A stretch of DNA of 64,000 nucleotides, taken from the IMG/VR virus record IMGVR_UViG_3300031997_002780, positions 7,919-71,918 of that record. One strand, written 5' to 3'. This DNA is from a virus. The position numbers were made by a program, and so were the translations under genes. Below the pieces are notes generated by a model. It made no database searches. It saw only the letters and a program-made list of their open reading frames with translations, and had not been told where the DNA came from. Shown piece by piece: positions 1 through 64,000 of this stretch (positions within the stretch are counted from its first letter, which is position 1; every line of letters begins with the position of its first letter).

Positions 1-1
1 T

Positions 2-724
2 TGTCAGCTTTTATATTGGACAGATAAGACTAATGATGGCTGGATTTATAAAACTCATTATGATTTAGAAGAAGAAACGGGTCTTACTCTTTATGAGCAA
101 AAAACAGCCAGACAAGTATTAATCGATTTGGGAATTATTGATGAGGAGTATAGAAGATTAGAACACAAAATTCGTTTTAGAATAAATCAAACAATATTAG
201 ATGATTTATGGGAAAAAGAGAATCATGTTTATACAGGAAAAGAAGAACCTGTAAGTTTAAGTGATTATAGGGAACCCGGAATAATCATACCTTATAAACA
301 AACTGAAAATCGTCTTTCTGTTGAAAAACAAGAAAATAAAGATATGATGGATGGAATGTTATTCTACCAATCTAGTTCCCCGGGTGCTAAAAAAGAAACA
401 GTTAAGAACGCAATCATGGATAAGATAGAAACAAAACTTCATATCAACGTAACAGGTAAAAAGTGGAAAGAATTTATTGAATACGCATATGGTCGTCAAG
501 AAAGGCATGGGGAGCCAATTGATAGATTTATTGATTGGATGCTAAAAAACAATCCAAATTCTACATATTGGACACCAGAAAGATTTCAAATGCTTTACCC
601 ACAAGCTTTTACAGATGACCAAAATAAGCCAAAAGAAAACTTTGCTGCACCCTTACCTCCTCGTGAGGAAAAAGAACTTGCACCAATGCCAGATGAATTA
701 AAGCGTAAAAGAAATTTAACTTAG
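2..724 (+). CDS. Phage replication initiator (winged-helix N-terminus), 5'-truncated by the window edge
   Basis: The frame of ORF 128..724 is open back to base 2 and reads CQLLYWTDKTNDGWIYKTHYDLEEETGLTLYEQKTARQVLIDLG, a typical phage initiator HTH pattern. It lies directly upstream of the primase-helicase. Confidence 0.65.
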   Translation, partial: CQLLYWTDKTNDGWIYKTHYDLEEETGLTLYEQKTARQVLIDLGIIDEEYRRLEHKIRFRINQTILDDLWEKENHVYTGKEEPVSLSDYREPGIIIPYKQTENRLSVEKQENKDMMDGMLFYQSSSPGAKKETVKNAIMDKIETKLHINVTGKKWKEFIEYAYGRQERHGEPIDRFIDWMLKNNPNSTYWTPERFQMLYPQAFTDDQNKPKENFAAPLPPREEKELAPMPDELKRKRNLT

Positions 725-740
725 ACTATAGGAGTAAATT

Positions 741-3026
741 ATGGCAAGCATGTTAGATGAGGCGCTAGAATACGCTCGTCGTGGCTGGAAAGTTTTTCCA
801 TGTCGAGAAAAACCCGGTGCAAGTTTTATTAAAAACGGTGAAATTATAACCCCGCAAGAAAAAACCCCTTATATTGCGGGTGGATTAAATAATGCAAGTA
901 TTGATGAAAATCAGATTACAGCATGGTGGACAACATGGAAAGATGCACTAATTGGTATTAATGCTGGCGAATCTGGTTTATTTGTGCTTGATATCGATAA
1001 AAAACATGTTAATGGGTTGGATACCTATAATACGTGGAATATTAATGATTCAGCAGGGCTTCAATCAATTACACCATCCGGGGGTATGCATATCATCTTT
1101 ACGGGTACTGGAAAATCTAGTACTAATGGTAAGACAGGTATCGATACTCGTGGTACGGGAGGTTATTTTATTGCACCTCCAAGCAAAATTCTAGAAGGTG
1201 AATATACAGGTGAATATAAACGCTTTAATGATTGGAGCAACCCTCCCGGAATTATTCCCGATGGTTTAATGGGAAAATTATTTCCCGAAAGCACCATAGA
1301 ATATGTGCGTGGTAGTTCTACCCCTGCTGTTGATGGAATAAAGAAAAAACTAAGTAGAACAACTAGTGATTTTATGACTCTCGGGGCTATGCCGGGAGAA
1401 AGAAATAGTAAGTTATATAATGCTGCCTGTGATTTTGTAGGTTGCGGTTATACGCGAGAAGAAACCAAGGGATTTTTATTTCCTATAGTTGAAAGAATGG
1501 AATTATCAAACTCTGAATTTGAAACAGTACTAGAGCATGCTTATTCTAAACCCCGTACTCCCTCTATCCCCGACTCTATTCAAGAAAAAATTATGGAGGG
1601 TGGAAAAGATGTTGCTAGTAAAATTACTTTTGAAGAACAAGCAATTATGGAAAATGCTGTACTTGCTTGTATGATGTTGGATAATACATCTATTCCTGTT
1701 ATACAAGATATTTTAAATTTCGATGATTTTCGTGTAGTTAAGAATAGAATTATCTATCGTACAATTAATCGTATGTACATGTCTGGTATGCGAGTTGACC
1801 ATTTAACTGTTGCTAGTGAAGTAGAAAAAGAAACCGATAAAGTTTCCTTAGATGATGTTTCTAAATTAACCAGTTTGTATTTTGTCAATACCGATAATGC
1901 AACAACTTATGCTGATATTATTAAAGAAAAATCATCTTTGCGTAAGCTGGAATCATTACTAGACAACAAGGAAAAATATATTAAAGGTAATTTAATTGAG
2001 AGTATTAGTACTTTAGAAAAAGATGTAGCCGATATTGCTTTGGGAAGTGGGATTAGGTCTACCGCAGTATTAAACTCTTCTCAAGCTACTGAACTAGTTA
2101 CTCAAAGAACCGAAATGATGATGAGCGGTCAAATTGAACAATTAAAAATTGGATTTTCTGATTTTGATTATCATGTGGGTGGGTTTTATTCAGATGAGTT
2201 GGTTATGTGCGCCGCTCGCTCGGGAGATGGCAAGAGCGCCTTTATGCTAAGTGTTTTAAATCATGTTTCAATTATACAGGGAAAACCAGCCGTTATATTT
2301 TCTTTAGAAATGTCTACCCATGAATCAATTTGTCGTCTTATTTGTCAGTTAACAGGGATAGCTTATAAAGATGTATATCAGGGAAAAATGAGTACTGATG
2401 AGTGGAAAGAGTATAGGATTGCTATGGAAAGAATTGCCAATAGTCCCTTATACTTTGACGATGGCTTCGGTATGACTGTACCAGAAATTCGTTCTAAAGT
2501 TAGAAAACTGATGGACAAAGGTTTGGTTCTAATTGGAATTGACCAATTAGAACAAATTAAAGGGCATGATGGTATATCAGTCGCAGAACAATATAACAAA
2601 AATGCTTATGATATTAAAAACATGGCTAAAGAATTTAATGTCCCTATTCTTTTGAACCATCAATTGAATAGGAACATAGCAGATAGGAAATTAAAGAATG
2701 TACAACCTATAACCGCCGATTTGAATCAGGCAGGAGAAAAAGCTCCTGACCAAGTTCATATTATATTGCATAATAGAGACGAAAATAATAAAATTATGCA
2801 ATCAAAAATTCAGATTATTAAAAACAGAAATGGTCCAACAATCGATTATCCAGTTATTTTTGTGGGTACAAGAATGTTGTTTTCTAATCCTACAAAATCC
2901 GAAGATAAAATTCCATTTAAGAATAAAGCTGTCGATGAAGAATATACTAGCGATAACCCTTATCAAGATTCACTTAATGCGCAAGCAGATAGTGCTCCTT
3001 GGTGGTCAAAGAAAGAAGATAAATAA
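741..3026 (+). CDS. Bifunctional primase-polymerase (Prim-Pol/PriCT) fused to a DnaB-family helicase
   Basis: N-terminal ALEYARRGWKVFP, VLDID, TPSGGMH, IDTRGTGGYFIAPPS; PriCT-like GERNSKLY; DnaB motifs ARSGDGKS, FSLEM, IDQL, QLNR, KNRNGP. Confidence 0.9.
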   Translation: MASMLDEALEYARRGWKVFPCREKPGASFIKNGEIITPQEKTPYIAGGLNNASIDENQITAWWTTWKDALIGINAGESGLFVLDIDKKHVNGLDTYNTWNINDSAGLQSITPSGGMHIIFTGTGKSSTNGKTGIDTRGTGGYFIAPPSKILEGEYTGEYKRFNDWSNPPGIIPDGLMGKLFPESTIEYVRGSSTPAVDGIKKKLSRTTSDFMTLGAMPGERNSKLYNAACDFVGCGYTREETKGFLFPIVERMELSNSEFETVLEHAYSKPRTPSIPDSIQEKIMEGGKDVASKITFEEQAIMENAVLACMMLDNTSIPVIQDILNFDDFRVVKNRIIYRTINRMYMSGMRVDHLTVASEVEKETDKVSLDDVSKLTSLYFVNTDNATTYADIIKEKSSLRKLESLLDNKEKYIKGNLIESISTLEKDVADIALGSGIRSTAVLNSSQATELVTQRTEMMMSGQIEQLKIGFSDFDYHVGGFYSDELVMCAARSGDGKSAFMLSVLNHVSIIQGKPAVIFSLEMSTHESICRLICQLTGIAYKDVYQGKMSTDEWKEYRIAMERIANSPLYFDDGFGMTVPEIRSKVRKLMDKGLVLIGIDQLEQIKGHDGISVAEQYNKNAYDIKNMAKEFNVPILLNHQLNRNIADRKLKNVQPITADLNQAGEKAPDQVHIILHNRDENNKIMQSKIQIIKNRNGPTIDYPVIFVGTRMLFSNPTKSEDKIPFKNKAVDEEYTSDNPYQDSLNAQADSAPWWSKKEDK

Positions 3027-3823
3027 TGAGTGATTTTGGTTTTATAATTGAAAATATAAGATTTTCATATTCGTCTTTAACAACATATTCTACTTGTCCC
3101 TACTCATTTCGCCTTACATACCTAGACAAATGTGATAGAATAAGCAATTTTTATGGGCAATATGGGAACCTGATTCATGATACAATGTTTCAATACTTTG
3201 CAAGTAACTTAGATGTGTTTGAACTTTCTGGTTATTTTACAAGCAAATATGATACTGTAATGTTAGCACCCCCTCCAAGCTATCCTATTGGTATGGAAGA
3301 AAAATATAAAGAAGCAGGTTTAGAATTCTTCGATAACTTTTCTTTTGATAAAGATTTGTATGATATAATTTTAAACGAAGAAAAACTAGAATTTGAATTT
3401 GATGAAGGTGCAATGTTTGTTGCTAAACCTGATTTAGTATTATTTGAAAAACCAACTGGAAAATTCCTTTTATATGATTATAAAACAGCCGCACCATTTA
3501 GGATAGATAAAAGAAGTGGACTTGAAACAGTTGATAATAAAAAGTTAGAAGGGTATTATAAACAAATGTACATTTATACTTACGCTTTGCGTAATTATAA
3601 ATTTACTCCAATAGATGAAATAGTTTTATGGTTTACCAGACCTGATAGAAAGGTCACAGTTCCTTGGAATGAAGATAAAGAAGAAGAATCTATTAACTGG
3701 TTACACAAAATGATTAGTAAAATAAGAAAAGATGAAAATTTCTTTCCTAACAATAGCAATAGTTATTTCTGTTTGAATTTGTGTTCAGTACGAGATTCCT
3801 GTGAATTTAAACCCGGGGTATAA
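3026..3823 (+). CDS. PD-(D/E)XK exonuclease, Cas4/AddB-like with a probable Fe-S cluster
   Basis: SYSSL..Y..CP, G..IH, KPDL, YDYKT, QMYIY, and C-terminal C-x3-C-x5-C. Confidence 0.85.
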   Translation: MSDFGFIIENIRFSYSSLTTYSTCPYSFRLTYLDKCDRISNFYGQYGNLIHDTMFQYFASNLDVFELSGYFTSKYDTVMLAPPPSYPIGMEEKYKEAGLEFFDNFSFDKDLYDIILNEEKLEFEFDEGAMFVAKPDLVLFEKPTGKFLLYDYKTAAPFRIDKRSGLETVDNKKLEGYYKQMYIYTYALRNYKFTPIDEIVLWFTRPDRKVTVPWNEDKEEESINWLHKMISKIRKDENFFPNNSNSYFCLNLCSVRDSCEFKPGV

Positions 3824-6082
3824 ATGATTACTTATTGCTACGACATAGAATCTTTTCGGAATCTTTTCACAGCCACTTTTGTCAATGTTGAAGATGAAAG
3901 TGAAGAATATGTTTTCTATGTGGGTTTAGATAAAGAAGATTATTCTGATATTAAGAAATTTCTTAATCGGGAAATGGTTTTAATTGGGTACAATAATCAT
4001 TCTTATGATGACCCTATGTTGCGCTTTCTTATGTCGTATGAGGGAGATAAATTCGCTCTAGAATCATATAATCTTACATCTAAATTACTCGATGAAAATT
4101 TCAAGAACGATAAAGCAATATTGGCATTACGTTATCCAAGAAATGTTATTTATCCTTGGAAATCAATAGATTTAATGAAGATACTTGCTTTTGATAAATT
4201 AGGAATTTCTCTAAAACAGACCGCCATCAACTTAAAATGGTACAAAATTCAGGATATTCCTATTAGTCCATTCTCTACTGTTAATGTTAATCAACTACAG
4301 TCTGTCCTAGATTATAATAAAAACGACGTTTTAATCACTAAGAGATTGTATGAAGAAATAGCCCCAATCCGTCAATTACGTACTGATTTAAGTACCCTTT
4401 ACTCTATTGACTTGACATCTGCATCTGATTCAAAGATGGCTAATTTAATTCTAGAAAATATTTATTCTAATGAATTGAAAATGGATATTCGAGCAGTTAG
4501 AGCTATGCGTACTCCTAGAGAAAAGGTTCTACTTGGGGAATGTGTTGCTAAGTTCGTGAATTTTCAAAGTCCCGAACTCAAAGAAATGTTAGAAAGAATT
4601 TCTGCAACTTATGTTTATAATTATAACAATTATAGATATTCTGAAACTGTTTATTTCGCAAACTGCAATTTTTCTTTGGGTATCGGAGGTCTACATACTG
4701 AAGATTCCCCGGGAGTTTTCACTACTGATGAAAACTTTATTATTCAAGATATGGATGTTGCCAGCTATTATCCTAGTCTTATAATTAATAATGGGTTTTA
4801 TCCAGAACATTTGGGACCAAACTTTATTTCTGTTTTAAAGAAGATTACCGCAGAACGTTTACAAGCTAAAAAAGACAAAAATAGAGTAAAAGCGGATGGT
4901 TTAAAGATTACAGTCAATTCTATCTTTGGTAAAATGGGTTCGGAACATTTTTGGCTTTATGACCCTAAAAAATTCTTGTCTACTACCATTAGTGGTCAAA
5001 TGGGGTTACTGATGTTGGTTGAGGGGATGTATTTAAATGGAATAGAAGTAATTAGCTCTAATACTGATGGTGTAGTATGCCGTATTCCTCGTAACTTAGA
5101 AAAAAGATACTATGAAGTTGCCCACGCTTGGGAGAAAGCAACTAATCTAGAATTAGAATTTACTGAATATAGAAAATATGTTAGACGTGATGTTAATTCA
5201 TATATTACTGAGAAATCAGATGGTTATACAAAAGAAAAAGGCGCTTTTTTAAAAGAAGTAGACTTAAAAAAATCTTATCACATGCCAATTGTGGCTAAAG
5301 CACTTCATGCTTACTTTATTAATGATGTACCTGTACGCAATACCTTGGAAAATTGCAAAGATATTATGGAATTTTGTATCTCTCAGAAAAGCGCCAAAAC
5401 CTTTTCAATCGAACTCCATAAAGGGGGGCAAAATATAGAAAAATTACAAAAGACAAATCGCTTTTTTATTACTACTAAAGGCGGCGCTTTAATTAAAAGA
5501 GCAGAATTTACTAATAAACTAATTGGTTTATATGTTGGAAGACAAGTTCAAATTCTTAATGATTATGATGCTAAGATTCCTTTTGATGATTATCATGTAG
5601 ATTTATCCTTTTACGAAAAAGAAGCAATGAAAATCATAGACGATATCGAACCAAAACAAATGATTTTGTTTGATTTGTCGTTTGAAGATTCTGGAAAGAA
5701 AACAAGATTTGAAATTCCAGCAAGAATAAAACCCAAAGAAGAAAAAAATGCTACTTCTAACGATATAAATAAGCTAGGTAAAAATCAGTTGATTAAACGA
5801 ATAGAGGCAATTGTTGAAAATAATCAAAAAATTGATGGAGTAGACCCCCGTTATGTTTATATAGATGCTTTTAATATAAAATCAATGACAGCTATTGTTT
5901 ATTGTTTAGCTAAAGGGGTAAGACAACCCATTCTTATAGATAAACAAGCTTATAAAAAAGCCAAGATAGAAATAGGGCAAATAGTCTATTGTAATAAATT
6001 TGAAAAGAAAGAAGGTCTCTTTTCTATAGCGGATTATCGTATCACTGAGAAACTGGAGGAGATTGGTGAGAAGCTACTTTAG
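3824..6082 (+). CDS. Family B DNA polymerase
   Basis: Exonuclease motifs YDIE, GYNN..YD, YNKND; polymerase motifs DMDVASYYPS, K..VNSIFGK, NTDG. Confidence 0.9.
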   Translation: MITYCYDIESFRNLFTATFVNVEDESEEYVFYVGLDKEDYSDIKKFLNREMVLIGYNNHSYDDPMLRFLMSYEGDKFALESYNLTSKLLDENFKNDKAILALRYPRNVIYPWKSIDLMKILAFDKLGISLKQTAINLKWYKIQDIPISPFSTVNVNQLQSVLDYNKNDVLITKRLYEEIAPIRQLRTDLSTLYSIDLTSASDSKMANLILENIYSNELKMDIRAVRAMRTPREKVLLGECVAKFVNFQSPELKEMLERISATYVYNYNNYRYSETVYFANCNFSLGIGGLHTEDSPGVFTTDENFIIQDMDVASYYPSLIINNGFYPEHLGPNFISVLKKITAERLQAKKDKNRVKADGLKITVNSIFGKMGSEHFWLYDPKKFLSTTISGQMGLLMLVEGMYLNGIEVISSNTDGVVCRIPRNLEKRYYEVAHAWEKATNLELEFTEYRKYVRRDVNSYITEKSDGYTKEKGAFLKEVDLKKSYHMPIVAKALHAYFINDVPVRNTLENCKDIMEFCISQKSAKTFSIELHKGGQNIEKLQKTNRFFITTKGGALIKRAEFTNKLIGLYVGRQVQILNDYDAKIPFDDYHVDLSFYEKEAMKIIDDIEPKQMILFDLSFEDSGKKTRFEIPARIKPKEEKNATSNDINKLGKNQLIKRIEAIVENNQKIDGVDPRYVYIDAFNIKSMTAIVYCLAKGVRQPILIDKQAYKKAKIEIGQIVYCNKFEKKEGLFSIADYRITEKLEEIGEKLL

Positions 6083-6086
6083 ACCC

Positions 6087-6115
6087 TTGACAAAAATAGA
6101 AAAATGTGATATAAT
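6087..6115 (+). promoter_or_regulatory. Consensus sigma70/sigmaA promoter with extended -10
   Basis: TTGACA (6087-6092), 17-nt spacer ending in TGA, TATAAT (6110-6115), then SD AAAGGA and ATG at 6138. Confidence 0.9.
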
Positions 6116-6137
6116 ATATGACCCGAAAGGAAACTAC

Positions 6138-7145
6138 ATGGCACAAACTTTTGAATTTGATGAAATACAATATTATAATTTTGAACAAGGGTTAGACTAT
6201 GATGACGTTTTAATAAAACCCATTTTATCTAAAGTTAATCATAGAGAAGATGTTGATATTTCTGTAAAATTATCAGATACACTAACATTGGAATTTCCTT
6301 TATTGGCAAGTCCAATGCGAGGAATTGTCGATGCTTCTTTTTGTATAAAATTAGCGGAACTGGGAGGTTTAGGGATTCTTCATCGTTTTTATGATACAGA
6401 CGAAGAATGGTTTTCGGAAATAAAAGAAATTTCTAAAGCAAAACAATATGGATTATCTATAGGTTATAACGACGATGTTTATAAAAAAGTTTTAGAATAT
6501 GAGCCAGATATATTGGTTATAGATATTGCAAATGGCTATACAGAATCTATTGCAAAATTCTGCTTGAAAGTAAAAGAATATATCATAAATAAAAAATATA
6601 AAACTTTACTGATGTCAGGAAACGTAGCGACAAGCAAAGGTGTTTCCCAATTAGAAGAAAATGGGGTGGATATTGTTCGTGTTGGGATTGGTTCAGGAGG
6701 ACTTTGCTCAACTCGTAATGTTACTGGAATTGGAATTCCCCAAATTACAGCATTGCTAGATTCTTCTAGATATAGCAATGCTTTTATTGTCGCAGACGGG
6801 GGAATTAAAAACAGCGGAGATGCAGTAAAATCATTTATAGGAGGAGCAGATTTATGTATGGCGGGTAGTTTATTTGCACAGACTTTTGAAAGTCCAAATG
6901 ATTATAAAATTTTTGGTATGGCTAGTAGAGAATTAATGGAACTTAAACATACGCAGATTAAATCAGTGGAAGGATTTTCTAAGATTATAGAAAAAACAAT
7001 GTCTTTAAAACAATTTGTTGATGAGTTTACTTGGGGCATAAAAAGTGCCGGAACATATTTGAGCGCCTATAATATTGGTGAAATTAGAAAAAACGGTTCT
7101 TTTATTCTTACCGGAAAAAATTCTATAAAGAAAGAGTATTCATAA
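6138..7145 (+). CDS. guaC: GMP reductase (IMPDH/GMPR family, no CBS domains); probable start 6138
   Basis: LDYDDVLIKP, SPM, GGLGILHR, DIANG, GNVAT, GIGSGGLCSTR, ADGGI, FGMAS..M....SVEG. The IMPDH flap RY dyad is absent. Confidence 0.75.
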   Translation: MAQTFEFDEIQYYNFEQGLDYDDVLIKPILSKVNHREDVDISVKLSDTLTLEFPLLASPMRGIVDASFCIKLAELGGLGILHRFYDTDEEWFSEIKEISKAKQYGLSIGYNDDVYKKVLEYEPDILVIDIANGYTESIAKFCLKVKEYIINKKYKTLLMSGNVATSKGVSQLEENGVDIVRVGIGSGGLCSTRNVTGIGIPQITALLDSSRYSNAFIVADGGIKNSGDAVKSFIGGADLCMAGSLFAQTFESPNDYKIFGMASRELMELKHTQIKSVEGFSKIIEKTMSLKQFVDEFTWGIKSAGTYLSAYNIGEIRKNGSFILTGKNSIKKEYS

Positions 7146-7765
7146 TGGAATTCCATGATAAAAAATTTTTAATACCGGATAAAGATTTGATTAATAAAAA
7201 ATTTGGTAAATGGACCATATTAAAAAAGGCAGGACAGAGCAAAGACGGATGTTCGTATTGGTATTGTAAATGTGATTGCGGAACTGAAAGAGCAGTTAAA
7301 GAATATAATCTGCTTCTCGGTAAAAGTAAATCTTGCAGAAAATGCTCAATCAATCATCGAAAAGAATACCCGCCCCTTAAAAGAGGTAGACAAAGAAAAC
7401 CTGATGGGATTGCGTGTCGTAATCATGTTTATTATGAATATAAAAGACGTGCCATCAAGAAATGGGGTGCTTTTAAATTAACAGAAGATGAATTTATATA
7501 TTTAATATCTGGCAATTGTTATTATTGCGGAAAAGAACCAAATAATATTAAAAAAAGTCTTAGTAATAGCGGAGATTATACTTATAACGGAATAGACAGA
7601 ATAGATAATACTAAAGGATATAATGTTGATAATTGTGTATCGTGTTGCGAAACTTGCAACAGAGCGAAATTAAAAATGACCAAATTTGATTTTTTAGAAT
7701 GGGTAGATAAAGTATATATTCATCAGCACAAATTAACTGACCACGCAATTAAAAAAGGATTATAA
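7145..7765 (+). CDS. Free-standing HNH (His-Me finger) homing endonuclease
   Basis: KFGKWT..WYCKCDCG..KSC N-terminal module; CYYCG...NGIDRIDNTKGY..DNCVSCC..CN. Confidence 0.8.
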   Translation: MEFHDKKFLIPDKDLINKKFGKWTILKKAGQSKDGCSYWYCKCDCGTERAVKEYNLLLGKSKSCRKCSINHRKEYPPLKRGRQRKPDGIACRNHVYYEYKRRAIKKWGAFKLTEDEFIYLISGNCYYCGKEPNNIKKSLSNSGDYTYNGIDRIDNTKGYNVDNCVSCCETCNRAKLKMTKFDFLEWVDKVYIHQHKLTDHAIKKGL

Positions 7766-8412
7766 TGGAAAATGGATACCCTTTTAGTTTTGATTATCCT
7801 AATTTGCATGCTAATTATATTACAAGAAAAGAGAAAGGACGGGCAGAAATGTCCAGAAAAAAACAAATGAAAATTGTCTATATTGATGTTGACGATGTAT
7901 GTGCAAAACTTTCTACTGTATGGTTAGGACGTTATAATAAAGATTATGATGACCATTTAACAGAAGAAGATATTACTGATTGGGATATACATAAATTTAC
8001 AAAACCAGAATGTAATTTAAAAATATATAAGTATTTAGAAGACCCCAATATGTATAACGAAGTAATGCCGAGAGAAGGTGCGTGTGATGGTGTAAATTCC
8101 CTTAGAGAAATGGGTTATAGAGTTTTATTTGCCACATCTTGTCCAGTAGAGGTGGCAGGAAGAAAATTCTATTGGTTAAAGCAATGGGATTTTATAAAAA
8201 AAGAAAGGGATTATATCGAGATACGAGATAAAAGCTTGTTAAAGGGAGATTACATGATTGACGACAATTATGATAATTGTCGTGGCTTCACTGGTTATGG
8301 CTACCTATTAAAAGCACCTTGGAATATAAAATATAAATGGTATCATCGGGTAGAAGATTGGGCAGAGTTTGTTGCAATATTAAAAGATAAGATAGGAAAG
8401 GGAATGGGATGA
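7765..8412 (+). CDS. 5'(3')-deoxyribonucleotidase (HAD, NT5C family); true start may be downstream at MSRKK
   Basis: IDVDDV, ATS, K..WL, DKSLLKGDYMIDD, APWN. Confidence 0.85.
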   Translation: MENGYPFSFDYPNLHANYITRKEKGRAEMSRKKQMKIVYIDVDDVCAKLSTVWLGRYNKDYDDHLTEEDITDWDIHKFTKPECNLKIYKYLEDPNMYNEVMPREGACDGVNSLREMGYRVLFATSCPVEVAGRKFYWLKQWDFIKKERDYIEIRDKSLLKGDYMIDDNYDNCRGFTGYGYLLKAPWNIKYKWYHRVEDWAEFVAILKDKIGKGMG

Positions 8413-8732
8413 TTGAAAAAACAGCACCTACATTTTGGGCTAAGATTTATATTAGTGGTCCCATTGAAATAGCCGAACAAATAATTCGTCAAGAATGTTT
8501 ACGGGAAGGTTTGTGTGTTACAATAGAACCAACTAAATTTATCTATACTGGCGGAGAAGAAGATGGTTATGTTGTTGGTTTAATAAATTATCCAAGATTT
8601 CCAGCTACACCAAATGATATTGTAATTAAGGCAATGTATTTGGCAAATTTATTATTAGAAGGCACATATCAACATTCGGTTTTAATTATGACACCAAACA
8701 ACACAAGTTGGCTAACAAAAAGGGAAAACTAA
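8409..8732 (+). CDS. Conserved phage hypothetical protein
   Basis: Translationally coupled ORF with the GLCVT...FIYTGGEE.G..VGLINYPRFP pattern. Confidence 0.6.
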   Translation: MIEKTAPTFWAKIYISGPIEIAEQIIRQECLREGLCVTIEPTKFIYTGGEEDGYVVGLINYPRFPATPNDIVIKAMYLANLLLEGTYQHSVLIMTPNNTSWLTKREN

Positions 8733-8733
8733 A

Positions 8734-9189
8734 ATGCCACCTAGTAAGCGCTTTATGGAATTAACAGAAAAAATGAAGGACATCCATATTCGAAAAAATG
8801 CTGGATATGCGGGAGATTCTCCTGATGCTTTTAAAAACTTCAGAGAATCAGAAGATTTTGAAGTTCCCGCATTTAAGGGTTGCATGGTTAGGATGAGTGA
8901 TAAGTGGTCTCGAATTAAGAGCCTATCAAAAAATCCCAAGAATGATATGGTTGGAGAATCTATTAAAGACACCTTAATAGATTTGGCTAACTATTCAATT
9001 ATCGCATATTGTTTATATGAAGAAGAAGAAGCGATAGTAGAAAAACAAAAAATAATAGTTCAGGAAGAAAAAATCAGAAAGGAGAATATTAATGAAGGAA
9101 CTGTTTCCACAAGTGAGACCCGTCTCGAAGACGGCAATGAACATTCTGAAACAACGGTATTTCGGGGATGGAGAGGTAATGTGGGATGA
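8734..9189 (+). CDS. DUF1599 / nucleotide-modification-associated domain 1-like protein
   Basis: KN.GY...AFKNF, VRMSDKWSRI, ESIKDTLIDLANY. Confidence 0.7.
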   Translation: MPPSKRFMELTEKMKDIHIRKNAGYAGDSPDAFKNFRESEDFEVPAFKGCMVRMSDKWSRIKSLSKNPKNDMVGESIKDTLIDLANYSIIAYCLYEEEEAIVEKQKIIVQEEKIRKENINEGTVSTSETRLEDGNEHSETTVFRGWRGNVG

Positions 9190-12100
9190 TGTAGTTAATA
9201 GAGTAATTGACTACGTTATTCCAGAAGCAAGTGAGGAAAGAAAAGAAACTACAAGAGAAATGATGTTGAATGGGTATTTTATACCCAATAGTCCTTGTCT
9301 TGTAAACGCTGGAAAATCAAACGGAGGTTTGGCGGCGTGTTTTGTAGTGGATTTTCCAGATAATATAGAAGGTATTTATAAAACAAAGTTAGATTTTGCA
9401 CTTATTGCACGTAAGGGCGGGGGTTGTGGTACTTCCCTTACAAAAATTAGACCAGAAGGTGCGAAAGTAGCAGGTAGTACACATGGCTATGCGGGAGGAG
9501 GAGTCAAGTTTGCTGATACGATTTCTCATGATGCAGATGCTCTTACACAATCAGGATTAAGTTTATCGAGTCCCTATAGAAAGTAATTTCTATAGAAAAC
9601 CTGAATATCGGTGAAAACCTAGTGATAGACAACACCGAGGCACTAATTATTTAGAGCCGTAACGACTAAGAAATTCATTATAGTAGAATTAGCTTTTTAG
9701 CTAAATCGAAGGAGTTTTATGATTACATTTGATTCGTTTGTTATATCTTCTTTATTAGGAGATGGATATTTACCAAAAGAGAGTATCTATTATTACGGAT
9801 TGTTTTTTCAACATTCCTTAAAACAAGAAGAGTATGCTTTATATAAAAAAAATATAGCTGAAAGTCTTGGTATGGATACAAAGGTTTATTATATTAATAA
9901 AAATTTTCCAGCAATAAGAGTTAAATGCTCTTTGGATAAATCCTATTTTAAAAAAATGAAGCATAAAATTTATCCAAACGGAAATAAGACAATAACAAGA
10001 AGTTTATTAAATTTATTAGATGCGGATGGTTTATCTTTGTGGTGGCAAGACGATGGGTGTTTATCAATATATAGACACCCCATAAAACATAACACAAGCC
10101 GTTATGGAAAACTATGCACACACGGATTTTCAAAAGAAGAAAATATTATTATTTCCAATTATTTTTCTACAGTGTGGAAAATTGAAACACAGGTAACAAT
10201 GGAAAAAGGAAAGTATTATTTTCAACGTTTAAATGCAACTAATTTAAATAAATTCTTTGATATAATAAATGTACACGAATCAATGAAGTATAAAACAGAT
10301 ATGAAATATACGAATTTCGTTCCAAGGGTATCCTAACTGAAAAGAAGGATAATGGTATAGTCTGAACTGCAACTATAATCTAAAAACGAAATTGCAGAAA
10401 TAAGCAGAAATGCTTATTCGCCTACTTTGTAGGTCATAAAAGTAACAGAATGTCCGAGCAATGGCAATTATGTTTACTGAATCTGTTTATCATCCAGATA
10501 TCTTAAAATTTATTGTTGCAAAGCATGAAGAAGGGCGCATATCTAACGCAAATATTTCAGTAGTAGTCGATGATGCGTTTATGAATGCAGTAGTAAACGA
10601 TGAAAAATATTGGACAGAATTTAATGGTGTTAAATATCAAGAGTATAGGGCAAGAGATGTATTCGAACTTATCGTAGAAGGCATGTGGAAAAACGGAGAA
10701 CCCGGAGTACTTTTCAAAACAAGGATTGATGATTCTCCTTATAAATATTCAGGACAAGAAATATTTGGTACTAACCCGTGTTCTAGCTGATTGTTTGGAA
10801 CACGTTAAAATTCCGTAAATTGCTGGAAACCCCAAAAGGGCAATCAGCAGCCAAGGCTCGAAAGAGCAAGGTTCAGAGACTAAGTAATAAATCAGGAAAG
10901 GAAATCTCTTCAATGAAGAAATTGAATTCAAAACAAATAAAGAAAGCATTATTTGGAATAACTCTTACAGATGGCAGTTGTATTGGTCAAAGGTTTTCTA
11001 TATATCTAAAAAACGAAGATTTTGTAAACAATATAGGGTTTATTTTGAGCAATATATCAGGAATATCAAAAATTCACAAAAAGGAAATTATAGATACTAG
11101 ATTTAATCCTCCTGCTATTGGATATAAACTTTGGACAACTAATCATGTTTATTTTGGAAAATTAAATAAAATCTTTTATGAAAACGGAAGAAAAAGAATA
11201 AACAAATATATTGTAGATAGATTAGATGAAACAGCTTTTGCTTATGCTTGGATGTGTGATGGTTATTTAGAGCACAAAAAAAATAGAAAAGCAAATAAAA
11301 TTCAAAACGAAGGTTGGTTTTGTTTAGAGAGTTTTCCAAAAGAAGAGTTAAGCTTAATAATAAATAGACTTAAATATTATAATATAGAATCGAGAGTTTC
11401 CCCTGTAGAATGGGGATATGGATATAGAATTTTAATAAGTGGTTTAAATTTACAAAGATTTATAGATATGATATATCCATATATTCTGGATTCTTTTAAA
11501 TATAAAACAATTATGTATTATAAGTCTATAGCTTCTGAATATGTTTTAACTGATTTATCCAACACGGAACACATTATTAAGCAATATAATAATGTTGATG
11601 ATATAGTCCGACACTCTTAGTAATAAGAGATTACAGAAATGGAACAACCGCTCCCTCCCAACGGGGTTTGCAATTTAGGTTCTATTGACTTATCAAAATT
11701 TTATTGTAAAGATGGAAACAAAAAAATAGATTGGCTAAAATTACAATATGTGACACGTTGGGGTATACGTTTTTTAGATGCTGTAATTAATAAAACATCA
11801 TTTCCCACAAAAGATATTGAGGAATGGGCTTTAAATAACCGTCCGGTAGGTTTTGGTGTAATGGGATATGCCGACCTTTGTTTAATGCAAGAAATTGCTT
11901 ATGGCTCACCTGAAGCATTAGAACTCCTGAGTGATATATTACGCTTTATCTCTATAGTTGCAGAAAACGAATCGATAAAAATGGGAAAAGAATATGGTGT
12001 ACCAAAGGCTTGTGAGAATTTACCTATTCCACGTAGAAATGTGACACTCACCACAATTGCACCTACAGGCACAATTAGTCTTTTAGCTAGTTGCTCTAGT

Positions 12101-12550
12101 GGTATAGAACCAATTTTTTCTGAGATTACTATACGAAATGACAAAACTGGAAGTTACACTTTTGAAAATAATTTAGCCGATAAAGAATATTTTCGCTGTG
12201 CTGTTTCTTCGAATGGTGCTAGAGAAGTAACTTGGGAAGAGCATATTATGACTTTAGCCACGGCACAAAAATATATTGATAGCGGGGTTTCAAAAACCAT
12301 TAATTTTCCCACTCATACCCATAGGGAAACAATTGGAAAAGCTGTTGTTATGGCATGGAAAGAAGGCTGTAAAGGTTTGGCTGTCTACCGTAATGGTTCA
12401 CGCCAAGTAGAAGTTTTAACTCCAAAGAATATAAAAAAGGACAAATGCCCGATTTGCGGAGGAGATATGGTACACGTAGATGGGAAGCACAAATGTTTGA
12501 TTTGCACAAAAGACAATGTTTTAGAAAAAACCGTAACTTACTATGATTAA
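9092..12550 (+). CDS. nrdJ: Class II (adenosylcobalamin) ribonucleotide reductase; exons 9092-9557, 10453-10784, 11642-12550 (568 aa spliced)
   Basis: PNSPCL.NAG, LAACFV, GGGCG; spliced TQSG-F-RAMA and TNPC-S-EQPL; CNLGS, RPVGFGVMG, TIAPTGT, SSGIEP, SKTIN, KG..VYR; C-terminal zinc ribbon; no nrdB in the window. Confidence 0.9.
9558..10452 (+). mobile_element. Group I intron 1 in nrdJ (895 nt)
   Basis: Exon GGAU pairs with GUCC (U-G at the splice site); P4-type AATATCGGTGAA / CACCGAG; P7 GACTA/TAGTC; terminal G. Splicing restores GGA-TTC-CGA-GCA-ATG in frame. Confidence 0.88.
9719..10336 (+). CDS. Intron-encoded LAGLIDADG homing endonuclease
   Basis: SSLLGDGYL and LSLWWQDDG motifs; SD GAAGGAG; lies inside intron 1. 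Confidence 0.88.
   Translation: MITFDSFVISSLLGDGYLPKESIYYYGLFFQHSLKQEEYALYKKNIAESLGMDTKVYYINKNFPAIRVKCSLDKSYFKKMKHKIYPNGNKTITRSLLNLLDADGLSLWWQDDGCLSIYRHPIKHNTSRYGKLCTHGFSKEENIIISNYFSTVWKIETQVTMEKGKYYFQRLNATNLNKFFDIINVHESMKYKTDMKYTNFVPRVS
10785..11641 (+). mobile_element. Group I intron 2 in nrdJ (857 nt)
   Basis: P1 CGTGTTCT/GGAACACG with terminal U-G; P10 TTGTTT/GAACAA; AAATTGCTGGAAA, AATCAGCAG, TTCAGAGACTA and GATATAGTCC core; terminal G. Splicing restores NPCSEQPL. Confidence 0.92.
10913..11620 (+). CDS. Intron-encoded LAGLIDADG homing endonuclease (probable start MKKLNS at 10913)
   Basis: GITLTDGS and AYAWMCDG motifs; the ORF runs through the 3' P7 strand of intron 2. Confidence 0.85.
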   Translation: MKKLNSKQIKKALFGITLTDGSCIGQRFSIYLKNEDFVNNIGFILSNISGISKIHKKEIIDTRFNPPAIGYKLWTTNHVYFGKLNKIFYENGRKRINKYIVDRLDETAFAYAWMCDGYLEHKKNRKANKIQNEGWFCLESFPKEELSLIINRLKYYNIESRVSPVEWGYGYRILISGLNLQRFIDMIYPYILDSFKYKTIMYYKSIASEYVLTDLSNTEHIIKQYNNVDDIVRHS

Positions 12551-12559
12551 GAGGATAAT

Positions 12560-12913
12560 ATGAAACTAAATGATTATGTAGATTGGACAAAAAATACATC
12601 TGCAAGATTAGAATCACCGGGAGACGATATTACCCATATGCTCTTTGGAATGGTCACGGAAATTGGTGAATTGATTGATATTTTTAAAAAAGATATGGCA
12701 TATAAGAAGGAAGTTGATTGGATTAATGTAAATGAAGAAATTGGAGATTTAATGTTTTATATCGCCGGATTCTGTCGAATTAACTATCTTGATTTGGAAA
12801 AGATTATTGAAACCAATGTAGCTAAATTGGAAGCACGTTATCCAGAAAAGTTTACAGAACATCATGCAAAGAATAGAGATTTATTACACGAAAGAGAAAT
12901 CCTAGAGAAGTAG
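12560..12913 (+). CDS. MazG-like nucleotide pyrophosphohydrolase
   Basis: G..TEIGELID..KK, EEIGDLMFY, N..KL..RYP. Confidence 0.85.
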   Translation: MKLNDYVDWTKNTSARLESPGDDITHMLFGMVTEIGELIDIFKKDMAYKKEVDWINVNEEIGDLMFYIAGFCRINYLDLEKIIETNVAKLEARYPEKFTEHHAKNRDLLHEREILEK

Positions 12914-12921
12914 AAAACAGT

Positions 12922-12958
12922 AAAAAAATGGGTACGCAAAATTTGCGTACCCATTTTT
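12922..12958. terminator. Bidirectional intrinsic terminator between the convergent arms
   Basis: A-tract, ATGGGTACGCAAA / TTTGCGTACCCAT inverted repeat, T-tract. Confidence 0.9.
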
Positions 12959-12963
12959 ATTTA

Positions 12964-13161
12964 TTAAGCTTTTAAAGCTTTTACTTTCTTATCGACAAAT
13001 TTCTTTGTCTTTCTAGCTGATTTTTGAAATTTTACTTGATATTCTTTTGCAAGCATTTTTACTTGCTTTCTATTATCTTCATCTTTCAAATATGCAACTA
13101 GTGCTGTGGATATAATACCGACCACCGCTATAGCCAATCCTCTAACAATTTTTTCCTTCAT
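12964..13161 (-). CDS. Small membrane-anchored basic protein
   Basis: One N-terminal TM helix and a Lys-rich tail; strong SD AGGAGG; upstream TATAAT. Confidence 0.6.
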   Translation of the reverse strand: MKEKIVRGLAIAVVGIISTALVAYLKDEDNRKQVKMLAKEYQVKFQKSARKTKKFVDKKVKALKA

Positions 13162-13245
13162 TTAATCCTCCTATTTTTAAACATATATAATATTATAACC
13201 AATGAACCTACCATAAAGCAGATTATTGGAATCCAAATAGTCACT

Positions 13246-13998
13246 TTACATCCATTCTGATACTGATACTAAGTCTTTTTTAAGTGCAGCAAAATCAAAA
13301 CCGGGTGCAAATTCAGGATTTTCTGCTTCAGGAGGAAGAACGACATAAGCTTCATCCACACACCAATCCCACCAACCCCATGTTGCACGTTGGGTATTTC
13401 CCCAAGTAAGAATATTTAAACCGTCTTTATCATAACCTGTTATAAAAACAGCATGACCTGAATTTAAAAGTTTTCCCGGTTTCCAAGGTGTTCTATTTTT
13501 AAATTCTTCTAAGCATTTTTCTTGTACTTGAAATCCTATAAAGAGTCCTCCAAATAAATTAATTGCTTGCTTAACATGTGTGTGATTATGAGAATTAAGA
13601 CTCATATATGCATATATTGTTTCTCCGAGTATTTTGTTTTTTCTAAAATAATCTAATACTGTAAGCATAGCTAATCCCGTATCGTCCCCACCAGTTAAAT
13701 GAAAATATATTTTCCTAACTAATTCGGTTGAATAAATACTTTTGTTTCCTACTAAACCACTCCATACTGTATCCCCATGTGCCATTCCTACAATTGTGCA
13801 ATCCCCAATTTGGTCATTGTCCATCATTGGAAAAAGAATAGTTGGGTCATCAGGGTCAATATTTTCATATACCCTTTTTAAAGATTCAAAACTATCGGGT
13901 GGTGTTGGGACATCATCTCGCAAGTAATTTTGAAGTAAAAATGTGCGATAATCTCTAATGGGAGGACGCTTTCCAAAACGCAAATTAAAATTTTCCAT
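13246..13998 (-). CDS. Papain-like (C1-type) cysteine peptidase
   Basis: NDQIGDCT (catalytic Cys), GHAVFITGYD (catalytic His), TWG. Confidence 0.7.
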   Translation of the reverse strand: MENFNLRFGKRPPIRDYRTFLLQNYLRDDVPTPPDSFESLKRVYENIDPDDPTILFPMMDNDQIGDCTIVGMAHGDTVWSGLVGNKSIYSTELVRKIYFHLTGGDDTGLAMLTVLDYFRKNKILGETIYAYMSLNSHNHTHVKQAINLFGGLFIGFQVQEKCLEEFKNRTPWKPGKLLNSGHAVFITGYDKDGLNILTWGNTQRATWGWWDWCVDEAYVVLPPEAENPEFAPGFDFAALKKDLVSVSEWM

Positions 13999-14010
13999 AT
14001 TTTTCTCCTA

Positions 14011-15027
14011 TCAAGGCAATCTTGTAAGTTCTTTTTTGATATATATCTTTTTACCTAATTTGTACCATTCTTTTCCGTAGGCATCCTTCTCAATTGCCTC
14101 GGGATATAATTTTTGACCCATTTTAGAACTCCCGCATATAACGCTCGGGTCAGTTGGATTAGGTGCGTGACGTAGGTTTGCTTCTCCTGTATTTACAATT
14201 ACTACTTCCGGTACAGTGCCGGGAGGTGGCTGAGGAGGAGGAACTTCCCCTCCAATCGGTACAATATGAGTACCATATTTTGCGTTGAATTGAACGCATG
14301 TACCGTTGAACCTATCCAAGTCCATATCGGGGTCTCCGTTTGTCGAACCATACTCGGCTGCTTTTTGATTCCCATCTGCGCTCCATTGCCAATGTGACCA
14401 ACCAACCCAATCATAAGGTATTGTCGGGGTATCTCTGGTAGTCCAATTAGCATCCCACAAGTTTCTCCCTGTCCAGTAACTGCTTCTAGCAACTTTTGAG
14501 TTCCAAAAACCAGCGCTTGTATAAATCATAGCTTTTTTACCAGTTAAAGCTGTTAATTTTGCATCACATGCCTTTAGCCAGTTTAATGTACCAGCGGGGT
14601 CTAAAACAGTAGATTCGGCATCTAAAACAACATCTAGTTGCGGAGAGTGAGTAGCTATTTCTTCCGCAAAACTTGTTGCTGTCAAATTAGCATCCTGTCC
14701 TATGTTACAGAACCAATAAACACCAACAGGTATATCTTGTGCTCTTGCATCTCGATAGAATGTATCACAACTAGCGTCTTTCCATTGTGTGCCATAACCT
14801 AATCTCATAATTACATATTGGCACTTTGTCTTAGTGACTGAAAAACTCATGTTTCCATTCCATTTAGAGATATCTATTCCCTGTACTTCCCAACTCACTG
14901 CACCATATAAAGCACTATATACTCTATCATATATACTTAATTTAGGCAGTACTCTTTTTGGGGGATATCCGCATGTAGGGCAGTTTACCTGTGTGCCACC
15001 ACATACGGGACATATTTTAGCGCCCAT
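14011..15027 (-). CDS. Endolysin: GH25 muramidase with an N-terminal Cys4 motif and an SH3-like C-terminus
   Basis: GIDISKWNG, GVYWF, VLDAE, MIYT, WQWS, DMDLDRFNG; Pro linker; ANLRHAP...WYKL. Confidence 0.88.
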   Translation of the reverse strand: MGAKICPVCGGTQVNCPTCGYPPKRVLPKLSIYDRVYSALYGAVSWEVQGIDISKWNGNMSFSVTKTKCQYVIMRLGYGTQWKDASCDTFYRDARAQDIPVGVYWFCNIGQDANLTATSFAEEIATHSPQLDVVLDAESTVLDPAGTLNWLKACDAKLTALTGKKAMIYTSAGFWNSKVARSSYWTGRNLWDANWTTRDTPTIPYDWVGWSHWQWSADGNQKAAEYGSTNGDPDMDLDRFNGTCVQFNAKYGTHIVPIGGEVPPPQPPPGTVPEVVIVNTGEANLRHAPNPTDPSVICGSSKMGQKLYPEAIEKDAYGKEWYKLGKKIYIKKELTRLP

Positions 15028-15603
15028 TTATTCCTCCGTTTCTATTTTGTTTTTGAATTTATTTTGATTAATATTTATTATTTCATCAATGCTTTGTTCA
15101 GTATAAAACTTGATTCGCTCTTTATCATCAGTGTGACCATTCGCTATTTTCTCAATGGTTTGATTAGTATAAAGCTTGATTTTTTCTTTCTTTTCTTCCG
15201 CTGTTTTTAAAACATCTTCTATCTTTTTGTCTATTTCTGTACTGCTTCCACTTGATTTGCTTTTTCTTTTAATTTCAAAAGCGTCTAAACGTAACTGCAA
15301 ACCCTCTAAATTATATTCTAATTTACGAATTTCAGAATCTTTATCGACACTTGTTTCCATTAACCTGCCTATTTCAGTAGTTTTTTCTATCAGTATTTTT
15401 TCAAGGTCTAGGACTCTAGTTTGTAATCTCGTTACTTCGCTTTGTAATGGAGCAATGATAGTTACCGCTGCATCTTGAGTAGCTTTTCCTAAATCTATTT
15501 TTGATTGTATACTATCCTTTTTTCCTTGATTAATGAGCGCCCATGCGCCCGGAATTATTGCAACTACAGCAATAACGATTGATGCGATAAGAGTAGAATC
15601 CAT
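15028..15603 (-). CDS. N-terminal TM plus coiled-coil protein of the lysis cassette
   Basis: Hydrophobic first ~25 aa followed by heptad-rich sequence; abuts the endolysin. Confidence 0.55.
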   Translation of the reverse strand: MDSTLIASIVIAVVAIIPGAWALINQGKKDSIQSKIDLGKATQDAAVTIIAPLQSEVTRLQTRVLDLEKILIEKTTEIGRLMETSVDKDSEIRKLEYNLEGLQLRLDAFEIKRKSKSSGSSTEIDKKIEDVLKTAEEKKEKIKLYTNQTIEKIANGHTDDKERIKFYTEQSIDEIININQNKFKNKIETEE

Positions 15604-15893
15604 TATTTTTTACCTCCTAAATATTGTATAAATATTACACCAATAATAATCAAAATAGTTGTCCCATGTATGGATACTATATCTCCCCAAATTACGAAAA
15701 TACTTTTTGAAAGCAAGTTAAACTCTGCTGAAATACCAAATAACAAGGCATTAATTGAAAATAATATAGGTGCTATAGCATAATTTCTTTGACATTTATT
15801 TTTAAAACTCCAGTAAGACCATACCCCTAAGCTAATAAAAAGTCCAAGAATCATAAAATAATGTAGAAATGAGTCTAGAATTATATAATCCAT
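15603..15893 (-). CDS. Small 3-TM membrane protein (paralog 3)
   Basis: YAIAP....N and W...V..H motifs shared with the two upstream ORFs; coupled start/stop. Confidence 0.65.
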   Translation of the reverse strand: MDYIILDSFLHYFMILGLFISLGVWSYWSFKNKCQRNYAIAPILFSINALLFGISAEFNLLSKSIFVIWGDIVSIHGTTILIIIGVIFIQYLGGKK

Positions 15894-16192
15894 TATTTAC
15901 CCCCTCTTCCAATTGGAAGTCTTAATGGCATCGTAAAGAGCATCAATACAAATAAGAATAATGCATGTAAAATAATTATACCTTCCCACAATTCGTTTCC
16001 TTCATGAGTAAGCATATTCAATCGTAATGCAGTGGTATATAAGAATGTATTTAAAAAAAAGAAAAGCGGGGTAAGTATATATTGCCAACCTTTCTTATTA
16101 CGAGACATCCATATAAAAGACATAATTATTCCAAAAACAGATATTCCAAGCATTACCCCATATACCGAACTAAATTCCTGTATTGTTGTCAT
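15893..16192 (-). CDS. Small 3-TM membrane protein (paralog 2)
   Basis: YILTP....N and W.GI...H motifs. Confidence 0.65.
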   Translation of the reverse strand: MTTIQEFSSVYGVMLGISVFGIIMSFIWMSRNKKGWQYILTPLFFFLNTFLYTTALRLNMLTHEGNELWEGIIILHALFLFVLMLFTMPLRLPIGRGGK

Positions 16193-16195
16193 AAT

Positions 16196-16513
16196 TTATT
16201 CTTTCGCCTCCTGTTTCTTGTTATATCTTACTGGTGTAAAAACAATGAAACCTATAAGTAAAAGTAAAGAGTGTAAGCGTACTACTCCTGACCATATTTC
16301 TAACTGATTAAAAGTTAAAATATTCATTCCCCATATATAAGTTGCATGTAAAACTAAATTATAAAAGAATACATTTAAAAAATAAGTAAGGGGACCAATA
16401 ATATATCCCCTCTTATCATTATATTTCCATATAAAAAATAAAGAAATAAGTATTCCCAAAAAAGATACTGCCCATATTAGTGTATGTATCGGGCTTATTA
16501 CTATATCAACCAT
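16196..16513 (-). CDS. Small 3-TM membrane protein (paralog 1)
   Basis: YIIGP....N and W.GV...H motifs; SD AAGGAGG. Confidence 0.65.
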   Translation of the reverse strand: MVDIVISPIHTLIWAVSFLGILISLFFIWKYNDKRGYIIGPLTYFLNVFFYNLVLHATYIWGMNILTFNQLEIWSGVVRLHSLLLLIGFIVFTPVRYNKKQEAKE

Positions 16514-16580
16514 ATCAAACCTCCTTTAAATTTGTGTGAGTTACTTATTATAATGAAGAACGTTTCCTCTGAGTATGCAA

Positions 16581-16598
16581 CATAAAATGTGCCTTTTA
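16581..16598. promoter_or_regulatory. CATAAAA-N6-TTTTA motif, copy 1 (other copies at 31862, 41954, 45854)
   Basis: CATAAAATGTGCCTTTTA at the gene junction upstream of the lysis cassette. Confidence 0.5.
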
Positions 16599-19500
16599 TA
16601 TTCCAACGCCTTTTTTACCAATTCCAAATGATATCTTTCTATGGGCATATATATATTTTTTAGTACCACTTCCAAGAAGTATATTTTCTGATGTTATAAT
16701 TTGAGTAGAATCGATAATCATTCCTAACATATATATACTTGTTTCTATTCTGATATTATCAGAAAATTGTATTTGAACAGAAGCTTGGGCTATTATTATA
16801 TGTATATTTGTTTCTATTCTAAGATTATCCCCTGTTTGAACTTGCGAACAATTATTCATCACTAGGGTCAGAGGGTTATATACTATTGTAATATTAGTAG
16901 CAGTTTGGATTTGTATTGCATTTTTAATAACTGATTCCCCTATTGCTAAATACATAACCCAACAACCGGACGGGTCAGGGGTATCCATAACTGTTGTGAA
17001 ACCAGTAGAATCAAGAGATTTTAAATCCATCTTTCCTATAACACCATCGTCTTTTATGTTAACATAAACAGCATCATCATAAACAGAAAAAGCTGTTTCT
17101 GTATCTGGAAGACCATTCTCACTCCAAAAAGAAGATGCTATACGATTACTAGTAGAAGTTGCAGCCCCTATGCTCATAGAACCTTGTACTGAGTTTACAT
17201 CTCTAGTATTATGGGCACGATTAGCACTCATAAATAATAATGTTTTAGGTTTAAAACCAACAGTTTCAACAATATCACTTCCATCTGTAACAGTTGTTAA
17301 ATCTCCAACACTATACCTACCACCTTTAATACACACATAAAAGAAATAAAGCGCTGCTGCACCATCCATATTATTTAAAGTAAAACCATCGTTATCAAAT
17401 GATACAAACGAATTACGTCTAGAGCATGTGGTAGAACTAAATGTTAAATTAGCAGTAACATCTTGATTATTTCCATAACCCCTTGCGTTAGATGTGGTTT
17501 GATTGTCTGCTGTGGTTGTTGAGATTACACCTTGATTAGAACTACTTGTTGCCATACCAATACTATGATAAACCTGAAGGCTCCCGAGAGGTAGAGAAGC
17601 TGTAAATCCTGTAAAGAATAATGCCGCATCCGGTTTAAATCCAACACCTGTGTAGCTCTTATTTCCAGTAGGAACGGGGAACGTATCATAACCTACACGG
17701 GCATTTGTTACATCAGAACCTCCGAGTGCTAAGTAATTTATGCGATATGTTTTCGTAAACTGGTCATTTACAATAACTGTAAAACCATTTGAATCTATCG
17801 AATAAAAATCAAGAATTCCATCTATGGTATCGGTGTCTGTATATATACGAACAATTTCTACAGCAGACGAATAACTATATGCATCTGTTGAAGCTTGGTT
17901 GTCTTCTGATATAGAAATATGCATGCCTCTATTAGTACCACTTGTAGCTGAACTAATACCAAAACTGATTGTACTTCCCGAAACTTCATTGATTATTGAT
18001 GTGCTCCCATGCCACCAGAATAAAATAACTTTTGGTTGAAATCCTAATTCTCTAATAGATTGAGTTTGCCCTACTGTTTTACTTGTATCAATATTAAAAC
18101 TACCAACCTTAGAAAAATATGGACCACTTTCGGGAGCAGTATAGAAAGTTAAAGAGATATTATTTGATGTTTGTATTTGTGCTGTATTGTTGATTATTAA
18201 ACTAAAAGATTCTCCGTGTCCTGTTATTATTACATTATTACATAACTGTAGTTGAGTAGAATCATGAACTCCTAAAATTCCAACTGTAAGTATTTGTACA
18301 TTATCCGAAAATTGCAAATGAGTAGCATTTAAGATAGATAAGATATTATGCTGTGTTAATACTACATTGTCAGATGCTTGTAATTGAGTTGAATAGCTGA
18401 TTGTTAGATTATAATGTTGTGTTAATAGTATATTGCCAGAAATTTGTAAATGTATAACATTATTAATAACTAAAACTTGATTTTGAATTAATAATATATT
18501 GCCTGATATTTGTAATTGTATGGCATTATTGCTAATTAGAATTTGATGTTGAATTAATATTACATTGTCTGAATTTTGTAATTGTGTTGTATTATTAATT
18601 AACAATATATAATTTTGGACAAGATTTATATTATTGGAAATTTGCAGTTGAATAGTGCTATTTATTGAAAGTGTGTGATGTTGAGTTAATATTATATTAT
18701 CACATGCTTGCAATTGAATAGAATTATTTATTGATAATATATAATATTGGGTTAAAATAATATTACTCGATATTTGCAACTGTGTTCCGTTTTGTATTTC
18801 TAGGACAAATGCTTCTTCTGCATGATAATTTAATATTATATTATCAACAACTTGTATTTGAGTAACATTATTAGTTATTAATATATTGTTCTGAGTTAAA
18901 CTTATATTATCGCTGGCTTGAAAATGTGTAGAATTATTAATTGCTAATACACTATGTTGAATTAAATCTATATTATCAGAAATTAAAATTTGAGAAGTAT
19001 TATTAATTATTAAAAGATAATGTTGAGTTAAATCTATATTATCACTGGTTTGTAAATGTGTAGAATTATTAATCGCTAGTAAATAATGTTGAGTTAAACT
19101 TATATTATCACTAGCTTGTAAATGTGTAGAATTATTAATTGTTAATACATAATGTTGAGTTAAACTTATATTATCGCTATTTTGTAATTGAGTAATATTG
19201 TTAATTGTTAAAAGATAATGTTGAATTAAGTTTATATTATCGCTATTTTGCAATTGAGTAATATTGTTAATTGTTAAAAGATAATGTTGAATTAGATTTA
19301 CATTATCGGAACTTTGTAATTGTGCCGAATCTTGAATAGTAAATACAATAGCCATAATAAAAGTTATATTATCGCTTGTTTGTAATTGAGTAATGTCTTG
19401 AACTATTAAGCTAAAACGAAGGTTATATTCAACCATTATTGCAGCACTAGTTAAAGTTGCGCTAGGTAAATTTGTATATTCAACTATTATAGCTGCACTA

Positions 19501-21383
19501 GTTAAAGTTGCACTAGGTAAATTTGTATATTCAATAATTATAGCGGAATTAGTTTGATAAGCTATATTATAATGACTGGTTAATATTATATTTTCAGAAG
19601 TTTGTAATTGTATTATATCTTGTATTATTAAATCTGGAATTTCCAGATTATAGGTTATTATTACATCATCGGATGTCTGTAATTGGGTTGTATCTTGTAT
19701 TGTTAAAGTCAGAGGCTCTGGAATATAGGTTATTATTACATTATCAGATGTCTGTAATTGAGTTACATCATTGACCAACAAATCTACATGTAAATTATAT
19801 TCAACCATTATTGCTGCATTACTTACTAGCATATAAGAATCTACTTCATACTCAACCATTATAGCAGCATTACTTTGATAAAAATTGATAAGAGGAACTA
19901 AAATTGTATTTTCACTGGTTTGTATTTGGACAGCATTGTTAACTAGTAGTATATGTTCCCCTATTCTCGGATTTCCACCAATAGCAAGATATGTAACCCA
20001 GTTTCGGGCATTATCTACAATACTCGTTTTTGTGTAAAAACCATTTGTTGCTACATAGGGAACATCCATTAAATATACTGCCGAACTTTCATATTGATGT
20101 ATATTTGCATAAACAGCAGTATCATAATTTGCGTTATAAACATACATAGTACCTAAGTTGTCTACATCAACCATTGCGGTAACAGCCTGGGTAATAGAAG
20201 TATCTATATTATTTGCCATTGCGCCTATAGATATTCTGTTATCGACTATAGGTATATCCTGAGTACATTGGGGTTGTCCTATAGATGCAAACAATACAGC
20301 AGATGGTTTAAAACCCAAGGTATTAAATTCTAGATTTGTGTCTGTTCTTGTGTTTAATTGATTTACTTGATAAATTCCACCTTTAAAAGCGATATAATGT
20401 ATAAGTCTGCTTGCTGCACCTTCAAGATGGTTTAATATAAACCCATTATTGGTAAAATCAACAAAAGATTCTCTTAATCCGATAGTTCCCGGAGTGCCAG
20501 CTACTGTTGTAGACGTAATAACTTCTCCCCCATATCCATAAGCCATTGTATTACTGGTTCCACCTAAATAGTTACTTTCTCCTGCGATAGTTCCCTGTCC
20601 GCCATTTGAAGCAGCCCATCCAATTTGAAATTTTGCATCTGTTCGATATATATCAGATGTACTATCAGTATTTGCAAATATAATTGCATCAGGCTTAAAG
20701 CCTACACTTGTAGTATAATTTCCTAAACTTGTAGGGGTATTTAAACTACCAACATATATTTCTTTTAATTCATCACCCCCGAGAGCGAGATAAGAGATAC
20801 GATAATCATTAACAAATTTAGTATTAACAATGAGAGTAAATCCATCTAAATCCATTGATTGTAAATTGAATTCTCCACCGAGACTATCATAATCACTATA
20901 TATACCTATTACATTAGTTCCTGACATTGCTGAACTGGTAAGTGATGTTGTTGTAGCGTCTTGCAGAGATATATCTACATAAAATATACTAGAAGCACTG
21001 GTTCCCACACCAAATCCATTATTGGAATTGTTTTTGACAACAGCATCTATTGTACTATGTGAACCTGTCCACCAAAACAAAACAACTTTAGGTTGGAAAC
21101 CAATTCCACTGATTGCCTGTGTTTCTCCTATGTTTTTGACGGTATCCGCATTAAAAGAACCGACTTTACTTAAAACAGTGTTGCCGGGATTATGACTATT
21201 TATTATTGGGTTTTCAGATGTTATTGCTTGAGTTGTATCGTTAACTCTTAATGCAATCCCTACTGGTTGGGAATATTGTGCTTGATTAGTGCTGTTGACA
21301 ACAAGACTGAGACCTTGTTCACTAAGTTTGATACCAAAGGTATTTCCTGAATCCCATAAAAATATATCATGAGAGTATGCCAT
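16596..21383 (-). CDS. Large repeat-containing tail fibre/appendage protein (1595 aa)
   Basis: Two homologous ~400-aa domains (SKVGSFN...GFQPKV.LFWW) separated by 22-aa and 17-aa tandem repeats; located in the tail module. Confidence 0.65.
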   Translation of the reverse strand: MAYSHDIFLWDSGNTFGIKLSEQGLSLVVNSTNQAQYSQPVGIALRVNDTTQAITSENPIINSHNPGNTVLSKVGSFNADTVKNIGETQAISGIGFQPKVVLFWWTGSHSTIDAVVKNNSNNGFGVGTSASSIFYVDISLQDATTTSLTSSAMSGTNVIGIYSDYDSLGGEFNLQSMDLDGFTLIVNTKFVNDYRISYLALGGDELKEIYVGSLNTPTSLGNYTTSVGFKPDAIIFANTDSTSDIYRTDAKFQIGWAASNGGQGTIAGESNYLGGTSNTMAYGYGGEVITSTTVAGTPGTIGLRESFVDFTNNGFILNHLEGAASRLIHYIAFKGGIYQVNQLNTRTDTNLEFNTLGFKPSAVLFASIGQPQCTQDIPIVDNRISIGAMANNIDTSITQAVTAMVDVDNLGTMYVYNANYDTAVYANIHQYESSAVYLMDVPYVATNGFYTKTSIVDNARNWVTYLAIGGNPRIGEHILLVNNAVQIQTSENTILVPLINFYQSNAAIMVEYEVDSYMLVSNAAIMVEYNLHVDLLVNDVTQLQTSDNVIITYIPEPLTLTIQDTTQLQTSDDVIITYNLEIPDLIIQDIIQLQTSENIILTSHYNIAYQTNSAIIIEYTNLPSATLTSAAIIVEYTNLPSATLTSAAIMVEYNLRFSLIVQDITQLQTSDNITFIMAIVFTIQDSAQLQSSDNVNLIQHYLLTINNITQLQNSDNINLIQHYLLTINNITQLQNSDNISLTQHYVLTINNSTHLQASDNISLTQHYLLAINNSTHLQTSDNIDLTQHYLLIINNTSQILISDNIDLIQHSVLAINNSTHFQASDNISLTQNNILITNNVTQIQVVDNIILNYHAEEAFVLEIQNGTQLQISSNIILTQYYILSINNSIQLQACDNIILTQHHTLSINSTIQLQISNNINLVQNYILLINNTTQLQNSDNVILIQHQILISNNAIQLQISGNILLIQNQVLVINNVIHLQISGNILLTQHYNLTISYSTQLQASDNVVLTQHNILSILNATHLQFSDNVQILTVGILGVHDSTQLQLCNNVIITGHGESFSLIINNTAQIQTSNNISLTFYTAPESGPYFSKVGSFNIDTSKTVGQTQSIRELGFQPKVILFWWHGSTSIINEVSGSTISFGISSATSGTNRGMHISISEDNQASTDAYSYSSAVEIVRIYTDTDTIDGILDFYSIDSNGFTVIVNDQFTKTYRINYLALGGSDVTNARVGYDTFPVPTGNKSYTGVGFKPDAALFFTGFTASLPLGSLQVYHSIGMATSSSNQGVISTTTADNQTTSNARGYGNNQDVTANLTFSSTTCSRRNSFVSFDNDGFTLNNMDGAAALYFFYVCIKGGRYSVGDLTTVTDGSDIVETVGFKPKTLLFMSANRAHNTRDVNSVQGSMSIGAATSTSNRIASSFWSENGLPDTETAFSVYDDAVYVNIKDDGVIGKMDLKSLDSTGFTTVMDTPDPSGCWVMYLAIGESVIKNAIQIQTATNITIVYNPLTLVMNNCSQVQTGDNLRIETNIHIIIAQASVQIQFSDNIRIETSIYMLGMIIDSTQIITSENILLGSGTKKYIYAHRKISFGIGKKGVGI
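18150..19400 (-). repeat. 66-nt (22-aa) coding tandem repeat, consensus NNxTQLQxSDNIxLTQHYxLxI
   Basis: Near-identical units visible at 18890-19320, degenerate on both sides; boundaries approximate. Confidence 0.9.
19424..19550 (-). repeat. 51-nt (17-aa) tandem repeat AAI(I/M)VEYTNLPSATLTS
   Basis: GCACTAGTTAAAGTTGC.CTAGGTAAATTTGTATATTCAA occurs twice; further AAIMVEY copies at about 19800-19870. Confidence 0.85.
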
Positions 21384-21397
21384 TTTTGCACCTCCCT

Positions 21398-23383
21398 TTA
21401 AACTGCTAAAGCGCTAGCAGACCTTCCTATGTGGGTTGCATCTTGACTTGCGGATGCAAAATAAGGGTAAACATTATCCATTACAAGAGCGGAGAACGAA
21501 CCGCTCGCCGTACTTAAGACTGAACCACTCCAAAAATTGTCATCAACTCTATAAATATTTACTTGAACATTTTCTCCTAGTCCTGCTGGACCAGTAAATG
21601 AACCACTGACAGTAAAGGTATTGGTATGATAAGTAAGATAGGTTTTTAACCAAAAAAGCGCTGCCGTAGAATAAGTCAAACGATATGTACGCGCAATTTC
21701 TATATCCATTTTACCTCTACTTCGTTTTCCATCAATATTAAAATAGTCTAAAGCATCCTCAATCTGTCGATAACTAGATAATTCACCGTCGTTTGTGGAA
21801 TACCATGAGCAAAGGGTTTGCCACCCGTCTTCATTGTATTCTCCGGTTAATTTGTCCCCATATAAATAAATTAAATTGCTCGCTACTCCAAATCTTGAAT
21901 TTATTTCATAACCTACTCCGTTTAAATAATAATCGGTGGAAATTATGGTTGGTGTACGTTGACCAGTAGTTAAAACATCATTTTCGGTGGCTACTGTACC
22001 TGTCGAAAGCTGAGATGTATTATACCATATAGTTGTATGGCTGTGACATTTTTCACCACCAATCGCAGAATTTGAAGTATAATTTAAATATAAAAAACCT
22101 GTTAGTGTATTTGCCGCACCAGTAGCAGCAGTTGTATATGCTTTTATATTAATAGTATTTTTTCCTCTAACTAGGGTTGCGCCGGAATTATGGTCAATTC
22201 TGTGTACTAAAGAATGTCCTCCAGAGTTAACTAAAGCGGTTAAAGTATAGGGACGTACTGTTTGAGAACCTGCACCAATATTTAAAGTAGCGCCACCCGC
22301 AGATTGTACATATAATAATACCCCCGATTGTGCTAATATTATATTAGATTCCGTTATCCAAAATTCCTTTCCGTTTACATTAGCATTAGAAGCCGATGTA
22401 CCCATAACGTTTGCTGAATCAGTATCAAATGGTAGAATTACTGAATTCATTACACTTGCAGATGTAGAATCATATTCATATGTGACATAGAGCAAACCCC
22501 CGAATGCATCAAATCTATTTGTTAAATCTGAGTAAGCTTTAAAAGCACTAGCAGCGCTTGCGCTGATTGTATAAGCGTCTGTTATTACACCAGAACCATT
22601 ATTATATTTTGTTAGCCAAATATCGTGGAAAAATGTTCCTGTACTTAAGGCTTCTTCTAAATGACACCTAGGAGCAATTGCACCAGTATTTATTTGATAA
22701 TTGGCTTTAAAATCTGTAGTTGCTGCGCCTCCATCATTTCCAAACATTTCAAACCATGTTGATTGATAAGTTTTATTTGTTTCGGGGAGAAATGTATCTA
22801 ATGCCGGAATTTGATTAGCGGGTGCAGGAGTTGTACCACCTGTACCAATTTCAATTGCAGCAGCCGTTAGGAGAGAGCTTCCGCTCTGAATCGGAATCCG
22901 TACAGTTTTTATAGTTCTTGATGCTGATGCTTCATATTCATAAGTTATATACAGTTTTGCTGATATATTTGCTACACAAGCAGATGTAGCGGTTGACATT
23001 GCAAAACTGGCTTGACAACTATTACTCGCACTTGTCCCAAAATTACTGTTGAAATAATCGGTAACATCACGTATAACGCAACTGGTTTCATGGTCTCCTG
23101 TATTAGCTATAGCAGTCGGGGTATAATCTACATCGCTGGCAGCATTACTTCCACAGGTAATGCCTAAACGCCAACCAGAAGTATTGTAAACAGTAGTAAA
23201 AGCATCCCTATAATAACATTCTAATATTACTGATTTAAAATTTCTTGATGCTATTTCAGGTATAGTTATACCAATTAAAGTAAAATCATAGCGTGTTGAT
23301 GCCCCCAGTGATGTACCCGTTCCTATGTTGCTTCCGCTAGTAGCAAAAGCATATTCAACAGTTTTTTCCGCATTGGCTGCCAT
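21398..23383 (-). CDS. Putative tail-associated structural protein (661 aa)
   Basis: Ser/Thr/Ala-rich and beta-rich, with internal duplication; in the tail module. Confidence 0.55.
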   Translation of the reverse strand: MAANAEKTVEYAFATSGSNIGTGTSLGASTRYDFTLIGITIPEIASRNFKSVILECYYRDAFTTVYNTSGWRLGITCGSNAASDVDYTPTAIANTGDHETSCVIRDVTDYFNSNFGTSASNSCQASFAMSTATSACVANISAKLYITYEYEASASRTIKTVRIPIQSGSSLLTAAAIEIGTGGTTPAPANQIPALDTFLPETNKTYQSTWFEMFGNDGGAATTDFKANYQINTGAIAPRCHLEEALSTGTFFHDIWLTKYNNGSGVITDAYTISASAASAFKAYSDLTNRFDAFGGLLYVTYEYDSTSASVMNSVILPFDTDSANVMGTSASNANVNGKEFWITESNIILAQSGVLLYVQSAGGATLNIGAGSQTVRPYTLTALVNSGGHSLVHRIDHNSGATLVRGKNTINIKAYTTAATGAANTLTGFLYLNYTSNSAIGGEKCHSHTTIWYNTSQLSTGTVATENDVLTTGQRTPTIISTDYYLNGVGYEINSRFGVASNLIYLYGDKLTGEYNEDGWQTLCSWYSTNDGELSSYRQIEDALDYFNIDGKRSRGKMDIEIARTYRLTYSTAALFWLKTYLTYHTNTFTVSGSFTGPAGLGENVQVNIYRVDDNFWSGSVLSTASGSFSALVMDNVYPYFASASQDATHIGRSASALAV

Positions 23384-23402
23384 AGTATCTCCTTCAAATT
23401 AA

Positions 23403-24404
23403 TTATTTTTTAATAATATATTCTAACAAATTTAGGTCAGAAGCTGTCCACGCAAGACCTGTAACCGGGTTGGCACTAGCGCTAGTCCCTACTACTGCAC
23501 TATAGGCTATACCAACAGTTTGTGAACCTGATAATTGGTCTGTACCCCCGCTAGGAAGATAACCTACTTCTATAGTCGAACTATCTCCTCTTGTTTTTCT
23601 AATTCTAGTTTCTGGATAAATTCGAAGTATATTTTTCCCTGCACCATCAAAAGTGCTCATCCTATATTGGTCTTTATCACCAGTAGAACTTGCAGAGACG
23701 TAAACATTGCTTGTATCTCCATCACTTGGAAATTCATCTACATAAGTATAATTACTACTTCCAGAAGTACTACCGCTGTTAAGAAAATTATTGACAGTAC
23801 CCGAACCACTAGGAGTGATTTTTACTACAATTCCATCCCCACACCAACTATTATCCACAACCCCGGCAGTATCATTCAAAGCGAGGTCGTCATACATTCC
23901 TTGAACTCCCCCGTTTTGGTCAAAATAAAAATTATTAAATGTAGTTGCTGTGGCGGGTTGAGTATCACCTGTATAGTCAATTACCAGATTTCCATCCACA
24001 TAAACTACGAACTTTCCATTAGGAGCATTATCTTCTTTGAACCATACTTCAATTAGATACCATGTGTTATTATCGGCTACCATAAGGGAAGTTCCTACTA
24101 CTCCTACAGTAGTAACGGAAGCTTGAAAATGACCAGTTGCATTGAACTTTAATGCAGCGACGACAGTTGCGTCAAGCCTGAAACTAGGAAATGCAGGGCT
24201 TGTATTATTAACATTATTGCTTCGGTATCTTACTCTAAGATAGCATTCGGATAATGCAGCGAAGTTTTTATAGGCTTGTTGAGCATTGTTAATATAGTAA
24301 TAAGGACTTATAGCTGGAGTAGCTGATGCTACAGAAACACCAAGCGTTATATCCCAAAAACTTATATCCTGCATCTCTGCGCCATCAGTAAATATTCTAG
24401 TCAT
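23403..24404 (-). CDS. Putative lectin/ConA-like tail appendage protein (paralog B)
   Basis: MTRIFTDGAEMQD...WYLIEV.FKE.NAPNG.F...VDG...DDLALN; close paralog of the next gene. Confidence 0.55.
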   Translation of the reverse strand: MTRIFTDGAEMQDISFWDITLGVSVASATPAISPYYYINNAQQAYKNFAALSECYLRVRYRSNNVNNTSPAFPSFRLDATVVAALKFNATGHFQASVTTVGVVGTSLMVADNNTWYLIEVWFKEDNAPNGKFVVYVDGNLVIDYTGDTQPATATTFNNFYFDQNGGVQGMYDDLALNDTAGVVDNSWCGDGIVVKITPSGSGTVNNFLNSGSTSGSSNYTYVDEFPSDGDTSNVYVSASSTGDKDQYRMSTFDGAGKNILRIYPETRIRKTRGDSSTIEVGYLPSGGTDQLSGSQTVGIAYSAVVGTSASANPVTGLAWTASDLNLLEYIIKK

Positions 24405-24418
24405 ATTATCCCTCCTCT

Positions 24419-25426
24419 TTAACTCATCTCTATAACATATTCTAGGGCATTAACATCAGCTACAGTCCATGCAAGTCCTGTGACCGGATTAGCACTGGCA
24501 CTAGTTCCTATTGCTTGTGCATATGTTGTATAAAGAGCAACCGAACCACTCATTGTATCTGTTCCTCCATTCGGAAGATATCCTAACTTAATTGTAGTTG
24601 AATCGGCTACTTCTTTTTTAATCCTTGCTTCTGAAAATATACGGGTAATACTTCCTATTCCTCCACCAAGATTGCTCATGGCATATTTATCTTTAACACC
24701 AGTAGAACTTGCGGAACAATAAGTATATGTAGTAGTATCAGAAGGATATTCATCTACATAAAGATAATTAGCACTTCCGGAAACACTACCGCTATTTGAC
24801 CAGTTATTTACAGTACCTGAACCACTAGGAGTAATTTTTACAACAATCCCATCCCCGCACCAACTATTATCCATGAGTCCGCTGGTATTGTTGAGAGCGA
24901 GGTCGTCTATATCAAAGCTGTCATTAGTACTGGCTGACCGAAAGTAGACATTATCAAATGTAGTGTCGGCTGCTGGCTGAGTATCACCTGTATAGTCAAT
25001 GACTATATTTCCATCTACACTGAGCACGAACCGACCATTGGGAGCATTGGCTTCTTTGAAATATACTTCAAGAAGATACCAACTGTTGAGTATGATTACT
25101 CCTACGGATGTGCCAACTACACCCACCGTTGTTACATTTGCTATCCAGCGGTTTAGTGCATCTTCCGCTATATAAGCGACTGTGGTGCTGCTTAGTCTGA
25201 AAGATATAAATGTATGACCTTGTGAATGGGACTTTACTCTCAATCTTACTCTTGCGTAACATTCTGAGATGGCAGTAAAGTTTTTCCATGAGCCCACGTC
25301 ATATCCATAATGATAATAATAAGAACTTGCAAACGGTGTGGTATTACCAATTGTCACAACCTGGTATAATCCGCTCCAAAATACAGTATCCTGCATTTCT
25401 GCGCCTTCTGTGAATATTCTAGTCAT
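24419..25426 (-). CDS. Putative lectin/ConA-like tail appendage protein (paralog A)
   Basis: MTRIFTEGAEMQD; shares DNSWCGDGIVVKITPSGSGTVNN and GTSASANPVTGLAWT with paralog B. Confidence 0.55.
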   Translation of the reverse strand: MTRIFTEGAEMQDTVFWSGLYQVVTIGNTTPFASSYYYHYGYDVGSWKNFTAISECYARVRLRVKSHSQGHTFISFRLSSTTVAYIAEDALNRWIANVTTVGVVGTSVGVIILNSWYLLEVYFKEANAPNGRFVLSVDGNIVIDYTGDTQPAADTTFDNVYFRSASTNDSFDIDDLALNNTSGLMDNSWCGDGIVVKITPSGSGTVNNWSNSGSVSGSANYLYVDEYPSDTTTYTYCSASSTGVKDKYAMSNLGGGIGSITRIFSEARIKKEVADSTTIKLGYLPNGGTDTMSGSVALYTTYAQAIGTSASANPVTGLAWTVADVNALEYVIEMS

Positions 25427-25441
25427 AATAAACTCCTCCTT

Positions 25442-25858
25442 TTATATTTGGTGATATCCGTATTCCATACGAACAATCATATCATCAGCAGAAGCATCAA
25501 TTGCATTATTGTCCCATATTCTTATGGTTTGTCCTGCTCCTAAAAACTGTGCACCCATTAAAGGGGTTGTTATGTAACTAATATCTCGGGTTATTGTAGA
25601 ATCTGGAATTCCTCCACCAAATAAATAGTTATAAGTAAGTCCTTCGGGCTGTGTTACTCCTGTTTGCCATTGAGCAATTATATTTCCAGTATCTATAATT
25701 TGGATTTCTAGTTGCCTTATTCCAGCCGTTGCTGTTGACGTATATTCTACCCAAATCCATAATATTTCCCATTCTACACCTATTGGTACAGTAAATGTTT
25801 TGTCACTATCATTTTCAGTTATATCCTGAGTAAGAGCAATTCTCCATGCTGTAGTCAT
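25442..25858 (-). CDS. Stand-alone copy of a domain found inside the upstream 582-aa protein
   Basis: WRIALTQD...DSDKTFTVP...WEILWIWVEYTSTAT...IRIWDNN..DASADDM matches residues ~170-300 of 25876..27624. Confidence 0.7.
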   Translation of the reverse strand: MTTAWRIALTQDITENDSDKTFTVPIGVEWEILWIWVEYTSTATAGIRQLEIQIIDTGNIIAQWQTGVTQPEGLTYNYLFGGGIPDSTITRDISYITTPLMGAQFLGAGQTIRIWDNNAIDASADDMIVRMEYGYHQI

Positions 25859-25875
25859 AATATCTTCTCCTTTGT

Positions 25876-27624
25876 TTATACCAATGTTATTTTATCAGAA
25901 ATAGATATTTGGTTTGAATTACTAATTCCCAATTGTCCATTGTATAATATATTTTGTAGTGTTATTTTGTCAGAAATTAATTTAGCATCTGTATCTTTAA
26001 GGGATAGAGGTTTTTGATTTTGTGTTAACATTATTTTATCGGAGTTTTGTGATTGAATAGAACTATTTATTGCCAAAGTGGTCATATTGCTAAATGTAAC
26101 CTTATTAGATGTTATCAATTGAATTGCATTTTTCATTGATAAAGTTGGTTTGTTAGTAACCATCATTCCGATATCGCTAATTGCTTGCAATTGAGCAGAA
26201 TCATTCATTACTAAATATTTTGAACTGCTAAATAATATTATATTCTCAGACGTTTGTGTTTGAGAAGAATATTGAGTATCTACTCCTGAATATAAGGTTA
26301 TTTCTATATTATCAACGGTTTGAGTCATTTCTATATTTTGAAGTAATACATAAGAATGTTCTATTATTGATAATGTTGTTTTGTCACTAATTAGTTTTTG
26401 ACTTATATTGTGTATTATCAATATTTGATATTGGGTAAGCGTTACATTTTCAAAAGTTTGTAATTGAGTTGAGTTATTAACTATTAATCCGTGAGTTTGT
26501 GCTGGTAATGTTATTACACCAGAAGTTTGTATTTGTACTGCATTATCAGTTGTTAATACCATGAAGCGCCATGATAGTATAGGCTTACTAGAAGTTTGTA
26601 ACTGAGTAGAATTATTAATTGCTAAAATACGATATTGAATTAATTGTATCTTATCAGATGTTTGTAACTGAGTATTATTATTAGCTCCCGTAGGAGGATT
26701 GAAATCTTCTATGCTCAAATTGCGAGACGCATATTGTATTCTAACTACCATATCATCAGCAGAAGCATCTACTGTATTATTGTCCCATATTCTTATTTTT
26801 TGTCCCGCTGATAAGAATGTGGCTGCCCCTAGTGGGGTTGTTACATTATTATCATCACGAACAGTGGTTAAATCCGGGACACCAATTCCAAATAAATATT
26901 TATAAGTAAGTCCTCCAGATTGCGTAACCCCTGTTTGAAATTGACCAATTACATTACTGCTAGCATCTTGAATTTGAATTTCGAGTTGCCTAGTACCCCC
27001 TGTGGCTGTTGATGTATATTCCACCCAAACCCATAATATTTGCCATTCATAACTTTCTGGAACTGTAAATATTTTATCACTATCATCTGTGTTTGTATCT
27101 TGAGTTAAAGTAACTCTCCAATCAACAGGGCGATAAGCCACCCACGAGCCTGTAGAAGCATTCCAAGAAAGTACATCCCCATCATTGGGGGCAGGAACAT
27201 ATACATTTTCAATATTGTCTAATGTTGTTATAGTACCGGAAGTAGGACTCCAAATAGAACTTCCAGAACCATCTGCTGTTAATACAGAACCATATACAGC
27301 CGCCCCACTACTTAAATTAGATGCAGTAATTTTACCGCCTTCTGCACTTCCACTATGGTCATGTACAGCGTCTGACCATACATTATCCCAACCTAATTTT
27401 CCACCATCGCCAACTTGACTTCCGGAATGAGAATGATTGATTACTGAAGAACCAGAACCTCCTTCTGAATCGTGAACATGGCTTCCAGATGCCGCTTGAA
27501 AAGCCCCAATACCTAAACTGTGATGTATAGCACTTGCGCTTGTGTCAATATCATTTGCATGTAAAGATTGGTAAGATGCTGAATTCCAAGCTGAACGGTC
27601 TCCTCTAAGTGGTATAGCTGGCAT
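25876..27624 (-). CDS. Tail fibre-like protein with HxH motifs and 22-aa Q-x-Q-x-S repeats
   Basis: HVH, HSH and HDH metal-knot-like motifs; LDNIENV...P.DGDVLSWN...W linker; C-terminal repeats like those of the 1595-aa protein. Confidence 0.6.
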   Translation of the reverse strand: MPAIPLRGDRSAWNSASYQSLHANDIDTSASAIHHSLGIGAFQAASGSHVHDSEGGSGSSVINHSHSGSQVGDGGKLGWDNVWSDAVHDHSGSAEGGKITASNLSSGAAVYGSVLTADGSGSSIWSPTSGTITTLDNIENVYVPAPNDGDVLSWNASTGSWVAYRPVDWRVTLTQDTNTDDSDKIFTVPESYEWQILWVWVEYTSTATGGTRQLEIQIQDASSNVIGQFQTGVTQSGGLTYKYLFGIGVPDLTTVRDDNNVTTPLGAATFLSAGQKIRIWDNNTVDASADDMVVRIQYASRNLSIEDFNPPTGANNNTQLQTSDKIQLIQYRILAINNSTQLQTSSKPILSWRFMVLTTDNAVQIQTSGVITLPAQTHGLIVNNSTQLQTFENVTLTQYQILIIHNISQKLISDKTTLSIIEHSYVLLQNIEMTQTVDNIEITLYSGVDTQYSSQTQTSENIILFSSSKYLVMNDSAQLQAISDIGMMVTNKPTLSMKNAIQLITSNKVTFSNMTTLAINSSIQSQNSDKIMLTQNQKPLSLKDTDAKLISDKITLQNILYNGQLGISNSNQISISDKITLV

Positions 27625-27716
27625 AATTCACCTCACTTTATTTCATAAAGAATACTATTTTCCAAAAAATAACAATTTAAAATATATACATTATCTCTAC
27701 TTAAATATATCATCCT

Positions 27717-29012
27717 TTATACTAATACATATATACTATACCAATGATTAAAGGATGAAGACTGTTGCATATTTTCACAATAGACAAGACTGTTATTAAG
27801 ATTATCCAACCACCCCGTATACGGATGTGCACGATTTGGAATACTGTAAGAGCCTATTGTATCACCAGAAAGACTTCTATGTTTTATTGTATCGTCAGTT
27901 TCATCAACAAACCAATAGCTTTCATCGTCGTTCATAAGCTGTGCTCCATAGAATGTCATGTAATATTGTGGAAAGGTTCCTACGTTACTAAGGTTATGGC
28001 ATCTTATGATATTTCCTGTACCACTAGGTGTTGTTTTGAAGCAATAAGCATAATTTTTGCTTGTCTTAATATACCCACCAACACCAGAACCTACGAGATT
28101 AGGATGAGATGAATCAGTATATACCGAGGTTATTGTTGCTGCTACAGGGTCTATTTTTGATATTTCCATAACGGATGCATAATGGTCAGGGAAATAGATA
28201 TTATCTGGTCTCGCTTCCGTACCAATACAATAAACGCAACCAGTTTCATAATCCCCTCCTAAGCCACGAAGAAAAGCACGAGTGTTATGTTCACCAGTAG
28301 CCATCACTAAACCGTTGGTTGTTTGTACAGTACCGTTTACTATATCAACAATATCTGCATATAAATTATATCCATTTGTATATGGTGATACCCAATATCT
28401 ATCTTGAACAAAAGAATAATCCACCCAATTCGGATTGATACTAACACTATTCCAAACTCCATTTTGAGTATAGTTCTTTATATAAAGAACATTTAGACTA
28501 TTGATGATAATATATATATCCCTATTTTCTCGCTGCGCAGTACTAACAGCCCATATTACAAATTCTTCGTTTATATCAGTTTTCGAGAGGTCTTCAAAGT
28601 CTACAATATACAAAAGCTCTTCTGCGTCATTACCAGGATAACAAATAACTTTTCTACCTTCGAGATAAGCTATAAATCCTCTCCAACTGCTAGAATCGGG
28701 GTTGGAATAAAGTGTTACTGATTTGATTGTACCTGTAGCTATTTCGTATTCATGTGCAACAATATCTCCGTAATACAAATCATCAGGTAATATTATGTAA
28801 TAGATATATTGTTCAGAACAACAAGAAACTTCATCAAGGAAAGTACCATTTACACTATATCCTACCCTATCCCAATCTCCATTGAAATTCTCATAAGTGC
28901 GACTTGTACCCATTTCCACAGGTGGTCCATTACGAACACCTACAAACCTCAGGGTTGGACAAATTGTACCGCTACCTTCGAGTTCTATGTTATCATATTC
29001 TTTGTATGTCAT
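27717..29012 (-). CDS. Variable beta-rich protein with a conserved MTY.E..N..L..S...C N-terminus (paralog 3)
   Basis: N-terminus MTYKEYDNIELEGSGTICP; aromatic- and beta-rich body. Confidence 0.55.
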   Translation of the reverse strand: MTYKEYDNIELEGSGTICPTLRFVGVRNGPPVEMGTSRTYENFNGDWDRVGYSVNGTFLDEVSCCSEQYIYYIILPDDLYYGDIVAHEYEIATGTIKSVTLYSNPDSSSWRGFIAYLEGRKVICYPGNDAEELLYIVDFEDLSKTDINEEFVIWAVSTAQRENRDIYIIINSLNVLYIKNYTQNGVWNSVSINPNWVDYSFVQDRYWVSPYTNGYNLYADIVDIVNGTVQTTNGLVMATGEHNTRAFLRGLGGDYETGCVYCIGTEARPDNIYFPDHYASVMEISKIDPVAATITSVYTDSSHPNLVGSGVGGYIKTSKNYAYCFKTTPSGTGNIIRCHNLSNVGTFPQYYMTFYGAQLMNDDESYWFVDETDDTIKHRSLSGDTIGSYSIPNRAHPYTGWLDNLNNSLVYCENMQQSSSFNHWYSIYVLV

Positions 29013-29026
29013 AGTTTCACCTCATT

Positions 29027-30499
29027 TTATTCTAATAAATACCATCTTTGACTATATTCATATGGTATAATATCAGTTCGAGAGTATATCAAAACAATAC
29101 ATTTTCCATCTAATATTCTGAGATATGCCATACGATTCCAATTATTAAAAGGAGGACCACCAATAGGATAAAAAAAACTCAAAGGTGGCTCAATTGGGAT
29201 GTCTCTGCTTATTCCACCATTGAGAGATTTTCCTTCGAGTTTATCTAGTTGAAGGTTCCATACTATATTATTATCCATATCCATTTCTCTATATAGAGCA
29301 CCACCATCCCCCCAACCTTTAACTAGAGATAAATAAATTTCATCTATATAATTTAAGTTAGGAAAATCATAGAATGGAGCCATTCCTGGCATTGAACTAC
29401 TACTCGGTTCATCAAATAGATATCCACGATTATGCCCTTGGTCATAGGTTCCAAACGCTAATGATAAAGGTAAAGAAATCTCTTCATCTAGAATAGCTAT
29501 AGGATTATTAAGGTTTACACTATATACACTAGAACAACCATTAGCTTCATACCATGCCGAAAAATAATACTTGTTATTCGTATAATCTAATGCTCCACCA
29601 TCTATATACCAATATTCGGGGTCTTTCAATATATTATTTAAAATGGTTATATTTCCGTTTATTATATCCACCATAACAATTTCAATTTGAGGTGCTGGAT
29701 AATATGGTGGGTTGTAGTTGTCCCATAAACCATTTTCACAACAAACCCCAAAAACAATTAGATTATTGTGTATAGTAGCGGTAGTATGTTGATAATATAG
29801 TGAATATAGGTCAGCATTATAATCAAAAAGTTTTACCCAATTATCGAACACTTGACCAGTTGCAATGTTATATACAATACTTCTGCAAACATAATCGAAT
29901 CCGTCTCCCTCATCTAACATATATAACCAGAACAAATATATACAATCATAAGCTCCATATTTTACATGAAGTGTATGAATATTATCCCATATTCCATATA
30001 TCGAACCTTCCCATATATCGTAATATTCCCATGAATATATGTTTTCTGTTGTTACGTCATTATCAGTGAAAGTAATCTTTTGAAGACGCATAATATCTTG
30101 TACATTTTCAATATAATCTTCTACGATTATATATACTTCATTATCGCTAACTGTAGCCATATCATAAATCCAACCCTCGGGAGGTATATAATGCACAGCA
30201 TCACCGACTTCATTTGTTGGTATCCAGCATAAATGAGTATCAAAAGTTGGGTCTTCCCAACGAGGTATCATTATAAAAGCATGATTTGCAGACATTTCAC
30301 AAAGAAAACCATCGAAGCCATATAATGGTGTTAATATCTCCCTTGGTGTCAGTGTGGTAACATTATTCGGTATTGTTTGTCCTAGTTCCCAGGGGTAATA
30401 GACCTTGAATCTATAGTCTGCACCTCCTGACATGTGATGTATTAAACAAGGTATCTGGCTTCCCTCAAGAAATAAATTTGCATATTCGTTGTATGTCAT
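29027..30499 (-). CDS. Variable beta-rich protein (paralog 2)
   Basis: N-terminus MTYNEYANLFLEGSQIPC. Confidence 0.55.
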   Translation of the reverse strand: MTYNEYANLFLEGSQIPCLIHHMSGGADYRFKVYYPWELGQTIPNNVTTLTPREILTPLYGFDGFLCEMSANHAFIMIPRWEDPTFDTHLCWIPTNEVGDAVHYIPPEGWIYDMATVSDNEVYIIVEDYIENVQDIMRLQKITFTDNDVTTENIYSWEYYDIWEGSIYGIWDNIHTLHVKYGAYDCIYLFWLYMLDEGDGFDYVCRSIVYNIATGQVFDNWVKLFDYNADLYSLYYQHTTATIHNNLIVFGVCCENGLWDNYNPPYYPAPQIEIVMVDIINGNITILNNILKDPEYWYIDGGALDYTNNKYYFSAWYEANGCSSVYSVNLNNPIAILDEEISLPLSLAFGTYDQGHNRGYLFDEPSSSSMPGMAPFYDFPNLNYIDEIYLSLVKGWGDGGALYREMDMDNNIVWNLQLDKLEGKSLNGGISRDIPIEPPLSFFYPIGGPPFNNWNRMAYLRILDGKCIVLIYSRTDIIPYEYSQRWYLLE

Positions 30500-30508
30500 A
30501 ATTTCACC

Positions 30509-31864
30509 TTATGTTATTATATAATGATTCCAACCATAATTATAACTTGATGGTTGTTGAATTTTCATATTTACTATAATTCTATCTCCCGCTTGCATAC
30601 AACTACTATTATATCCTGCAACCCATTCGGCAGCGGGTATAGAAATATTACGCATGATTGTTCCATCAAACGCTAATTGTTTTAATGATAGATTTTCCCA
30701 ATCGAACCACCATAAAGAAGGACCATACTCGTCTATTAAATTAGCTGTACTAGACCAAACGCCGGAAGAATCAAGCGGTAATGTTCCCTGAGATATCATT
30801 CCATCTACTTTGTAAAGGCTTCCGGTAGAACTAGATATAATATATGCATTATCTTTTGTTGAAAAAGGTACAGGGTCAAGAATGTCTGTTATTCTTGATA
30901 TATTGTTGGTTTCGGGATAATATATTATAAATCCTTGGTCTGTAGATGTAAATATTGCAAACTTATTTTGGTTATCAGGAGCAGAACCATACAGCTTCAT
31001 ACTGTTTCCTCCAATTTCTCCGTATACAGGAGAACTAGTTATTAATGAATTATCGCTTAATTTTAGGGAGTGTGCCACAATAAGAGGAGGTCCTCCACCA
31101 ACATAATAAGAATTACAAACAACCAAATAGTCTTCTCCTAAAAATACAAAATCAAAATTTGGTACATCATCATAACCAATAATTTCTGAATTATAACCAA
31201 GTATTTCCCACGCTGTATTTTGTGTATAGTTTCTATACATAAAATGATATCCTGTATATTCTTCAATTTCCGAGTCATATGTATAACTCCATAGATATAT
31301 CCATAAATCCCCGTTGGATTTCATTAATATTGCCAAACTTCTTGGGTCAGTAACAATACCGTAGTCCACAGATGAACCTGTTTCAAAATTTAAAAGATAG
31401 ATAGGACATTCCCAGTATGGCTCAATCGAGTAAGACCTTGGAACAACTAATATTTTTCGGTCTTCCAAAAATGACATTAATACACCTGAAGATAAAGAAA
31501 AATCATCAAATGTGTTTACCGTTATTTGAGTATTTCCTTTCGTAATAATATTATATTCAGTTATCACTAATGTATCTTGACCAATCCCATGACCAGTAAC
31601 ATCTAGAAAATATATATAGTTTTCATTCACAATATGAGGGTCTGTCCAACAAACCCAATCTTGTCCTATTCCTAATAACACACTTCTATTTTCCCACATG
31701 AGGTCAACATTTTCGCTAAGATTTATTGTATTTCTGGTATCCCTTGTTTCTATTCCCATTCCCATAGTGTTAATACGATTATGTCCTGAATTACGTAAGA
31801 ATCCCGTTCTACAAGGCGTTTCACTACTATTTAAATACACATTACTATTTTCTTTATATGTCAT
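30509..31864 (-). CDS. Variable beta-rich protein (paralog 1)
   Basis: N-terminus MTYKENSNVYLNSSETPC. Confidence 0.55.
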   Translation of the reverse strand: MTYKENSNVYLNSSETPCRTGFLRNSGHNRINTMGMGIETRDTRNTINLSENVDLMWENRSVLLGIGQDWVCWTDPHIVNENYIYFLDVTGHGIGQDTLVITEYNIITKGNTQITVNTFDDFSLSSGVLMSFLEDRKILVVPRSYSIEPYWECPIYLLNFETGSSVDYGIVTDPRSLAILMKSNGDLWIYLWSYTYDSEIEEYTGYHFMYRNYTQNTAWEILGYNSEIIGYDDVPNFDFVFLGEDYLVVCNSYYVGGGPPLIVAHSLKLSDNSLITSSPVYGEIGGNSMKLYGSAPDNQNKFAIFTSTDQGFIIYYPETNNISRITDILDPVPFSTKDNAYIISSSTGSLYKVDGMISQGTLPLDSSGVWSSTANLIDEYGPSLWWFDWENLSLKQLAFDGTIMRNISIPAAEWVAGYNSSCMQAGDRIIVNMKIQQPSSYNYGWNHYIIT

Positions 31865-31888
31865 AAAATACCTCTTTTAATCATCTTC

Positions 31889-34264
31889 TTAAATATCGTG
31901 AAAAACTTCTGTTTTAGCATAATATTGACTGTGATATACGTTACAATTTCCACCGTTACTTGAAAAAGCATAACCCACTCCACCATTGCTATCTGCAACA
32001 ATAGTAGAATTTTCCACAAGCAGGTCTACCCCTAAACCACTTATATATACAGAAACCGTAGAGCCAGAACCACATTGATAAGCATATATTTCACAACCCT
32101 TTATCCTAGAAATTTCACTTCCGCTAGTAGTTTCTGTGGCAATCACTGTATAAATTCCATCAGCACTATTTGCTTGATTTATAATCTTTAAATTTTCTAA
32201 AAGACAACCGGGTTCTATTGTGACTTGTCCTTCAATGATACTTTCACGGCTGCTAACTCCAACTAAATTAATCCCAGTGGGGATAGAGAAATTTCCAGTT
32301 ATATCTACATCGGGAAGAAATATTACATCCCCCACTCTTGCCGCAGTAATTGCCGCATTAAGACCAACAGGAGTTGGGTCATACATTGCCACACTAACCC
32401 CACCTGAAAATAAAGTTATTTTAATTTCGGTAAGACCGCTTCCACTTCCCCCACCTCCTACTAAGCCCCATAGATTAAGGGGTATGCCATTCCATAGCAA
32501 AGCATTTGATATAAGATTTATACTACCGGGATTAATATCAATTTTTTCTGCTGGCTGTATGCCTCCTACTGTTATTCCGGTGGTTAGATTTAAATATCCG
32601 GCTTTATAATCCCTTGTCCAATTGTTAAATGCTTGGGAATTTAGATTTATAGCTGTTCCCGCATTCAACGCCTTAGTCATTAAATCATTAAAGCGATATG
32701 TCTCATCATTTAGACGTAAACGATTTCCAAATATTAATTTAAAATTTGTGGGATTATCAAAATCTATATCTGCCCCTAATAGTATGGGTAACAAATATCT
32801 TCCTGGTTCTATTTCTAATGTAATTTTTTTTCCTAAGTCTAATTGCGCTCCGAAGGTTTGTAAATCTTTAATTTGCAAGAAATTAACACTATCGATTTCA
32901 AAACTATATCTCGGCATTGATATTTTTTCTAAAATACCTACGGCTTGATTATATAACGATGCTTGTTGTAATAATTTCGATGCAGAAGTCATAATATCTG
33001 TTAATATAATATTATCATTAACATATGATGATTGTATTATAAAAGGTTGTAGTTGATTTAATTGGTTCATACTGAAGTTAGCAGGATTATTAAAACTTAA
33101 ACTATCTGCTATTCCAGCAAGAATTGTAAAATGTCCATCCATATTGCTCTCTAATATTGCTATTTCTGCTTGTACAGCACTTGCCGCTGTATATAGTACC
33201 ATCAAATATTCATGAATTTCTACCATTGTTTGGTCATCTATACTGCTTCCGCTTTGCAAATAAAAATTATATTGTGTTTGCCATGTGAGAGCAGAACCAG
33301 AAATGGTTGCTAATTGAATATCGTGGTCCATTTTATCTTCACTATCTTCAAATAAACTTAATATTTGAAAACTATATGATGGCATAAAATCTGAATATTT
33401 ATTTTCCCATTCCCCTATAGCGTCTATTAAAGATGAATCCATCCATTCTGTATTTTTAAAATATTGAAAATTATATATATAATTATTTCCTAATGGATTA
33501 ACATAAGTGATACCTAAATCACCACCACCAACAACAAAAAGGCAAGTAGCTAATTCATCTGTTACTTCATCAACTGTCATTGACGTAATTACATTATCAT
33601 GTGAGATAAATATATCTGTTAATTCTATATCTTCATTGGCATCATAAACAAATATCACATCATTAATCGTATCGAAATCAAAGATGCATTCATAGGCTTC
33701 TTCGATATCAGTCATTAAAAGATTATAAATACTCGTATCTGCTACATCAAAACTTCTGTATTTAGTATCAATTATATCAGGAATAATATCAAACGTCCAA
33801 CCAGCAAGATATTGCTGTAATTCAATATATAATTGTGTTAGAGTAACAGGAATTGGACCAAGCGATATTAGACTCCCGCTTGAATCATATAAACCATTTC
33901 CAGATACAAACGATGTTAATTTTCTAGATGACAATTCTACTTCTAAAGATTGGCAATCAACTTCTTTATATTTAATAATACCGTCATTATTTTCATTAAT
34001 ACCAGTTATCATGAAATATCCTATACTATCAACATATACTAATCTTCTATTGACAATATATGCATAATATGGCATTAAAATTCCATCAATATATTCATCT
34101 GCTCGAAAATTTAATTCGGAAATAGCATTGTATCTTGGAGTATATTTTCTTTCTGATATTCCCCCTAGTGCATATAATTTTTCTTTGTTCGGGTTACATA
34201 ATGTGAAGGTTGGAATCTCCGCTAGATTAAAAAAATCGAAGTTTATACTTGGAATTCCTGTCAT
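31889..34264 (-). CDS. Baseplate hub / Tal-like tail protein with a C-terminal beta-helix-like domain
   Basis: Follows Dit; LCNPNK, SEL.F, C.SLE.EL, FDFDT, VNPLGNNYIYNF.YF, PRYSFEID and GNR patterns. Confidence 0.75.
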   Translation of the reverse strand: MTGIPSINFDFFNLAEIPTFTLCNPNKEKLYALGGISERKYTPRYNAISELNFRADEYIDGILMPYYAYIVNRRLVYVDSIGYFMITGINENNDGIIKYKEVDCQSLEVELSSRKLTSFVSGNGLYDSSGSLISLGPIPVTLTQLYIELQQYLAGWTFDIIPDIIDTKYRSFDVADTSIYNLLMTDIEEAYECIFDFDTINDVIFVYDANEDIELTDIFISHDNVITSMTVDEVTDELATCLFVVGGGDLGITYVNPLGNNYIYNFQYFKNTEWMDSSLIDAIGEWENKYSDFMPSYSFQILSLFEDSEDKMDHDIQLATISGSALTWQTQYNFYLQSGSSIDDQTMVEIHEYLMVLYTAASAVQAEIAILESNMDGHFTILAGIADSLSFNNPANFSMNQLNQLQPFIIQSSYVNDNIILTDIMTSASKLLQQASLYNQAVGILEKISMPRYSFEIDSVNFLQIKDLQTFGAQLDLGKKITLEIEPGRYLLPILLGADIDFDNPTNFKLIFGNRLRLNDETYRFNDLMTKALNAGTAINLNSQAFNNWTRDYKAGYLNLTTGITVGGIQPAEKIDINPGSINLISNALLWNGIPLNLWGLVGGGGSGSGLTEIKITLFSGGVSVAMYDPTPVGLNAAITAARVGDVIFLPDVDITGNFSIPTGINLVGVSSRESIIEGQVTIEPGCLLENLKIINQANSADGIYTVIATETTSGSEISRIKGCEIYAYQCGSGSTVSVYISGLGVDLLVENSTIVADSNGGVGYAFSSNGGNCNVYHSQYYAKTEVFHDI

Positions 34265-34265
34265 T

Positions 34266-35069
34266 TTAGCCTCCTATTTTAAACCTCTCTGTAAATTTAA
34301 TTTCAAATAAATCAACTGTTTGCGGAGAAGAAACTGCTACAAGATTAATTTTTGGTATTAACCTAAACCAATAATTATTAAAATAAGTTAATAAACCAGT
34401 TGTATCTGATGTTATCATTTGCATATCATTATTTATTGTAGCTTCTATTGAAGCAGATGGCATATCTGTAAAACCAAACATCCTCTCATTATCTGAATAA
34501 TTAGTCATGTAAAAAGATGAGGGGGTTGCCCCACTCATTATAAAATGAACTGTTGGATATAGATATTCATCTTCGCTGGATGAGTTATAAATTTCAAGCA
34601 TTGCTGTGGATGTAGAAGAAGCACTTCCTGAAATAGTTTTTTCTGGTCCATAAGCCCAAGGACTATCACAAGATACTGTACATGTGAAAGCATAGTTCAT
34701 GTTTCCTATATATTGAGGTTCTGGATTAGTCATAAAACAATTAAAATAAGCCCCGTTTAAATCGTCTTGTAAAATATACAGTTTTTTATATTCCGCTCTA
34801 CCAAACAACCACGCAGAAATAAGGTCTCTGTCCATTGCACTGATAGGTCTTTGTGTAGCAAAAGTTAGGGGGAACTCTAAAACCGGTTCCTGTGTTCTGC
34901 CCAAAAAATAAATTTTTGATTTCCTTAAAACTCTTTGCGACAAAATATTCACATTCGCACTCCCCACACCAGAGAAAAGCCCGGCGCTCTCAAAGGTTAC
35001 AATCTTGAGGTCGAAAGTTGCAGATGGAATTCCATCATAAGAAAAGTCGAACGCATAGAAAGAACTCAT
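34266..35069 (-). CDS. Distal tail protein (Dit-like)
   Basis: F.YDGI.S..F.L, PVLEF, I.AWLF, CDSPWAY, IYNSS...YLYP, FRLIP..N; downstream of the tape measure gene. Confidence 0.8.
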   Translation of the reverse strand: MSSFYAFDFSYDGIPSATFDLKIVTFESAGLFSGVGSANVNILSQRVLRKSKIYFLGRTQEPVLEFPLTFATQRPISAMDRDLISAWLFGRAEYKKLYILQDDLNGAYFNCFMTNPEPQYIGNMNYAFTCTVSCDSPWAYGPEKTISGSASSTSTAMLEIYNSSSEDEYLYPTVHFIMSGATPSSFYMTNYSDNERMFGFTDMPSASIEATINNDMQMITSDTTGLLTYFNNYWFRLIPKINLVAVSSPQTVDLFEIKFTERFKIGG

Positions 35070-35071
35070 TT

Positions 35072-35896
35072 TTAACCTCCTTTTTCCATAAACATATTAT
35101 ATATATGTTTCCAACTCTCCCCTTTTAAAATATGATTAATATTTTTAGAAGAACATTTTTTTGAATATTTATCTGAAATTTCTTTTTTTGTAAATTTTTT
35201 AATAAAAAATGAATCTAGAATATCTAAAACATCTGATTCCTTAAGTATTGCTTTAGGGTTGTTTTCTCCTGTTCGGTTAGGATGATTTTCGGACATATTC
35301 TTTTTTGTCTCTTCAGAATGATGTTTTCCGAAAAAAGGATTATTTTCTCCAGATGAATCCCAATGATTTTTAGACATTTTCTTTTTTGTTTCTTCTAGCC
35401 TAGTTTTTCCTTTGTTAGAATTTGATATTCTTGTTTTTGTTTCTTCTGAACAATGTTTTCCAAAATTAGGATTATTTTCCCCTTTGTTAATTTCTCTTAA
35501 TTTGTTTTTTGTTTCTTCCGAGAGATGCCTTCCTTTGCCTAACTTTTTATGAGATTCTCTTAATTTTATTTTTGTTTCTTCTGATGTAACACGTCCGGAA
35601 GAACCATCCCCTCCTTTTGTCATATTATAACCAAATTCCGGATTATTGGTTTTATATTCCTTTATCCAATATATTTCTTTTTCTAACAAAATATTTTCTT
35701 CACAGTTTTCTATAATCCATAATTTAAAATTTTCTTTTCCATATTTACACCATGCTTTTCGAAGATGGTCATTTTTATGAATATTATTATTTAATTCTCT
35801 TTTATGAGCATTCCATCTTTTATTAATATTTACTGATTTTCCTATATATTTTTTATTGTTTATCATATTTTCTATACAATAGATTCCTGTTTCCAT
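35072..35896 (-). CDS. GIY-YIG homing endonuclease with NUMOD3 repeats
   Basis: GIYCIEN..N.KKYIG.S, GYN.T.GG, repeated GENNP.FGKH.SEETK. Confidence 0.9.
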   Translation of the reverse strand: METGIYCIENMINNKKYIGKSVNINKRWNAHKRELNNNIHKNDHLRKAWCKYGKENFKLWIIENCEENILLEKEIYWIKEYKTNNPEFGYNMTKGGDGSSGRVTSEETKIKLRESHKKLGKGRHLSEETKNKLREINKGENNPNFGKHCSEETKTRISNSNKGKTRLEETKKKMSKNHWDSSGENNPFFGKHHSEETKKNMSENHPNRTGENNPKAILKESDVLDILDSFFIKKFTKKEISDKYSKKCSSKNINHILKGESWKHIYNMFMEKGG

Positions 35897-35908
35897 TCTA
35901 TTCTCCTG

Positions 35909-35983
35909 TACTCCAAAAAATAAGAATGGGAAACGGGAGTCTCGTTTATCGGATGATTCATGAGGTCATCCTATCCCATTCTT
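35909..35983 (-). ncRNA. Candidate structured RNA (three-way junction plus pseudoknot), copy 1
   Basis: Minus strand: AAGAATGGGA TA GGATGA CCTCATGAA TCATCC GATAA ACG AGACTCC CGT T TCCCATTCTT ATTTTTT GGAGT. Same architecture as 60010-60090. Confidence 0.65.
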
Positions 35984-35989
35984 TTTAAT

Positions 35990-38900
35990 TTATATAGCAA
36001 ACGAATCCGCTGTCCTTCTTATACCCCTTCTTTCGAGGCTTTTATTTATTTCTTTGATTACATCTTTTTTAAGTTTAGGTAATACTGTTTTATCTAAAGA
36101 ACCGTTTACATTTATGTTCATTTCAAAGTTCATATCCCTATAAGTATTTTCACGAGGATTGGATGATATTGGTCTTGTCAATTCTCCCGAAGAACGTTGA
36201 GTTGGAGAGATTATTTTAATTGCTTCTATATTAAAACTGGGAGGTTGAGGAGAACCGTTTTTACCCATTGGCTCTACATCTAATCGATTTTTCCCTCTAA
36301 GTTTTAAAGATTTCTCTTTTTCTGAGAACATATTATTGATTTCTGTAGCTATATTAGGGAGTGTTTTTCTCAAGAAGGTTTTCATTTGGTCTTCTGTAGC
36401 TACATATTCCCCTTTTAATAGTTTAGCAAAAACTTCACTGTCTTTTAAAGTTCCTTCAAATACATCTGGTCCATGTTCAGAAGCAAAACCACCTTCATGA
36501 CGAGGAGGACGAGGAGGAGGAGGGATGACGGGAGGAGTGACGGGAGGAGTAGTAGGAACTATTATTGCTGGACCCATAGGAGGTGTCCAACCGCTAGGTC
36601 CGGGATTTAGAGGTCCAGCATTAAACGCCGCCTCTGCTGCTGCTCTTGCATTATTGCTTTCTGTTATTAATCGTTTCATTTCTTCTATTGTTACATTGAT
36701 AGCTTTTGTTAAATCCCCATATTTTGCAATATTAATATCAAGCATTCTCTGCATTGCTGCGTCATTAAATGCTCCCACTATCCCGTTTTCTATCATTTTT
36801 AGTCTTAATTGTTCAAGAGCCGATAGCATACCCCCGCCACCGGGACCACCACCCATAGCCTTTGTAATTTCATTAATTAAATCTAATTCATCCTGAAGTA
36901 CTTCTATTTTATCGCCTATTAATTCTATTTGGTCTTCAATAGGCTTTTTTAAATCCTCTATTGCTCGCTTTTCATCCTCGTATTGGTGTATTATTAAATC
37001 AATGGCTTCTTGTTGCAGAGTAAGTGGATATATTAGTTCATCTAAAGCTACTTTTTGCTGTTCTAGCGGGTATATTAAGTCTTCTATTCTTATTTTTTCT
37101 TGTTCTAAACGAAATATAGCATCTTCTATTGGTATCTTTTGTTGTTCTAGACCATATATTATGTCATTTATTCTTAGTTTTTCAGCTTCAAGAGGTACTA
37201 TTAGAGCGTCTATCGCTTCTTTTTGTGTATTATATTTGTCTATAATCTCTTGAATTTTAGCTATTTGGTCATCGAGTAATGCTTTTTGCGCATTCATACC
37301 CTTTTCAAAAGCCGCATATGCATCATCTAAACCGCGTACTTGAAGGTCATATTCTCTATCTTCTTGAGTCTTAGCTAAATCTTCTCTAGCTGCGGCAGCT
37401 TCTTCTTCTAATTTTAATCTTCTTGCTATACCTTCTTCGCTGGTATCTAAAGATGCAATAGCAATTTCGGCTTCCAAGTTAGCGAGGGCTTTGTTCTTTT
37501 TAGTAAGTTCATCTAAGAAGTCCGCTTCTTCTTTTCGAAGTTGTAAAGCTTCTTTTTGTAAATCGATAGCTTCTTTAAAACTGCTAAGTTGTTTATCAAT
37601 TGCATCTTTCTGCTCTTCCAAAGGTTTTATTAATTCTTCTTGAGCATCTATTAAACTATCAATAAGCTCTTTTTGCCGTTCATACATTTCTATTTCACGG
37701 TCAATTAAGGATATTTCCCTTTGATACATTTCTATTTGACGGTCAATTTCGGCTGTTAGCCTATTGAGCATTTCTACTTGACGGTCAAGTAAATCTATCT
37801 GCTGTTGAAGTACATCTATTTGACGGTCAATTGCGTCTTTTTGCTTTTCATAAATATCTATCTGGTCTTGAATTACTTCTTTCTTTCTATTTTCTATTTC
37901 TATTAAATCATCAATGGCATCTATTTGTTCATCATAGATTTCCAATTGTTCTTGCATTAATTCTATTTCGTCTTCGTATGCTTTTATTTGTTTTTCAAGC
38001 GCTTCTGCTCGTGGGTCTTTCTTTTGACCACCGCCACCAGATGGGGCAGCAGGAAGATTTATAGGGGCAGGTTCATATGGAGTTAGATTTGTAACAAACT
38101 TAAAAAGGTCTGCCATATATTTAGCTAAATCAGCCATAATTTTAGCTGTTTTTTGACCTGATTGTATAGCTGCACTTTCAAAACTCAATAGTTGTGCCGC
38201 TAAAGCCGCTTGTAATTGTTGAACGGTAGTTAGAGAATTACCATTTATATCTGTAAAAACAATACCTTGATTTTCGGCTATAGAAAACAATTGTTGTGCT
38301 ATAGTTTGAGTCATTTGTGTCCATTGAGCTTCAGTTACAGCAGCCATTGCTCCAGTTTCATTTGTATATTCAACTAAAGTAGTGTTTGCAGTACCAGCTA
38401 AAGCAATCAGTTTATTTATTAATGAATTATATAAAATATCATTGGTAGACAATAAATCTGCATTAGTCATCATCCAAGAGATTAATTCTGTTCTATATGC
38501 TTGTACCTTTGCGGGGTCTAATGCTGTTCCAGCCGCATTATCAAGGTCATTAAATGATTTTATTGGAATTTCTAAACCTGTATCTTTGGCTAATTTTTCT
38601 AACTCGGTATTTGTTTGAAGTATAGCATCTGAAAGAGCAATACTATTATCACCCGTTTGCATTAAAGCTTTACCAAGAGCATCAAGAGATGGAGAAAGTT
38701 GGTCTATAATTTGCATTTGAGCTTTAAATTCAGCATTTAATTGCTCTGTTGTTGCTGTAGCTGATGTTGCACCATATTTTTCATAAAATGCTTTTTCTGC
38801 TGCTAAACGTGCTTCTCCTATTTGATTTTGATAATCTACTTCCGCTTCTTTCATAGCTGCTAATAATTCAGGATTATTTGCAGCAGCTAGTTCCATTGCC

Positions 38901-41824
38901 ATTCTAATATTTTTATATTCAGGCTCTGCCCGATGAGCAACCATCATATACATCTTTTTCCAATCGTTTGCTTGCTTACTTATCAAGCCTTTATTACTGG
39001 AAACAGACGAACTTGCTGCTTGAACCCAACCAGTCATCATATTTTGAAGTACTTGCCCTGATGTTCCATCTTTCATTGCTTTTTCGAGAGCATCGGCAAG
39101 GTCTTTATCCATTTGAGTTGCTGTAGGAACAAAAACAGATTTTCCACCCATTACCGGAATCCATTCCCCTTGATTTTTTACACTATCTATATAGGCTTTA
39201 GCTTCTGCATCTATATTTTCAGTACCTTTTTCAATTATTCCGTTTAAAGTGTTCCGTTTTTGTATTGCTTCATCTATAGCTTTATTCGCATCGGTTGTCA
39301 TTTTTGCTTGGTCAGAAAAATATGTTGCAATATCTTGATTTCCTAATGTTGTTGCAAGATAATAATCTACAGTAGCTTTTTCTAAATCTTCCATGTTTTG
39401 ACCAGCAACCAGTGTAGCATTTCCGAATTCATCAAAACTATATTTTAAATTAGGAACAACACTATATAAATCATTATATAATTTTGTTAATTTTTCTTCG
39501 TCTTCAGTACTTAATCCTTCGCTTGAACGTCTAGCTATCATAATTTGTATTTGATTGTACAAATCTATAGCGGTTTTTTGTTTTTCAGGAAATTCATCAA
39601 GAATTCCTAGATAATCATTTACTGCTTTAGTAAGTTCTTCTTGAGCCTTTTTTACATTATCGAGATTTTTTTGATATGCTTGCCAAATAGCAGTTATTGC
39701 TATAGCAGCTATTCCTAATAAACCCATAGCTGCGTTGAGTGCTGTTGTTGCTGCTGCTGCTCCTGTTGCAGCAATCTTATATGTCCCTGCTGCATATCCC
39801 ATTCCCTCCAAAGTAACAACCAAGGAATCTCCTGTAATCATAGATAAAGTTTGAGCAATGGTCATATCTATCTGAGAAATAGTTGCAAGTTTTTGTTGTG
39901 TAACCAAAGATACAAGACTCATAACAAGGTTTTTAATATTTTTTCCGGTATTTATTAAAGTATTCGTAATTGATTCTCTGTTGAAAATTATCATTAGAGC
40001 AATTATTTCTACAAGTAAAGGAGGTATTCCCCCGATAGAATCTATAAACTTTACTACAGCAATAGCTGCATCTAGGAACCATTTTATCATATTAGAATTA
40101 ACTGTTCCACTATAAAGAGCTTGCATTGCGGCTGTAAGTTGACCTTGTTTAGCTTGAACACTTTCTAAATAAATACCATAACGGTTCATTGCTAAACCAG
40201 TAGCATCAGTTTGGGCTGCTTGATATTGAAGAGCTTTGTCCATATTATTCATCAAAACAAGAAATGCCTCTTTTTGACGTACACCACCAATAGCGACAGC
40301 GATTTCTATTTGTTCTCTTTCGCCTAAAGTATCCCATTTAGCAGCGGTATCTTCTAACACATCGCCCATATTACGGAAAGTACCATCGGCTTCTTTCATA
40401 GAAATACCAACAGCATCTAATGATTTTTGAACTTTACTGATTGTCCAACCTTCTTCGTCTGTACCACCCCCTTGAATAAGGGTCATTCTAGCAAACATGG
40501 TCTTGAATGCTTGACCAATCATTTCTGCGTTCTGTCTGGTAACAGTAGAAACAGTACCAATATATGAAATTAATTGTTCCATACCAACACCAGCTAAAGC
40601 AGCCGATTCAGAAGTATATCTTAAAGCAGTTGCAAGTTCACCTGCACTGGTTGCGGCTATATTATCAACCGCAATAAGTTTATCAACAACAGTTGCAGTA
40701 TCACTAACCGATACTTTAAAAGCATTTGTGATAGATGTTAAATAGTTAGTAGCATCGGCAGAATCCATTGCACCCAATTTAGAAAGCATCATAGATGCTC
40801 TCATAAGTTTCTGAGTTTCATCAACCGTTCTACCCTGTCTAAACCATTCCACACTACCTTTTGCGATTTCAAGAGTAGAAGCTCCCATCTCCTGACCTAA
40901 TTTGTTAAAAGATTGGGCTAAATCATTAATTTGTTCTGGTGTTTGTGCTCCTTCTGCTTGAAGTACCTGAATTTTAGTCATTTCAGTATTCAAATCAATG
41001 GCGTATTTCACAGCATCGTTGAATAATTGTTGAGCTTTATATACTAATCCAATAGAAAAAGAATAGGCGATGGTCTGTTGGATGGCATTAGCAATTCTAT
41101 TGGAAAAACTCTGAAATACATTTGCACCAGTTTTTGTACCTTCCATTGCAGTATTCATTCCCGCAAATGCGTCTCTCAATTTTTTCACATTATCTGCGGT
41201 GAGTTCTCCCGCTTTCCCTAATCTTGTAAAAGTTTCTATCTCATTTTTTAGTGCAGCAACAGATTGTTTTGCTGCACTAACCTGAGTACCCCTCATTCCA
41301 GATAATTTTTTTTCGTTTTTATCAGCCGCAGCAGTATATCTTGTTAAATCACCTGCCATTTTGTCAGTATCAGTTGAAGTCAATTTTACTATCTGCTGAA
41401 ACTTTTCCATAGCCTGAGATTCTGAAAGAAGTTTAACTTTCCCTTCGTCTATAGCTTTCTGTAAATTTTTTTCTGTCTGCGTATAATCTTTTGCTATTTT
41501 TGTAGTTCCACCAAATGCATCTCCGAGTTCTTTAACTTCCCCGGTTTGAATTTTAAATATTCCTTTTTCTGTTTTAATAGTTTTAAAAGTTGCTATTAAT
41601 TTTCCAGTTCCGAGAGTAGCCGCATCAGTCATTTTTGTAAATTCTTCAATACCACCTAGCATGTTAACCATGCTTTTACCTTCCCGCATAGCAGGTAAGT
41701 CAAGCTTAAATGACTTGGATGCTTGGGAAAGTTTAGCATTCATATCGGCTACCGTTTTATCAACAGAACTCGGCATAAACACTGTCGTGACAGGAAATAC
41801 AATCTCTAAACCACCACTAGCCAT
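35990..41824 (-). CDS. Tape measure protein (1944 aa)
   Basis: TP901-like core (EIAKGSVEWFRQG, DKL.AVDN.AATS..ELA.AL, IG.AFKTMFARM), long coiled coil, and C-terminal HEGG...EVFAKLLKGEYV. Confidence 0.92.
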   Translation of the reverse strand: MASGGLEIVFPVTTVFMPSSVDKTVADMNAKLSQASKSFKLDLPAMREGKSMVNMLGGIEEFTKMTDAATLGTGKLIATFKTIKTEKGIFKIQTGEVKELGDAFGGTTKIAKDYTQTEKNLQKAIDEGKVKLLSESQAMEKFQQIVKLTSTDTDKMAGDLTRYTAAADKNEKKLSGMRGTQVSAAKQSVAALKNEIETFTRLGKAGELTADNVKKLRDAFAGMNTAMEGTKTGANVFQSFSNRIANAIQQTIAYSFSIGLVYKAQQLFNDAVKYAIDLNTEMTKIQVLQAEGAQTPEQINDLAQSFNKLGQEMGASTLEIAKGSVEWFRQGRTVDETQKLMRASMMLSKLGAMDSADATNYLTSITNAFKVSVSDTATVVDKLIAVDNIAATSAGELATALRYTSESAALAGVGMEQLISYIGTVSTVTRQNAEMIGQAFKTMFARMTLIQGGGTDEEGWTISKVQKSLDAVGISMKEADGTFRNMGDVLEDTAAKWDTLGEREQIEIAVAIGGVRQKEAFLVLMNNMDKALQYQAAQTDATGLAMNRYGIYLESVQAKQGQLTAAMQALYSGTVNSNMIKWFLDAAIAVVKFIDSIGGIPPLLVEIIALMIIFNRESITNTLINTGKNIKNLVMSLVSLVTQQKLATISQIDMTIAQTLSMITGDSLVVTLEGMGYAAGTYKIAATGAAAATTALNAAMGLLGIAAIAITAIWQAYQKNLDNVKKAQEELTKAVNDYLGILDEFPEKQKTAIDLYNQIQIMIARRSSEGLSTEDEEKLTKLYNDLYSVVPNLKYSFDEFGNATLVAGQNMEDLEKATVDYYLATTLGNQDIATYFSDQAKMTTDANKAIDEAIQKRNTLNGIIEKGTENIDAEAKAYIDSVKNQGEWIPVMGGKSVFVPTATQMDKDLADALEKAMKDGTSGQVLQNMMTGWVQAASSSVSSNKGLISKQANDWKKMYMMVAHRAEPEYKNIRMAMELAAANNPELLAAMKEAEVDYQNQIGEARLAAEKAFYEKYGATSATATTEQLNAEFKAQMQIIDQLSPSLDALGKALMQTGDNSIALSDAILQTNTELEKLAKDTGLEIPIKSFNDLDNAAGTALDPAKVQAYRTELISWMMTNADLLSTNDILYNSLINKLIALAGTANTTLVEYTNETGAMAAVTEAQWTQMTQTIAQQLFSIAENQGIVFTDINGNSLTTVQQLQAALAAQLLSFESAAIQSGQKTAKIMADLAKYMADLFKFVTNLTPYEPAPINLPAAPSGGGGQKKDPRAEALEKQIKAYEDEIELMQEQLEIYDEQIDAIDDLIEIENRKKEVIQDQIDIYEKQKDAIDRQIDVLQQQIDLLDRQVEMLNRLTAEIDRQIEMYQREISLIDREIEMYERQKELIDSLIDAQEELIKPLEEQKDAIDKQLSSFKEAIDLQKEALQLRKEEADFLDELTKKNKALANLEAEIAIASLDTSEEGIARRLKLEEEAAAAREDLAKTQEDREYDLQVRGLDDAYAAFEKGMNAQKALLDDQIAKIQEIIDKYNTQKEAIDALIVPLEAEKLRINDIIYGLEQQKIPIEDAIFRLEQEKIRIEDLIYPLEQQKVALDELIYPLTLQQEAIDLIIHQYEDEKRAIEDLKKPIEDQIELIGDKIEVLQDELDLINEITKAMGGGPGGGGMLSALEQLRLKMIENGIVGAFNDAAMQRMLDINIAKYGDLTKAINVTIEEMKRLITESNNARAAAEAAFNAGPLNPGPSGWTPPMGPAIIVPTTPPVTPPVIPPPPRPPRHEGGFASEHGPDVFEGTLKDSEVFAKLLKGEYVATEDQMKTFLRKTLPNIATEINNMFSEKEKSLKLRGKNRLDVEPMGKNGSPQPPSFNIEAIKIISPTQRSSGELTRPISSNPRENTYRDMNFEMNINVNGSLDKTVLPKLKKDVIKEINKSLERRGIRRTADSFAI

Positions 41825-41933
41825 CTAGCACCTCCTTCTCCATCTCTTTTATCACTTCTTCGCTTTTTTTAATGTCGAAGACAGTTGCAATAGGGAAGAT
41901 AATTTCTATTCTGCTTCCAGAAGCTATTGTCAT
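41817..41933 (-). CDS. Unlisted 38-aa ORF paralogous to the tape measure N-terminus
   Basis: MTIASGSRIEIIFPIATVFDIKKSEEVIKEMEKEVLDG; SD GAGGAGG; its end overlaps the TMP start codon. Confidence 0.7.
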   Translation of the reverse strand: MTIASGSRIEIIFPIATVFDIKKSEEVIKEMEKEVLDG

Positions 41934-41960
41934 ATAAACCTCCTCAATAAAACCATAAAA

Positions 41961-42956
41961 CTACAATTTTAAGTTCTCTAAACCCTCATATATTCTATCT
42001 CGGGCTGATGTGTCGTCGTAAATTTGAATCATATCACTTGACCACCCCATTAATTCTTTAATTAATTGTGGGGGTATATTTTTCTTTGAAAATAATGTTA
42101 CTAAATAATGACGGACCGCATGGGCGTAAAAGGGTACACCTAAATATTTTTCAAAGCCTTCAATCCAACCTCGTACAGTAGCACCAGTAGCAGGAGTTCC
42201 GTCTTGTTTAATAAATAAAAAATTATGATTTAATTTTTTTTCTTTTAAAATTTTGGCTCTTTCTTTAAGCCATTCTTTATAATAAGGCATAAACTTTTCT
42301 TTTAAAATATATTTATAAAGTAATTTTCCTGATTTTCCCTTGCCTTTTGTACGGATTTGCTTTGTGGTTTCGATAAATAAATCTCCAAACGCAGTTCTAT
42401 TTTCATCAATTAAATCTGTCTCGAAACATAATAATTCTGTAAATCTAGCACCGCTAGTTGCAGCGAGGGCGAGCCAACACGCTTGTTGCTTTTCATTTTT
42501 ACTTAAGTGTTCTAAAAGATTTTCCATTTGTTCGTCTGTTAAAATAGTTTTTTCTCTCCGCATTTCTTTGGGACTCGATTCTATAATATTCAAAATCACA
42601 TTGCGAAAATTAGGGTATTCTTCGTCATAGAACTTAGTAATAAAATTAGATAGAGAAGATAATGTGCTTCTAAGATTATTTAATCTAGCCGAACCTAGTT
42701 TTAATTCTTCTGATGCATAAGAGAAAAATTCGGAAAATTCTAATTTTTTAATATCTGTAAATTTTTTATTGTTATTATTTAAAAGATTCCATGATAAAAA
42801 CATTGTCAAATTTGACTCATAAACTGTAATAGTTTTAGGGCTAACCCTTATTTGTTTATCTTTTAAAAACCTATTCATTAAAGATATATTTTCAGAATTT
42901 ATTTGTGATGTTAATTCATCAGATGTTATTATTTTTCTAAATGTTTTTCTTGGCAT
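41961..42956 (-). CDS. Tyrosine recombinase
   Basis: SGARFTE (R), TKGKG (K), HAVRH (HxxR), MGW, IY (Y); SAM-like N-terminus. Confidence 0.9.
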   Translation of the reverse strand: MPRKTFRKIITSDELTSQINSENISLMNRFLKDKQIRVSPKTITVYESNLTMFLSWNLLNNNNKKFTDIKKLEFSEFFSYASEELKLGSARLNNLRSTLSSLSNFITKFYDEEYPNFRNVILNIIESSPKEMRREKTILTDEQMENLLEHLSKNEKQQACWLALAATSGARFTELLCFETDLIDENRTAFGDLFIETTKQIRTKGKGKSGKLLYKYILKEKFMPYYKEWLKERAKILKEKKLNHNFLFIKQDGTPATGATVRGWIEGFEKYLGVPFYAHAVRHYLVTLFSKKNIPPQLIKELMGWSSDMIQIYDDTSARDRIYEGLENLKL

Positions 42957-42958
42957 TT

Positions 42959-43675
42959 TTATTCTCCGTTTTGATAATCTTGAGGAAAATTAAGTTTACC
43001 TAAATCATGATAAAATTCCCAAGATGATTTGTCAAAAGTTTTTGCAGCTTCGATGATATCCGAGTAATAACCTAAATATATTCTATTCCTATTTGTAGGA
43101 TTAACAATTCTAACTATAAAATAATTGTGTTTATCTTTTGTTATTCCTATATATCCTAATTTATTGTTTTTATTTTTTTTACAAGACGATGAGTTGCTTG
43201 CTTTTTTTCTTGATTCCTCGGAAACAACTCTTCCCTTTAGTGCTTTGGATATTTTATCTAATGTTTCTTTAGATAATCGTTTTCCGTACATGGGGTTGTT
43301 TATACCAGAAAGAGCCACTCTTAGTTTTTCTCTATGCTCATCTGTAATAATTACATTTCTCATTGGGGTGATTCCTCCCCACGATATATTATATCCGCTT
43401 TCTGTGGAGTGAGAATGTAATTCTTTTATCCAATAAATCTCTCTTTCATCCAATAAGTCTATATGGCATTTCTCTATAATAAAAAACTTAAAACAATCTT
43501 TTCCATATTTATTCCATGCCTTTTGAAAGTAGACATTATTTGATTTATTATTTTCAAGTTCTCTCATGTGTCTCTTATATCTTCTATTTATATCTTGAGT
43601 TTGACCTATATATTTTTTACTATCTATTATATTTTCAAAACAATATATACAAGAACAAGTGTCTAATTTTCTCAT
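42959..43675 (-). CDS. GIY-YIG homing endonuclease with NUMOD3 and AP2 domains
   Basis: CIYCFEN....KKYIGQT; C-terminal YIGI...YLGYY....EAAK.FD.......LNFP. Confidence 0.88.
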   Translation of the reverse strand: MRKLDTCSCIYCFENIIDSKKYIGQTQDINRRYKRHMRELENNKSNNVYFQKAWNKYGKDCFKFFIIEKCHIDLLDEREIYWIKELHSHSTESGYNISWGGITPMRNVIITDEHREKLRVALSGINNPMYGKRLSKETLDKISKALKGRVVSEESRKKASNSSSCKKNKNNKLGYIGITKDKHNYFIVRIVNPTNRNRIYLGYYSDIIEAAKTFDKSSWEFYHDLGKLNFPQDYQNGE

Positions 43676-44148
43676 TTTATAACTCCGCTCTTAATGAAGA
43701 ATGTAAGCCCTACAGAAAAAGCATCTGACTCGTCATAATTCTGAAGTTTTATTTTTGGGTATTTCTCTTTAATCACCCAATATATTTCTTCTTTAGTCAT
43801 ATTCCCCTTTCCTCCAACTATCTTTTTTACGCTGGATGCCGGATAATAGGTCTGTTCATATTCTGCAAATAAATAATTTACTAAACCATGAACTCTAAAA
43901 ATCATTTGAGTACTTTGATTATAACGAGTAAACCCTTGTTCAATCACAAGTATTTCGGGCGCATATTCTTTTGCTATTTTTTTTAATTCATTTCCAATAA
44001 TTTGTAGCTTAAGCTTGGTTTCATTTTCGCTTTTAGTATCTATGGTAAATGCTTTTACAAATTTACCATCATTGGAAAAAATACATACCCCTGTAGAATT
44101 TAAAGATAAATCTAATGCATATACATATGTTTCCATTATACCTCCCAA
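43672..44148 (-). CDS. ruvC: RuvC-like Holliday junction resolvase
   Basis: ALDLSLNSTG, VIEQG, VKK..GGKG...KE, DESDAFSV. Confidence 0.85.
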   Translation of the reverse strand: MGGIMETYVYALDLSLNSTGVCIFSNDGKFVKAFTIDTKSENETKLKLQIIGNELKKIAKEYAPEILVIEQGFTRYNQSTQMIFRVHGLVNYLFAEYEQTYYPASSVKKIVGGKGNMTKEEIYWVIKEKYPKIKLQNYDESDAFSVGLTFFIKSGVIK

Positions 44149-44184
44149 AAAAAGAAGGGAGTATATTATTCATATACTCCCTTC
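44147..44184 (-). terminator. Intrinsic terminator
   Basis: GAAGGGAGTATAT / ATATACTCCCTTC stem followed by a U-tract on the minus strand. Confidence 0.8.
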
Positions 44185-44197
44185 CTAAATAGATAGA

Positions 44198-44569
44198 TTA
44201 TTTAACTGGTTCTTTTCCAGCGTTTGCTTTGGCTTCTGCTCTTTGTTGATTTTTCTCATAACTAAAACCAAACAAAGGTGTACCTTTAATGGTGTTGTAA
44301 GTAAGTTGACCACCCAAGATTTGAATGACATAACCCAAAATAAATGTAAGTAACTTGAGCCATTCGTTTACATCTGACCATACAATAGGTACTTTTAAGA
44401 AGTAAACAACTGTTACTGCAAGGAATACAAAGAGGCTGATTCCTTGATACCATTGTTCTGATTGACCATCTTTAATTACACCAACTTTTTTAAGTACACT
44501 TATTAAAATAGAAACAAATGCACCTAATCCGGCTAATCCGGCAATAATCATTAAAATATTTTCTAACAT
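44198..44569 (-). CDS. Holin-like membrane protein
   Basis: Three hydrophobic segments and a charged C-terminal tail. Confidence 0.55.
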   Translation of the reverse strand: MLENILMIIAGLAGLGAFVSILISVLKKVGVIKDGQSEQWYQGISLFVFLAVTVVYFLKVPIVWSDVNEWLKLLTFILGYVIQILGGQLTYNTIKGTPLFGFSYEKNQQRAEAKANAGKEPVK

Positions 44570-44607
44570 TTTTTTATTCTCCTTTTTTAAATAAGTATTT
44601 TATTTTT

Positions 44608-45813
44608 TTATGTAAGTTTACTTCTATCAAATCCAAACGATGGCATAGTTTTATCTGTCAAACTCATATAAAAAGACGTTCCTTTTCTTTGTCTTTCGAA
44701 TATATTATTATCATAAGTAATCATATCATATCTTTTCGTATATAAATTTTGTAATGTTTTAAATGTTTGCATCATCGGATTAATTTTATTACGACTTAAA
44801 GCTCCTCCCTCAAATGTTGCATAAAAATCTAAATTTTCCATAGATATTTTAAAAGTTTCTTGAACTGTAATTTTTCCGCTTACTTCTACGGTTTCAAAAT
44901 CAGAAGTTAATCTTTCAAATCTAACAATTGGACCCGGGCTTGTGGAAGTATCTTTTAGATAATCTCCGGAATTCGGTATAAAATGTTTTTGAGGAGATGT
45001 CATTGCTTCTGCTATTCCTCTTTTTACTAATTTTCTTATTTCTCTTATTTTAAGTTCTACATATAGCGCCATTGCGACAAAAACATATTGTCTAGATATC
45101 GCAGTACCTCCCGGAGAATATGGTTCGGAAATTATCAGTAAAAGATTTTTCATTTTTATATATAATTCTAGTAGAGCCATTGCTTCCATTTTTTCTGCTT
45201 CTAATAGTATATCTCTTGCTTTTTCAATACTTGGTTCTGATTCATCGATTATCATTGCTATTGTGTAGGAAGCAACTTTTATTTCTCCGGCTCTTTGTGT
45301 TTCTTTTATTTCTGCAACTCCGGGAATATCCGGTAATGGACTATTTCCAGGACTACTTACATTATTAAAAATTAATACATCTTGAAAAAAATTTCCCAGT
45401 TGTTGCTTGTTAATTGGAACATCCCCTAGGAATTTTATAATCCCTTTATCAGTTTCATAACTTATTTGCTTACTGGGTAATCCGGTTTTTTCATCTACAG
45501 CTAGTGTATATACTCCTTTTGCCGCAGCATTTCCCGCTGCTGTTTCTAACATGTTTTTAATTATTGTAAATTTATCCTCTACAGCTTTTGCCACATCGTT
45601 AGGAACATTCGCAGCCCCAAATAAATCCTTTGCTACCAAAGACATATTACCAGAATATTTCTTATACGTAGAATCTACTGTATCTTCTTGTATATCTTGG
45701 ATAAAATCTACAATATCTTTAGAAGTAAGACCTTTTCCTAATCCGTATTTCATTGCTTCCGATATTCTTTCTTTATGAGTAAAAAATGGATTTCCTACTT
45801 CAATATTCATCAT
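44608..45813 (-). CDS. Hypothetical protein with a possible PD-(D/E)XK motif
   Basis: LGNFFQD...PLPDIPGVAEIK; strong SD. Confidence 0.4.
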   Translation of the reverse strand: MMNIEVGNPFFTHKERISEAMKYGLGKGLTSKDIVDFIQDIQEDTVDSTYKKYSGNMSLVAKDLFGAANVPNDVAKAVEDKFTIIKNMLETAAGNAAAKGVYTLAVDEKTGLPSKQISYETDKGIIKFLGDVPINKQQLGNFFQDVLIFNNVSSPGNSPLPDIPGVAEIKETQRAGEIKVASYTIAMIIDESEPSIEKARDILLEAEKMEAMALLELYIKMKNLLLIISEPYSPGGTAISRQYVFVAMALYVELKIREIRKLVKRGIAEAMTSPQKHFIPNSGDYLKDTSTSPGPIVRFERLTSDFETVEVSGKITVQETFKISMENLDFYATFEGGALSRNKINPMMQTFKTLQNLYTKRYDMITYDNNIFERQRKGTSFYMSLTDKTMPSFGFDRSKLT

Positions 45814-45868
45814 AATATTTTACCTCCTTATAACTATAATTTACAAGAAGGTCCATAAAATTATCCTT

Positions 45869-46081
45869 TTAAAAGGCTAAATCATCTTCTTGTCTGCGTA
45901 TCCTTTTTTGCTCCATTTCTCTTTCATACCCACAATTTTTATTAGAACAAGCAATGTATTCTTCAGCAACAACAACAGGAATTCCATTTCTTATTTCACT
46001 TATGTCTCTCACTCTAATTTGAAGTATGCTCTTACATTCCGGACAACGTTCACTAAGGGAACGCTTTAGTCTGCCTATCAT
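45869..46081 (-). CDS. Small zinc-ribbon protein
   Basis: CPEC...CSNKNC. Confidence 0.65.
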   Translation of the reverse strand: MIGRLKRSLSERCPECKSILQIRVRDISEIRNGIPVVVAEEYIACSNKNCGYEREMEQKRIRRQEDDLAF

Positions 46082-46082
46082 T

Positions 46083-46682
46083 TTATTCCTTTTTTATCCC
46101 ATCATTCAGTTCGTCTATTAAAGGTTGCTCTATAGAAGCTAAATCAGAAGGGTTTCTCATGATATTAGCTTTTTCTAAATCATCAATAAGTCCCATTCCA
46201 ACATTTTGTAATTCCTTAATATCGTCCGGGGAAATCTTGTTTATTTGGTCTATAAATCCTTCGGCTTTTGCTAATAAATCAGAAAGAACTTTTCCGAGTG
46301 AGTTGTCTAACTTTTCTTGTTCTTTTACTTCATAAACAACTTCGTCTAATCTTCTTTTAAAATTCCAATAATTAGTAATTTCTCTAGTTATCATTTCCCA
46401 AAGTTTATCATCGACGTATATATTATTATCCACATCACTCATGTCAATGTTTGTGTTGAGTTGGATAATATAAAACATTAACCTACATTCTGCTTCAAAA
46501 ACATGATATTTAGTTTTTTCTACCACAATTTCAGTTATGTCTCCAAAGAAATCTTTAATATATTCGTTGATTAAAAGTACTTCTTCTGAAAAATCGATAA
46601 ATGGGTTTATTTCTATACTTACCCCATCATATTCAATTATTTTGTTTTCCGGAGTTTTTATCTCCAATTTAACCTTATCCAT
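46083..46682 (-). CDS. Hypothetical protein, possibly a tail assembly chaperone
   Basis: Acidic helical protein downstream of the tail tube gene. Confidence 0.45.
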   Translation of the reverse strand: MDKVKLEIKTPENKIIEYDGVSIEINPFIDFSEEVLLINEYIKDFFGDITEIVVEKTKYHVFEAECRLMFYIIQLNTNIDMSDVDNNIYVDDKLWEMITREITNYWNFKRRLDEVVYEVKEQEKLDNSLGKVLSDLLAKAEGFIDQINKISPDDIKELQNVGMGLIDDLEKANIMRNPSDLASIEQPLIDELNDGIKKE

Positions 46683-46708
46683 TATTTCTCCATTTTTTTA
46701 AAAAAGAT

Positions 46709-46744
46709 AAAAAATACACCGTCATTTTTCAATGACGGTGTATT
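46709..46744 (-). terminator. Intrinsic terminator
   Basis: AATACACCGTCATT / AATGACGGTGTATT stem with a U-tract on the minus strand. Confidence 0.85.
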
Positions 46745-46755
46745 CTTATATGTTA

Positions 46756-47163
46756 TTATGTTCCGTAAGCAATCCAAGATACAAGGGCATAGTGTGCCGC
46801 CATGCTTCCTGAAGCTGCAATCAAAGGTGTCCAGCTTGCGCTAGTAACCATCCAAGACGAGACCCAAATAACCCCCGCAACACTACCTGTAGTAGCCGTA
46901 ACCTTACTGTGTATGTTTGTAGGACTTCCCGATAACTCAGCTACAACCCCGAGAACAGTTGATAATCCTGTAACTATTGGTATAACTGGACCACTCGGGG
47001 TAAAAGACCCACTGATAATCCTTTTATAGCCAGATACGCTACTTCCAGAAATAACTATACTTCCAGAAGTTACTAAAGCATCTAATACACTCCCTAGCGC
47101 TACATCTTGTGCGGCGCTCATGGAGTTATTCAAATTTGTAATTTGTGTTGAAGTTAAAGCCAT
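46756..47163 (-). CDS. Putative small virion (decoration) protein
   Basis: Ser/Gly-rich beta protein ending in WIAYG; strong SD AAAGGAGG. Confidence 0.5.
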   Translation of the reverse strand: MALTSTQITNLNNSMSAAQDVALGSVLDALVTSGSIVISGSSVSGYKRIISGSFTPSGPVIPIVTGLSTVLGVVAELSGSPTNIHSKVTATTGSVAGVIWVSSWMVTSASWTPLIAASGSMAAHYALVSWIAYGT

Positions 47164-47183
47164 AATTTAATCCTCCTTTATAA

Positions 47184-47477
47184 TTAGCTTTTAGATACAT
47201 AAATAATATCGCCAGCTTTTAATTTCTTATTTTTATATTCTTCCGGGATAGCGATTTCTGTTCCGCTTCCATTGCTATCAATCCCATAAAATCCCGCAGA
47301 ATCGACTCTAAGAATTGTAAAGGGAAATTTATCAGATGTAGGTTTTGATTCTACAGATTTTTCAATTTCTTCTATTACTTCTTCACTTTCTTTCAAATCG
47401 AAAACAGGTTCAACGGGAAATTCTATACTTTCTTTTTCTCTATTGTCTATATTTTCTTCAATATTCTTTTTTGGCAT
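47184..47477 (-). CDS. Hypothetical protein carrying a motif like the TMP N-terminus
   Basis: SIEFPVEPVFDLKESEEVIEEIEK. Confidence 0.55.
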   Translation of the reverse strand: MPKKNIEENIDNREKESIEFPVEPVFDLKESEEVIEEIEKSVESKPTSDKFPFTILRVDSAGFYGIDSNGSGTEIAIPEEYKNKKLKAGDIIYVSKS

Positions 47478-47524
47478 TTTGTTTTCCTTAATATAGAAGG
47501 GGTAGTTTTATTCTACCCCTATTA

Positions 47525-48577
47525 TTATGCGGCAACTGTAACTCCGACATACCCGATAATTGTAGAAGCCGACGTAGCTGAAGCCGATATAACAACCGAG
47601 CCAGCCGCCAATGCTACAACTGAACCACTATGAGGTGCAGCACTTACGCAACTCGCAGCAGTGGAGCTAAAAGAAAGATATACATTAGGAACTTTAAAAG
47701 CGCTCCCTGTATAAGGAATAGCATAAACCACAAAGGTTTTACTTTCACCAACTGTTAATGAAACATTTCCACCTGAAAAAGATAATGACGAAATATTATC
47801 ATACCAGTTTGTATTATCTATAATTTCAGTAATTGTAGCATAGTATGAATCAACTGTACATGCATCTGCACCTGTAGCGGTTGGTGTATAAGCAAGAGCC
47901 GTACCAGTAAGCGGTGTATTGGATACACCATCAGCTTTCATGGAGATTGTAAAAGCTCCTGAAAGTTGTGCTCTAGGTACAATAATTTGTACCATACCAA
48001 TCTTATTTGTAGTAACATCAGCAGAATTCAACTGAGTTTCCATAACCAATTTCAAAACTTGTGGAATCATACTTGCTTTGATGGTGATACTTTTTCCAGC
48101 ACTTACGTTTGCTGTAAGATAACGTACACACCAATTTCCACTTGTTTCAGTTCCTACAACAGGAAAACTTCCTATTGAACCACTGAATGTAACTCGTTGG
48201 GTAACACCCAAAGGAGAAGTTGCCCAACCATATATGGTTGTACCTGTGAACGCTAAAGGTATTTCACTAACAGAACCAGAACTACCTTGAACTGCTATGG
48301 TTTCTTGCACATAATAGTTACCAAGTTCATATGTACCACCCACTGTTGCTCCAACTAATTCTAGATTCCATTGCGCTTCTGTTAAGTTAAATTTCATTTC
48401 CGCAGTGTGATAGTAAGTATAAAGCAATTGATTACCACGTCCACCACGAACAGGTGCTGAACCTAGAGAAACTTCGATAGAACTGTCTAGCAGTGTCTTT
48501 GCTACGAAAAGCAGATTATCATCGTTGTCATACCCAAAAACGTCTGCGACACTTGTCAAGAATTTCTTTATAGCCAT
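47525..48577 (-). CDS. Major tail (tube) protein with a C-terminal Ig-like domain
   Basis: KTLLDSSIE......VRGGRGNQL...Y.H..., QI..PRAQLSG.F.ISM..DG; position after the neck genes. Confidence 0.75.
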   Translation of the reverse strand: MAIKKFLTSVADVFGYDNDDNLLFVAKTLLDSSIEVSLGSAPVRGGRGNQLLYTYYHTAEMKFNLTEAQWNLELVGATVGGTYELGNYYVQETIAVQGSSGSVSEIPLAFTGTTIYGWATSPLGVTQRVTFSGSIGSFPVVGTETSGNWCVRYLTANVSAGKSITIKASMIPQVLKLVMETQLNSADVTTNKIGMVQIIVPRAQLSGAFTISMKADGVSNTPLTGTALAYTPTATGADACTVDSYYATITEIIDNTNWYDNISSLSFSGGNVSLTVGESKTFVVYAIPYTGSAFKVPNVYLSFSSTAASCVSAAPHSGSVVALAAGSVVISASATSASTIIGYVGVTVAA

Positions 48578-48610
48578 AATTTTAAACCTCCTGTATTTTT
48601 TTAATAAATG

Positions 48611-49399
48611 CTATTTTTTAGCACTGTCGAATGATACTTTATCTTGCATTTCTTGCAAGTCTATAGTAACATCATCGTACTCATTTTTATCGTCTAAATC
48701 TGTTAACCAGTGTTTAATAAACGACTTATCTTTGAACTCAACCATCCCCGACATACTTGCTCCTAGATAAATTTTATAGTGTATTAGATTATCCATTCTC
48801 CTTATGCTCTTTATAAATTTCCTTATGCTCATAGAGTATATATATTCATGAGTCCATCCTGTTGAAACAGAAAGAGAGATAATATAATCTTCAATAGATG
48901 CAACCCCTGTACCAGCTATTTTTCTTTTAAATTCTCTGGCTTTTTCCATAGAATCCCTAACTTCTTTAGAAATATTTTCGTCTATTAAGTCTACAAGATT
49001 TTGTGTTGCTATTATTTCTTTTATTTTATCAAAATCATCAGATGTATATTTCTCTTCTTTAATAAGGAAAAAGGGTTTCTTTGTTTCATCGTCGTATCTA
49101 TATCTTTTTATGCTTTCTTGTATTTCTGTAAATGTATCATCTTCTTTCAGACACATTGCCAATAGCCTATCGAACCATATTAGGTAAGGATAATCTACTG
49201 GATTTTTTTCAGTAATATTAAAAACATATTCCATATAAGTCATTGAGATTATTTCCGGGTTGGGGATGCTATTTTTATCTATATTTAAGCATTGAGAATA
49301 AATATTAAAGAGTATATAGTCTTTTACTGTTACCGGATATATATTTATATTTTTATACGGAATAGGTAAATCATAAGTAATATAATATGAAATATCCAT
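48611..49399 (-). CDS. Putative tail assembly protein
   Basis: IYPV.VKDY, DKNSIP....I.M.Y, G...EYI..M.IRKF, SGMVEFK....HW; position in the neck/tail block. Confidence 0.5.
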   Translation of the reverse strand: MDISYYITYDLPIPYKNINIYPVTVKDYILFNIYSQCLNIDKNSIPNPEIISMTYMEYVFNITEKNPVDYPYLIWFDRLLAMCLKEDDTFTEIQESIKRYRYDDETKKPFFLIKEEKYTSDDFDKIKEIIATQNLVDLIDENISKEVRDSMEKAREFKRKIAGTGVASIEDYIISLSVSTGWTHEYIYSMSIRKFIKSIRRMDNLIHYKIYLGASMSGMVEFKDKSFIKHWLTDLDDKNEYDDVTIDLQEMQDKVSFDSAKK

Positions 49400-49403
49400 A
49401 TTT

Positions 49404-49964
49404 TTATGCCGAGTAAGTTGAGAATATTATTTGTTTTCCACCAAACGGTATTTGACCAGCTTGGAATAAGCGAGAACTTTGGTCAATCATCCTATCTATA
49501 GCCATCAAGCCCAATATACCTATATTTACACCATTGAATAAAGCAAGAAGTTCTCCCGCAATTGTATCAATTCTAGTAGTATAATTAGACAAATGATTTA
49601 TTTTATAATGGGAAAATATTTCCATGCTTACTTCAATAACACCAATAGTACGATTATAACCCATAGCGTAATGCGGCATTATTCTTACCAATGTTACTTC
49701 TTCTACTAAAACATCGGGTTGTTTCCCATCCATAAAAACATTATATTTTGAACTATCTTGTTGTCCAGCATATATTAGAGCCGCTTTTTCTTCTTGTGTT
49801 AAATCTGGTTTATTCCAAGCATCAGGGCTAGTATATTTCAATAATTTCCAAACTGATTCATTATTATCCATCATGTGTTTTATACAAGTATACGATATTT
49901 GGTTAAAACGTTGAAAATCATTATAGGCTATAAACCCGATGTCTTGTGTTGGTATATTTGGCAT
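49404..49964 (-). CDS. Putative tail terminator / neck protein
   Basis: Position, size, and the KLL.Y...DA and R.D.I......LFNG pattern. Confidence 0.5.
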   Translation of the reverse strand: MPNIPTQDIGFIAYNDFQRFNQISYTCIKHMMDNNESVWKLLKYTSPDAWNKPDLTQEEKAALIYAGQQDSSKYNVFMDGKQPDVLVEEVTLVRIMPHYAMGYNRTIGVIEVSMEIFSHYKINHLSNYTTRIDTIAGELLALFNGVNIGILGLMAIDRMIDQSSRLFQAGQIPFGGKQIIFSTYSA

Positions 49965-49976
49965 TGTTTTTCTCCT

Positions 49977-51305
49977 TTAAGCAGTATCAAATTGCCATGC
50001 TCCACGTAAGAAAATATCAAACGATTTTGGAGCTACAACGGAACCAGTTGTGCATTGTACTGTCAGGTGAGATGTTAAATCTTTTAACATATTTGTAACT
50101 TTAAAGTGATTTCCATCAGTTTGAGAAAATATATAACTAGTAGATGGAACATTACTACCGCTACATGTAATAATAAACGAACCAGACGATTGAATATTAT
50201 TTTCATATAGATAAACTGAATATGTTCTATTAGTTCCCTCTAGAATATAATTTGTATTTGGACTGATTAGTATATTGTTATTCATTGTTGGGCTAGCACT
50301 AACAGTCACCCAACAAGTATCACTTGCTGGATTTCCATAGACAGAAGCCGTTATTGTGCAATTTCCATTTGTGTTGAAAGCAACAAGAGTACTTCCGCTG
50401 CTTCCACTAACGGAAGCCACTGTAGGGTTAGAGCTTTTCCATTCTATTGCTCTTATAACACTGTCTCCATTATAAATAACATTTGCATTTAATTGTATTG
50501 CCCCAGTGGGGGAACCTGATATACTCCCACTATTTAAAGTAACATGATAAACATTAGTATGTACATCACAAATACCGTTAACAATATCATCCAATTCCTC
50601 ATTAAGAAAATTAGCAATTAAATCTAATGTTAGTATGTGAGCACTGTTATTGTCATAAGTTGTAACATTTGTAAAGTCATTTATACCTGTTCCTGTCACT
50701 TTATAACATACCCAATGTTCAGGATTTCCAAACAAGAACCTTTGGTTTTCATTTATTTTACCACTTCGCTCATTTAATTGAGTTATAATATGTAAAAATC
50801 CACCGGGAGTTGGGAAAGGCGAACCTTGTGTAATATAATCTCTTGGTTCTTTTACCAGATATTCTATAGCACAAGGTTCTTCATAATAAACACCTGTTGC
50901 TTCATCAATCCATCTAAGTGTATTATTACACCTTCTAATTGTGCATGTTGCTGCTATATTTTTGATTACTTCGGTGTTTATAACTATCCAAGTGTTATTA
51001 TCAAATATATAGCGTAGTCCTAAATCTAATTGATGATTTAGGTCAGGAAACAAAACTGTTTTCCAGTCGTCTCCAAGTTTTAAACCAGTTTCTGCGTTGA
51101 TAACATGATTTATACGAACATCCATGTTAGCATATTTTTCAGTACCTATTCCTGTTTCTTCTCGAATAGTCCACCAACTTGAAGAGTTATAAAATTGTTC
51201 ATTAAGAGTTTGTTGGAATAAATCAATATATTGTTGTTTAGGGTTTTCCCCTTTTTTTGCTCCTGCATACATTGAAGCGGGGATGGATTTATATTCATAA
51301 GTCAT
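49977..51305 (-). CDS. Head-closure/neck protein with an Ig-like (Big_2) domain; probable start MTYEYK at 51305
   Basis: G....F....W.V, IRRCNN.LRW; WKSSNPTVASV...G.CTITAS. Confidence 0.6.
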   Translation of the reverse strand: MTYEYKSIPASMYAGAKKGENPKQQYIDLFQQTLNEQFYNSSSWWTIREETGIGTEKYANMDVRINHVINAETGLKLGDDWKTVLFPDLNHQLDLGLRYIFDNNTWIVINTEVIKNIAATCTIRRCNNTLRWIDEATGVYYEEPCAIEYLVKEPRDYITQGSPFPTPGGFLHIITQLNERSGKINENQRFLFGNPEHWVCYKVTGTGINDFTNVTTYDNNSAHILTLDLIANFLNEELDDIVNGICDVHTNVYHVTLNSGSISGSPTGAIQLNANVIYNGDSVIRAIEWKSSNPTVASVSGSSGSTLVAFNTNGNCTITASVYGNPASDTCWVTVSASPTMNNNILISPNTNYILEGTNRTYSVYLYENNIQSSGSFIITCSGSNVPSTSYIFSQTDGNHFKVTNMLKDLTSHLTVQCTTGSVVAPKSFDIFLRGAWQFDTA

Positions 51306-51306
51306 A

Positions 51307-51765
51307 TTACACCCCCGAGAATGATTGGGTATACCAATCAGTCCAGTCATTTCTTTTATAACTATAATCTTGTAATAGCTGAGAACATTGTTCTTTTACT
51401 ATGTTTAGATGATTTGATTTTTCTCTTAGATTTTGTGCTTCAGAAGCTATCTTAAAATCTCGGTCAGTTATATGCAAATTTAGTTGGGTTATATCTCCCA
51501 CAACCTTTTGGAGCCAATATCTCATCATTAGCGTAGCTAAGATGGTTTTATTGTCCCGGCTTAATTCAGCCGGGAATTCTTTTGTGGTATTATTGTAATT
51601 TAGGTCTTGGTCACATACTTTAAAATCTACAATTGCAAAATCTAACCATTTTTGTAGATAATCTTCAAAATCCGGGAGAGATGTATTAAACAAATCTATG
51701 AGCCTATAATCAGTAACAGTCATAAGAAAATAATCGTAAATCTCAGATAAACTTGTATTAGCCAT
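51307..51765 (-). CDS. Head-tail adaptor; probable start MANTS at 51765
   Basis: T.LSEIYD.FL..VTDY, ILA.LM...W, DFK..S.A..L; position after the capsid gene. Confidence 0.6.
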   Translation of the reverse strand: MANTSLSEIYDYFLMTVTDYRLIDLFNTSLPDFEDYLQKWLDFAIVDFKVCDQDLNYNNTTKEFPAELSRDNKTILATLMMRYWLQKVVGDITQLNLHITDRDFKIASEAQNLREKSNHLNIVKEQCSQLLQDYSYKRNDWTDWYTQSFSGV

Positions 51766-52444
51766 TTTCGCCTCCATATGAAAAGTTAAGCGGATTGCTT
51801 AAATTATTTGTGATTATATAAGAATCATATGCTTTTGCTGCATCTTCTTCTTTTTCATAAATTCCTATATATTTACTTTTTCCATTTAAACATATTCCAG
51901 CGACCCATTTGTTATTGGGTTTTTTAAAACATACGCCTAAAAACTTAGAAGAGGTGATTTTTCTTTTCTTTCCAAAAAAAGGATTATTATTTTTAGAAAT
52001 ATCTGCGTGATTTTTAGATATATTTTTTTTATGCTCCTCTGAAAAAACTTTTCCTTTGGAAGATTTTGACATTCTCTCTTTTGTTTCTGCCGAATGGATT
52101 TTTCCTGTTCTAGATTTTGACATCTTTTCTTTTGTTTCTTTAGAATGTCTTCCGTTCCTTCCCGCTGTTTTTATATTATATCCTTTATCCGGATTAAGAG
52201 TATCGTAGGCAATAATCCAATAATTTTCCATTAAATCTAAAAGATTTTCATTACATTCTTGAATAATAGAAAATTTAAAATTTTCTTTACCATACCTATT
52301 ATATGCTTTTTGGAGGTGATTATTTCTATGTCTATTATATTTCAAACTATTTCTATGTCTTATTATTCTATTACTAATATCAATAGCTTGACCGACATAC
52401 TTCTTATTGTTCACAGTATTTTCGATACAATAGATGCCAATCAT
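51758..52444 (-). CDS. GIY-YIG homing endonuclease with NUMOD3 and AP2 domains
   Basis: GIYCIEN.VN.KKYVGQ; SKFLGV....KW.A.I...YIG.Y..EEDAAKAYD. Confidence 0.9.
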   Translation of the reverse strand: MIGIYCIENTVNNKKYVGQAIDISNRIIRHRNSLKYNRHRNNHLQKAYNRYGKENFKFSIIQECNENLLDLMENYWIIAYDTLNPDKGYNIKTAGRNGRHSKETKEKMSKSRTGKIHSAETKERMSKSSKGKVFSEEHKKNISKNHADISKNNNPFFGKKRKITSSKFLGVCFKKPNNKWVAGICLNGKSKYIGIYEKEEDAAKAYDSYIITNNLSNPLNFSYGGENG

Positions 52445-52464
52445 TTGACCTCCTTTTGATTATT

Positions 52465-53115
52465 TTATTGTTGTTGGTTCTGTTCAACCAATTCTTCTGC
52501 TAAAGCTTTCTCTTCTTCTGCTTTTTGTGCAATATCAATTTTTGATAATCTGGAAATTCTATCTACAGTATACAAATTTACAGAGCCAGAGTCATTCTTT
52601 ACTTTTTCAATAAGCAATTGTACAATTACTTTTTGCTGATTTGAATTGGATGAATTATAAAGGTCGATACAATATTCTGTGTTTATATTGTTTAGTATTT
52701 CTTCTATTTTTTCCTTTGTTAATATTTTGGAGTAAACTTCATCCAGACCATGCTGGCGTATAACTAACGGGTCAAGTATATAAAAATATCCTGATTCCAT
52801 GAAAGTTCGATTGACTTCTATTATATCTACCAAATCTTTATAAAGAATGTTTTTCACTTCCCCAAACTTGGTAAATTTTTTAACATCTCCCTGCCCACCT
52901 TCTTTAGTTGATAGGTTTAACCTATAAGGCAAAAGGCTCATAACAGGTACATAATCGTCTAGCAGAACTTTATTTCTTCCAGTTTCTATTGTACGTTTTC
53001 CCATTTCTGGTTCTACGGTATCAATGGTTGGTTCTAATTCGGCTAGTCTTGCTTTCAAAGCTTCGACTTCTTTTTTTTCGTCGGCTGAAAGCTGTGTAGA
53101 TGATTTTTTGTTCAT
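52465..53115 (-). CDS. Hypothetical head-region protein
   Basis: Immediately downstream of the major capsid gene; SD AAGGAG. Confidence 0.55.
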   Translation of the reverse strand: MNKKSSTQLSADEKKEVEALKARLAELEPTIDTVEPEMGKRTIETGRNKVLLDDYVPVMSLLPYRLNLSTKEGGQGDVKKFTKFGEVKNILYKDLVDIIEVNRTFMESGYFYILDPLVIRQHGLDEVYSKILTKEKIEEILNNINTEYCIDLYNSSNSNQQKVIVQLLIEKVKNDSGSVNLYTVDRISRLSKIDIAQKAEEEKALAEELVEQNQQQ

Positions 53116-53139
53116 TTTTCTCCTTAATATTTTTTAGGA

Positions 53140-53159
53140 AGGGGCGGTTTCCCGCCCCT
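53140..53159 (-). terminator. GC-rich GAAA-tetraloop hairpin after the major capsid gene (weak terminator or mRNA stabiliser)
   Basis: AGGGGCGG-GAAA-CCGCCCCT on the minus strand; no clean U-tract. Confidence 0.6.
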
Positions 53160-53172
53160 ATTCTATAATAGA

Positions 53173-54300
53173 TTATGCTAATTGAATTGTTGCAGCAACA
53201 GCGTTAGTTGCAACAGCGGTACCCCAACTCTTAATAAGGGTTGAAGTTTGAATTAAGTTAGCGTTTGCGTAAACATCACTGGTATATGAAAGTACATTAC
53301 CTTCCAAAACAACCTTGATGAGTTTTTGTGACGAAGGGGAAACAAGCCAGATACGAGAATCTGAGAGTTTCAAACCGAATGGGGTCTGCCAATCAGCTAC
53401 CTGTGGGAGTACCATAATATCGGTTCCTTGGAAATCACGTAGATAACCAACTTTCACGTATTCGCTTTGGAAATCATAGCGATAGTTGGCGTTTGCAGGA
53501 AGAATGCTCGCTAAAGCGCGCTGAGTACCGATAGCAACCGCTTTTGAACCACCATTCCACGCAGCAACAGTTTGTGAAAGACGAACAAATTCTGACTGAG
53601 TATAGCCAGCTACAAGTAAACCAGTGCTTGCAGTAGCGTCAACAGCATCCATTGCAGTGTAGAAAGCATTGTACACGTCAACAGCTAATGCTGTCTCGAA
53701 TGAACGTACCATCTTCATAACAAAGTCTGCTAAAGATTCTTTTCCTGCAAGAACTTTCATTAATGACACAAATACTGTCATTTCACGAGGTTCTGGAATA
53801 ACTGTAATCTGACCTTTGAACTGCTTGTGTAGTTCGGTTGTTCTCTTGCTACGACCTGCTTTAGAAACGATGAATAAATCACGAGGACTTACATCGAACG
53901 CCGCTGAGTCGCCCCAACCGATTGTACGAACTTCGGAGTAAATTCCAATACTGTCAATGATAGTTTCTGGAAGAATCATATCAATAACAGCAGAAATAAC
54001 TGCGAAGGTTGCCCACTTTAAAGCAGGGTGATTTGCCCAAGTCTCAATAGAGAACGTGTCAAAATTTTGAACACCTGCTACACGTAAAATTTCACGTTTT
54101 AAAGCTGCATTTAATTTTTCCTCTTTTTCTGAGAAGCTAAGAGGTACAACTGCACCCTCGGGTGTAATTGTATTTTGTTGATATTCAACATTTTTCGCAC
54201 CGTTTAAAGCACGATAGTGATTCCAATAATCAACGAACATTTTATAAGGTGTTAAGTTCTGTTCACCTGCGAAAGTAAGTACTTGATTTGGGATTTTCAT
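53173..54300 (-). CDS. Major capsid protein
   Basis: 375 aa following the scaffold and decoration genes; EVR.IGWGD..F, G.....IGT..AL and G.L..F.G.....LPQ patterns; highly biased codon use. Confidence 0.82.
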   Translation of the reverse strand: MKIPNQVLTFAGEQNLTPYKMFVDYWNHYRALNGAKNVEYQQNTITPEGAVVPLSFSEKEEKLNAALKREILRVAGVQNFDTFSIETWANHPALKWATFAVISAVIDMILPETIIDSIGIYSEVRTIGWGDSAAFDVSPRDLFIVSKAGRSKRTTELHKQFKGQITVIPEPREMTVFVSLMKVLAGKESLADFVMKMVRSFETALAVDVYNAFYTAMDAVDATASTGLLVAGYTQSEFVRLSQTVAAWNGGSKAVAIGTQRALASILPANANYRYDFQSEYVKVGYLRDFQGTDIMVLPQVADWQTPFGLKLSDSRIWLVSPSSQKLIKVVLEGNVLSYTSDVYANANLIQTSTLIKSWGTAVATNAVAATIQLA

Positions 54301-54325
54301 AATATATATCTCCTTTTATCCAAAA

Positions 54326-54859
54326 TTATATAGAAACGCATTCCAGCTTATAAGCTGCAACACGCTGGTTATCAATAGCACCAGTAGCAAGGGAAATATA
54401 TGTTGTTGCAATATATTTGTAGACCAGACCTGTTCCTTGTGCATTTGCCCATTCTAACTTATAACTATATGCGATAGTACCAGCATAGGTATTAGATGAG
54501 AAACTTCCGGTAAAAGCATCGGCTGTAAGTACTATAATGTCTCCAAGTTGTGGCTTGTAAGCGGAAAATACCTTACCTGCCGCATTGAAGAAATTACGTG
54601 GGTCAGGGTCAAGACCTTTGTATTGAGCGTTGGTAACAACAATTTCGTCACCAGAATATGCCATCCATAAATTCGTAGCGGAACCTGCAACTGGTGGAGT
54701 AACAGCAAATACTTCTGTTAAACTACCGGAAGTGTACTCCGCACCCATTAATAAAACGTTACCATTATCTAATGCAACAGAGCCACTCATAACGCTTCTA
54801 TTTAAAGAATCGATGTTCATTGCTGCAATTGCTGATGGAATTAAAACTGCATGTGCCAT
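54326..54859 (-). CDS. Head decoration / minor capsid protein
   Basis: LDNG, F.N.AGK...AYK...GD; lies between the scaffold and capsid genes. Confidence 0.65.
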   Translation of the reverse strand: MAHAVLIPSAIAAMNIDSLNRSVMSGSVALDNGNVLLMGAEYTSGSLTEVFAVTPPVAGSATNLWMAYSGDEIVVTNAQYKGLDPDPRNFFNAAGKVFSAYKPQLGDIIVLTADAFTGSFSSNTYAGTIAYSYKLEWANAQGTGLVYKYIATTYISLATGAIDNQRVAAYKLECVSI

Positions 54860-54904
54860 AATAAAAACCTCCTGTTTTTAAATTAAATTGATATACCCTT
54901 GGTT

Positions 54905-56821
54905 TTAATCCCAAAGGCTTTTTTGTTTCTTGGTTGCACCACCAAAAGGTAGTCCAACTTCTATAGTGCCCTTGCTTTGGGGAATCCTGATTGCAAAATC
55001 AAATGATTTTGCTTTGCAGGAATTTTTCCATGCTTCCATATTTGCTAAAGTATAATTTGCGGCATCCGCTTTCATTTCTGCTTTAACATCATCAGGAAGA
55101 TAGACAGACACAGAGAGTTCTTTCAAAGTTTCATTAATTGCAAACTCTTTCTGTTGACCCTCTAATTCTGCTTTGAACTTCTTGAGTTCTTCGTTTTCTG
55201 CCATATATGCTTTTTTCTCTTCAGCCATTAATGCCATCTTATTACATAGCTTTTCGATTTTTGCAAATAGACCATTCATAACGATTCCGAAGTCTGCTTC
55301 TTTGCCTTTGGCGCATTCCACCTTAGCCATTTTTACATCATCTTCATCGTCATCTGCTGAGAACATTTCACCACATTTCTCAATGGGGAATTCAAATTTC
55401 TTTGATTTCTCTTCTTCTAACTTTTTCTTTGCTTCCTCTGCTGCTTTAGCTTTTGCTTCATCAACAGCCATTTTTTCAGCTACTGCTTTTTCAGCAGCAA
55501 CCTTTGAATCAGCAGCCATTTTTGCCTTAGCTTCTTCATCAGCAGCCATTTTTGCTTTTTCTTCTACCTCAGCAGCCATTTTTGCCTTAGCTTCTTCATC
55601 AGCAGCCATTTTTGCTTTTTCTTCTACCTCAGCAGCCATTTTTGCATCTGCTTCGGCTTTTTCAGCAGCCATTTTTGCATCTGCTTCGGCTTTTTCAACT
55701 GCCATTTTTTCTTCTTCGGTCATAGTATCCTCCTTGATAAAATCTTCTGTATCGTCCGCAGACGCTTTTACAGTACTACCTTCGTTTTTTACCCATTTTT
55801 CATCTTCTACATGATGAGTTTTCTTAAACGAACTTATTGCAATAGCCCAACCATTTTTCTTATCATCTGAACCAATCGAATCTGCTTGCGCAGCAATCGC
55901 ATTAGCTTGGGCGAGAGAAATGGGAGGGGTAATACCCTTTAAAGATGGATTCACATCCGCCTTTGACTTATAAGGAAATGTGACAAGTTCGTTGTCAATT
56001 TTTTCTGACATATTTTCTGCCCATTCCTTTGCATAATCTCCACCGAAAAGAAGCCAGTCAACGGTTTCTCTGCTATGTTTGTGTGTGGAAAAATAATTAT
56101 TAATTTCTTTTATTTTTTCGGGAGTTATTATTTTATTTTTAGTTAAATATCGTGCAAAGGCGATACCTGTAGATGTACCACCTCCCTCCTCTTTTCGAAT
56201 TTCAAGACCTTTTTCAACAGCATATCTTACTTCTTTGGGGATTATGATTTCTGTGAAAGAGAATTCCTTCTCTAAATCTTCCTCATATTCTTTTGCAAAA
56301 GACAAAACAGTTGCATTAGCCATAGGTATAGCAGGAGTCACATAACTTCCTAAAACAGTTACCCCTTCATATCTAAAATCAAGAAGTTCAGTTTTTCCGT
56401 CTTTTTTTGGTTGAGTTTTATATACGCTCATTTCGACACTGACAGGCTTTTTTCCTCCATCCCTCTTGAAGAAACCTAACAATGGACCAGTATATCTTTT
56501 CCACACATAAGCTATGGCTGATAACATTGTCCTCCCATCTTCCAGTTTTTTACTTGTGATTATAGTACTATCTGGAACAAAACCGCAAGGAACCTCTTCG
56601 GGGTCATGTGTATAGACATCATCTAGCACCGCATCATATTTCCAGACAAGAGGGCAATTCTTAATTGTATCTGCTGTGCGAAGTAGTGTCTCTTCGGAAA
56701 CATACATATCGTGAAGATTATCTCCAGAAGCAAAAAAGTCTAAAGCCAAAAGAGCGAAGTTAGAATCAGGATTTTCCTGAATCATTTCAACATTTTCAAT
56801 TGCAAAACTAATTTTTTTCAT
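54905..56821 (-). CDS. Prohead protease/scaffold fusion; probable start MKKISF at 56821
   Basis: G.N.H, AYVWKRY, SVEM, F...GVTVLG....PA...A protease-like N-terminus; coiled-coil C-terminus; SD GGGAGG before 56821. Confidence 0.75.
   Translation of the reverse strand: MKKISFAIENVEMIQENPDSNFALLALDFFASGDNLHDMYVSEETLLRTADTIKNCPLVWKYDAVLDDVYTHDPEEVPCGFVPDSTIITSKKLEDGRTMLSAIAYVWKRYTGPLLGFFKRDGGKKPVSVEMSVYKTQPKKDGKTELLDFRYEGVTVLGSYVTPAIPMANATVLSFAKEYEEDLEKEFSFTEIIIPKEVRYAVEKGLEIRKEEGGGTSTGIAFARYLTKNKIITPEKIKEINNYFSTHKHSRETVDWLLFGGDYAKEWAENMSEKIDNELVTFPYKSKADVNPSLKGITPPISLAQANAIAAQADSIGSDDKKNGWAIAISSFKKTHHVEDEKWVKNEGSTVKASADDTEDFIKEDTMTEEEKMAVEKAEADAKMAAEKAEADAKMAAEVEEKAKMAADEEAKAKMAAEVEEKAKMAADEEAKAKMAADSKVAAEKAVAEKMAVDEAKAKAAEEAKKKLEEEKSKKFEFPIEKCGEMFSADDDEDDVKMAKVECAKGKEADFGIVMNGLFAKIEKLCNKMALMAEEKKAYMAENEELKKFKAELEGQQKEFAINETLKELSVSVYLPDDVKAEMKADAANYTLANMEAWKNSCKAKSFDFAIRIPQSKGTIEVGLPFGGATKKQKSLWD
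55500..55710 (-). repeat. 30/33-nt tandem repeat encoding KMAA(E/D)-rich units in the scaffold
   Basis: CAGCAGCCATTTTTG recurs every ~30 nt. Confidence 0.9.
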
Positions 56822-56847
56822 CAATTTACCTCCCTTCCTTGGGTTTT

Positions 56848-57039
56848 TTATAATATAGATAATATTTTTACATCTAAAGGCATTTTTTTCAAACACTCTT
56901 TTAGCTTATCTGTTTTAGCAAAATAAAAATATTTTTTATCGAAGCTCAATAAAGGCAAGCGACAGTGAAATATAAGCCAACTTTTAACATATTTGTTACA
57001 TCTATATTTTTCAGTAATTATTTCCGGATTAGTAATCAT
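56848..57039 (-). CDS. Small hypothetical protein
   Basis: SD GGAGG upstream; fills the gap between ferritin and protease. Confidence 0.55.
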   Translation of the reverse strand: MITNPEIITEKYRCNKYVKSWLIFHCRLPLLSFDKKYFYFAKTDKLKECLKKMPLDVKILSIL

Positions 57040-57048
57040 GACATATGT

Positions 57049-57537
57049 TTACCCTCCTGAAAAAGATTTATCAAATAAAACTAAATCTTTTGTCATTTTT
57101 ATATTTAAAGCAAATTCGTTGGCTGAATCTTCTTCTTCTACTTGTTCTTGTAACATATCAGAAAGAAGGGGTAAATCTATATATGATTTATTTCCTAAAG
57201 CAAAGTCATAAATACTTTCTAGAGATTCGGTTGTACTTTCTTCTGTAGAAATATACAAATCCCCAATGCTTGCTAAAGTATCGATTGTATAAAAAGGTAT
57301 TATCGGGGAATCAATTTCTCTGATATTAACTTTCCCACCTGTTCTATCGTTTAAATACCCAACTATTTTATCTCCATGACTTTTTTCATGTAAAGATTGC
57401 TCATGAAAATATTTGGCGATATTTTTAAGCTGAAAATCTTCGAAAATAGACTCTAATTGAGTATATATCAATTGATTTCGGTATTCGTGTGTAATTTGCT
57501 CATTAAAAGCATTATTTAGACTATCTAAGAGTTTCAT
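57049..57537 (-). CDS. ftnA: Non-haem ferritin
   Basis: NEQI..E, Y, HEQS.HE..H, E..TT, EQVEEE ferroxidase pattern; 162 aa. Confidence 0.88.
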   Translation of the reverse strand: MKLLDSLNNAFNEQITHEYRNQLIYTQLESIFEDFQLKNIAKYFHEQSLHEKSHGDKIVGYLNDRTGGKVNIREIDSPIIPFYTIDTLASIGDLYISTEESTTESLESIYDFALGNKSYIDLPLLSDMLQEQVEEEDSANEFALNIKMTKDLVLFDKSFSGG

Positions 57538-57588
57538 TTTCCTCCTTTCGCCTCCATCTTTTTTAACAGATTAAGACATTTTTATTAA

Positions 57589-59364
57589 TTAGATTTTTCC
57601 ACCGCGCCCTAAATTTTGTCCACCGCTCCGGGTATCCTCAGTTTCCTCTGAGATTTTTGTTATATCTTCTTGGGGTCTACCTGGCTTAGCGGGTTGTCCC
57701 GTAGCAGTTGTTTTTCCCTCGGGTTTAGCAGGAGTTGCCACACCGGGTACACCGGGGGCAGGTTTTGGATTCAATTTAGCTTGTTTTTCTGCAACCTTTT
57801 CTTGATTTTTAGCAGTTTGGTCTGCTAACTCCCGCTGGTTTTTAGCAGTTTGGTCAGTTAAATCTTTTTGCTGTTTACCTGTTATTTCCGCTATTTGCTT
57901 TTGACCTTCGAGAGCGGGTGGTTTAATCAAATCCATAAACCCACTCCCTTGTGCTTCTTCCAACTGTTTTCTTAATTGAGCGGGTTTCATTCCTATAGCA
58001 GCCGCTATTTTTTGAGGTAAAATAATCCCCACATTAAACAAAGTCATTATAGATTCTAATCTTTGTTGTCTGTTTAGGAAAAATTGTGTACCTTCAAAAA
58101 CAAATTTAAATTTAAACATCTTAGTGAATTTATTAATATAATAATTCATAAAGATATTAAATTGGTCATATAGCGCTGTCATCATTTGCTCATCAACATT
58201 CAAACTCAATTGAGTTTCAAGAACATTTGGCTTAATATCGCTTGTAAATATCAAGTTTGTGTTTACACCACTAGAAGCCAGTGTTGTTTTTAAATAACTA
58301 TCGTATAACTCATTTTCTGAGTCAAAACTAATACCCTTCATATCTTCCAAAGGCGCAGAAGCAACTTTAATAGCTTCATTAATACTGCTTTTTACTAATG
58401 CTAAGAATTTACCAAGTAAATCAGGGCTAATAGCAATCATATCTTTTACACTTGCTTTAGCGTCTCTGTTTAGCATTGGAACTTGACCGATAATCATTTT
58501 ACTTGCCGCAGCCATAGTTGCTTGCTTTTGAAGATTACGCATTAAAGATTGTAAAATCAAATCACTAAACAAAGGTGTAAAATATGGCAATCTAGTTGCG
58601 AGTTCAGGAGAATATTTAAAACATACACCAACATCGATAGGAATATCAACCCAATAAATCCAAGTCGAATTTCTCATCTCCGGTGGCATGGAAGGTATAT
58701 ATGGTTTTTGCTGATTTCCGTTTACCCATATTTCTTTATATTTCTTTCTAAAGAAATCTGGATACATGTTGATATCAACCCCAGGAATTAAAAACCAAAA
58801 CATATTAAAACTGAATAGAAAGCCACCTTCCCATCTTCCGGTTATTTTGCAATAATCGGCAGGAAGTTCTTGTAAAACAATACTATCTCCTAAATCTCTA
58901 ATAGCAGCAAAATATGCATCATTCCTTACCATTTGTTTAACAGCAATAGATAATTCTTTTTTATAAGCGAATTTTTCTAGAATGTCTTCTACTGTTTTTA
59001 GGTCTTTTTTATATTTCGGGGTTTCATAATCTTTAAGTTCTGCACTTGATGTATATGTAATATCAAACGCAAGCATATCAGCCATATAGGTGATAAGCCT
59101 TTTATAAACCATAGATTTCATTTCGAAATCTTGAGAAAAAGAGCGAAGTTGCAATTCGCTATCTTTAGGCGAAGAAAGTGCTGTATTAAGTTCACTTTCT
59201 GTAGCCGCCATTGGATTTAGGGTAATATCACGCATGCGTTGATTAATAAGTTCGGGGGTTAAATAGCCCTGTCCGTACATATTTGTCATTGCACGAGCAA
59301 ACTCTATAACTGACCAAACATTTTCTTCACTGATTAAATTTTCTTCATTTGTTTTATCTGTCAT
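57589..59364 (-). CDS. Portal protein
   Basis: 591 aa directly after the terminase; LR..S......YKR, LQELPADYCKITG....G..FSFN..F. Confidence 0.8.
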   Translation of the reverse strand: MTDKTNEENLISEENVWSVIEFARAMTNMYGQGYLTPELINQRMRDITLNPMAATESELNTALSSPKDSELQLRSFSQDFEMKSMVYKRLITYMADMLAFDITYTSSAELKDYETPKYKKDLKTVEDILEKFAYKKELSIAVKQMVRNDAYFAAIRDLGDSIVLQELPADYCKITGRWEGGFLFSFNMFWFLIPGVDINMYPDFFRKKYKEIWVNGNQQKPYIPSMPPEMRNSTWIYWVDIPIDVGVCFKYSPELATRLPYFTPLFSDLILQSLMRNLQKQATMAAASKMIIGQVPMLNRDAKASVKDMIAISPDLLGKFLALVKSSINEAIKVASAPLEDMKGISFDSENELYDSYLKTTLASSGVNTNLIFTSDIKPNVLETQLSLNVDEQMMTALYDQFNIFMNYYINKFTKMFKFKFVFEGTQFFLNRQQRLESIMTLFNVGIILPQKIAAAIGMKPAQLRKQLEEAQGSGFMDLIKPPALEGQKQIAEITGKQQKDLTDQTAKNQRELADQTAKNQEKVAEKQAKLNPKPAPGVPGVATPAKPEGKTTATGQPAKPGRPQEDITKISEETEDTRSGGQNLGRGGKI

Positions 59365-59989
59365 CTTGTGTTCTCCTTTCTAACCAATATCTTTTTAAAG
59401 ATTCGGAGAGTTTCTTTTTGGTTTCTTCGGAGTGTTTATATTTGCCCTTTTTTCTTGAAGGATTGTTTTTAAAGTATTCCGACAATTTTTCTTTTGTTTT
59501 TTCTAAAACGATATGATTCTTGTGACCATTCGACCTGTTTATATAAGCAATTTCTTTTTGGTCGTCGGTCCAATTTATAATTGTATTTTTTCTTTTTTTT
59601 ATTTGTTCTTTCGTTTGTTTTTTACCTTTTTGAGAATTAGACATTTTTATTTTTGTTTCTTCAGAATGTATATGCCCGGGAATTCCGTCTCCTCCATCTG
59701 TCATATTATAACCTGTATTTTTTGTATTGTATAGAGAAATATAAAAAATTTCTTTTTCTATTAATTCGCTTTCTTTACATTCTTCTATAATCCACAATTT
59801 GAAATTTTCTTCTCCATATTTATCCCACGCATTTTGAAGATGTTTGTTATCATGAATTTTATTTTTTAATTTCCATTTATGGTCAGACCATCTTGTTGTT
59901 ATATTTTTTCCTTTTCCAATATATTTCTTTTCATTAACTATATTTTCAATACAATAAATTCCTGTTTTAGTATAAATACTTTTTAGCAT
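59354..59989 (-). CDS. GIY-YIG homing endonuclease with NUMOD3 repeats
   Basis: GIYCIENIVN.KKYIG, GYNMTDGGDG, HSEETK.K.S. Confidence 0.9.
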   Translation of the reverse strand: MLKSIYTKTGIYCIENIVNEKKYIGKGKNITTRWSDHKWKLKNKIHDNKHLQNAWDKYGEENFKLWIIEECKESELIEKEIFYISLYNTKNTGYNMTDGGDGIPGHIHSEETKIKMSNSQKGKKQTKEQIKKRKNTIINWTDDQKEIAYINRSNGHKNHIVLEKTKEKLSEYFKNNPSRKKGKYKHSEETKKKLSESLKRYWLERRTQDDR

Positions 59990-60009
59990 AATTACCTCCT
60001 ATGGTAATT

Positions 60010-60090
60010 TCCTAATATATTTATTGAACGGAAGGAATTTAGGATTATTCTTTTCAAAATTGTTCATGACACAATTTCTATCCGTTCAAT
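60010..60090 (-). ncRNA. Candidate structured RNA (three-way junction plus pseudoknot), copy 2
   Basis: Minus strand: ATTGAACGGA TAG AAATTGT GTCATGA ACAATTT T GAAAA GAAT AATCCTAA ATTC CT TCCGTTCAAT AAATATA TTAGGA. Confidence 0.65.
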
Positions 60091-60095
60091 TATAT

Positions 60096-63037
60096 TTAAC
60101 CTCCTGATACTACAAACGACACACCTAGAAAAGCTTCCTCATCATCCCATTCGTTATATCTAAATCCTAATAATTCAATATCCATTAAAGATACATAGTA
60201 ATTAAGATAACTAACAGATGTATAACGGTCTTTTCTAGCACCACTTGGTTCGACCAATTTTACTAAACCGTTTGCGGGAGCCATTTCTAAAGCGATACTC
60301 TCGTTTATAAATAAGCTTGTTTGTAGATGGGATTGTAATAGATATGCTCTAATACCAGTATCGTCTTGGTCTAAGATATCTTTATTTCCTGACCTTATTA
60401 AAAATTCTTCTTCGCTATTATCATCAATTAAAAATGCGATTAATTTTTTCTTTAATCTCTCTCTAAATTTAACAGCAATTAGAGAGTTTAAAGGAGCAGT
60501 AGCAGAGATAGGAAATATACAGGCAAACGCATCTCTTCCGAGTGTTCTACCTATTAATTCATCATATACTTTCTGGTCAACTAATGCAGAATTCATTACG
60601 GTATAAGGTTTATATTCAACTCCTCTTATTTCATCCTTTGTTACTGAAGTTAGTGCATCAAAAACACTTATTCCTGCACTCGCTAAATCTAGAACGAGAG
60701 CATCTCCTTGAAATTCTTCGAATATTTGTTTTATTCTTAAAGCTTGTAAATTAGTATTTTTACCATTGTGGGATTCCATATAAACTATTTCTGTCATCCA
60801 ACCTTTTTTACTAGGTAATAATCTACCACAACTTATAATAGTATTATCGTTTGTAGAACCTGCCCTCATAGCAATATCAACAGAGACTATGCGCATTTCA
60901 TCAGATAGTTTTGGTATATCATAGTTATTTTTTCTGGTTGTCAAATATACTTCATCCCTGATTGGTCTCCAACTTCTTTTTATATTTCTATCGAATAGTC
61001 CGAGTTTATAAAAAGAAAGACTTGAAGAACCATAAGGTATATTTCCATACTCCATTAAAAAAGTTATGGGGTCCATATTGGACCTCTCTCTTATCATCTG
61101 ATTTTTTGTCTTTATACCATGATGAATTGAAATCGGGTAATCCAAAAACAATGCTTTGGTATTAGTATCCCCGTCTGCAATCATTTTTAAGAATTTCTTC
61201 GTTTCTGGATACCATTCATATGATTTGTAATGTGCAGAAGAAATAATAATCTCTTGTGGTTCCTCTCTAAGTTCTGCAATTTCTGAATATTTAGGATTTT
61301 TCATATAAGGTGCTTGGCGTGAAACAAGAAAGGGACGGATAATAGAATCTATAATTTCGTTGGGTATTAAACGTCTTTCTTCTAAAACTGTTACATTGCT
61401 GCGGTGCATTTGTTATCTGCGAAACTTTTTATTTTCGCATTCTTGAAATTTTTTTCTTTCAAGTTCAGCATATCTTTTTACCCCATTGGGGTAGGCGCAC
61501 TCTTGGATAAATTATATTCCATTTCGGGGTTCATCATCTATGCGTTGCGTGTGGCTATTTTTTTAATAATAGTCTTCCACTCGGATTAGCTTCTCAGCTT
61601 TCCCGTTTCTTGCGCCATTTTAAACGAACATTACTGCTCGTTGAAGCCATATAAATGTTTGTATTTTTTATATTTCTTATATTTTCTATCTAAAAATATA
61701 TTAGCATTATCATAGATATTAGAAAAAAATATCCTATGACTTTCTTTTCCTGTTAATCCACAATCAAAACCATCTTTGCTAATAAAAGTCTTTATATTAT
61801 ATTTGTTTAAAAATTCTTGGAAAGATTTTTTAAAATCTATAGAACCCGATGTTATTTTAGCTCTAAGCTGATTGCTTCTTTTGTCATAATAAATAGACCC
61901 ATCACCATCAAAATATCCTCGAATAAAACACCATATTAAATACTTGTTATCTAATTCAGGAAATTTAATATTCAAAGATTTATTTTTATAAACACCTAAT
62001 AGATTTAAATCGGAAACCATCTCTTTACTAAATATTCTTATTTGACAAATATAAGATATCCCAGTAAACTTTTCTTTTATATATCTAGGTTTTTTTTCAA
62101 AAAACGTTACAGGAACATTTCCATTTAAGCATTTATTAAATTTTTTTAAGTGTTCAAAATCATCCTTTTGTAATTGTATTGCTAATTCTTTATAAGAAGA
62201 AATATAACCGTCAGCATAAATAAACCCAAGCCAATATGCTGAAAACTCATTCAGTGGGGTCTTGAAAAAATCTATATCAAACATATATTTTCTTTCATTT
62301 TTTAAACCGAGCTTACATCTTTTGTTTTCAACAGACGATTCACTTCTCCCTAATTGTTTAGACATTTCTTTGATTGACATTTTAGGATGATTTTCTAAAA
62401 CAAAATCTATTTCTTCTTTTTTCCATTCTGATTGCATTTTATATGTTCCTCCATTTGGATTTATTTATATAAAATTATATTTAAACAAACATTTATTTTA
62501 TTAACCTCTACCGCCTTCTCCACTTACAACCACATTAATTTTTGAGCCATTAAAGAAGTCCATACGCCATTGATTCTGATTAGAAACGAGGTTAGAACAT
62601 TCTCTAGCGATATTGGGGTGCTCGTCTCTTAAAGACCTGCACTTTTCCGAAATAATTAGACCAGCTTGTGCTTTTGTAGAAGAAGCTAAAGCAACAGTAG
62701 TACCGGGATATAAAATACATCTCGCTATCGCTGCCACCCCTATTAACCAACTTTTAGCCGAAGCACGAGATGCTATTCCTACAAATTCTGTACTACGTGC
62801 CATTAGATTAATCCAAAAACGCTGATACGGATAGAGTTGCACACCCATGTAATGTTCCACAAAATATGATGGATTGTTCCGATAAAATGTGGTCCAACTT
62901 TTAATACGGTCACGCTTTGCTTGAGACATTTCCTTTTCCCCGACAAATTTTATCGGTTCATTGGCTCTAGTGTAATGCTTCATGTTTTTAAGTGGAGGAG
63001 TTAATGATTTTTTGTTTTTTTTCATGTTTTTCTCCAA
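60096..63037 (-). CDS. terL: Terminase large subunit; exons 63037-62504 and 61406-60096 (614 aa spliced)
   Basis: LYPYQ, ASRASAKS (Walker A-like), NGS.I; spliced GRG-HRSNVTVLEE (Walker B region); ISSA, MEY, SVDIA, KDRYTS. Confidence 0.88.
61407..62503 (-). mobile_element. Group I intron in terL (1097 nt)
   Basis: Exon ends GGU and pairs with IGS GCUUC; intron begins TAA; core AAACGGGAAAG..AATCCGAG; P7 GCATA/TATGC in AAGATATGCTGAAC; ends AACAAATG. Splicing is in frame. Confidence 0.87.
61631..62437 (-). CDS. Intron-encoded LAGLIDADG homing endonuclease with an N-terminal HTH
   Basis: AYWLGFIYADG and FIRGYFDGDG motifs. Confidence 0.92.
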   Translation of the reverse strand: MQSEWKKEEIDFVLENHPKMSIKEMSKQLGRSESSVENKRCKLGLKNERKYMFDIDFFKTPLNEFSAYWLGFIYADGYISSYKELAIQLQKDDFEHLKKFNKCLNGNVPVTFFEKKPRYIKEKFTGISYICQIRIFSKEMVSDLNLLGVYKNKSLNIKFPELDNKYLIWCFIRGYFDGDGSIYYDKRSNQLRAKITSGSIDFKKSFQEFLNKYNIKTFISKDGFDCGLTGKESHRIFFSNIYDNANIFLDRKYKKYKKYKHLYGFNEQ

Positions 63038-63040
63038 TCA

Positions 63041-64000
63041 TTAATTAACTCCATCATCAATATTGATAAAATTATTTATCTCTCCATCATCAAATTCTTT
63101 TTCCATTTCTTCATTTTCATCGGTGTTAAAATCTCGACTTCCCTGTATAAAATTCTTAAGAGGACGTACAATATATTTTTGAAAATACTCTTCAGTATTT
63201 CCAACATCTCTATAAATTTGTCCACGAGGGTCTGATTTTAACCATTCAGCGGGTTCATATCGCTCTATATCTACAATCCATTGCCCATAAGTATCTGCCC
63301 CGCTATTCATATCATTAGCTTTGGCTGTATATGGAGATATTTTTAAATTTTTCATTAATTCTTGTAATTCTTTTACGAGTTTATCCGTTGGGTCTTGTGC
63401 AAGTCTTGCTTTTTTAATATCTAGCATTGTTGTGCATACTTGTTTAAGTAATACAATTTCAGCATATGTATCTGCTGAGTGAGTATTTTTGAAATTAGCA
63501 TATTCTGTTTCTAAATATTCAATATCACCTCTATTCAAATCGTTTCCCCAAAATTTAACAATTTCCATAGGCATTGGAACACTTGAAGTATCAATTTGTT
63601 TTTCTGTGAAAATAGTTCCTACATCTTCATATTGAAAATCGTTTACACCGCCCTTGTTCATCGATTTTTTAGTAGCCGTTAGCTTCATCAGATAAATCGA
63701 AAATATAGCTTTTACATTTTTCCCATTTTCTAACATGGTTTGTATATGAGATTTTGTAGCATCAAGAGCTTCGTTTGTAAATTTAATATTAAATATTTGG
63801 CATAGACGATGTACTGTTTTTTCCATGCTGTTTAATTCTTTATATACAATATCAAAAATATCTTGTACGCAGTTTTTACACACAGAAAATTTGGTATTAC
63901 TATCTACTAAACCACCGTCCATAGCTTGATAAAAATTATCTTCCGGGAGAGATTTCATACATTTTCGGCAGTAGTATTTTTCTTTTTCATTATTTTCCAT
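63041..64000 (-). CDS. Zn-binding protein upstream of terL (possible terminase small subunit); start sits at the window edge
   Basis: CRKC...CKNC; WG......IEYLE.EY; G.WI.DIE..EPAE; abuts terL. Confidence 0.55.
   Translation of the reverse strand: MENNEKEKYYCRKCMKSLPEDNFYQAMDGGLVDSNTKFSVCKNCVQDIFDIVYKELNSMEKTVHRLCQIFNIKFTNEALDATKSHIQTMLENGKNVKAIFSIYLMKLTATKKSMNKGGVNDFQYEDVGTIFTEKQIDTSSVPMPMEIVKFWGNDLNRGDIEYLETEYANFKNTHSADTYAEIVLLKQVCTTMLDIKKARLAQDPTDKLVKELQELMKNLKISPYTAKANDMNSGADTYGQWIVDIERYEPAEWLKSDPRGQIYRDVGNTEEYFQKYIVRPLKNFIQGSRDFNTDENEEMEKEFDDGEINNFINIDDGVN

What the first reader, a model, noticed from the sequence alone, without database searches (positions are those of the whole stretch)
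35909..35983. Unnamed covarying RNA motif (three-way junction plus pseudoknot) in front of GIY-YIG endonuclease genes, copy 1
Seen: the only two GIY-YIG genes with a sizeable upstream gap (starts 35896 and 59989) both have the same fold on the coding strand. P1 is AAGAATGGGA/TCCCATTCTT vs ATTGAACGGA/TCCGTTCAAT. P2 is GGATGA/TCATCC vs AAATTGT/ACAATTT. P3 is ACG/CGT vs GAAT/ATTC. The stems differ almost completely in sequence yet still pair, while GGA-TAG, the P2-loop TCATGA, GA(T/A)AA and the closing TCC are conserved. The P3 loop is complementary to a segment 7 nt after P1 in both copies (ACTCC/GGAGT vs TCCTAA/TTAGGA), just upstream of the Shine-Dalgarno. Inference: this is a conserved RNA plus endonuclease module. 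It could be a translational switch limiting a toxic nuclease, a processing or self-cleaving element in the late transcript, or a nuclease-associated RNA. I do not recognise it as a named family.
Basis: partly seen in the sequence, partly recalled or inferred. Interest (0 to 1): 0.9.

Follow-up and report, generated by a model that had tools for sequence, protein, structure and literature searches.

The report
Leader RNA before phage homing endonucleases
The two look-alike folds in front of the phage's GIY-YIG nuclease genes are real members of a large, multi-phylum family of structured leader RNAs, a long-hairpin branch of the little-studied Rfam motif int-alpA, whose third loop can pair with a decoy site or with the ribosome-binding site of the next gene.

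Summary
Both copies (window 35983-35922 and 60090-60023, minus strand) fold into the same three-way junction: P1 - UA - P2 - GAHAA - P3 - (C)U - P1'. In both, the P3 loop pairs with a site 7 nt after P1.

The motif is not an orphan. A covariance model built from other phage contigs scores copy 1 at 77.5 bits and copy 2 at 44.5 bits. It finds 111 instances in 100 fetched loci, with 95% of pair cells paired against 64% in shuffles.

Rfam 15 gives no hit for the window copies. Short-P2 relatives on the same contigs do pass the threshold of RF02996 (int-alpA). A GC-rich long-P2 member scores 29.8 bits, just under it. I therefore read this as a new variant of a known motif of unknown function.

New points:
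- The P3 loop also matches a second site at the ribosome-binding site.
- The downstream genes are mostly homing endonucleases (GIY-YIG, HNH types, LAGLIDADG) and DUF1376.
- The P2 loop usually carries a self-complementary hexamer.
- About half of the members sit right behind a -10 box.

Most likely it is a cis-acting control of translation, similar in layout to the phage P1 C4 RNA. What flips it is unknown, and no RNA data were available.

The parts
35922..35983 (-). Copy 1, three-way junction. P1 35983-35974 with 35931-35922; J12 UA 35973-35972; P2 35971-35966 with 35956-35951; L2 35965-35957 (CCUCAUGAA); J23 GAUAA 35950-35946; P3 35945-35943 with 35935-35933; L3 35942-35936 (AGACUCC); J31 U 35932.
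   Evidence: R2 scores it 77.5 bits, E 2e-21.
35910..35921 (-). Copy 1 linker AUUUUUU (35921-35915) and site 1 GGAGU (35914-35910), the pseudoknot partner of L3.
   Evidence: Duplex energy is -5.8 kcal/mol.
35894..35906 (-). Copy 1 site 2: GGAG of the Shine-Dalgarno sequence (35906-35903), also complementary to L3 (CUCC), followed by the ATG at 35896-35894.
   Evidence: Duplex energy is -5.0 kcal/mol.
35072..35896 (-). GIY-YIG + NUMOD3 homing endonuclease gene (274 aa). It is inserted between the tape measure gene (35990-41824) and a distal-tail-protein gene (34266-35069).
   Evidence: Pfam; ORFs.
60023..60090 (-). Copy 2, three-way junction. P1 60090-60081 with 60032-60023; J12 60080-60079; P2 60078-60071 with 60063-60056; L2 60070-60064 (GUCAUGA); J23 GAAAA 60055-60051; P3 60050-60047 with 60038-60035; L3 60046-60039 (AAUCCUAA); J31 CU 60034-60033.
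   Evidence: R2 scores it 44.5 bits, E 4e-11.
60010..60022 (-). Copy 2 linker AAAUAUA (60022-60016) and site 1 UUAGGA (60015-60010).
   Evidence: Duplex energy is -5.3 kcal/mol.
59987..60009 (-). Copy 2 ribosome-binding region. The hairpin AAUUACC/GGUAAUU shows site 2 UAGGA (60001-59997) in its loop and covers part of the GGAGG. The ATG is at 59989-59987.
   Evidence: Duplex energy is -5.6 kcal/mol.
59354..59989 (-). GIY-YIG + NUMOD3 homing endonuclease gene (211 aa). It lies behind a 437-aa ORF (60096-61409) and before a 591-aa ORF.
   Evidence: Pfam; ORFs.

Best explanation
Each copy is a self-folding leader RNA of about 62-68 nt. It belongs to a long-P2 branch of the int-alpA RNA family and sits directly before the gene it governs. 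Shown: a three-way junction with near-invariant joints (UA, GAHAA, (C)U); a purine-rich P1 5' strand; and a P3 loop (L3) complementary to a site 6-10 nt after P1 (site 1, a pseudoknot) and to a second site within about 20 nt before the start codon (site 2, at the Shine-Dalgarno sequence). Inferred: L3 is an anti-ribosome-binding-site loop. When it is parked on site 1, the ribosome-binding site is open. When it pairs with site 2, initiation is blocked. The conserved junction and the P2 loop would set which partner L3 can reach, so the leader meters translation of a potentially harmful gene (a homing endonuclease here) wherever the cassette lands. What flips the state is not known. It could be a ligand, a protein, RNA dimerisation through the self-complementary P2 loop, or free leader fragments acting in trans.
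For: Structure: R2 found 111 hits in 100 loci. 95.2% of pair cells are paired against 64.0% in shuffles and 46-51% with slid partners. 17 of 19 pairs change on both sides, and there are 564 compensatory cells against 154 expected. Pseudoknot and second site, using one representative per distinct L3 (73): site 1 has >= 5 bp in 66 of 73, against 24.6 +/- 3.9 when L3 is swapped between members (maximum 36 in 300 permutations). Site 2 has >= 5 bp in 44 of 73, against 21.3 +/- 3.4 (maximum 30). Negative controls show no signal: the 80 nt upstream give 4.23 against 4.24, and the first 60 coding nt give 4.06 against 3.97. Many site-1/site-2 pairs are not Shine-Dalgarno-like, for example TGCGGA twice, GTCGG twice, AATGGGTGCAG twice and TCAGAGAA twice. 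Cis position: the picked start codon lies 16-46 nt after P1 in 97 of 102 members, always on the same strand. In both window copies the two duplexes are nearly equal in energy. Natural variants in four sediment runs keep the pairing (35945 A-U to G-U in P3; 35951 G-C to G-U in P2). Precedents: T4-type homing endonuclease genes are held down by structures over their ribosome-binding sites (passages of PMC2988022). P1 C4 RNA is a three-way junction followed by targets a2 (4 nt after it) and b2 (at the icd ribosome-binding site).
Against: There is no expression, end-mapping or probing data, and no RNA run holds the stretch. Site 1 pairs as well as or better than site 2 and is transcribed first, so the default state may simply be 'open', and repression has not been shown. 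The site-2 signal is weaker (mean score 4.63 against 3.39), and the members are related, so the permutation figures overstate independence. The data set was fetched with patterns that fix GATAG, the L2 string and GAHAA, and the alignment was fitted to the model. The strong cross-phylum conservation of L2 and the joints is more than an antisense loop needs. No sigma-70 promoter or terminator was called at either window copy. Start codons were picked by my own heuristic.
Confidence: 0.5

Rival explanations
1. A co-transcribed antisense RNA of the P1 C4 / P4 CI kind. The junction would be cut out of the leader, for example in the A/U-rich linker. It would accumulate as a stable small RNA and block site 2 (and site 1) on new transcripts in trans, giving dosage feedback or immunity.
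For: The layout matches P1. There the C4 junction is followed by a2 4 nt later and by b2 at the icd ribosome-binding site, with spare targets a1/b1. The linker is 50% U and 31% A. Several copies occur per phage contig. One member precedes a Bro-N antirepressor-like gene.
Against: Rfam C4 does not hit the window, and R2 does not hit P1 c4 (best 6.9 bits). There is one antisense loop rather than two. No spare target lies upstream. I saw no CCA-like tail of the kind I recall helping RNase P. Copies in one phage carry different L3 sequences, each matched to its own gene, which fits cis action as well.
Confidence: 0.2
2. A riboswitch acting as an ON switch. The junction would bind a small molecule or ion that locks L3 onto site 1 and frees the ribosome-binding site. 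Without the ligand, L3 would reach site 2.
For: The joints are near-invariant (UA in 108 of 109; GAAAA/GACAA/GATAA in 103 of 109). The same L2 ten-mer occurs in genomes labelled Bacillota, Zetaproteobacteria, Syntrophales, Planctomycetota and Spirochaetota (17 of 29 pattern hits confirmed by R2). Two mutually exclusive partners for one loop make a typical expression platform.
Against: The downstream genes (nucleases, DUF1376, antirepressor) point to no metabolite. P2/L2 is swapped wholesale between branches (GACG loop against UCAUGA loops). The figures for the joints are inflated by how the set was fetched.
Confidence: 0.15
3. A 5'-end or intergenic insulator and stabiliser only. A compact knot would protect the mRNA end and shield the ribosome-binding site from the surrounding sequence. 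The match of L3 to site 2 would be a by-product.
For: -10-like hexamers pile up 11-17 nt before J12 (58 hexamers among 107 members, 26 of them at exactly 15 nt). That puts the transcript start at the foot of P1. Copy 1 has TATAAA at exactly 15 nt. The P1 5' strand is 78% purine and the linker is U-rich.
Against: It does not explain why site 2 follows L3 in members that are not Shine-Dalgarno-like. The promoter scan calls nothing at either window copy.
Confidence: 0.1
4. A self-cleaving ribozyme or RNase processing signal that separates the nuclease message from the upstream late transcript.
For: A small junction plus pseudoknot with conserved joints is typical of small ribozymes. Both window copies start 5-6 nt after the stop codon of the upstream gene.
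Against: No ribozyme family matches even at E <= 10. Many members sit at a predicted transcript start, where there is nothing to cut off. Cleavage would not need the L3/site-2 match.
Confidence: 0.04

Closest known systems
int-alpA RNA motif (Rfam RF02996; from Weinberg et al. 2017, described only in supplements that I could not open)
   Same: Same order of helices, same joints (UA, GAAAA, CU), and a P3 loop matched by the tail after P1. The model consensus is shown. Short-P2 members pass its threshold on contigs that also carry long-P2 members (L271, 40.4 bits; L187, 46 bits). Long-P2 member L365 scores 29.8 bits. R2 scores short-P2 members at 30.9 and 29.3 bits.
   Different: P2 has 6-8 pairs and a 7-10-nt loop carrying UCAUGA or another self-complementary hexamer, instead of 4 pairs and a GACG(U) loop. 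P1 closes with G-A/U-C. The window copies are AT-rich and give no Rfam hit at all. The gene context here is homing endonucleases, whereas as I recall int-alpA was named for integrase and alpA genes.
C4 antisense RNA of phages P1/P7 (Rfam RF01695, with c4-a1b1 RF03163). P4 CI RNA is a recalled analogue that I did not examine.
   Same: A three-way junction encoded in the leader of the operon it controls. A hairpin loop is complementary to the ribosome-binding site of the next gene. A further target lies a few nt after the junction, and spare copies of the targets exist.
   Different: No sequence or model similarity in either direction. C4 uses two different antisense elements (a', b'), while this motif uses one loop with two like targets. 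C4's spare targets lie upstream, and here none do. Processing is unknown here.
Ribosome-binding-site hairpins of T4-type homing endonuclease genes (I-TevI, I-TevII, I-TevIII, segB, Aeh1 mobE)
   Same: Both are RNA structures that limit translation of intron-encoded and free-standing homing endonucleases by covering the ribosome-binding site (passages of PMC2988022).
   Different: Those are simple, lineage-specific hairpins that include the ribosome-binding site and are relieved by an internal late promoter. This is a conserved multi-helix fold that lies wholly upstream of the ribosome-binding site and reaches it through one loop.

Membership tests
int-alpA (RF02996) | Scores at or above the Rfam gathering cut-off (35.8 bits). 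| tested here: not met
   The window gave 0 hits at gathering. int-alpA is not listed even at E <= 10 for either copy. In the loci, no long-P2 instance passed. L365 reaches 29.8 bits. Short-P2 relatives L187 (46 bits) and L271 (40.4 bits) do pass.
int-alpA (RF02996) | Three-way junction with joints UA / GAAAA / CU. | tested here: met
   Compare the model consensus. Copy 2 has UA, GAAAA, CU. Copy 1 has UA, GAUAA, U.
int-alpA (RF02996) | P2 of 4 pairs with a GACG(U) loop. | tested here: not met
   Copy 1 has 6 pairs and a 9-nt loop. Copy 2 has 8 pairs and a 7-nt loop.
int-alpA (RF02996) | P3 loop complementary to the tail after P1. | tested here: met
   The consensus loop ..CCuUu.. faces the tail ..AgGG. 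Copy 1 has ACUCC/GGAGU and copy 2 has UCCUAA/UUAGGA.
int-alpA (RF02996) | Lies near integrase or alpA genes of integrative elements (recalled from the name, not from any call). | tested here: not met
   The window copies precede GIY-YIG genes that lie between virion genes.
C4 antisense RNA clan (RF01695, RF03163) | Matches the Rfam models. | tested here: not met
   No C4-clan hit. As a control, P1 c4 scores 68.8 bits. R2 gives at most 6.9 bits on P1 47000-50000.
C4 antisense RNA clan (RF01695, RF03163) | A loop of a leader-encoded junction pairs with the ribosome-binding site of the next gene. | tested here: met
   Complementarity only. Pairing in vivo was not tested.
C4 antisense RNA clan (RF01695, RF03163) | Released as a ~77-nt RNA by RNase P and acts in trans (recalled). 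| not testable with these tools
   No RNA run holds the stretch.
Known self-cleaving ribozymes and riboswitches in Rfam 15 | Match to any family model. | tested here: not met
   Searches list only chance-level microRNA, snoRNA and sRNA rows.

The most novel reading that the evidence does not exclude
The int-alpA superfamily is a phylum-spanning, self-contained translational toggle. An anti-ribosome-binding-site loop is parked on a built-in decoy and is released by a conserved signal: a ligand bound at the junction, or RNA-RNA dimerisation through the self-complementary P2 loop, which would make it sense its own concentration. Homing endonucleases of at least three unrelated nuclease folds, and other mobile-element genes, would carry it as a portable promoter-plus-leader cassette that keeps them harmless wherever they insert.
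Probability: 0.25. Interest if true: 0.8.

Novelty: new variant of a known kind. Interest (0 to 1): 0.62.

Why it matters
int-alpA is an orphan Rfam motif. My library searches found no functional study of it.

This work shows that int-alpA has a much larger sister branch that the Rfam model misses. The pattern also gave 29 stretches across genome records of many phyla, of which R2 confirmed 17.

It links that branch to free-standing homing endonuclease genes of several families. It also gives a concrete, testable mechanism: one loop, two like targets, one of them the ribosome-binding site.

If the mechanism holds, it would explain how selfish nucleases are kept in check in phages outside the T4 group. 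It would also provide a compact natural translation insulator or switch.

Tried and rejected
- **Terminator.** No terminator-like site was called at either copy. GC-rich members lack a U run.
- **Promoter.** No sigma-70 promoter was called at copy 1. At copy 2 there were two chance-level sites, against 1.9 expected.
- **Close phage relatives.** blastn against GenBank phages found only weak coding matches for copy 1's region (25 records at 60-80% identity) and nothing for copy 2's.
- **MAFFT alignments.** Alignments of the copies were out of register (A1, A4, A6, A7) and were not used. Models were built through cmsearch alignments instead.
- **Alternative hairpin in copy 1.** The P1 3' strand and linker can pair with the Shine-Dalgarno-to-AUG region (116-nt fold, -30 kcal/mol). 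This is not a family feature: P1 3' strand against the start region gives -5.36 against -5.23 +/- 0.22 kcal/mol when swapped.
- **Spare L3 targets upstream, as in P1.** No signal.
- **Hammerhead, twister, pistol and hatchet cores, L2 as an anticodon-like or AUG-displaying loop, and CsrA-type GGA sites.** I considered these by eye and dropped them. The joints are too short for a hammerhead core, and several members lack AUG or GGA.
- **Loose pattern scans.** Under my descriptor, the 117 stretches gave 5 hits, of which I accept 2.
- **Expression.** No RNA holder is listed for window 34000-38000.
- **Mobility of the cassette.** In the four DNA runs laid, no contig joins across the endonuclease cassette. 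Long contigs (X4 record 1, X7 record 26) run from the tape measure gene through the motif and the nuclease gene. This says nothing on mobility.
- **Earlier findings.** The look-up by sequence found nothing.
- **Supplements.** The supplements of Weinberg et al. 2017, which hold the only description of int-alpA and c4-2, could not be opened. They may already show the pseudoknot.

Full report
**What is in the window.** The window is 64 kb of a 71.9-kb provirus record. Its late genes lie on the minus strand.

Copy 1 lies between the stop codon of a 1944-aa tape measure gene (PhageMin_Tail) and a 274-aa GIY-YIG + NUMOD3 gene. A distal-tail-protein gene follows.

Copy 2 lies between a 437-aa ORF and a 211-aa GIY-YIG + NUMOD3 gene.

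Read on the coding strand, the two copies share one architecture while differing in almost every stem letter: a 10-bp P1, UA, P2, GAUAA or GAAAA, P3, U or CU, then the P1 return strand. After a 7-nt linker comes a stretch complementary to the P3 loop. RNAfold gives this junction as the minimum-free-energy fold of both copies.

The genome has five GIY-YIG paralogs. Only these two have an upstream gap.

**Is it more than chance?** A covariance model of copy 1 alone (R1) found copy 2 at 22.8 bits in the window. It also found a third example before a GIY-YIG gene on an IMG/VR contig, L001, at 35.2 bits.

I wrote a small descriptor: P1 of at least 7 bp, TA, P2, GANAA, P3, 0-3 nt, then the P1 return. 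Run over 112 GIY-YIG loci and the genome, it returned only motif-like places. These included L083, before a GIY-YIG protein 63% identical to the second nuclease, and L021.

Pattern scans of IMG/VR then showed a large family. GATAG-N5-6-CCTCATGAA-N6-7-GAHAA gave 22 stretches.

R1 picked 47 instances from 100 of these loci, and I built model R2 from them. R2 contains neither window copy, although the set was selected with a model of copy 1. It scores copy 1 at 77.5 bits and copy 2 at 44.5 bits. The next window hit scores 16.3 bits, and nothing else in the genome matches.

R2 found 111 instances in the 100 loci, often several per contig. On that alignment:
- 95.2% of pair cells are standard pairs, against 64.0% in shuffles and 46-51% when partners are slid.
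- 17 of 19 pairs change on both sides.
- 564 cells are compensatory, against 154 expected.

Two caveats apply. The alignment is fitted to the model, and the loci were fetched with patterns that fix GATAG, the L2 string and GAHAA.

**The pseudoknot and a second target.** I took one member per distinct P3 loop, giving 73. The loop pairs with the first 24 nt after P1 over at least 5 bp in 66 of the 73. Swapping loops between members gives 24.6 +/- 3.9, with a maximum of 36 in 300 trials. The usual offset is 6-10 nt.

The same loop also matches the 20 nt before the start codon over at least 5 bp in 44 of 73, against 21.3 +/- 3.4 (maximum 30). This is not just Shine-Dalgarno likeness. Many members repeat letters that are not Shine-Dalgarno-like at both sites: TGCGGA, GTCGG, TCAGAGAA, CAAGG, GGTGGG, and an 11-mer in L257.

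The 80 nt upstream and the first 60 coding nt show no such match.

In the window, copy 1 has GGAGU (site 1) and GGAG within the Shine-Dalgarno sequence (site 2). Copy 2 has UUAGGA and UAGGA. In copy 2, site 2 is displayed in the loop of a small hairpin over the GGAGG. The predicted duplex energies of the two sites are nearly equal in both copies.

**Other family features.**
- J12 is UA in 108 of 109 unique members. J23 is GAAAA (55), GACAA (27) or GATAA (21). These positions were partly fixed by how the set was fetched.
- The partner of the A before UA was not fixed by the fetch patterns. It is U in 97 of 97 distinct rows.
- P2 loops found without the pattern carry other hexamers that are self-complementary: UAAUUA (3 instances), UUAUAA, UUGCAA (L021) and UAAUUG (with G-U). 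They have the same 2-6-1 loop layout. Other loops are GACG (2 in this set, plus L187), UCGCG (L083) and a 13-nt loop. This suggests loop-loop dimerisation. I recall the same layout from the HIV-1 dimerisation loop. It remains an inference.
- The P1 5' strand is 78% purine. The linker is 50% U and 31% A. A linker-P1 triplex is conceivable but untested.
- -10-like hexamers cluster 11-17 nt before J12, with 26 at exactly 15 nt, among 107 members. About half of the family therefore begins at a predicted transcript start. Copy 1 has TATAAA at exactly 15 nt, overlapping the tape measure stop codon. The promoter scan nevertheless calls nothing there.
- The start codon I picked lies 16-46 nt after P1 in 97 of 102 members.

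**Gene context.** Pfam on the 97 distinct downstream proteins gave these counts; families overlap within proteins, so the counts do not add up:

| Family | Proteins |
|---|---|
| DUF1376 | 16 |
| GIY-YIG | 13 |
| HNH | 11 |
| NUMOD3 | 10 |
| DUF4379 | 9 |
| AP2 | 5 |
| HNH_5 | 5 |
| HNH_3 | 4 |
| CapR | 4 |
| HNH_4 | 3 |
| HNH_2 | 2 |
| LAGLIDADG_3 | 2 |

Earlier single scans agree and add a Bro-N protein. The leader therefore goes with free-standing homing endonucleases of at least three nuclease folds, and with other mobile-element genes.

The converse does not hold. Of 100 GIY-YIG loci fetched by protein similarity, only L001 and L021 have an R2 hit at E <= 0.01. In L021 the hit precedes a different gene. 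L083 was seen only by the descriptor.

**Hosts.** The AAGTCATGAG pattern occurs in 29 stretches of one-genome-per-species records. R2 confirms 17 of them. They carry labels such as Lysinibacillus, Virgibacillus, Fictibacillus, Clostridium, Acetobacterium, Oscillospiraceae, Zetaproteobacteria, Syntrophales/Smithella, Planctomycetota/Kuenenia and Spirochaetota.

The window's own DNA recurs in sediment metagenome runs. The variants seen there keep the pairing: 35945 changes an A-U pair to G-U in P3, and 35951 changes a G-C pair to G-U in P2.

**Comparison with what is known.** Rfam 15 gives nothing for the window at gathering level, and nothing meaningful at E <= 10 around either copy.

A gathering scan of 15 family loci did hit RF02996, int-alpA, at L187 (46 bits). 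That is the short-P2, GACG-loop instance my descriptor had found. A second such instance, on a contig that also carries a long-P2 copy, scores 40.4 bits.

The int-alpA consensus has the same joints (UA, GAAAA, CU), the same helices, and a tail matching its P3 loop. Long-P2 member L365 scores 29.8 bits, below the 35.8 cut-off, with its P2 treated as an insertion. In the other direction, R2 scores short-P2 members at about 30 bits.

So the window motif belongs to a sister branch of int-alpA that the Rfam model does not annotate.

On the literature: the main text of Weinberg et al. 2017 does not mention int-alpA (term search), and the supplements are closed. A full-text search for 'int-alpA' found two papers. 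One uses the words for a gene order and the other only lists the Rfam name (passages read). Searches combining homing endonucleases with RNA motifs, riboswitch candidates or DUF1376 found no description (search listings; term searches in three papers).

By function, the nearest analogue is the C4 RNA of phage P1. It is a three-way junction in the leader, followed by target a2 after 4 nt and target b2 at the icd ribosome-binding site, with spare targets a1/b1 (record annotation and sequence; Rfam C4 68.8 bits). There is no model similarity either way.

T4-type homing endonuclease genes are known to be held down by hairpins over their ribosome-binding sites (passages of PMC2988022). Those are simple and lineage-specific.

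The structure, the pseudoknot, the second target and the gene association rest on tool results. The direction of control and its trigger are inferred. I rate it as a new variant of a known kind, with interest 0.62.

Noticed in passing
L021:1165-1232 (+): A RAGATH-18 RNA (RF03064, 52.8 bits, above its gathering score) lies about 100 nt before a GIY-YIG gene (match at 1338-1772) on an IMG/VR contig. The same contig carries an int-alpA-like leader 1.3 kb further on. So a second, unrelated structured RNA also precedes a homing endonuclease gene.
   Followed up: no
window 12924-12958: A perfect hairpin AAAAATGGGT...ACCCATTTTT lies where the plus-strand and minus-strand gene blocks converge (ORF ends at 12913 and 13246). 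It looks like a two-way terminator. It turned up as a P1-only match to R1 and R2.
   Followed up: no
L075:1300-1500 and L002:850-1040: The GIY-YIG genes most similar to the first nuclease (43-44% identity) are preceded by a shared, structured-looking stretch that resembles a group I intron by eye. I ran no test on it.
   Followed up: no
window 35880-35995 (-): Folded with its start region, copy 1 prefers a long hairpin (-30 kcal/mol, z -3.06). In it the P1 return strand and the U-rich linker cover the Shine-Dalgarno sequence and the AUG. The P1 5' strand AAGAAUGGGA resembles AGAAUGGAAA at the start codon. This is not a family-wide feature.
   Followed up: yes
L187:3953-4023 and 4389-4467 (-); L236:767-843 (+): tRNA genes lie within about 1 kb of int-alpA-like leaders on two phage contigs.
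   Followed up: no
L296 (IMG/VR contig also seen as L001): 9922-9985, 7593-7655, 6268-6328 (-): Three leaders lie within 4 kb, each before its own small gene (two GIY-YIG genes and one 200-aa protein). Two of them share the same P3 loop, and one has an odd 13-nt P2 loop.
   Followed up: partly
window 36244-36867 and 37084-37901: Contigs from other sediment runs replace or skip parts of the tape measure gene: 616 other letters in place of 622, and skips of 775-816 bp. This suggests length or cassette variation in that gene among relatives.
   Followed up: no

What the first reader, a model, noticed from the sequence alone, without database searches (positions are those of the whole stretch)
41817..41933. 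Hidden micro-ORF mimics the tape measure N-terminus, and the motif recurs in a third gene
Seen: micro-ORF ASGSRIEIIFPIATVFDIKKSEEVIKEMEK, TMP start ASGGLEIVFPVTTVFMPSSVDKTVADMNAK, and the 97-aa protein (47184) ESIEFPVEPVFDLKESEEVIEEIEK. The micro-ORF has a strong SD and overlaps the TMP start. Inference: free copies of the TMP N-terminal peptide could fill symmetry-mismatched sites at the tail top (for example three TMP chains in a six-fold tube) or act as assembly decoys or chaperones.
Basis: partly seen in the sequence, partly recalled or inferred. Interest (0 to 1): 0.7.

Follow-up and report, generated by a model that had tools for sequence, protein, structure and literature searches.

The report
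Small gene copying tape-measure N-terminus
A 38-codon gene just upstream of a phage's tail tape measure gene is a conserved, selected copy of the tape measure's first strand-and-helix, probably a small tail-assembly partner, though nobody has shown that the peptide is made or what it binds.

Summary
ORF 41817-41933 (-) has a GAGGAGG Shine-Dalgarno site, and its stop overlaps the start of the tape measure (TMP, PF10145) gene by 8 nt.

It is a real gene, not a remnant:
- It is intact in the window and in two diverged IMG/VR relatives.
- 11 distinct peptide versions (34-50 aa) exist in protein databases.
- Pairwise dN/dS is 0.17-0.34 at pS 0.44-0.60, at or below the value for TMP itself.
- The other two frames of that strand are full of stops.

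Reciprocal profiles link it to the TMP N-terminus (E 4e-6 to 1.8e-5). It arose by tandem duplication of the TMP ribosome site plus about 30 codons. It occurs only in the sub-clade whose TMP starts with EIVFPV: 3 of 3 such genomes, against 0 of 11 other related contigs.

The link to the 97-aa protein is weaker. It appears in 2 of 6 close orthologues, lies in a disordered acidic tail, and fails under BLAST composition adjustment.

The function is inferred. In phage 80alpha, TMP residues 1-37 (strand plus helix) form a five-stranded sheet with the tail completion protein. This peptide is a free copy of that unit, so I propose it joins or caps the TMP N-terminal bundle. That is untested.

The parts
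41817..41933 (-). micro-ORF, 38 codons: flexible MTIASGS, hydrophobic strand RIEIIFPIATVF, then an amphipathic acidic stretch DIKKSEEVIKEMEKEV taken to be helical by likeness to the TMP helix; the last ~8 codons are read through the TMP ribosome-binding site
   Evidence: orthologues; dN/dS
41939..41945 (-). Shine-Dalgarno GAGGAGG of the micro-ORF, 5 nt before its ATG; the same context is kept in L001 and L002
41830..41836 (-). Shine-Dalgarno AGGAGGT of the TMP gene, lying inside micro-ORF codons 33-35 (K-E-V)
41817..41824 (-). 8-nt overlap ATGGCTAG: TMP start codon and micro-ORF stop codon (termination-reinitiation geometry)
   Evidence: the overlap length varies in L002 and P0008
35990..41824 (-). 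tape measure protein gene, 1944 aa, PF10145 at residues 305-514
41717..41824 (-). TMP codons 1-36: the N-terminal strand (LEIVFPVTTVF) plus helix (residues 21-37 in the AF2 model) that is the paralogue of the micro-ORF
47184..47477 (-). 97-aa protein: disordered acidic N-terminal tail plus a conserved small OB-like beta-barrel (residues 50-97)
47352..47435 (-). motif-like stretch (residues 15-42, KESIEFPVEPVFDLKESEEVIEEIEKSV) in the N-terminal tail of the 97-aa protein
   Evidence: not conserved in L001 or L002
41961..42956 (-). tyrosine recombinase gene (PF00589) ending 27 nt upstream of the micro-ORF; in relatives without the micro-ORF it is followed directly by the TMP gene

Best explanation
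Shown. The 38-codon ORF is a genuine small gene under selection. It was born when the 5' end of the TMP gene (ribosome-binding site plus about the first 30 codons) was duplicated in tandem in the ancestor of one sub-clade of uncultured sediment siphophages. The upstream copy kept the ancestral junction with the recombinase gene. It runs out of frame through the TMP ribosome-binding site and stops 8 nt inside the TMP gene.

Inferred. The two are co-transcribed, since no promoter or terminator lies between them on that strand. Both have strong Shine-Dalgarno sites, so both are translated in roughly comparable amounts, with the overlap giving coupling.

Inferred from a solved analogue. The peptide is a free-standing copy of the strand-plus-helix unit with which TMP chains end at the head-proximal tip of the tail. 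In phage 80alpha, three such units form a five-stranded sheet and a five-helix bundle with the tail completion protein. I propose that the peptide adds its strand and its acidic helix to the three TMP N-termini. It would act either as a permanent part of that cap or as a transient cap for the sticky N-terminal strand until the tube reaches the end of the TMP. The similar stretch in the 97-aa protein may use the same site in this genome, but it is not a conserved part of the system.
For: Gene reality.
- The ORF is intact, at the same place and with the same SD, in the window, in L001 and in L002. Their TMP N-terminal 600 aa are 64-68% identical to the window's.
- There are 7 peptide versions in the 5.8-billion-protein set and 4 more small peptides (P0008, P0009, P0011, P0014) among 1.84 billion representatives.
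- Pairwise dN/dS is 0.17, 0.26 and 0.34, with pS 0.44-0.60 against pN 0.18-0.21 (Fisher p 1e-4, 0.004, 0.019). For comparison, TMP codons 1-600 give 0.28-0.35 and TMP codons 1-36 give 0.43-0.44.
- 8 of 13 invariant residues between S5 and K22 carry synonymous third-base changes (codon alignment). This stretch lies outside the TMP SD, so TMP's translation signals cannot explain its conservation.
- The other two frames of the strand hold stops in all three genomes.
- The RNA fold is not better than shuffles, z 0.92.

Origin.
- Reciprocal profile hits run between micro and the TMP N-terminus.
- Orthologues group by type (FPIxTVFDIK against FPVxxVFxPSS), so the duplication predates the split of the three genomes.
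- Micro-ORF ATG to TMP ATG is 109, 106 and 109 nt.
- The micro-ORF is present in 3 of 3 genomes whose TMP starts with the motif. It is absent from 11 of 11 other related IMG/VR contigs. In 8 of those I read the recombinase-TMP junction, and the profile found no copy in any of the 11.

Function.
- The N-terminal 26 residues of the TMP are not ordered in a monomer AF2 model, which puts a helix at residues 21-37.
- 80alpha TMP residues 1-37 are strand plus helix, in a sheet and bundle with a monomeric tail completion protein (PMC11661146, passages).
- TMP N-termini sit at the DNA end in phage 812 (PMC12886913, passages).
Against: - There is no evidence of translation. No RNA run holding the stretch was available and no proteomics exists.
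- No partner has been identified.
- DNA for the selection test exists for only three sequences of 37-40 codons, so the dN/dS values have wide error.
- Relatives make tails without the micro-ORF (11 contigs), so it is not a general requirement.
- Whether this phage has a canonical tail completion protein is unknown. The 186-, 262- and 156-aa proteins upstream of the tube gene match no Pfam family or solved structure, and only the 156-aa one hits a PHROG, of unknown function.
- Context for the five extra motif-bearing TMPs (P0010, P0013, P0015, P0017, P0018) could not be fetched, so the co-occurrence count rests on three genomes.
Confidence: 0.45

Rival explanations
1. Leader ORF only. The micro-ORF exists to load ribosomes and couple them to the TMP start after the weakly expressed recombinase gene, and the peptide has no function of its own.
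For: The stop overlaps the TMP start by 8 nt, the TMP SD lies inside the ORF, and no promoter or terminator lies between them. The C-terminal tail varies in length and sequence.
Against: Selection acts on the amino-acid sequence of codons 5-22, far from the TMP signals, with many synonymous changes at invariant residues. The TMP has a strong SD of its own. 11 related contigs express the TMP from the same position without any leader. A sequence-independent leader would not keep a likeness to the TMP N-terminus at saturated synonymous divergence.
Confidence: 0.12
2. Cis-acting regulatory nascent peptide. The conserved peptide stalls or tunes its own ribosome and so sets the rate of TMP translation (peptide-dependent upstream ORF).
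For: The peptide is under selection and the ORF overlaps the TMP start. This would explain why the peptide sequence matters even if it has no binding partner.
Against: No known arrest motif was recognised, though this is my own recall and no arrest-motif library was searched. It does not explain why the peptide mimics the TMP N-terminus, or why it occurs only with motif-type TMPs. The region has no RNA structure that stalling could open (z 0.92).
Confidence: 0.1
3. Decoy against a host or prophage defence that recognises the TMP. A free copy of the TMP N-terminus titrates a sensor or blocker.
For: Defences that target the TMP exist, such as Tab of phage JBD26 (PMC10884400, passages). The ORF is lineage-specific and lies in a variable, mobile-element-rich region. 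It arose together with a change of the TMP N-terminus.
Against: No defence is known to read the TMP N-terminus; the Tab paper passages I read name no region. The host is unknown. PADLOC was not searched, because the micro-ORF has no domain hit in Pfam or PHROGs. Steady purifying selection, without signs of an arms race, fits a structural role better.
Confidence: 0.1
4. Neutral duplication remnant that has not yet decayed.
For: It is short and confined to one sub-clade, and relatives do without it.
Against: It stays open in all 3 genomes with DNA at pS 0.44-0.60, where each of the other two frames has 2-6 stops. There are 11 distinct peptide versions with the same core. dN/dS is 0.17-0.34, at or below the TMP's own.
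Confidence: 0.06
5. Programmed +1 frameshift that fuses the micro-ORF to the TMP, giving a minor TMP form with two tandem strand-helix units.
For: The TMP frame is +1 relative to the micro-ORF, and a strong SD-like sequence lies shortly before the stop. Frameshifting is common just upstream of TMP genes, but in the chaperone pair and in the -1 direction (established knowledge).
Against: No shift-prone codon is conserved. The overlap reads GAT GGC TAG, AAT GGC TAG and TAT GGC AAC AGG TAA in the three genomes, and stop positions differ further in P0008 and P0009. The SD-to-stop spacing does not fit the prfB type (recalled).
Confidence: 0.03

Closest known systems
TMP N-terminal cap with the tail completion protein in S. 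aureus phage 80alpha (gp56 residues 1-37 x3 + gp51), Kizziah et al., PMC11661146 (passages read)
   Same: The unit involved is the first ~37 residues of the TMP, a beta-strand followed by an alpha-helix. Three TMP strands are completed by extra strands and helices from a small separate protein. The micro-ORF peptide is 38 aa, has the same strand-helix layout, and is acidic like the face that the completion protein turns to the TMP.
   Different: gp51 is a folded monomer with a hairpin and two helices, is unrelated to the TMP, and is encoded among the neck genes. Here the extra piece is a paralogue of the TMP's own N-terminus encoded directly upstream of the TMP. No structure or binding has been shown here.
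Tail assembly chaperones gpG/gpGT (lambda) and their analogues, encoded just upstream of TMP genes
   Same: It is a small acidic product encoded immediately 5' of the TMP gene, and it is expected to act on the TMP during assembly.
   Different: The chaperones are ~100-150 aa and folded, and they are made as two forms by a -1 frameshift. They are not paralogues of the TMP. The micro-ORF is 38 aa with no family hit and no conserved slippery site. A separate chaperone-like candidate pair (199 aa + 70 aa, 45869-46682) sits between the tube gene and the TMP gene, but it too has no family hit.
Translationally coupled upstream or leader ORFs of bacterial and phage operons
   Same: It is a short ORF with its own SD, its stop overlaps the next start codon, and the next gene's SD lies inside it.
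   Different: The peptide sequence is under purifying selection and is homologous to the N-terminus of the protein encoded downstream.
Tab / anti-Tab (phage JBD26), a defence acting on the TMP (PMC10884400, passages read)
   Same: It shows that the TMP is a target and that small phage proteins can act as counter-measures in tail assembly.
   Different: There is no sequence relation, and the decoy idea here is pure inference.

Membership tests
Phage tape measure protein (for the 1944-aa neighbour) | PhageMin_Tail / TP901-type core domain (PF10145) in a very long, largely helical protein downstream of the tube and chaperone genes | tested here: met
   PF10145 at E 7.8e-31, residues 305-514. A tube-like 350-aa protein lies upstream, with a weak PDB hit to tail tube proteins, E 0.005.
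Micro-ORF family (new; defined here) | 34-50 aa; core [IV][EK]I[IV]FP[IV]xT/AVFDIK followed by an amphipathic acidic, presumably helical, stretch; encoded between the recombinase and TMP genes and overlapping the TMP start | tested here: met
   Sequence core in 11 distinct peptides. Genomic position checked in the 3 genomes with DNA. Position unknown for the other 8 peptides.
Tail assembly chaperone (gpG/gpGT type) | Position immediately upstream of the TMP gene | tested here: met
Tail assembly chaperone (gpG/gpGT type) | About 100-150 aa folded domain belonging to a chaperone family | tested here: not met
   38 aa; 0 Pfam and 0 PHROG families at E 0.01
Tail assembly chaperone (gpG/gpGT type) | Second, longer form made by a conserved -1 frameshift | tested here: not met
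   No conserved slippery site; the downstream frame is +1 and the overlap sequence differs among genomes
Tail completion protein (lambda gpZ / SPP1 gp16.1 / 80alpha gp51) | Sequence or fold membership (hairpin flanked by helices, about 110-190 aa) | tested here: not met
   38 aa with one strand and one helix; no family hit; no look-alike in the ESM Atlas
Tail completion protein (lambda gpZ / SPP1 gp16.1 / 80alpha gp51) | Forms a sheet and helical bundle with the three TMP N-termini inside the neck | not testable with these tools
   Needs a structure or binding assay; see Tried and rejected for the one modelling attempt
Sequence-independent coupling leader ORF | Own SD, with the stop overlapping the downstream start | tested here: met
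Sequence-independent coupling leader ORF | Peptide sequence free to drift | tested here: not met
   dN/dS 0.17-0.34; 17 of 38 positions invariant in 7 versions

The most novel reading that the evidence does not exclude
The peptide is a virion component. It would be a minimal 'tail completion' piece that evolved from the tape measure itself by duplication of its first 30 codons. It would supply the extra strand(s) and helix needed to close the asymmetric sheet and bundle formed by three TMP N-termini under the DNA end. It would then leave with the TMP at ejection. That would show one route by which neck-plug proteins arise, and would give a defined, tiny handle on how tube growth is stopped at the end of the ruler.
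Probability: 0.25. Interest if true: 0.7.

Novelty: new variant of a known kind. Interest (0 to 1): 0.5.

Why it matters
How the head-proximal end of the tape measure is capped, and how that end tells the tube to stop growing and later holds back the DNA, is only now becoming visible. The 80alpha neck structure is from 2024-25, and T5 and phage 812 show other solutions.

A phage lineage that encodes a free copy of exactly this TMP end offers two things:
- A natural experiment, because close relatives lack both the copy and the motif.
- A very small, synthesizable reagent for testing what the TMP N-terminus binds.

It is also a clean case of a functional micro-gene born from the 5' end of its neighbour. 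This is a class that annotation pipelines and family libraries do not name. My three further literature searches listed no description of such a gene; I read only their listings plus passages of PMC12886913 and PMC10884400.

Tried and rejected
- Complex prediction. The job used 3 x TMP(1-60) + 1 x micro-ORF, both as alignments. The score was 0.01 against a mark of 0.32, so there is no verdict and no controls were run. It says nothing for or against binding.
- Monomer model of TMP 1-140. Mean pLDDT was 53, too poor for a fold search. I used it only for the helix at residues 21-37 and the unordered N-terminus.
- The 97-aa protein. The AF2 model (pLDDT 67, C-terminal half ~85) gave no BFVD match at E <= 0.001. 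It gave only generic OB-like barrels in the PDB (best Z 6.8). The ESM Atlas gave nothing above 0.86. No function could be assigned.
- Expression. No RNA holder was listed among 22 runs. The four DNA runs I laid are contigs and show only strain variants.
- More genomes. GenBank phages held no relative (1 irrelevant hit). The species genomes yielded 0 relatives out of 71 pattern matches. IMG/VR scans with three further motif-type TMPs found only contigs already held, or none.
- Neck and terminator candidates (186, 262 and 156 aa) had no solved relative at E <= 0.1, so I could not say whether a canonical completion protein exists.
- RNA element: rejected (z 0.92).
- Frameshift fusion: rejected for lack of a conserved shift site.
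- Recent DNA-level gene conversion between the micro-ORF and the 97-aa gene: rejected. By my own count from the sequences printed, nucleotide identity is 50 of 75, and 11 of 16 identical residues use different codons.
- A shuffle test of the pairwise scores was not run; the BLAST and HMMER statistics stand in for it.
- Supplementary files of the papers were not seen.
Full report
**What is there**

The window is most of a 71.9-kb single-contig genome. It is about 33% GC and has no close relative among GenBank phages.

On the minus strand the tail module reads as follows:
- a 350-aa tube-like protein (47525-48577; PHROG 2729; weak match to solved tail tube proteins, E 0.005)
- the 97-aa protein (47184-47477)
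- proteins of 135, 199, 70, 401 and 123 aa with no family
- a RuvC-like resolvase
- a GIY-YIG homing endonuclease
- a tyrosine recombinase (41961-42956)
- the 38-codon ORF (41817-41933)
- a 1944-aa tape measure protein (35990-41824) with PF10145 at E 7.8e-31

The micro-ORF has GAGGAGG 5 nt before its ATG. Its TAG lies 8 nt inside the TMP ORF (ATGGCTAG). The TMP's own AGGAGGT lies within micro-ORF codons 33-35. No promoter-like or terminator-like site separates recombinase, micro-ORF and TMP on that strand. The region does not fold better than shuffles (z 0.92).

**Is the likeness more than chance?**

*Micro-ORF versus TMP N-terminus.*
- BLASTP gives 10/17 identities, pairwise E 2e-5.
- Against all 1350 six-frame segments of the genome, E is 0.007-0.01.
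- A profile made from three TMP N-termini alone finds the three micro-ORF types at E 4e-6, 1.5e-5 and 1.8e-5. It finds nothing else below E 1 among 9079 six-frame segments of the genome and all loci.
- The micro-only profile finds TMP N-termini at 8.6e-7 (L002), 0.0034 (window) and 0.08-0.1 (L001).

*Micro-ORF versus the 97-aa protein.*
- The match is 16/25 identities. E is 3.6e-7 without composition adjustment and 7.4 with it.
- The adjusted pairwise result is E 0.009 over 13 residues.
- HMMER profiles that exclude the 97-aa rows give 1.8e-5 and 9.7e-6 for the window's protein, and 0.012 and 0.0011 for L014's.

*TMP versus the 97-aa protein.* There is no alignment.

The micro-ORF therefore resembles the TMP in its first half and the 97-aa protein in its second, acidic half.

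**Relatives**

The N-terminal 600 aa of the TMP found 13 IMG/VR loci with the same gene order: tube, 97-aa, 135-aa, 199-aa, 70-aa, variable genes, RuvC, recombinase, TMP.

Two of them carry a micro-ORF between recombinase and TMP, with the same SD context. These are L001 and L002, whose TMP N-termini are 68% and 64% identical to the window's. Their TMPs also start with the motif: MASGLEIVFPVSMVF... and MATGNSGMEIVFPVTTIF....

In the other 11 contigs (TMP 44-54% identical) the picture differs:
- The TMP starts differently, for example MAQVGMTVNFKTAMDIT....
- In the 8 contigs where I read the junction, the TMP follows the recombinase directly.
- L012 and L013 have an HNH-like ORF in between.
- L009 has only 699 nt of flank.
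- The motif profile finds no copy in any of the 11.

The N-terminal ~120 residues of all these TMPs align as one domain. So the motif-type N-terminus is a diverged version of the clade's normal N-terminus, and the micro-ORF is the extra copy.

Protein databases add more versions. Seven micro-ORF peptides were already called as genes (P0001-P0007, 38-52 aa as called). Four more small peptides were found among 1.84 billion representatives (P0008, P0009, P0011, P0014; 34-50 aa). Five further TMPs of 1714-1885 aa begin with the motif at residue 1. In all, 11 proteins reached E <= 0.001 in that search. The remaining two are P0016 (60 aa, motif at its C-terminal end) and P0012 (a tandem-repeat protein of unclear relevance).

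**Selection**

For the three genomes with DNA, Nei-Gojobori counts for the micro-ORF give:
- sd/S of 14.0/23.2, 12.2/23.0 and 10.2/23.2
- nd/N of 16.0/87.8, 18.8/91.0 and 16.8/87.8
- dN/dS of 0.17, 0.26 and 0.34, with Fisher p of 1.2e-4, 0.004 and 0.019

The same script gives 0.28-0.35 for TMP codons 1-600, 0.43-0.44 for TMP codons 1-36 and 0.07-0.11 for the recombinase.

The other two frames on the strand have 2-6 stops in each genome.

In 7 peptide versions, 17 of 38 positions are invariant. E34, V35 and G38 coincide with the TMP SD and start. S5 to K22 do not, and 8 of the 13 invariant residues there show synonymous third-base differences. So the peptide sequence itself is constrained.

The caveat is that these are three short sequences, related by descent.

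**Origin**

- The ATG-to-ATG distance is 109, 106 and 109 nt.
- The likeness to the TMP ends near residue 31. After that the micro-ORF reads through the TMP SD.
- Micro-ORFs group with micro-ORFs and TMP N-termini with TMP N-termini across genomes.
- Synonymous sites between the two paralogues are scrambled.

This fits one tandem duplication of 'SD plus about 30 codons' in the common ancestor of the sub-clade. Both copies were then retained without concerted evolution.

**The 97-aa protein**

Its C-terminal half (residues 50-97) is conserved across the clade. It models as a small OB-like barrel (pLDDT about 85; best PDB Z 6.8, generic). Its N-terminal half is an acidic, low-confidence tail of variable length.

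The motif-like stretch is clear in only two orthologues, as this tally shows:

| Orthologue | State of the motif-like stretch |
|---|---|
| Window (P0019 is 99% identical, so it is not counted apart) | clear |
| L014 / P0020 | clear |
| P0021 | shortened |
| P0022 | dissolved into EEPV-type repeats |
| L002 | dissolved into EEPV-type repeats |
| L001 | absent |

The profile does not detect the L001 or L002 copies. Both L001 and L002 have the micro-ORF, so the third copy is not a conserved part of whatever the micro-ORF does. Whether it is an old paralogue, a local acquisition or partly convergent is open.

**Mechanism**

*Shown:* the gene is real, selected, and a paralogue of the TMP's first strand plus helix.

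*Inferred:* it is made together with the TMP.

*Inferred from an analogue:* in the 80alpha neck, only residues 1-37 of the TMP are ordered. Each TMP gives one strand to a five-stranded sheet completed by the hairpin of a monomeric tail completion protein, and the helices form a five-membered bundle (PMC11661146, passages read). In phage 812 the TMP N-termini abut the DNA end without such a protein (PMC12886913, passages). In T5 the TMP runs to the top of the terminator (10.1101/2024.10.16.618446, passages).

The AF2 monomer model of this TMP leaves residues 1-26 unordered and puts a helix at 21-37. That is what one expects of a strand needing partners. A 38-aa free copy of this unit is therefore well suited to add a strand and an acidic helix to the TMP N-terminal bundle. 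It could be a fixed component, or a transient cap of the sticky hydrophobic strand.

The known precedent is an asymmetric sheet, not a six-fold ring.

**Rivals**

- A sequence-independent coupling leader is contradicted by selection on codons 5-22.
- A cis-acting regulatory nascent peptide is possible, but it does not explain the mimicry.
- A decoy against a TMP-directed defence is possible. The Tab precedent is PMC10884400, but there is no specific support here.
- A neutral remnant is contradicted by conservation.
- A +1 fusion to the TMP lacks any conserved shift site.

**Novelty**

No Pfam or PHROG family covers the peptide. Of four full-text searches, the three aimed at this question listed no description of a TMP-derived micro-gene. 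I read only the listings, plus passages of the four papers named above.

I rate it a new variant within the known kind of small tail-assembly accessory genes next to the TMP. Interest is moderate until translation and binding are shown.

Noticed in passing
window 41961-42956 and 43672-44148; L001-L013: A tyrosine recombinase and a RuvC-like resolvase sit inside the tail module directly upstream of the TMP gene. This holds in the window and in every relative with enough flank. The recombinase is the most conserved gene measured (81-86% aa identity among close relatives; dN/dS 0.07-0.11). Its role there is unexplained.
   Followed up: partly
window 42959-43675, 51758-52444, 35072-35896: Three GIY-YIG/NUMOD3 homing-endonuclease genes are scattered through the structural module. 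Relatives carry such genes at other positions (for example L004 at 463-1125 and 2514-3134, L014 at 311-949 and 2345-3154), so they are mobile within this clade.
   Followed up: partly
L012 7560-13475 (and L013): The TMP reading frame breaks after ...GSVEWF inside the PF10145 core and resumes about 1.2 kb later. The insert holds a 268-aa ORF (8789-9595). A 251-aa Cys-rich HNH-like ORF (6749-7504) lies between recombinase and TMP. This looks like an intron or homing-endonuclease insertion in a tape measure gene.
   Followed up: partly
L002 2909-3226; P0022: The acidic N-terminal tail of the 97-aa protein family evolves by short tandem units. L002 has EEPVFENKV twice, and P0022 has EEPVLENKVVEPVEK. 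The C-terminal OB-like barrel stays constant.
   Followed up: partly
P0012 (146 aa) and P0016 (60 aa): P0012 has four tandem VPVATVFDVSSAE units followed by unrelated sequence. P0016 carries the motif (LPITTVFDIKTPEETIGEI) at its C-terminal end after a basic N-terminus. Their genomic contexts are unknown.
   Followed up: no
window 46756-47163; L004 13721-17791: The 135-aa protein after the 97-aa gene resembles the N-terminus of a 1356-aa protein downstream of the TMP in L004 (31% over 125 aa, E 3e-5). This may be a shared fibre or adaptor module.
   Followed up: no
window 18001-20000: Inside the 1595-aa ORF (16596-21383, minus strand), GC drops to 0.26 and the GC skew changes sign relative to its surroundings.
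   Followed up: no
window 41889-41955 in runs X7, X8, X10, X12: Contigs from other sediment runs match the recombinase 3' end and then diverge just upstream of the micro-ORF. Some diverge into an MTTT-type micro-ORF start and one into a further variant (..NTVFDIRNSK..). Others diverge into the RBS context of micro-ORF-less relatives. So both genome types occur in the same set of sediment runs (both kinds of loose end in run X7).
   Followed up: partly
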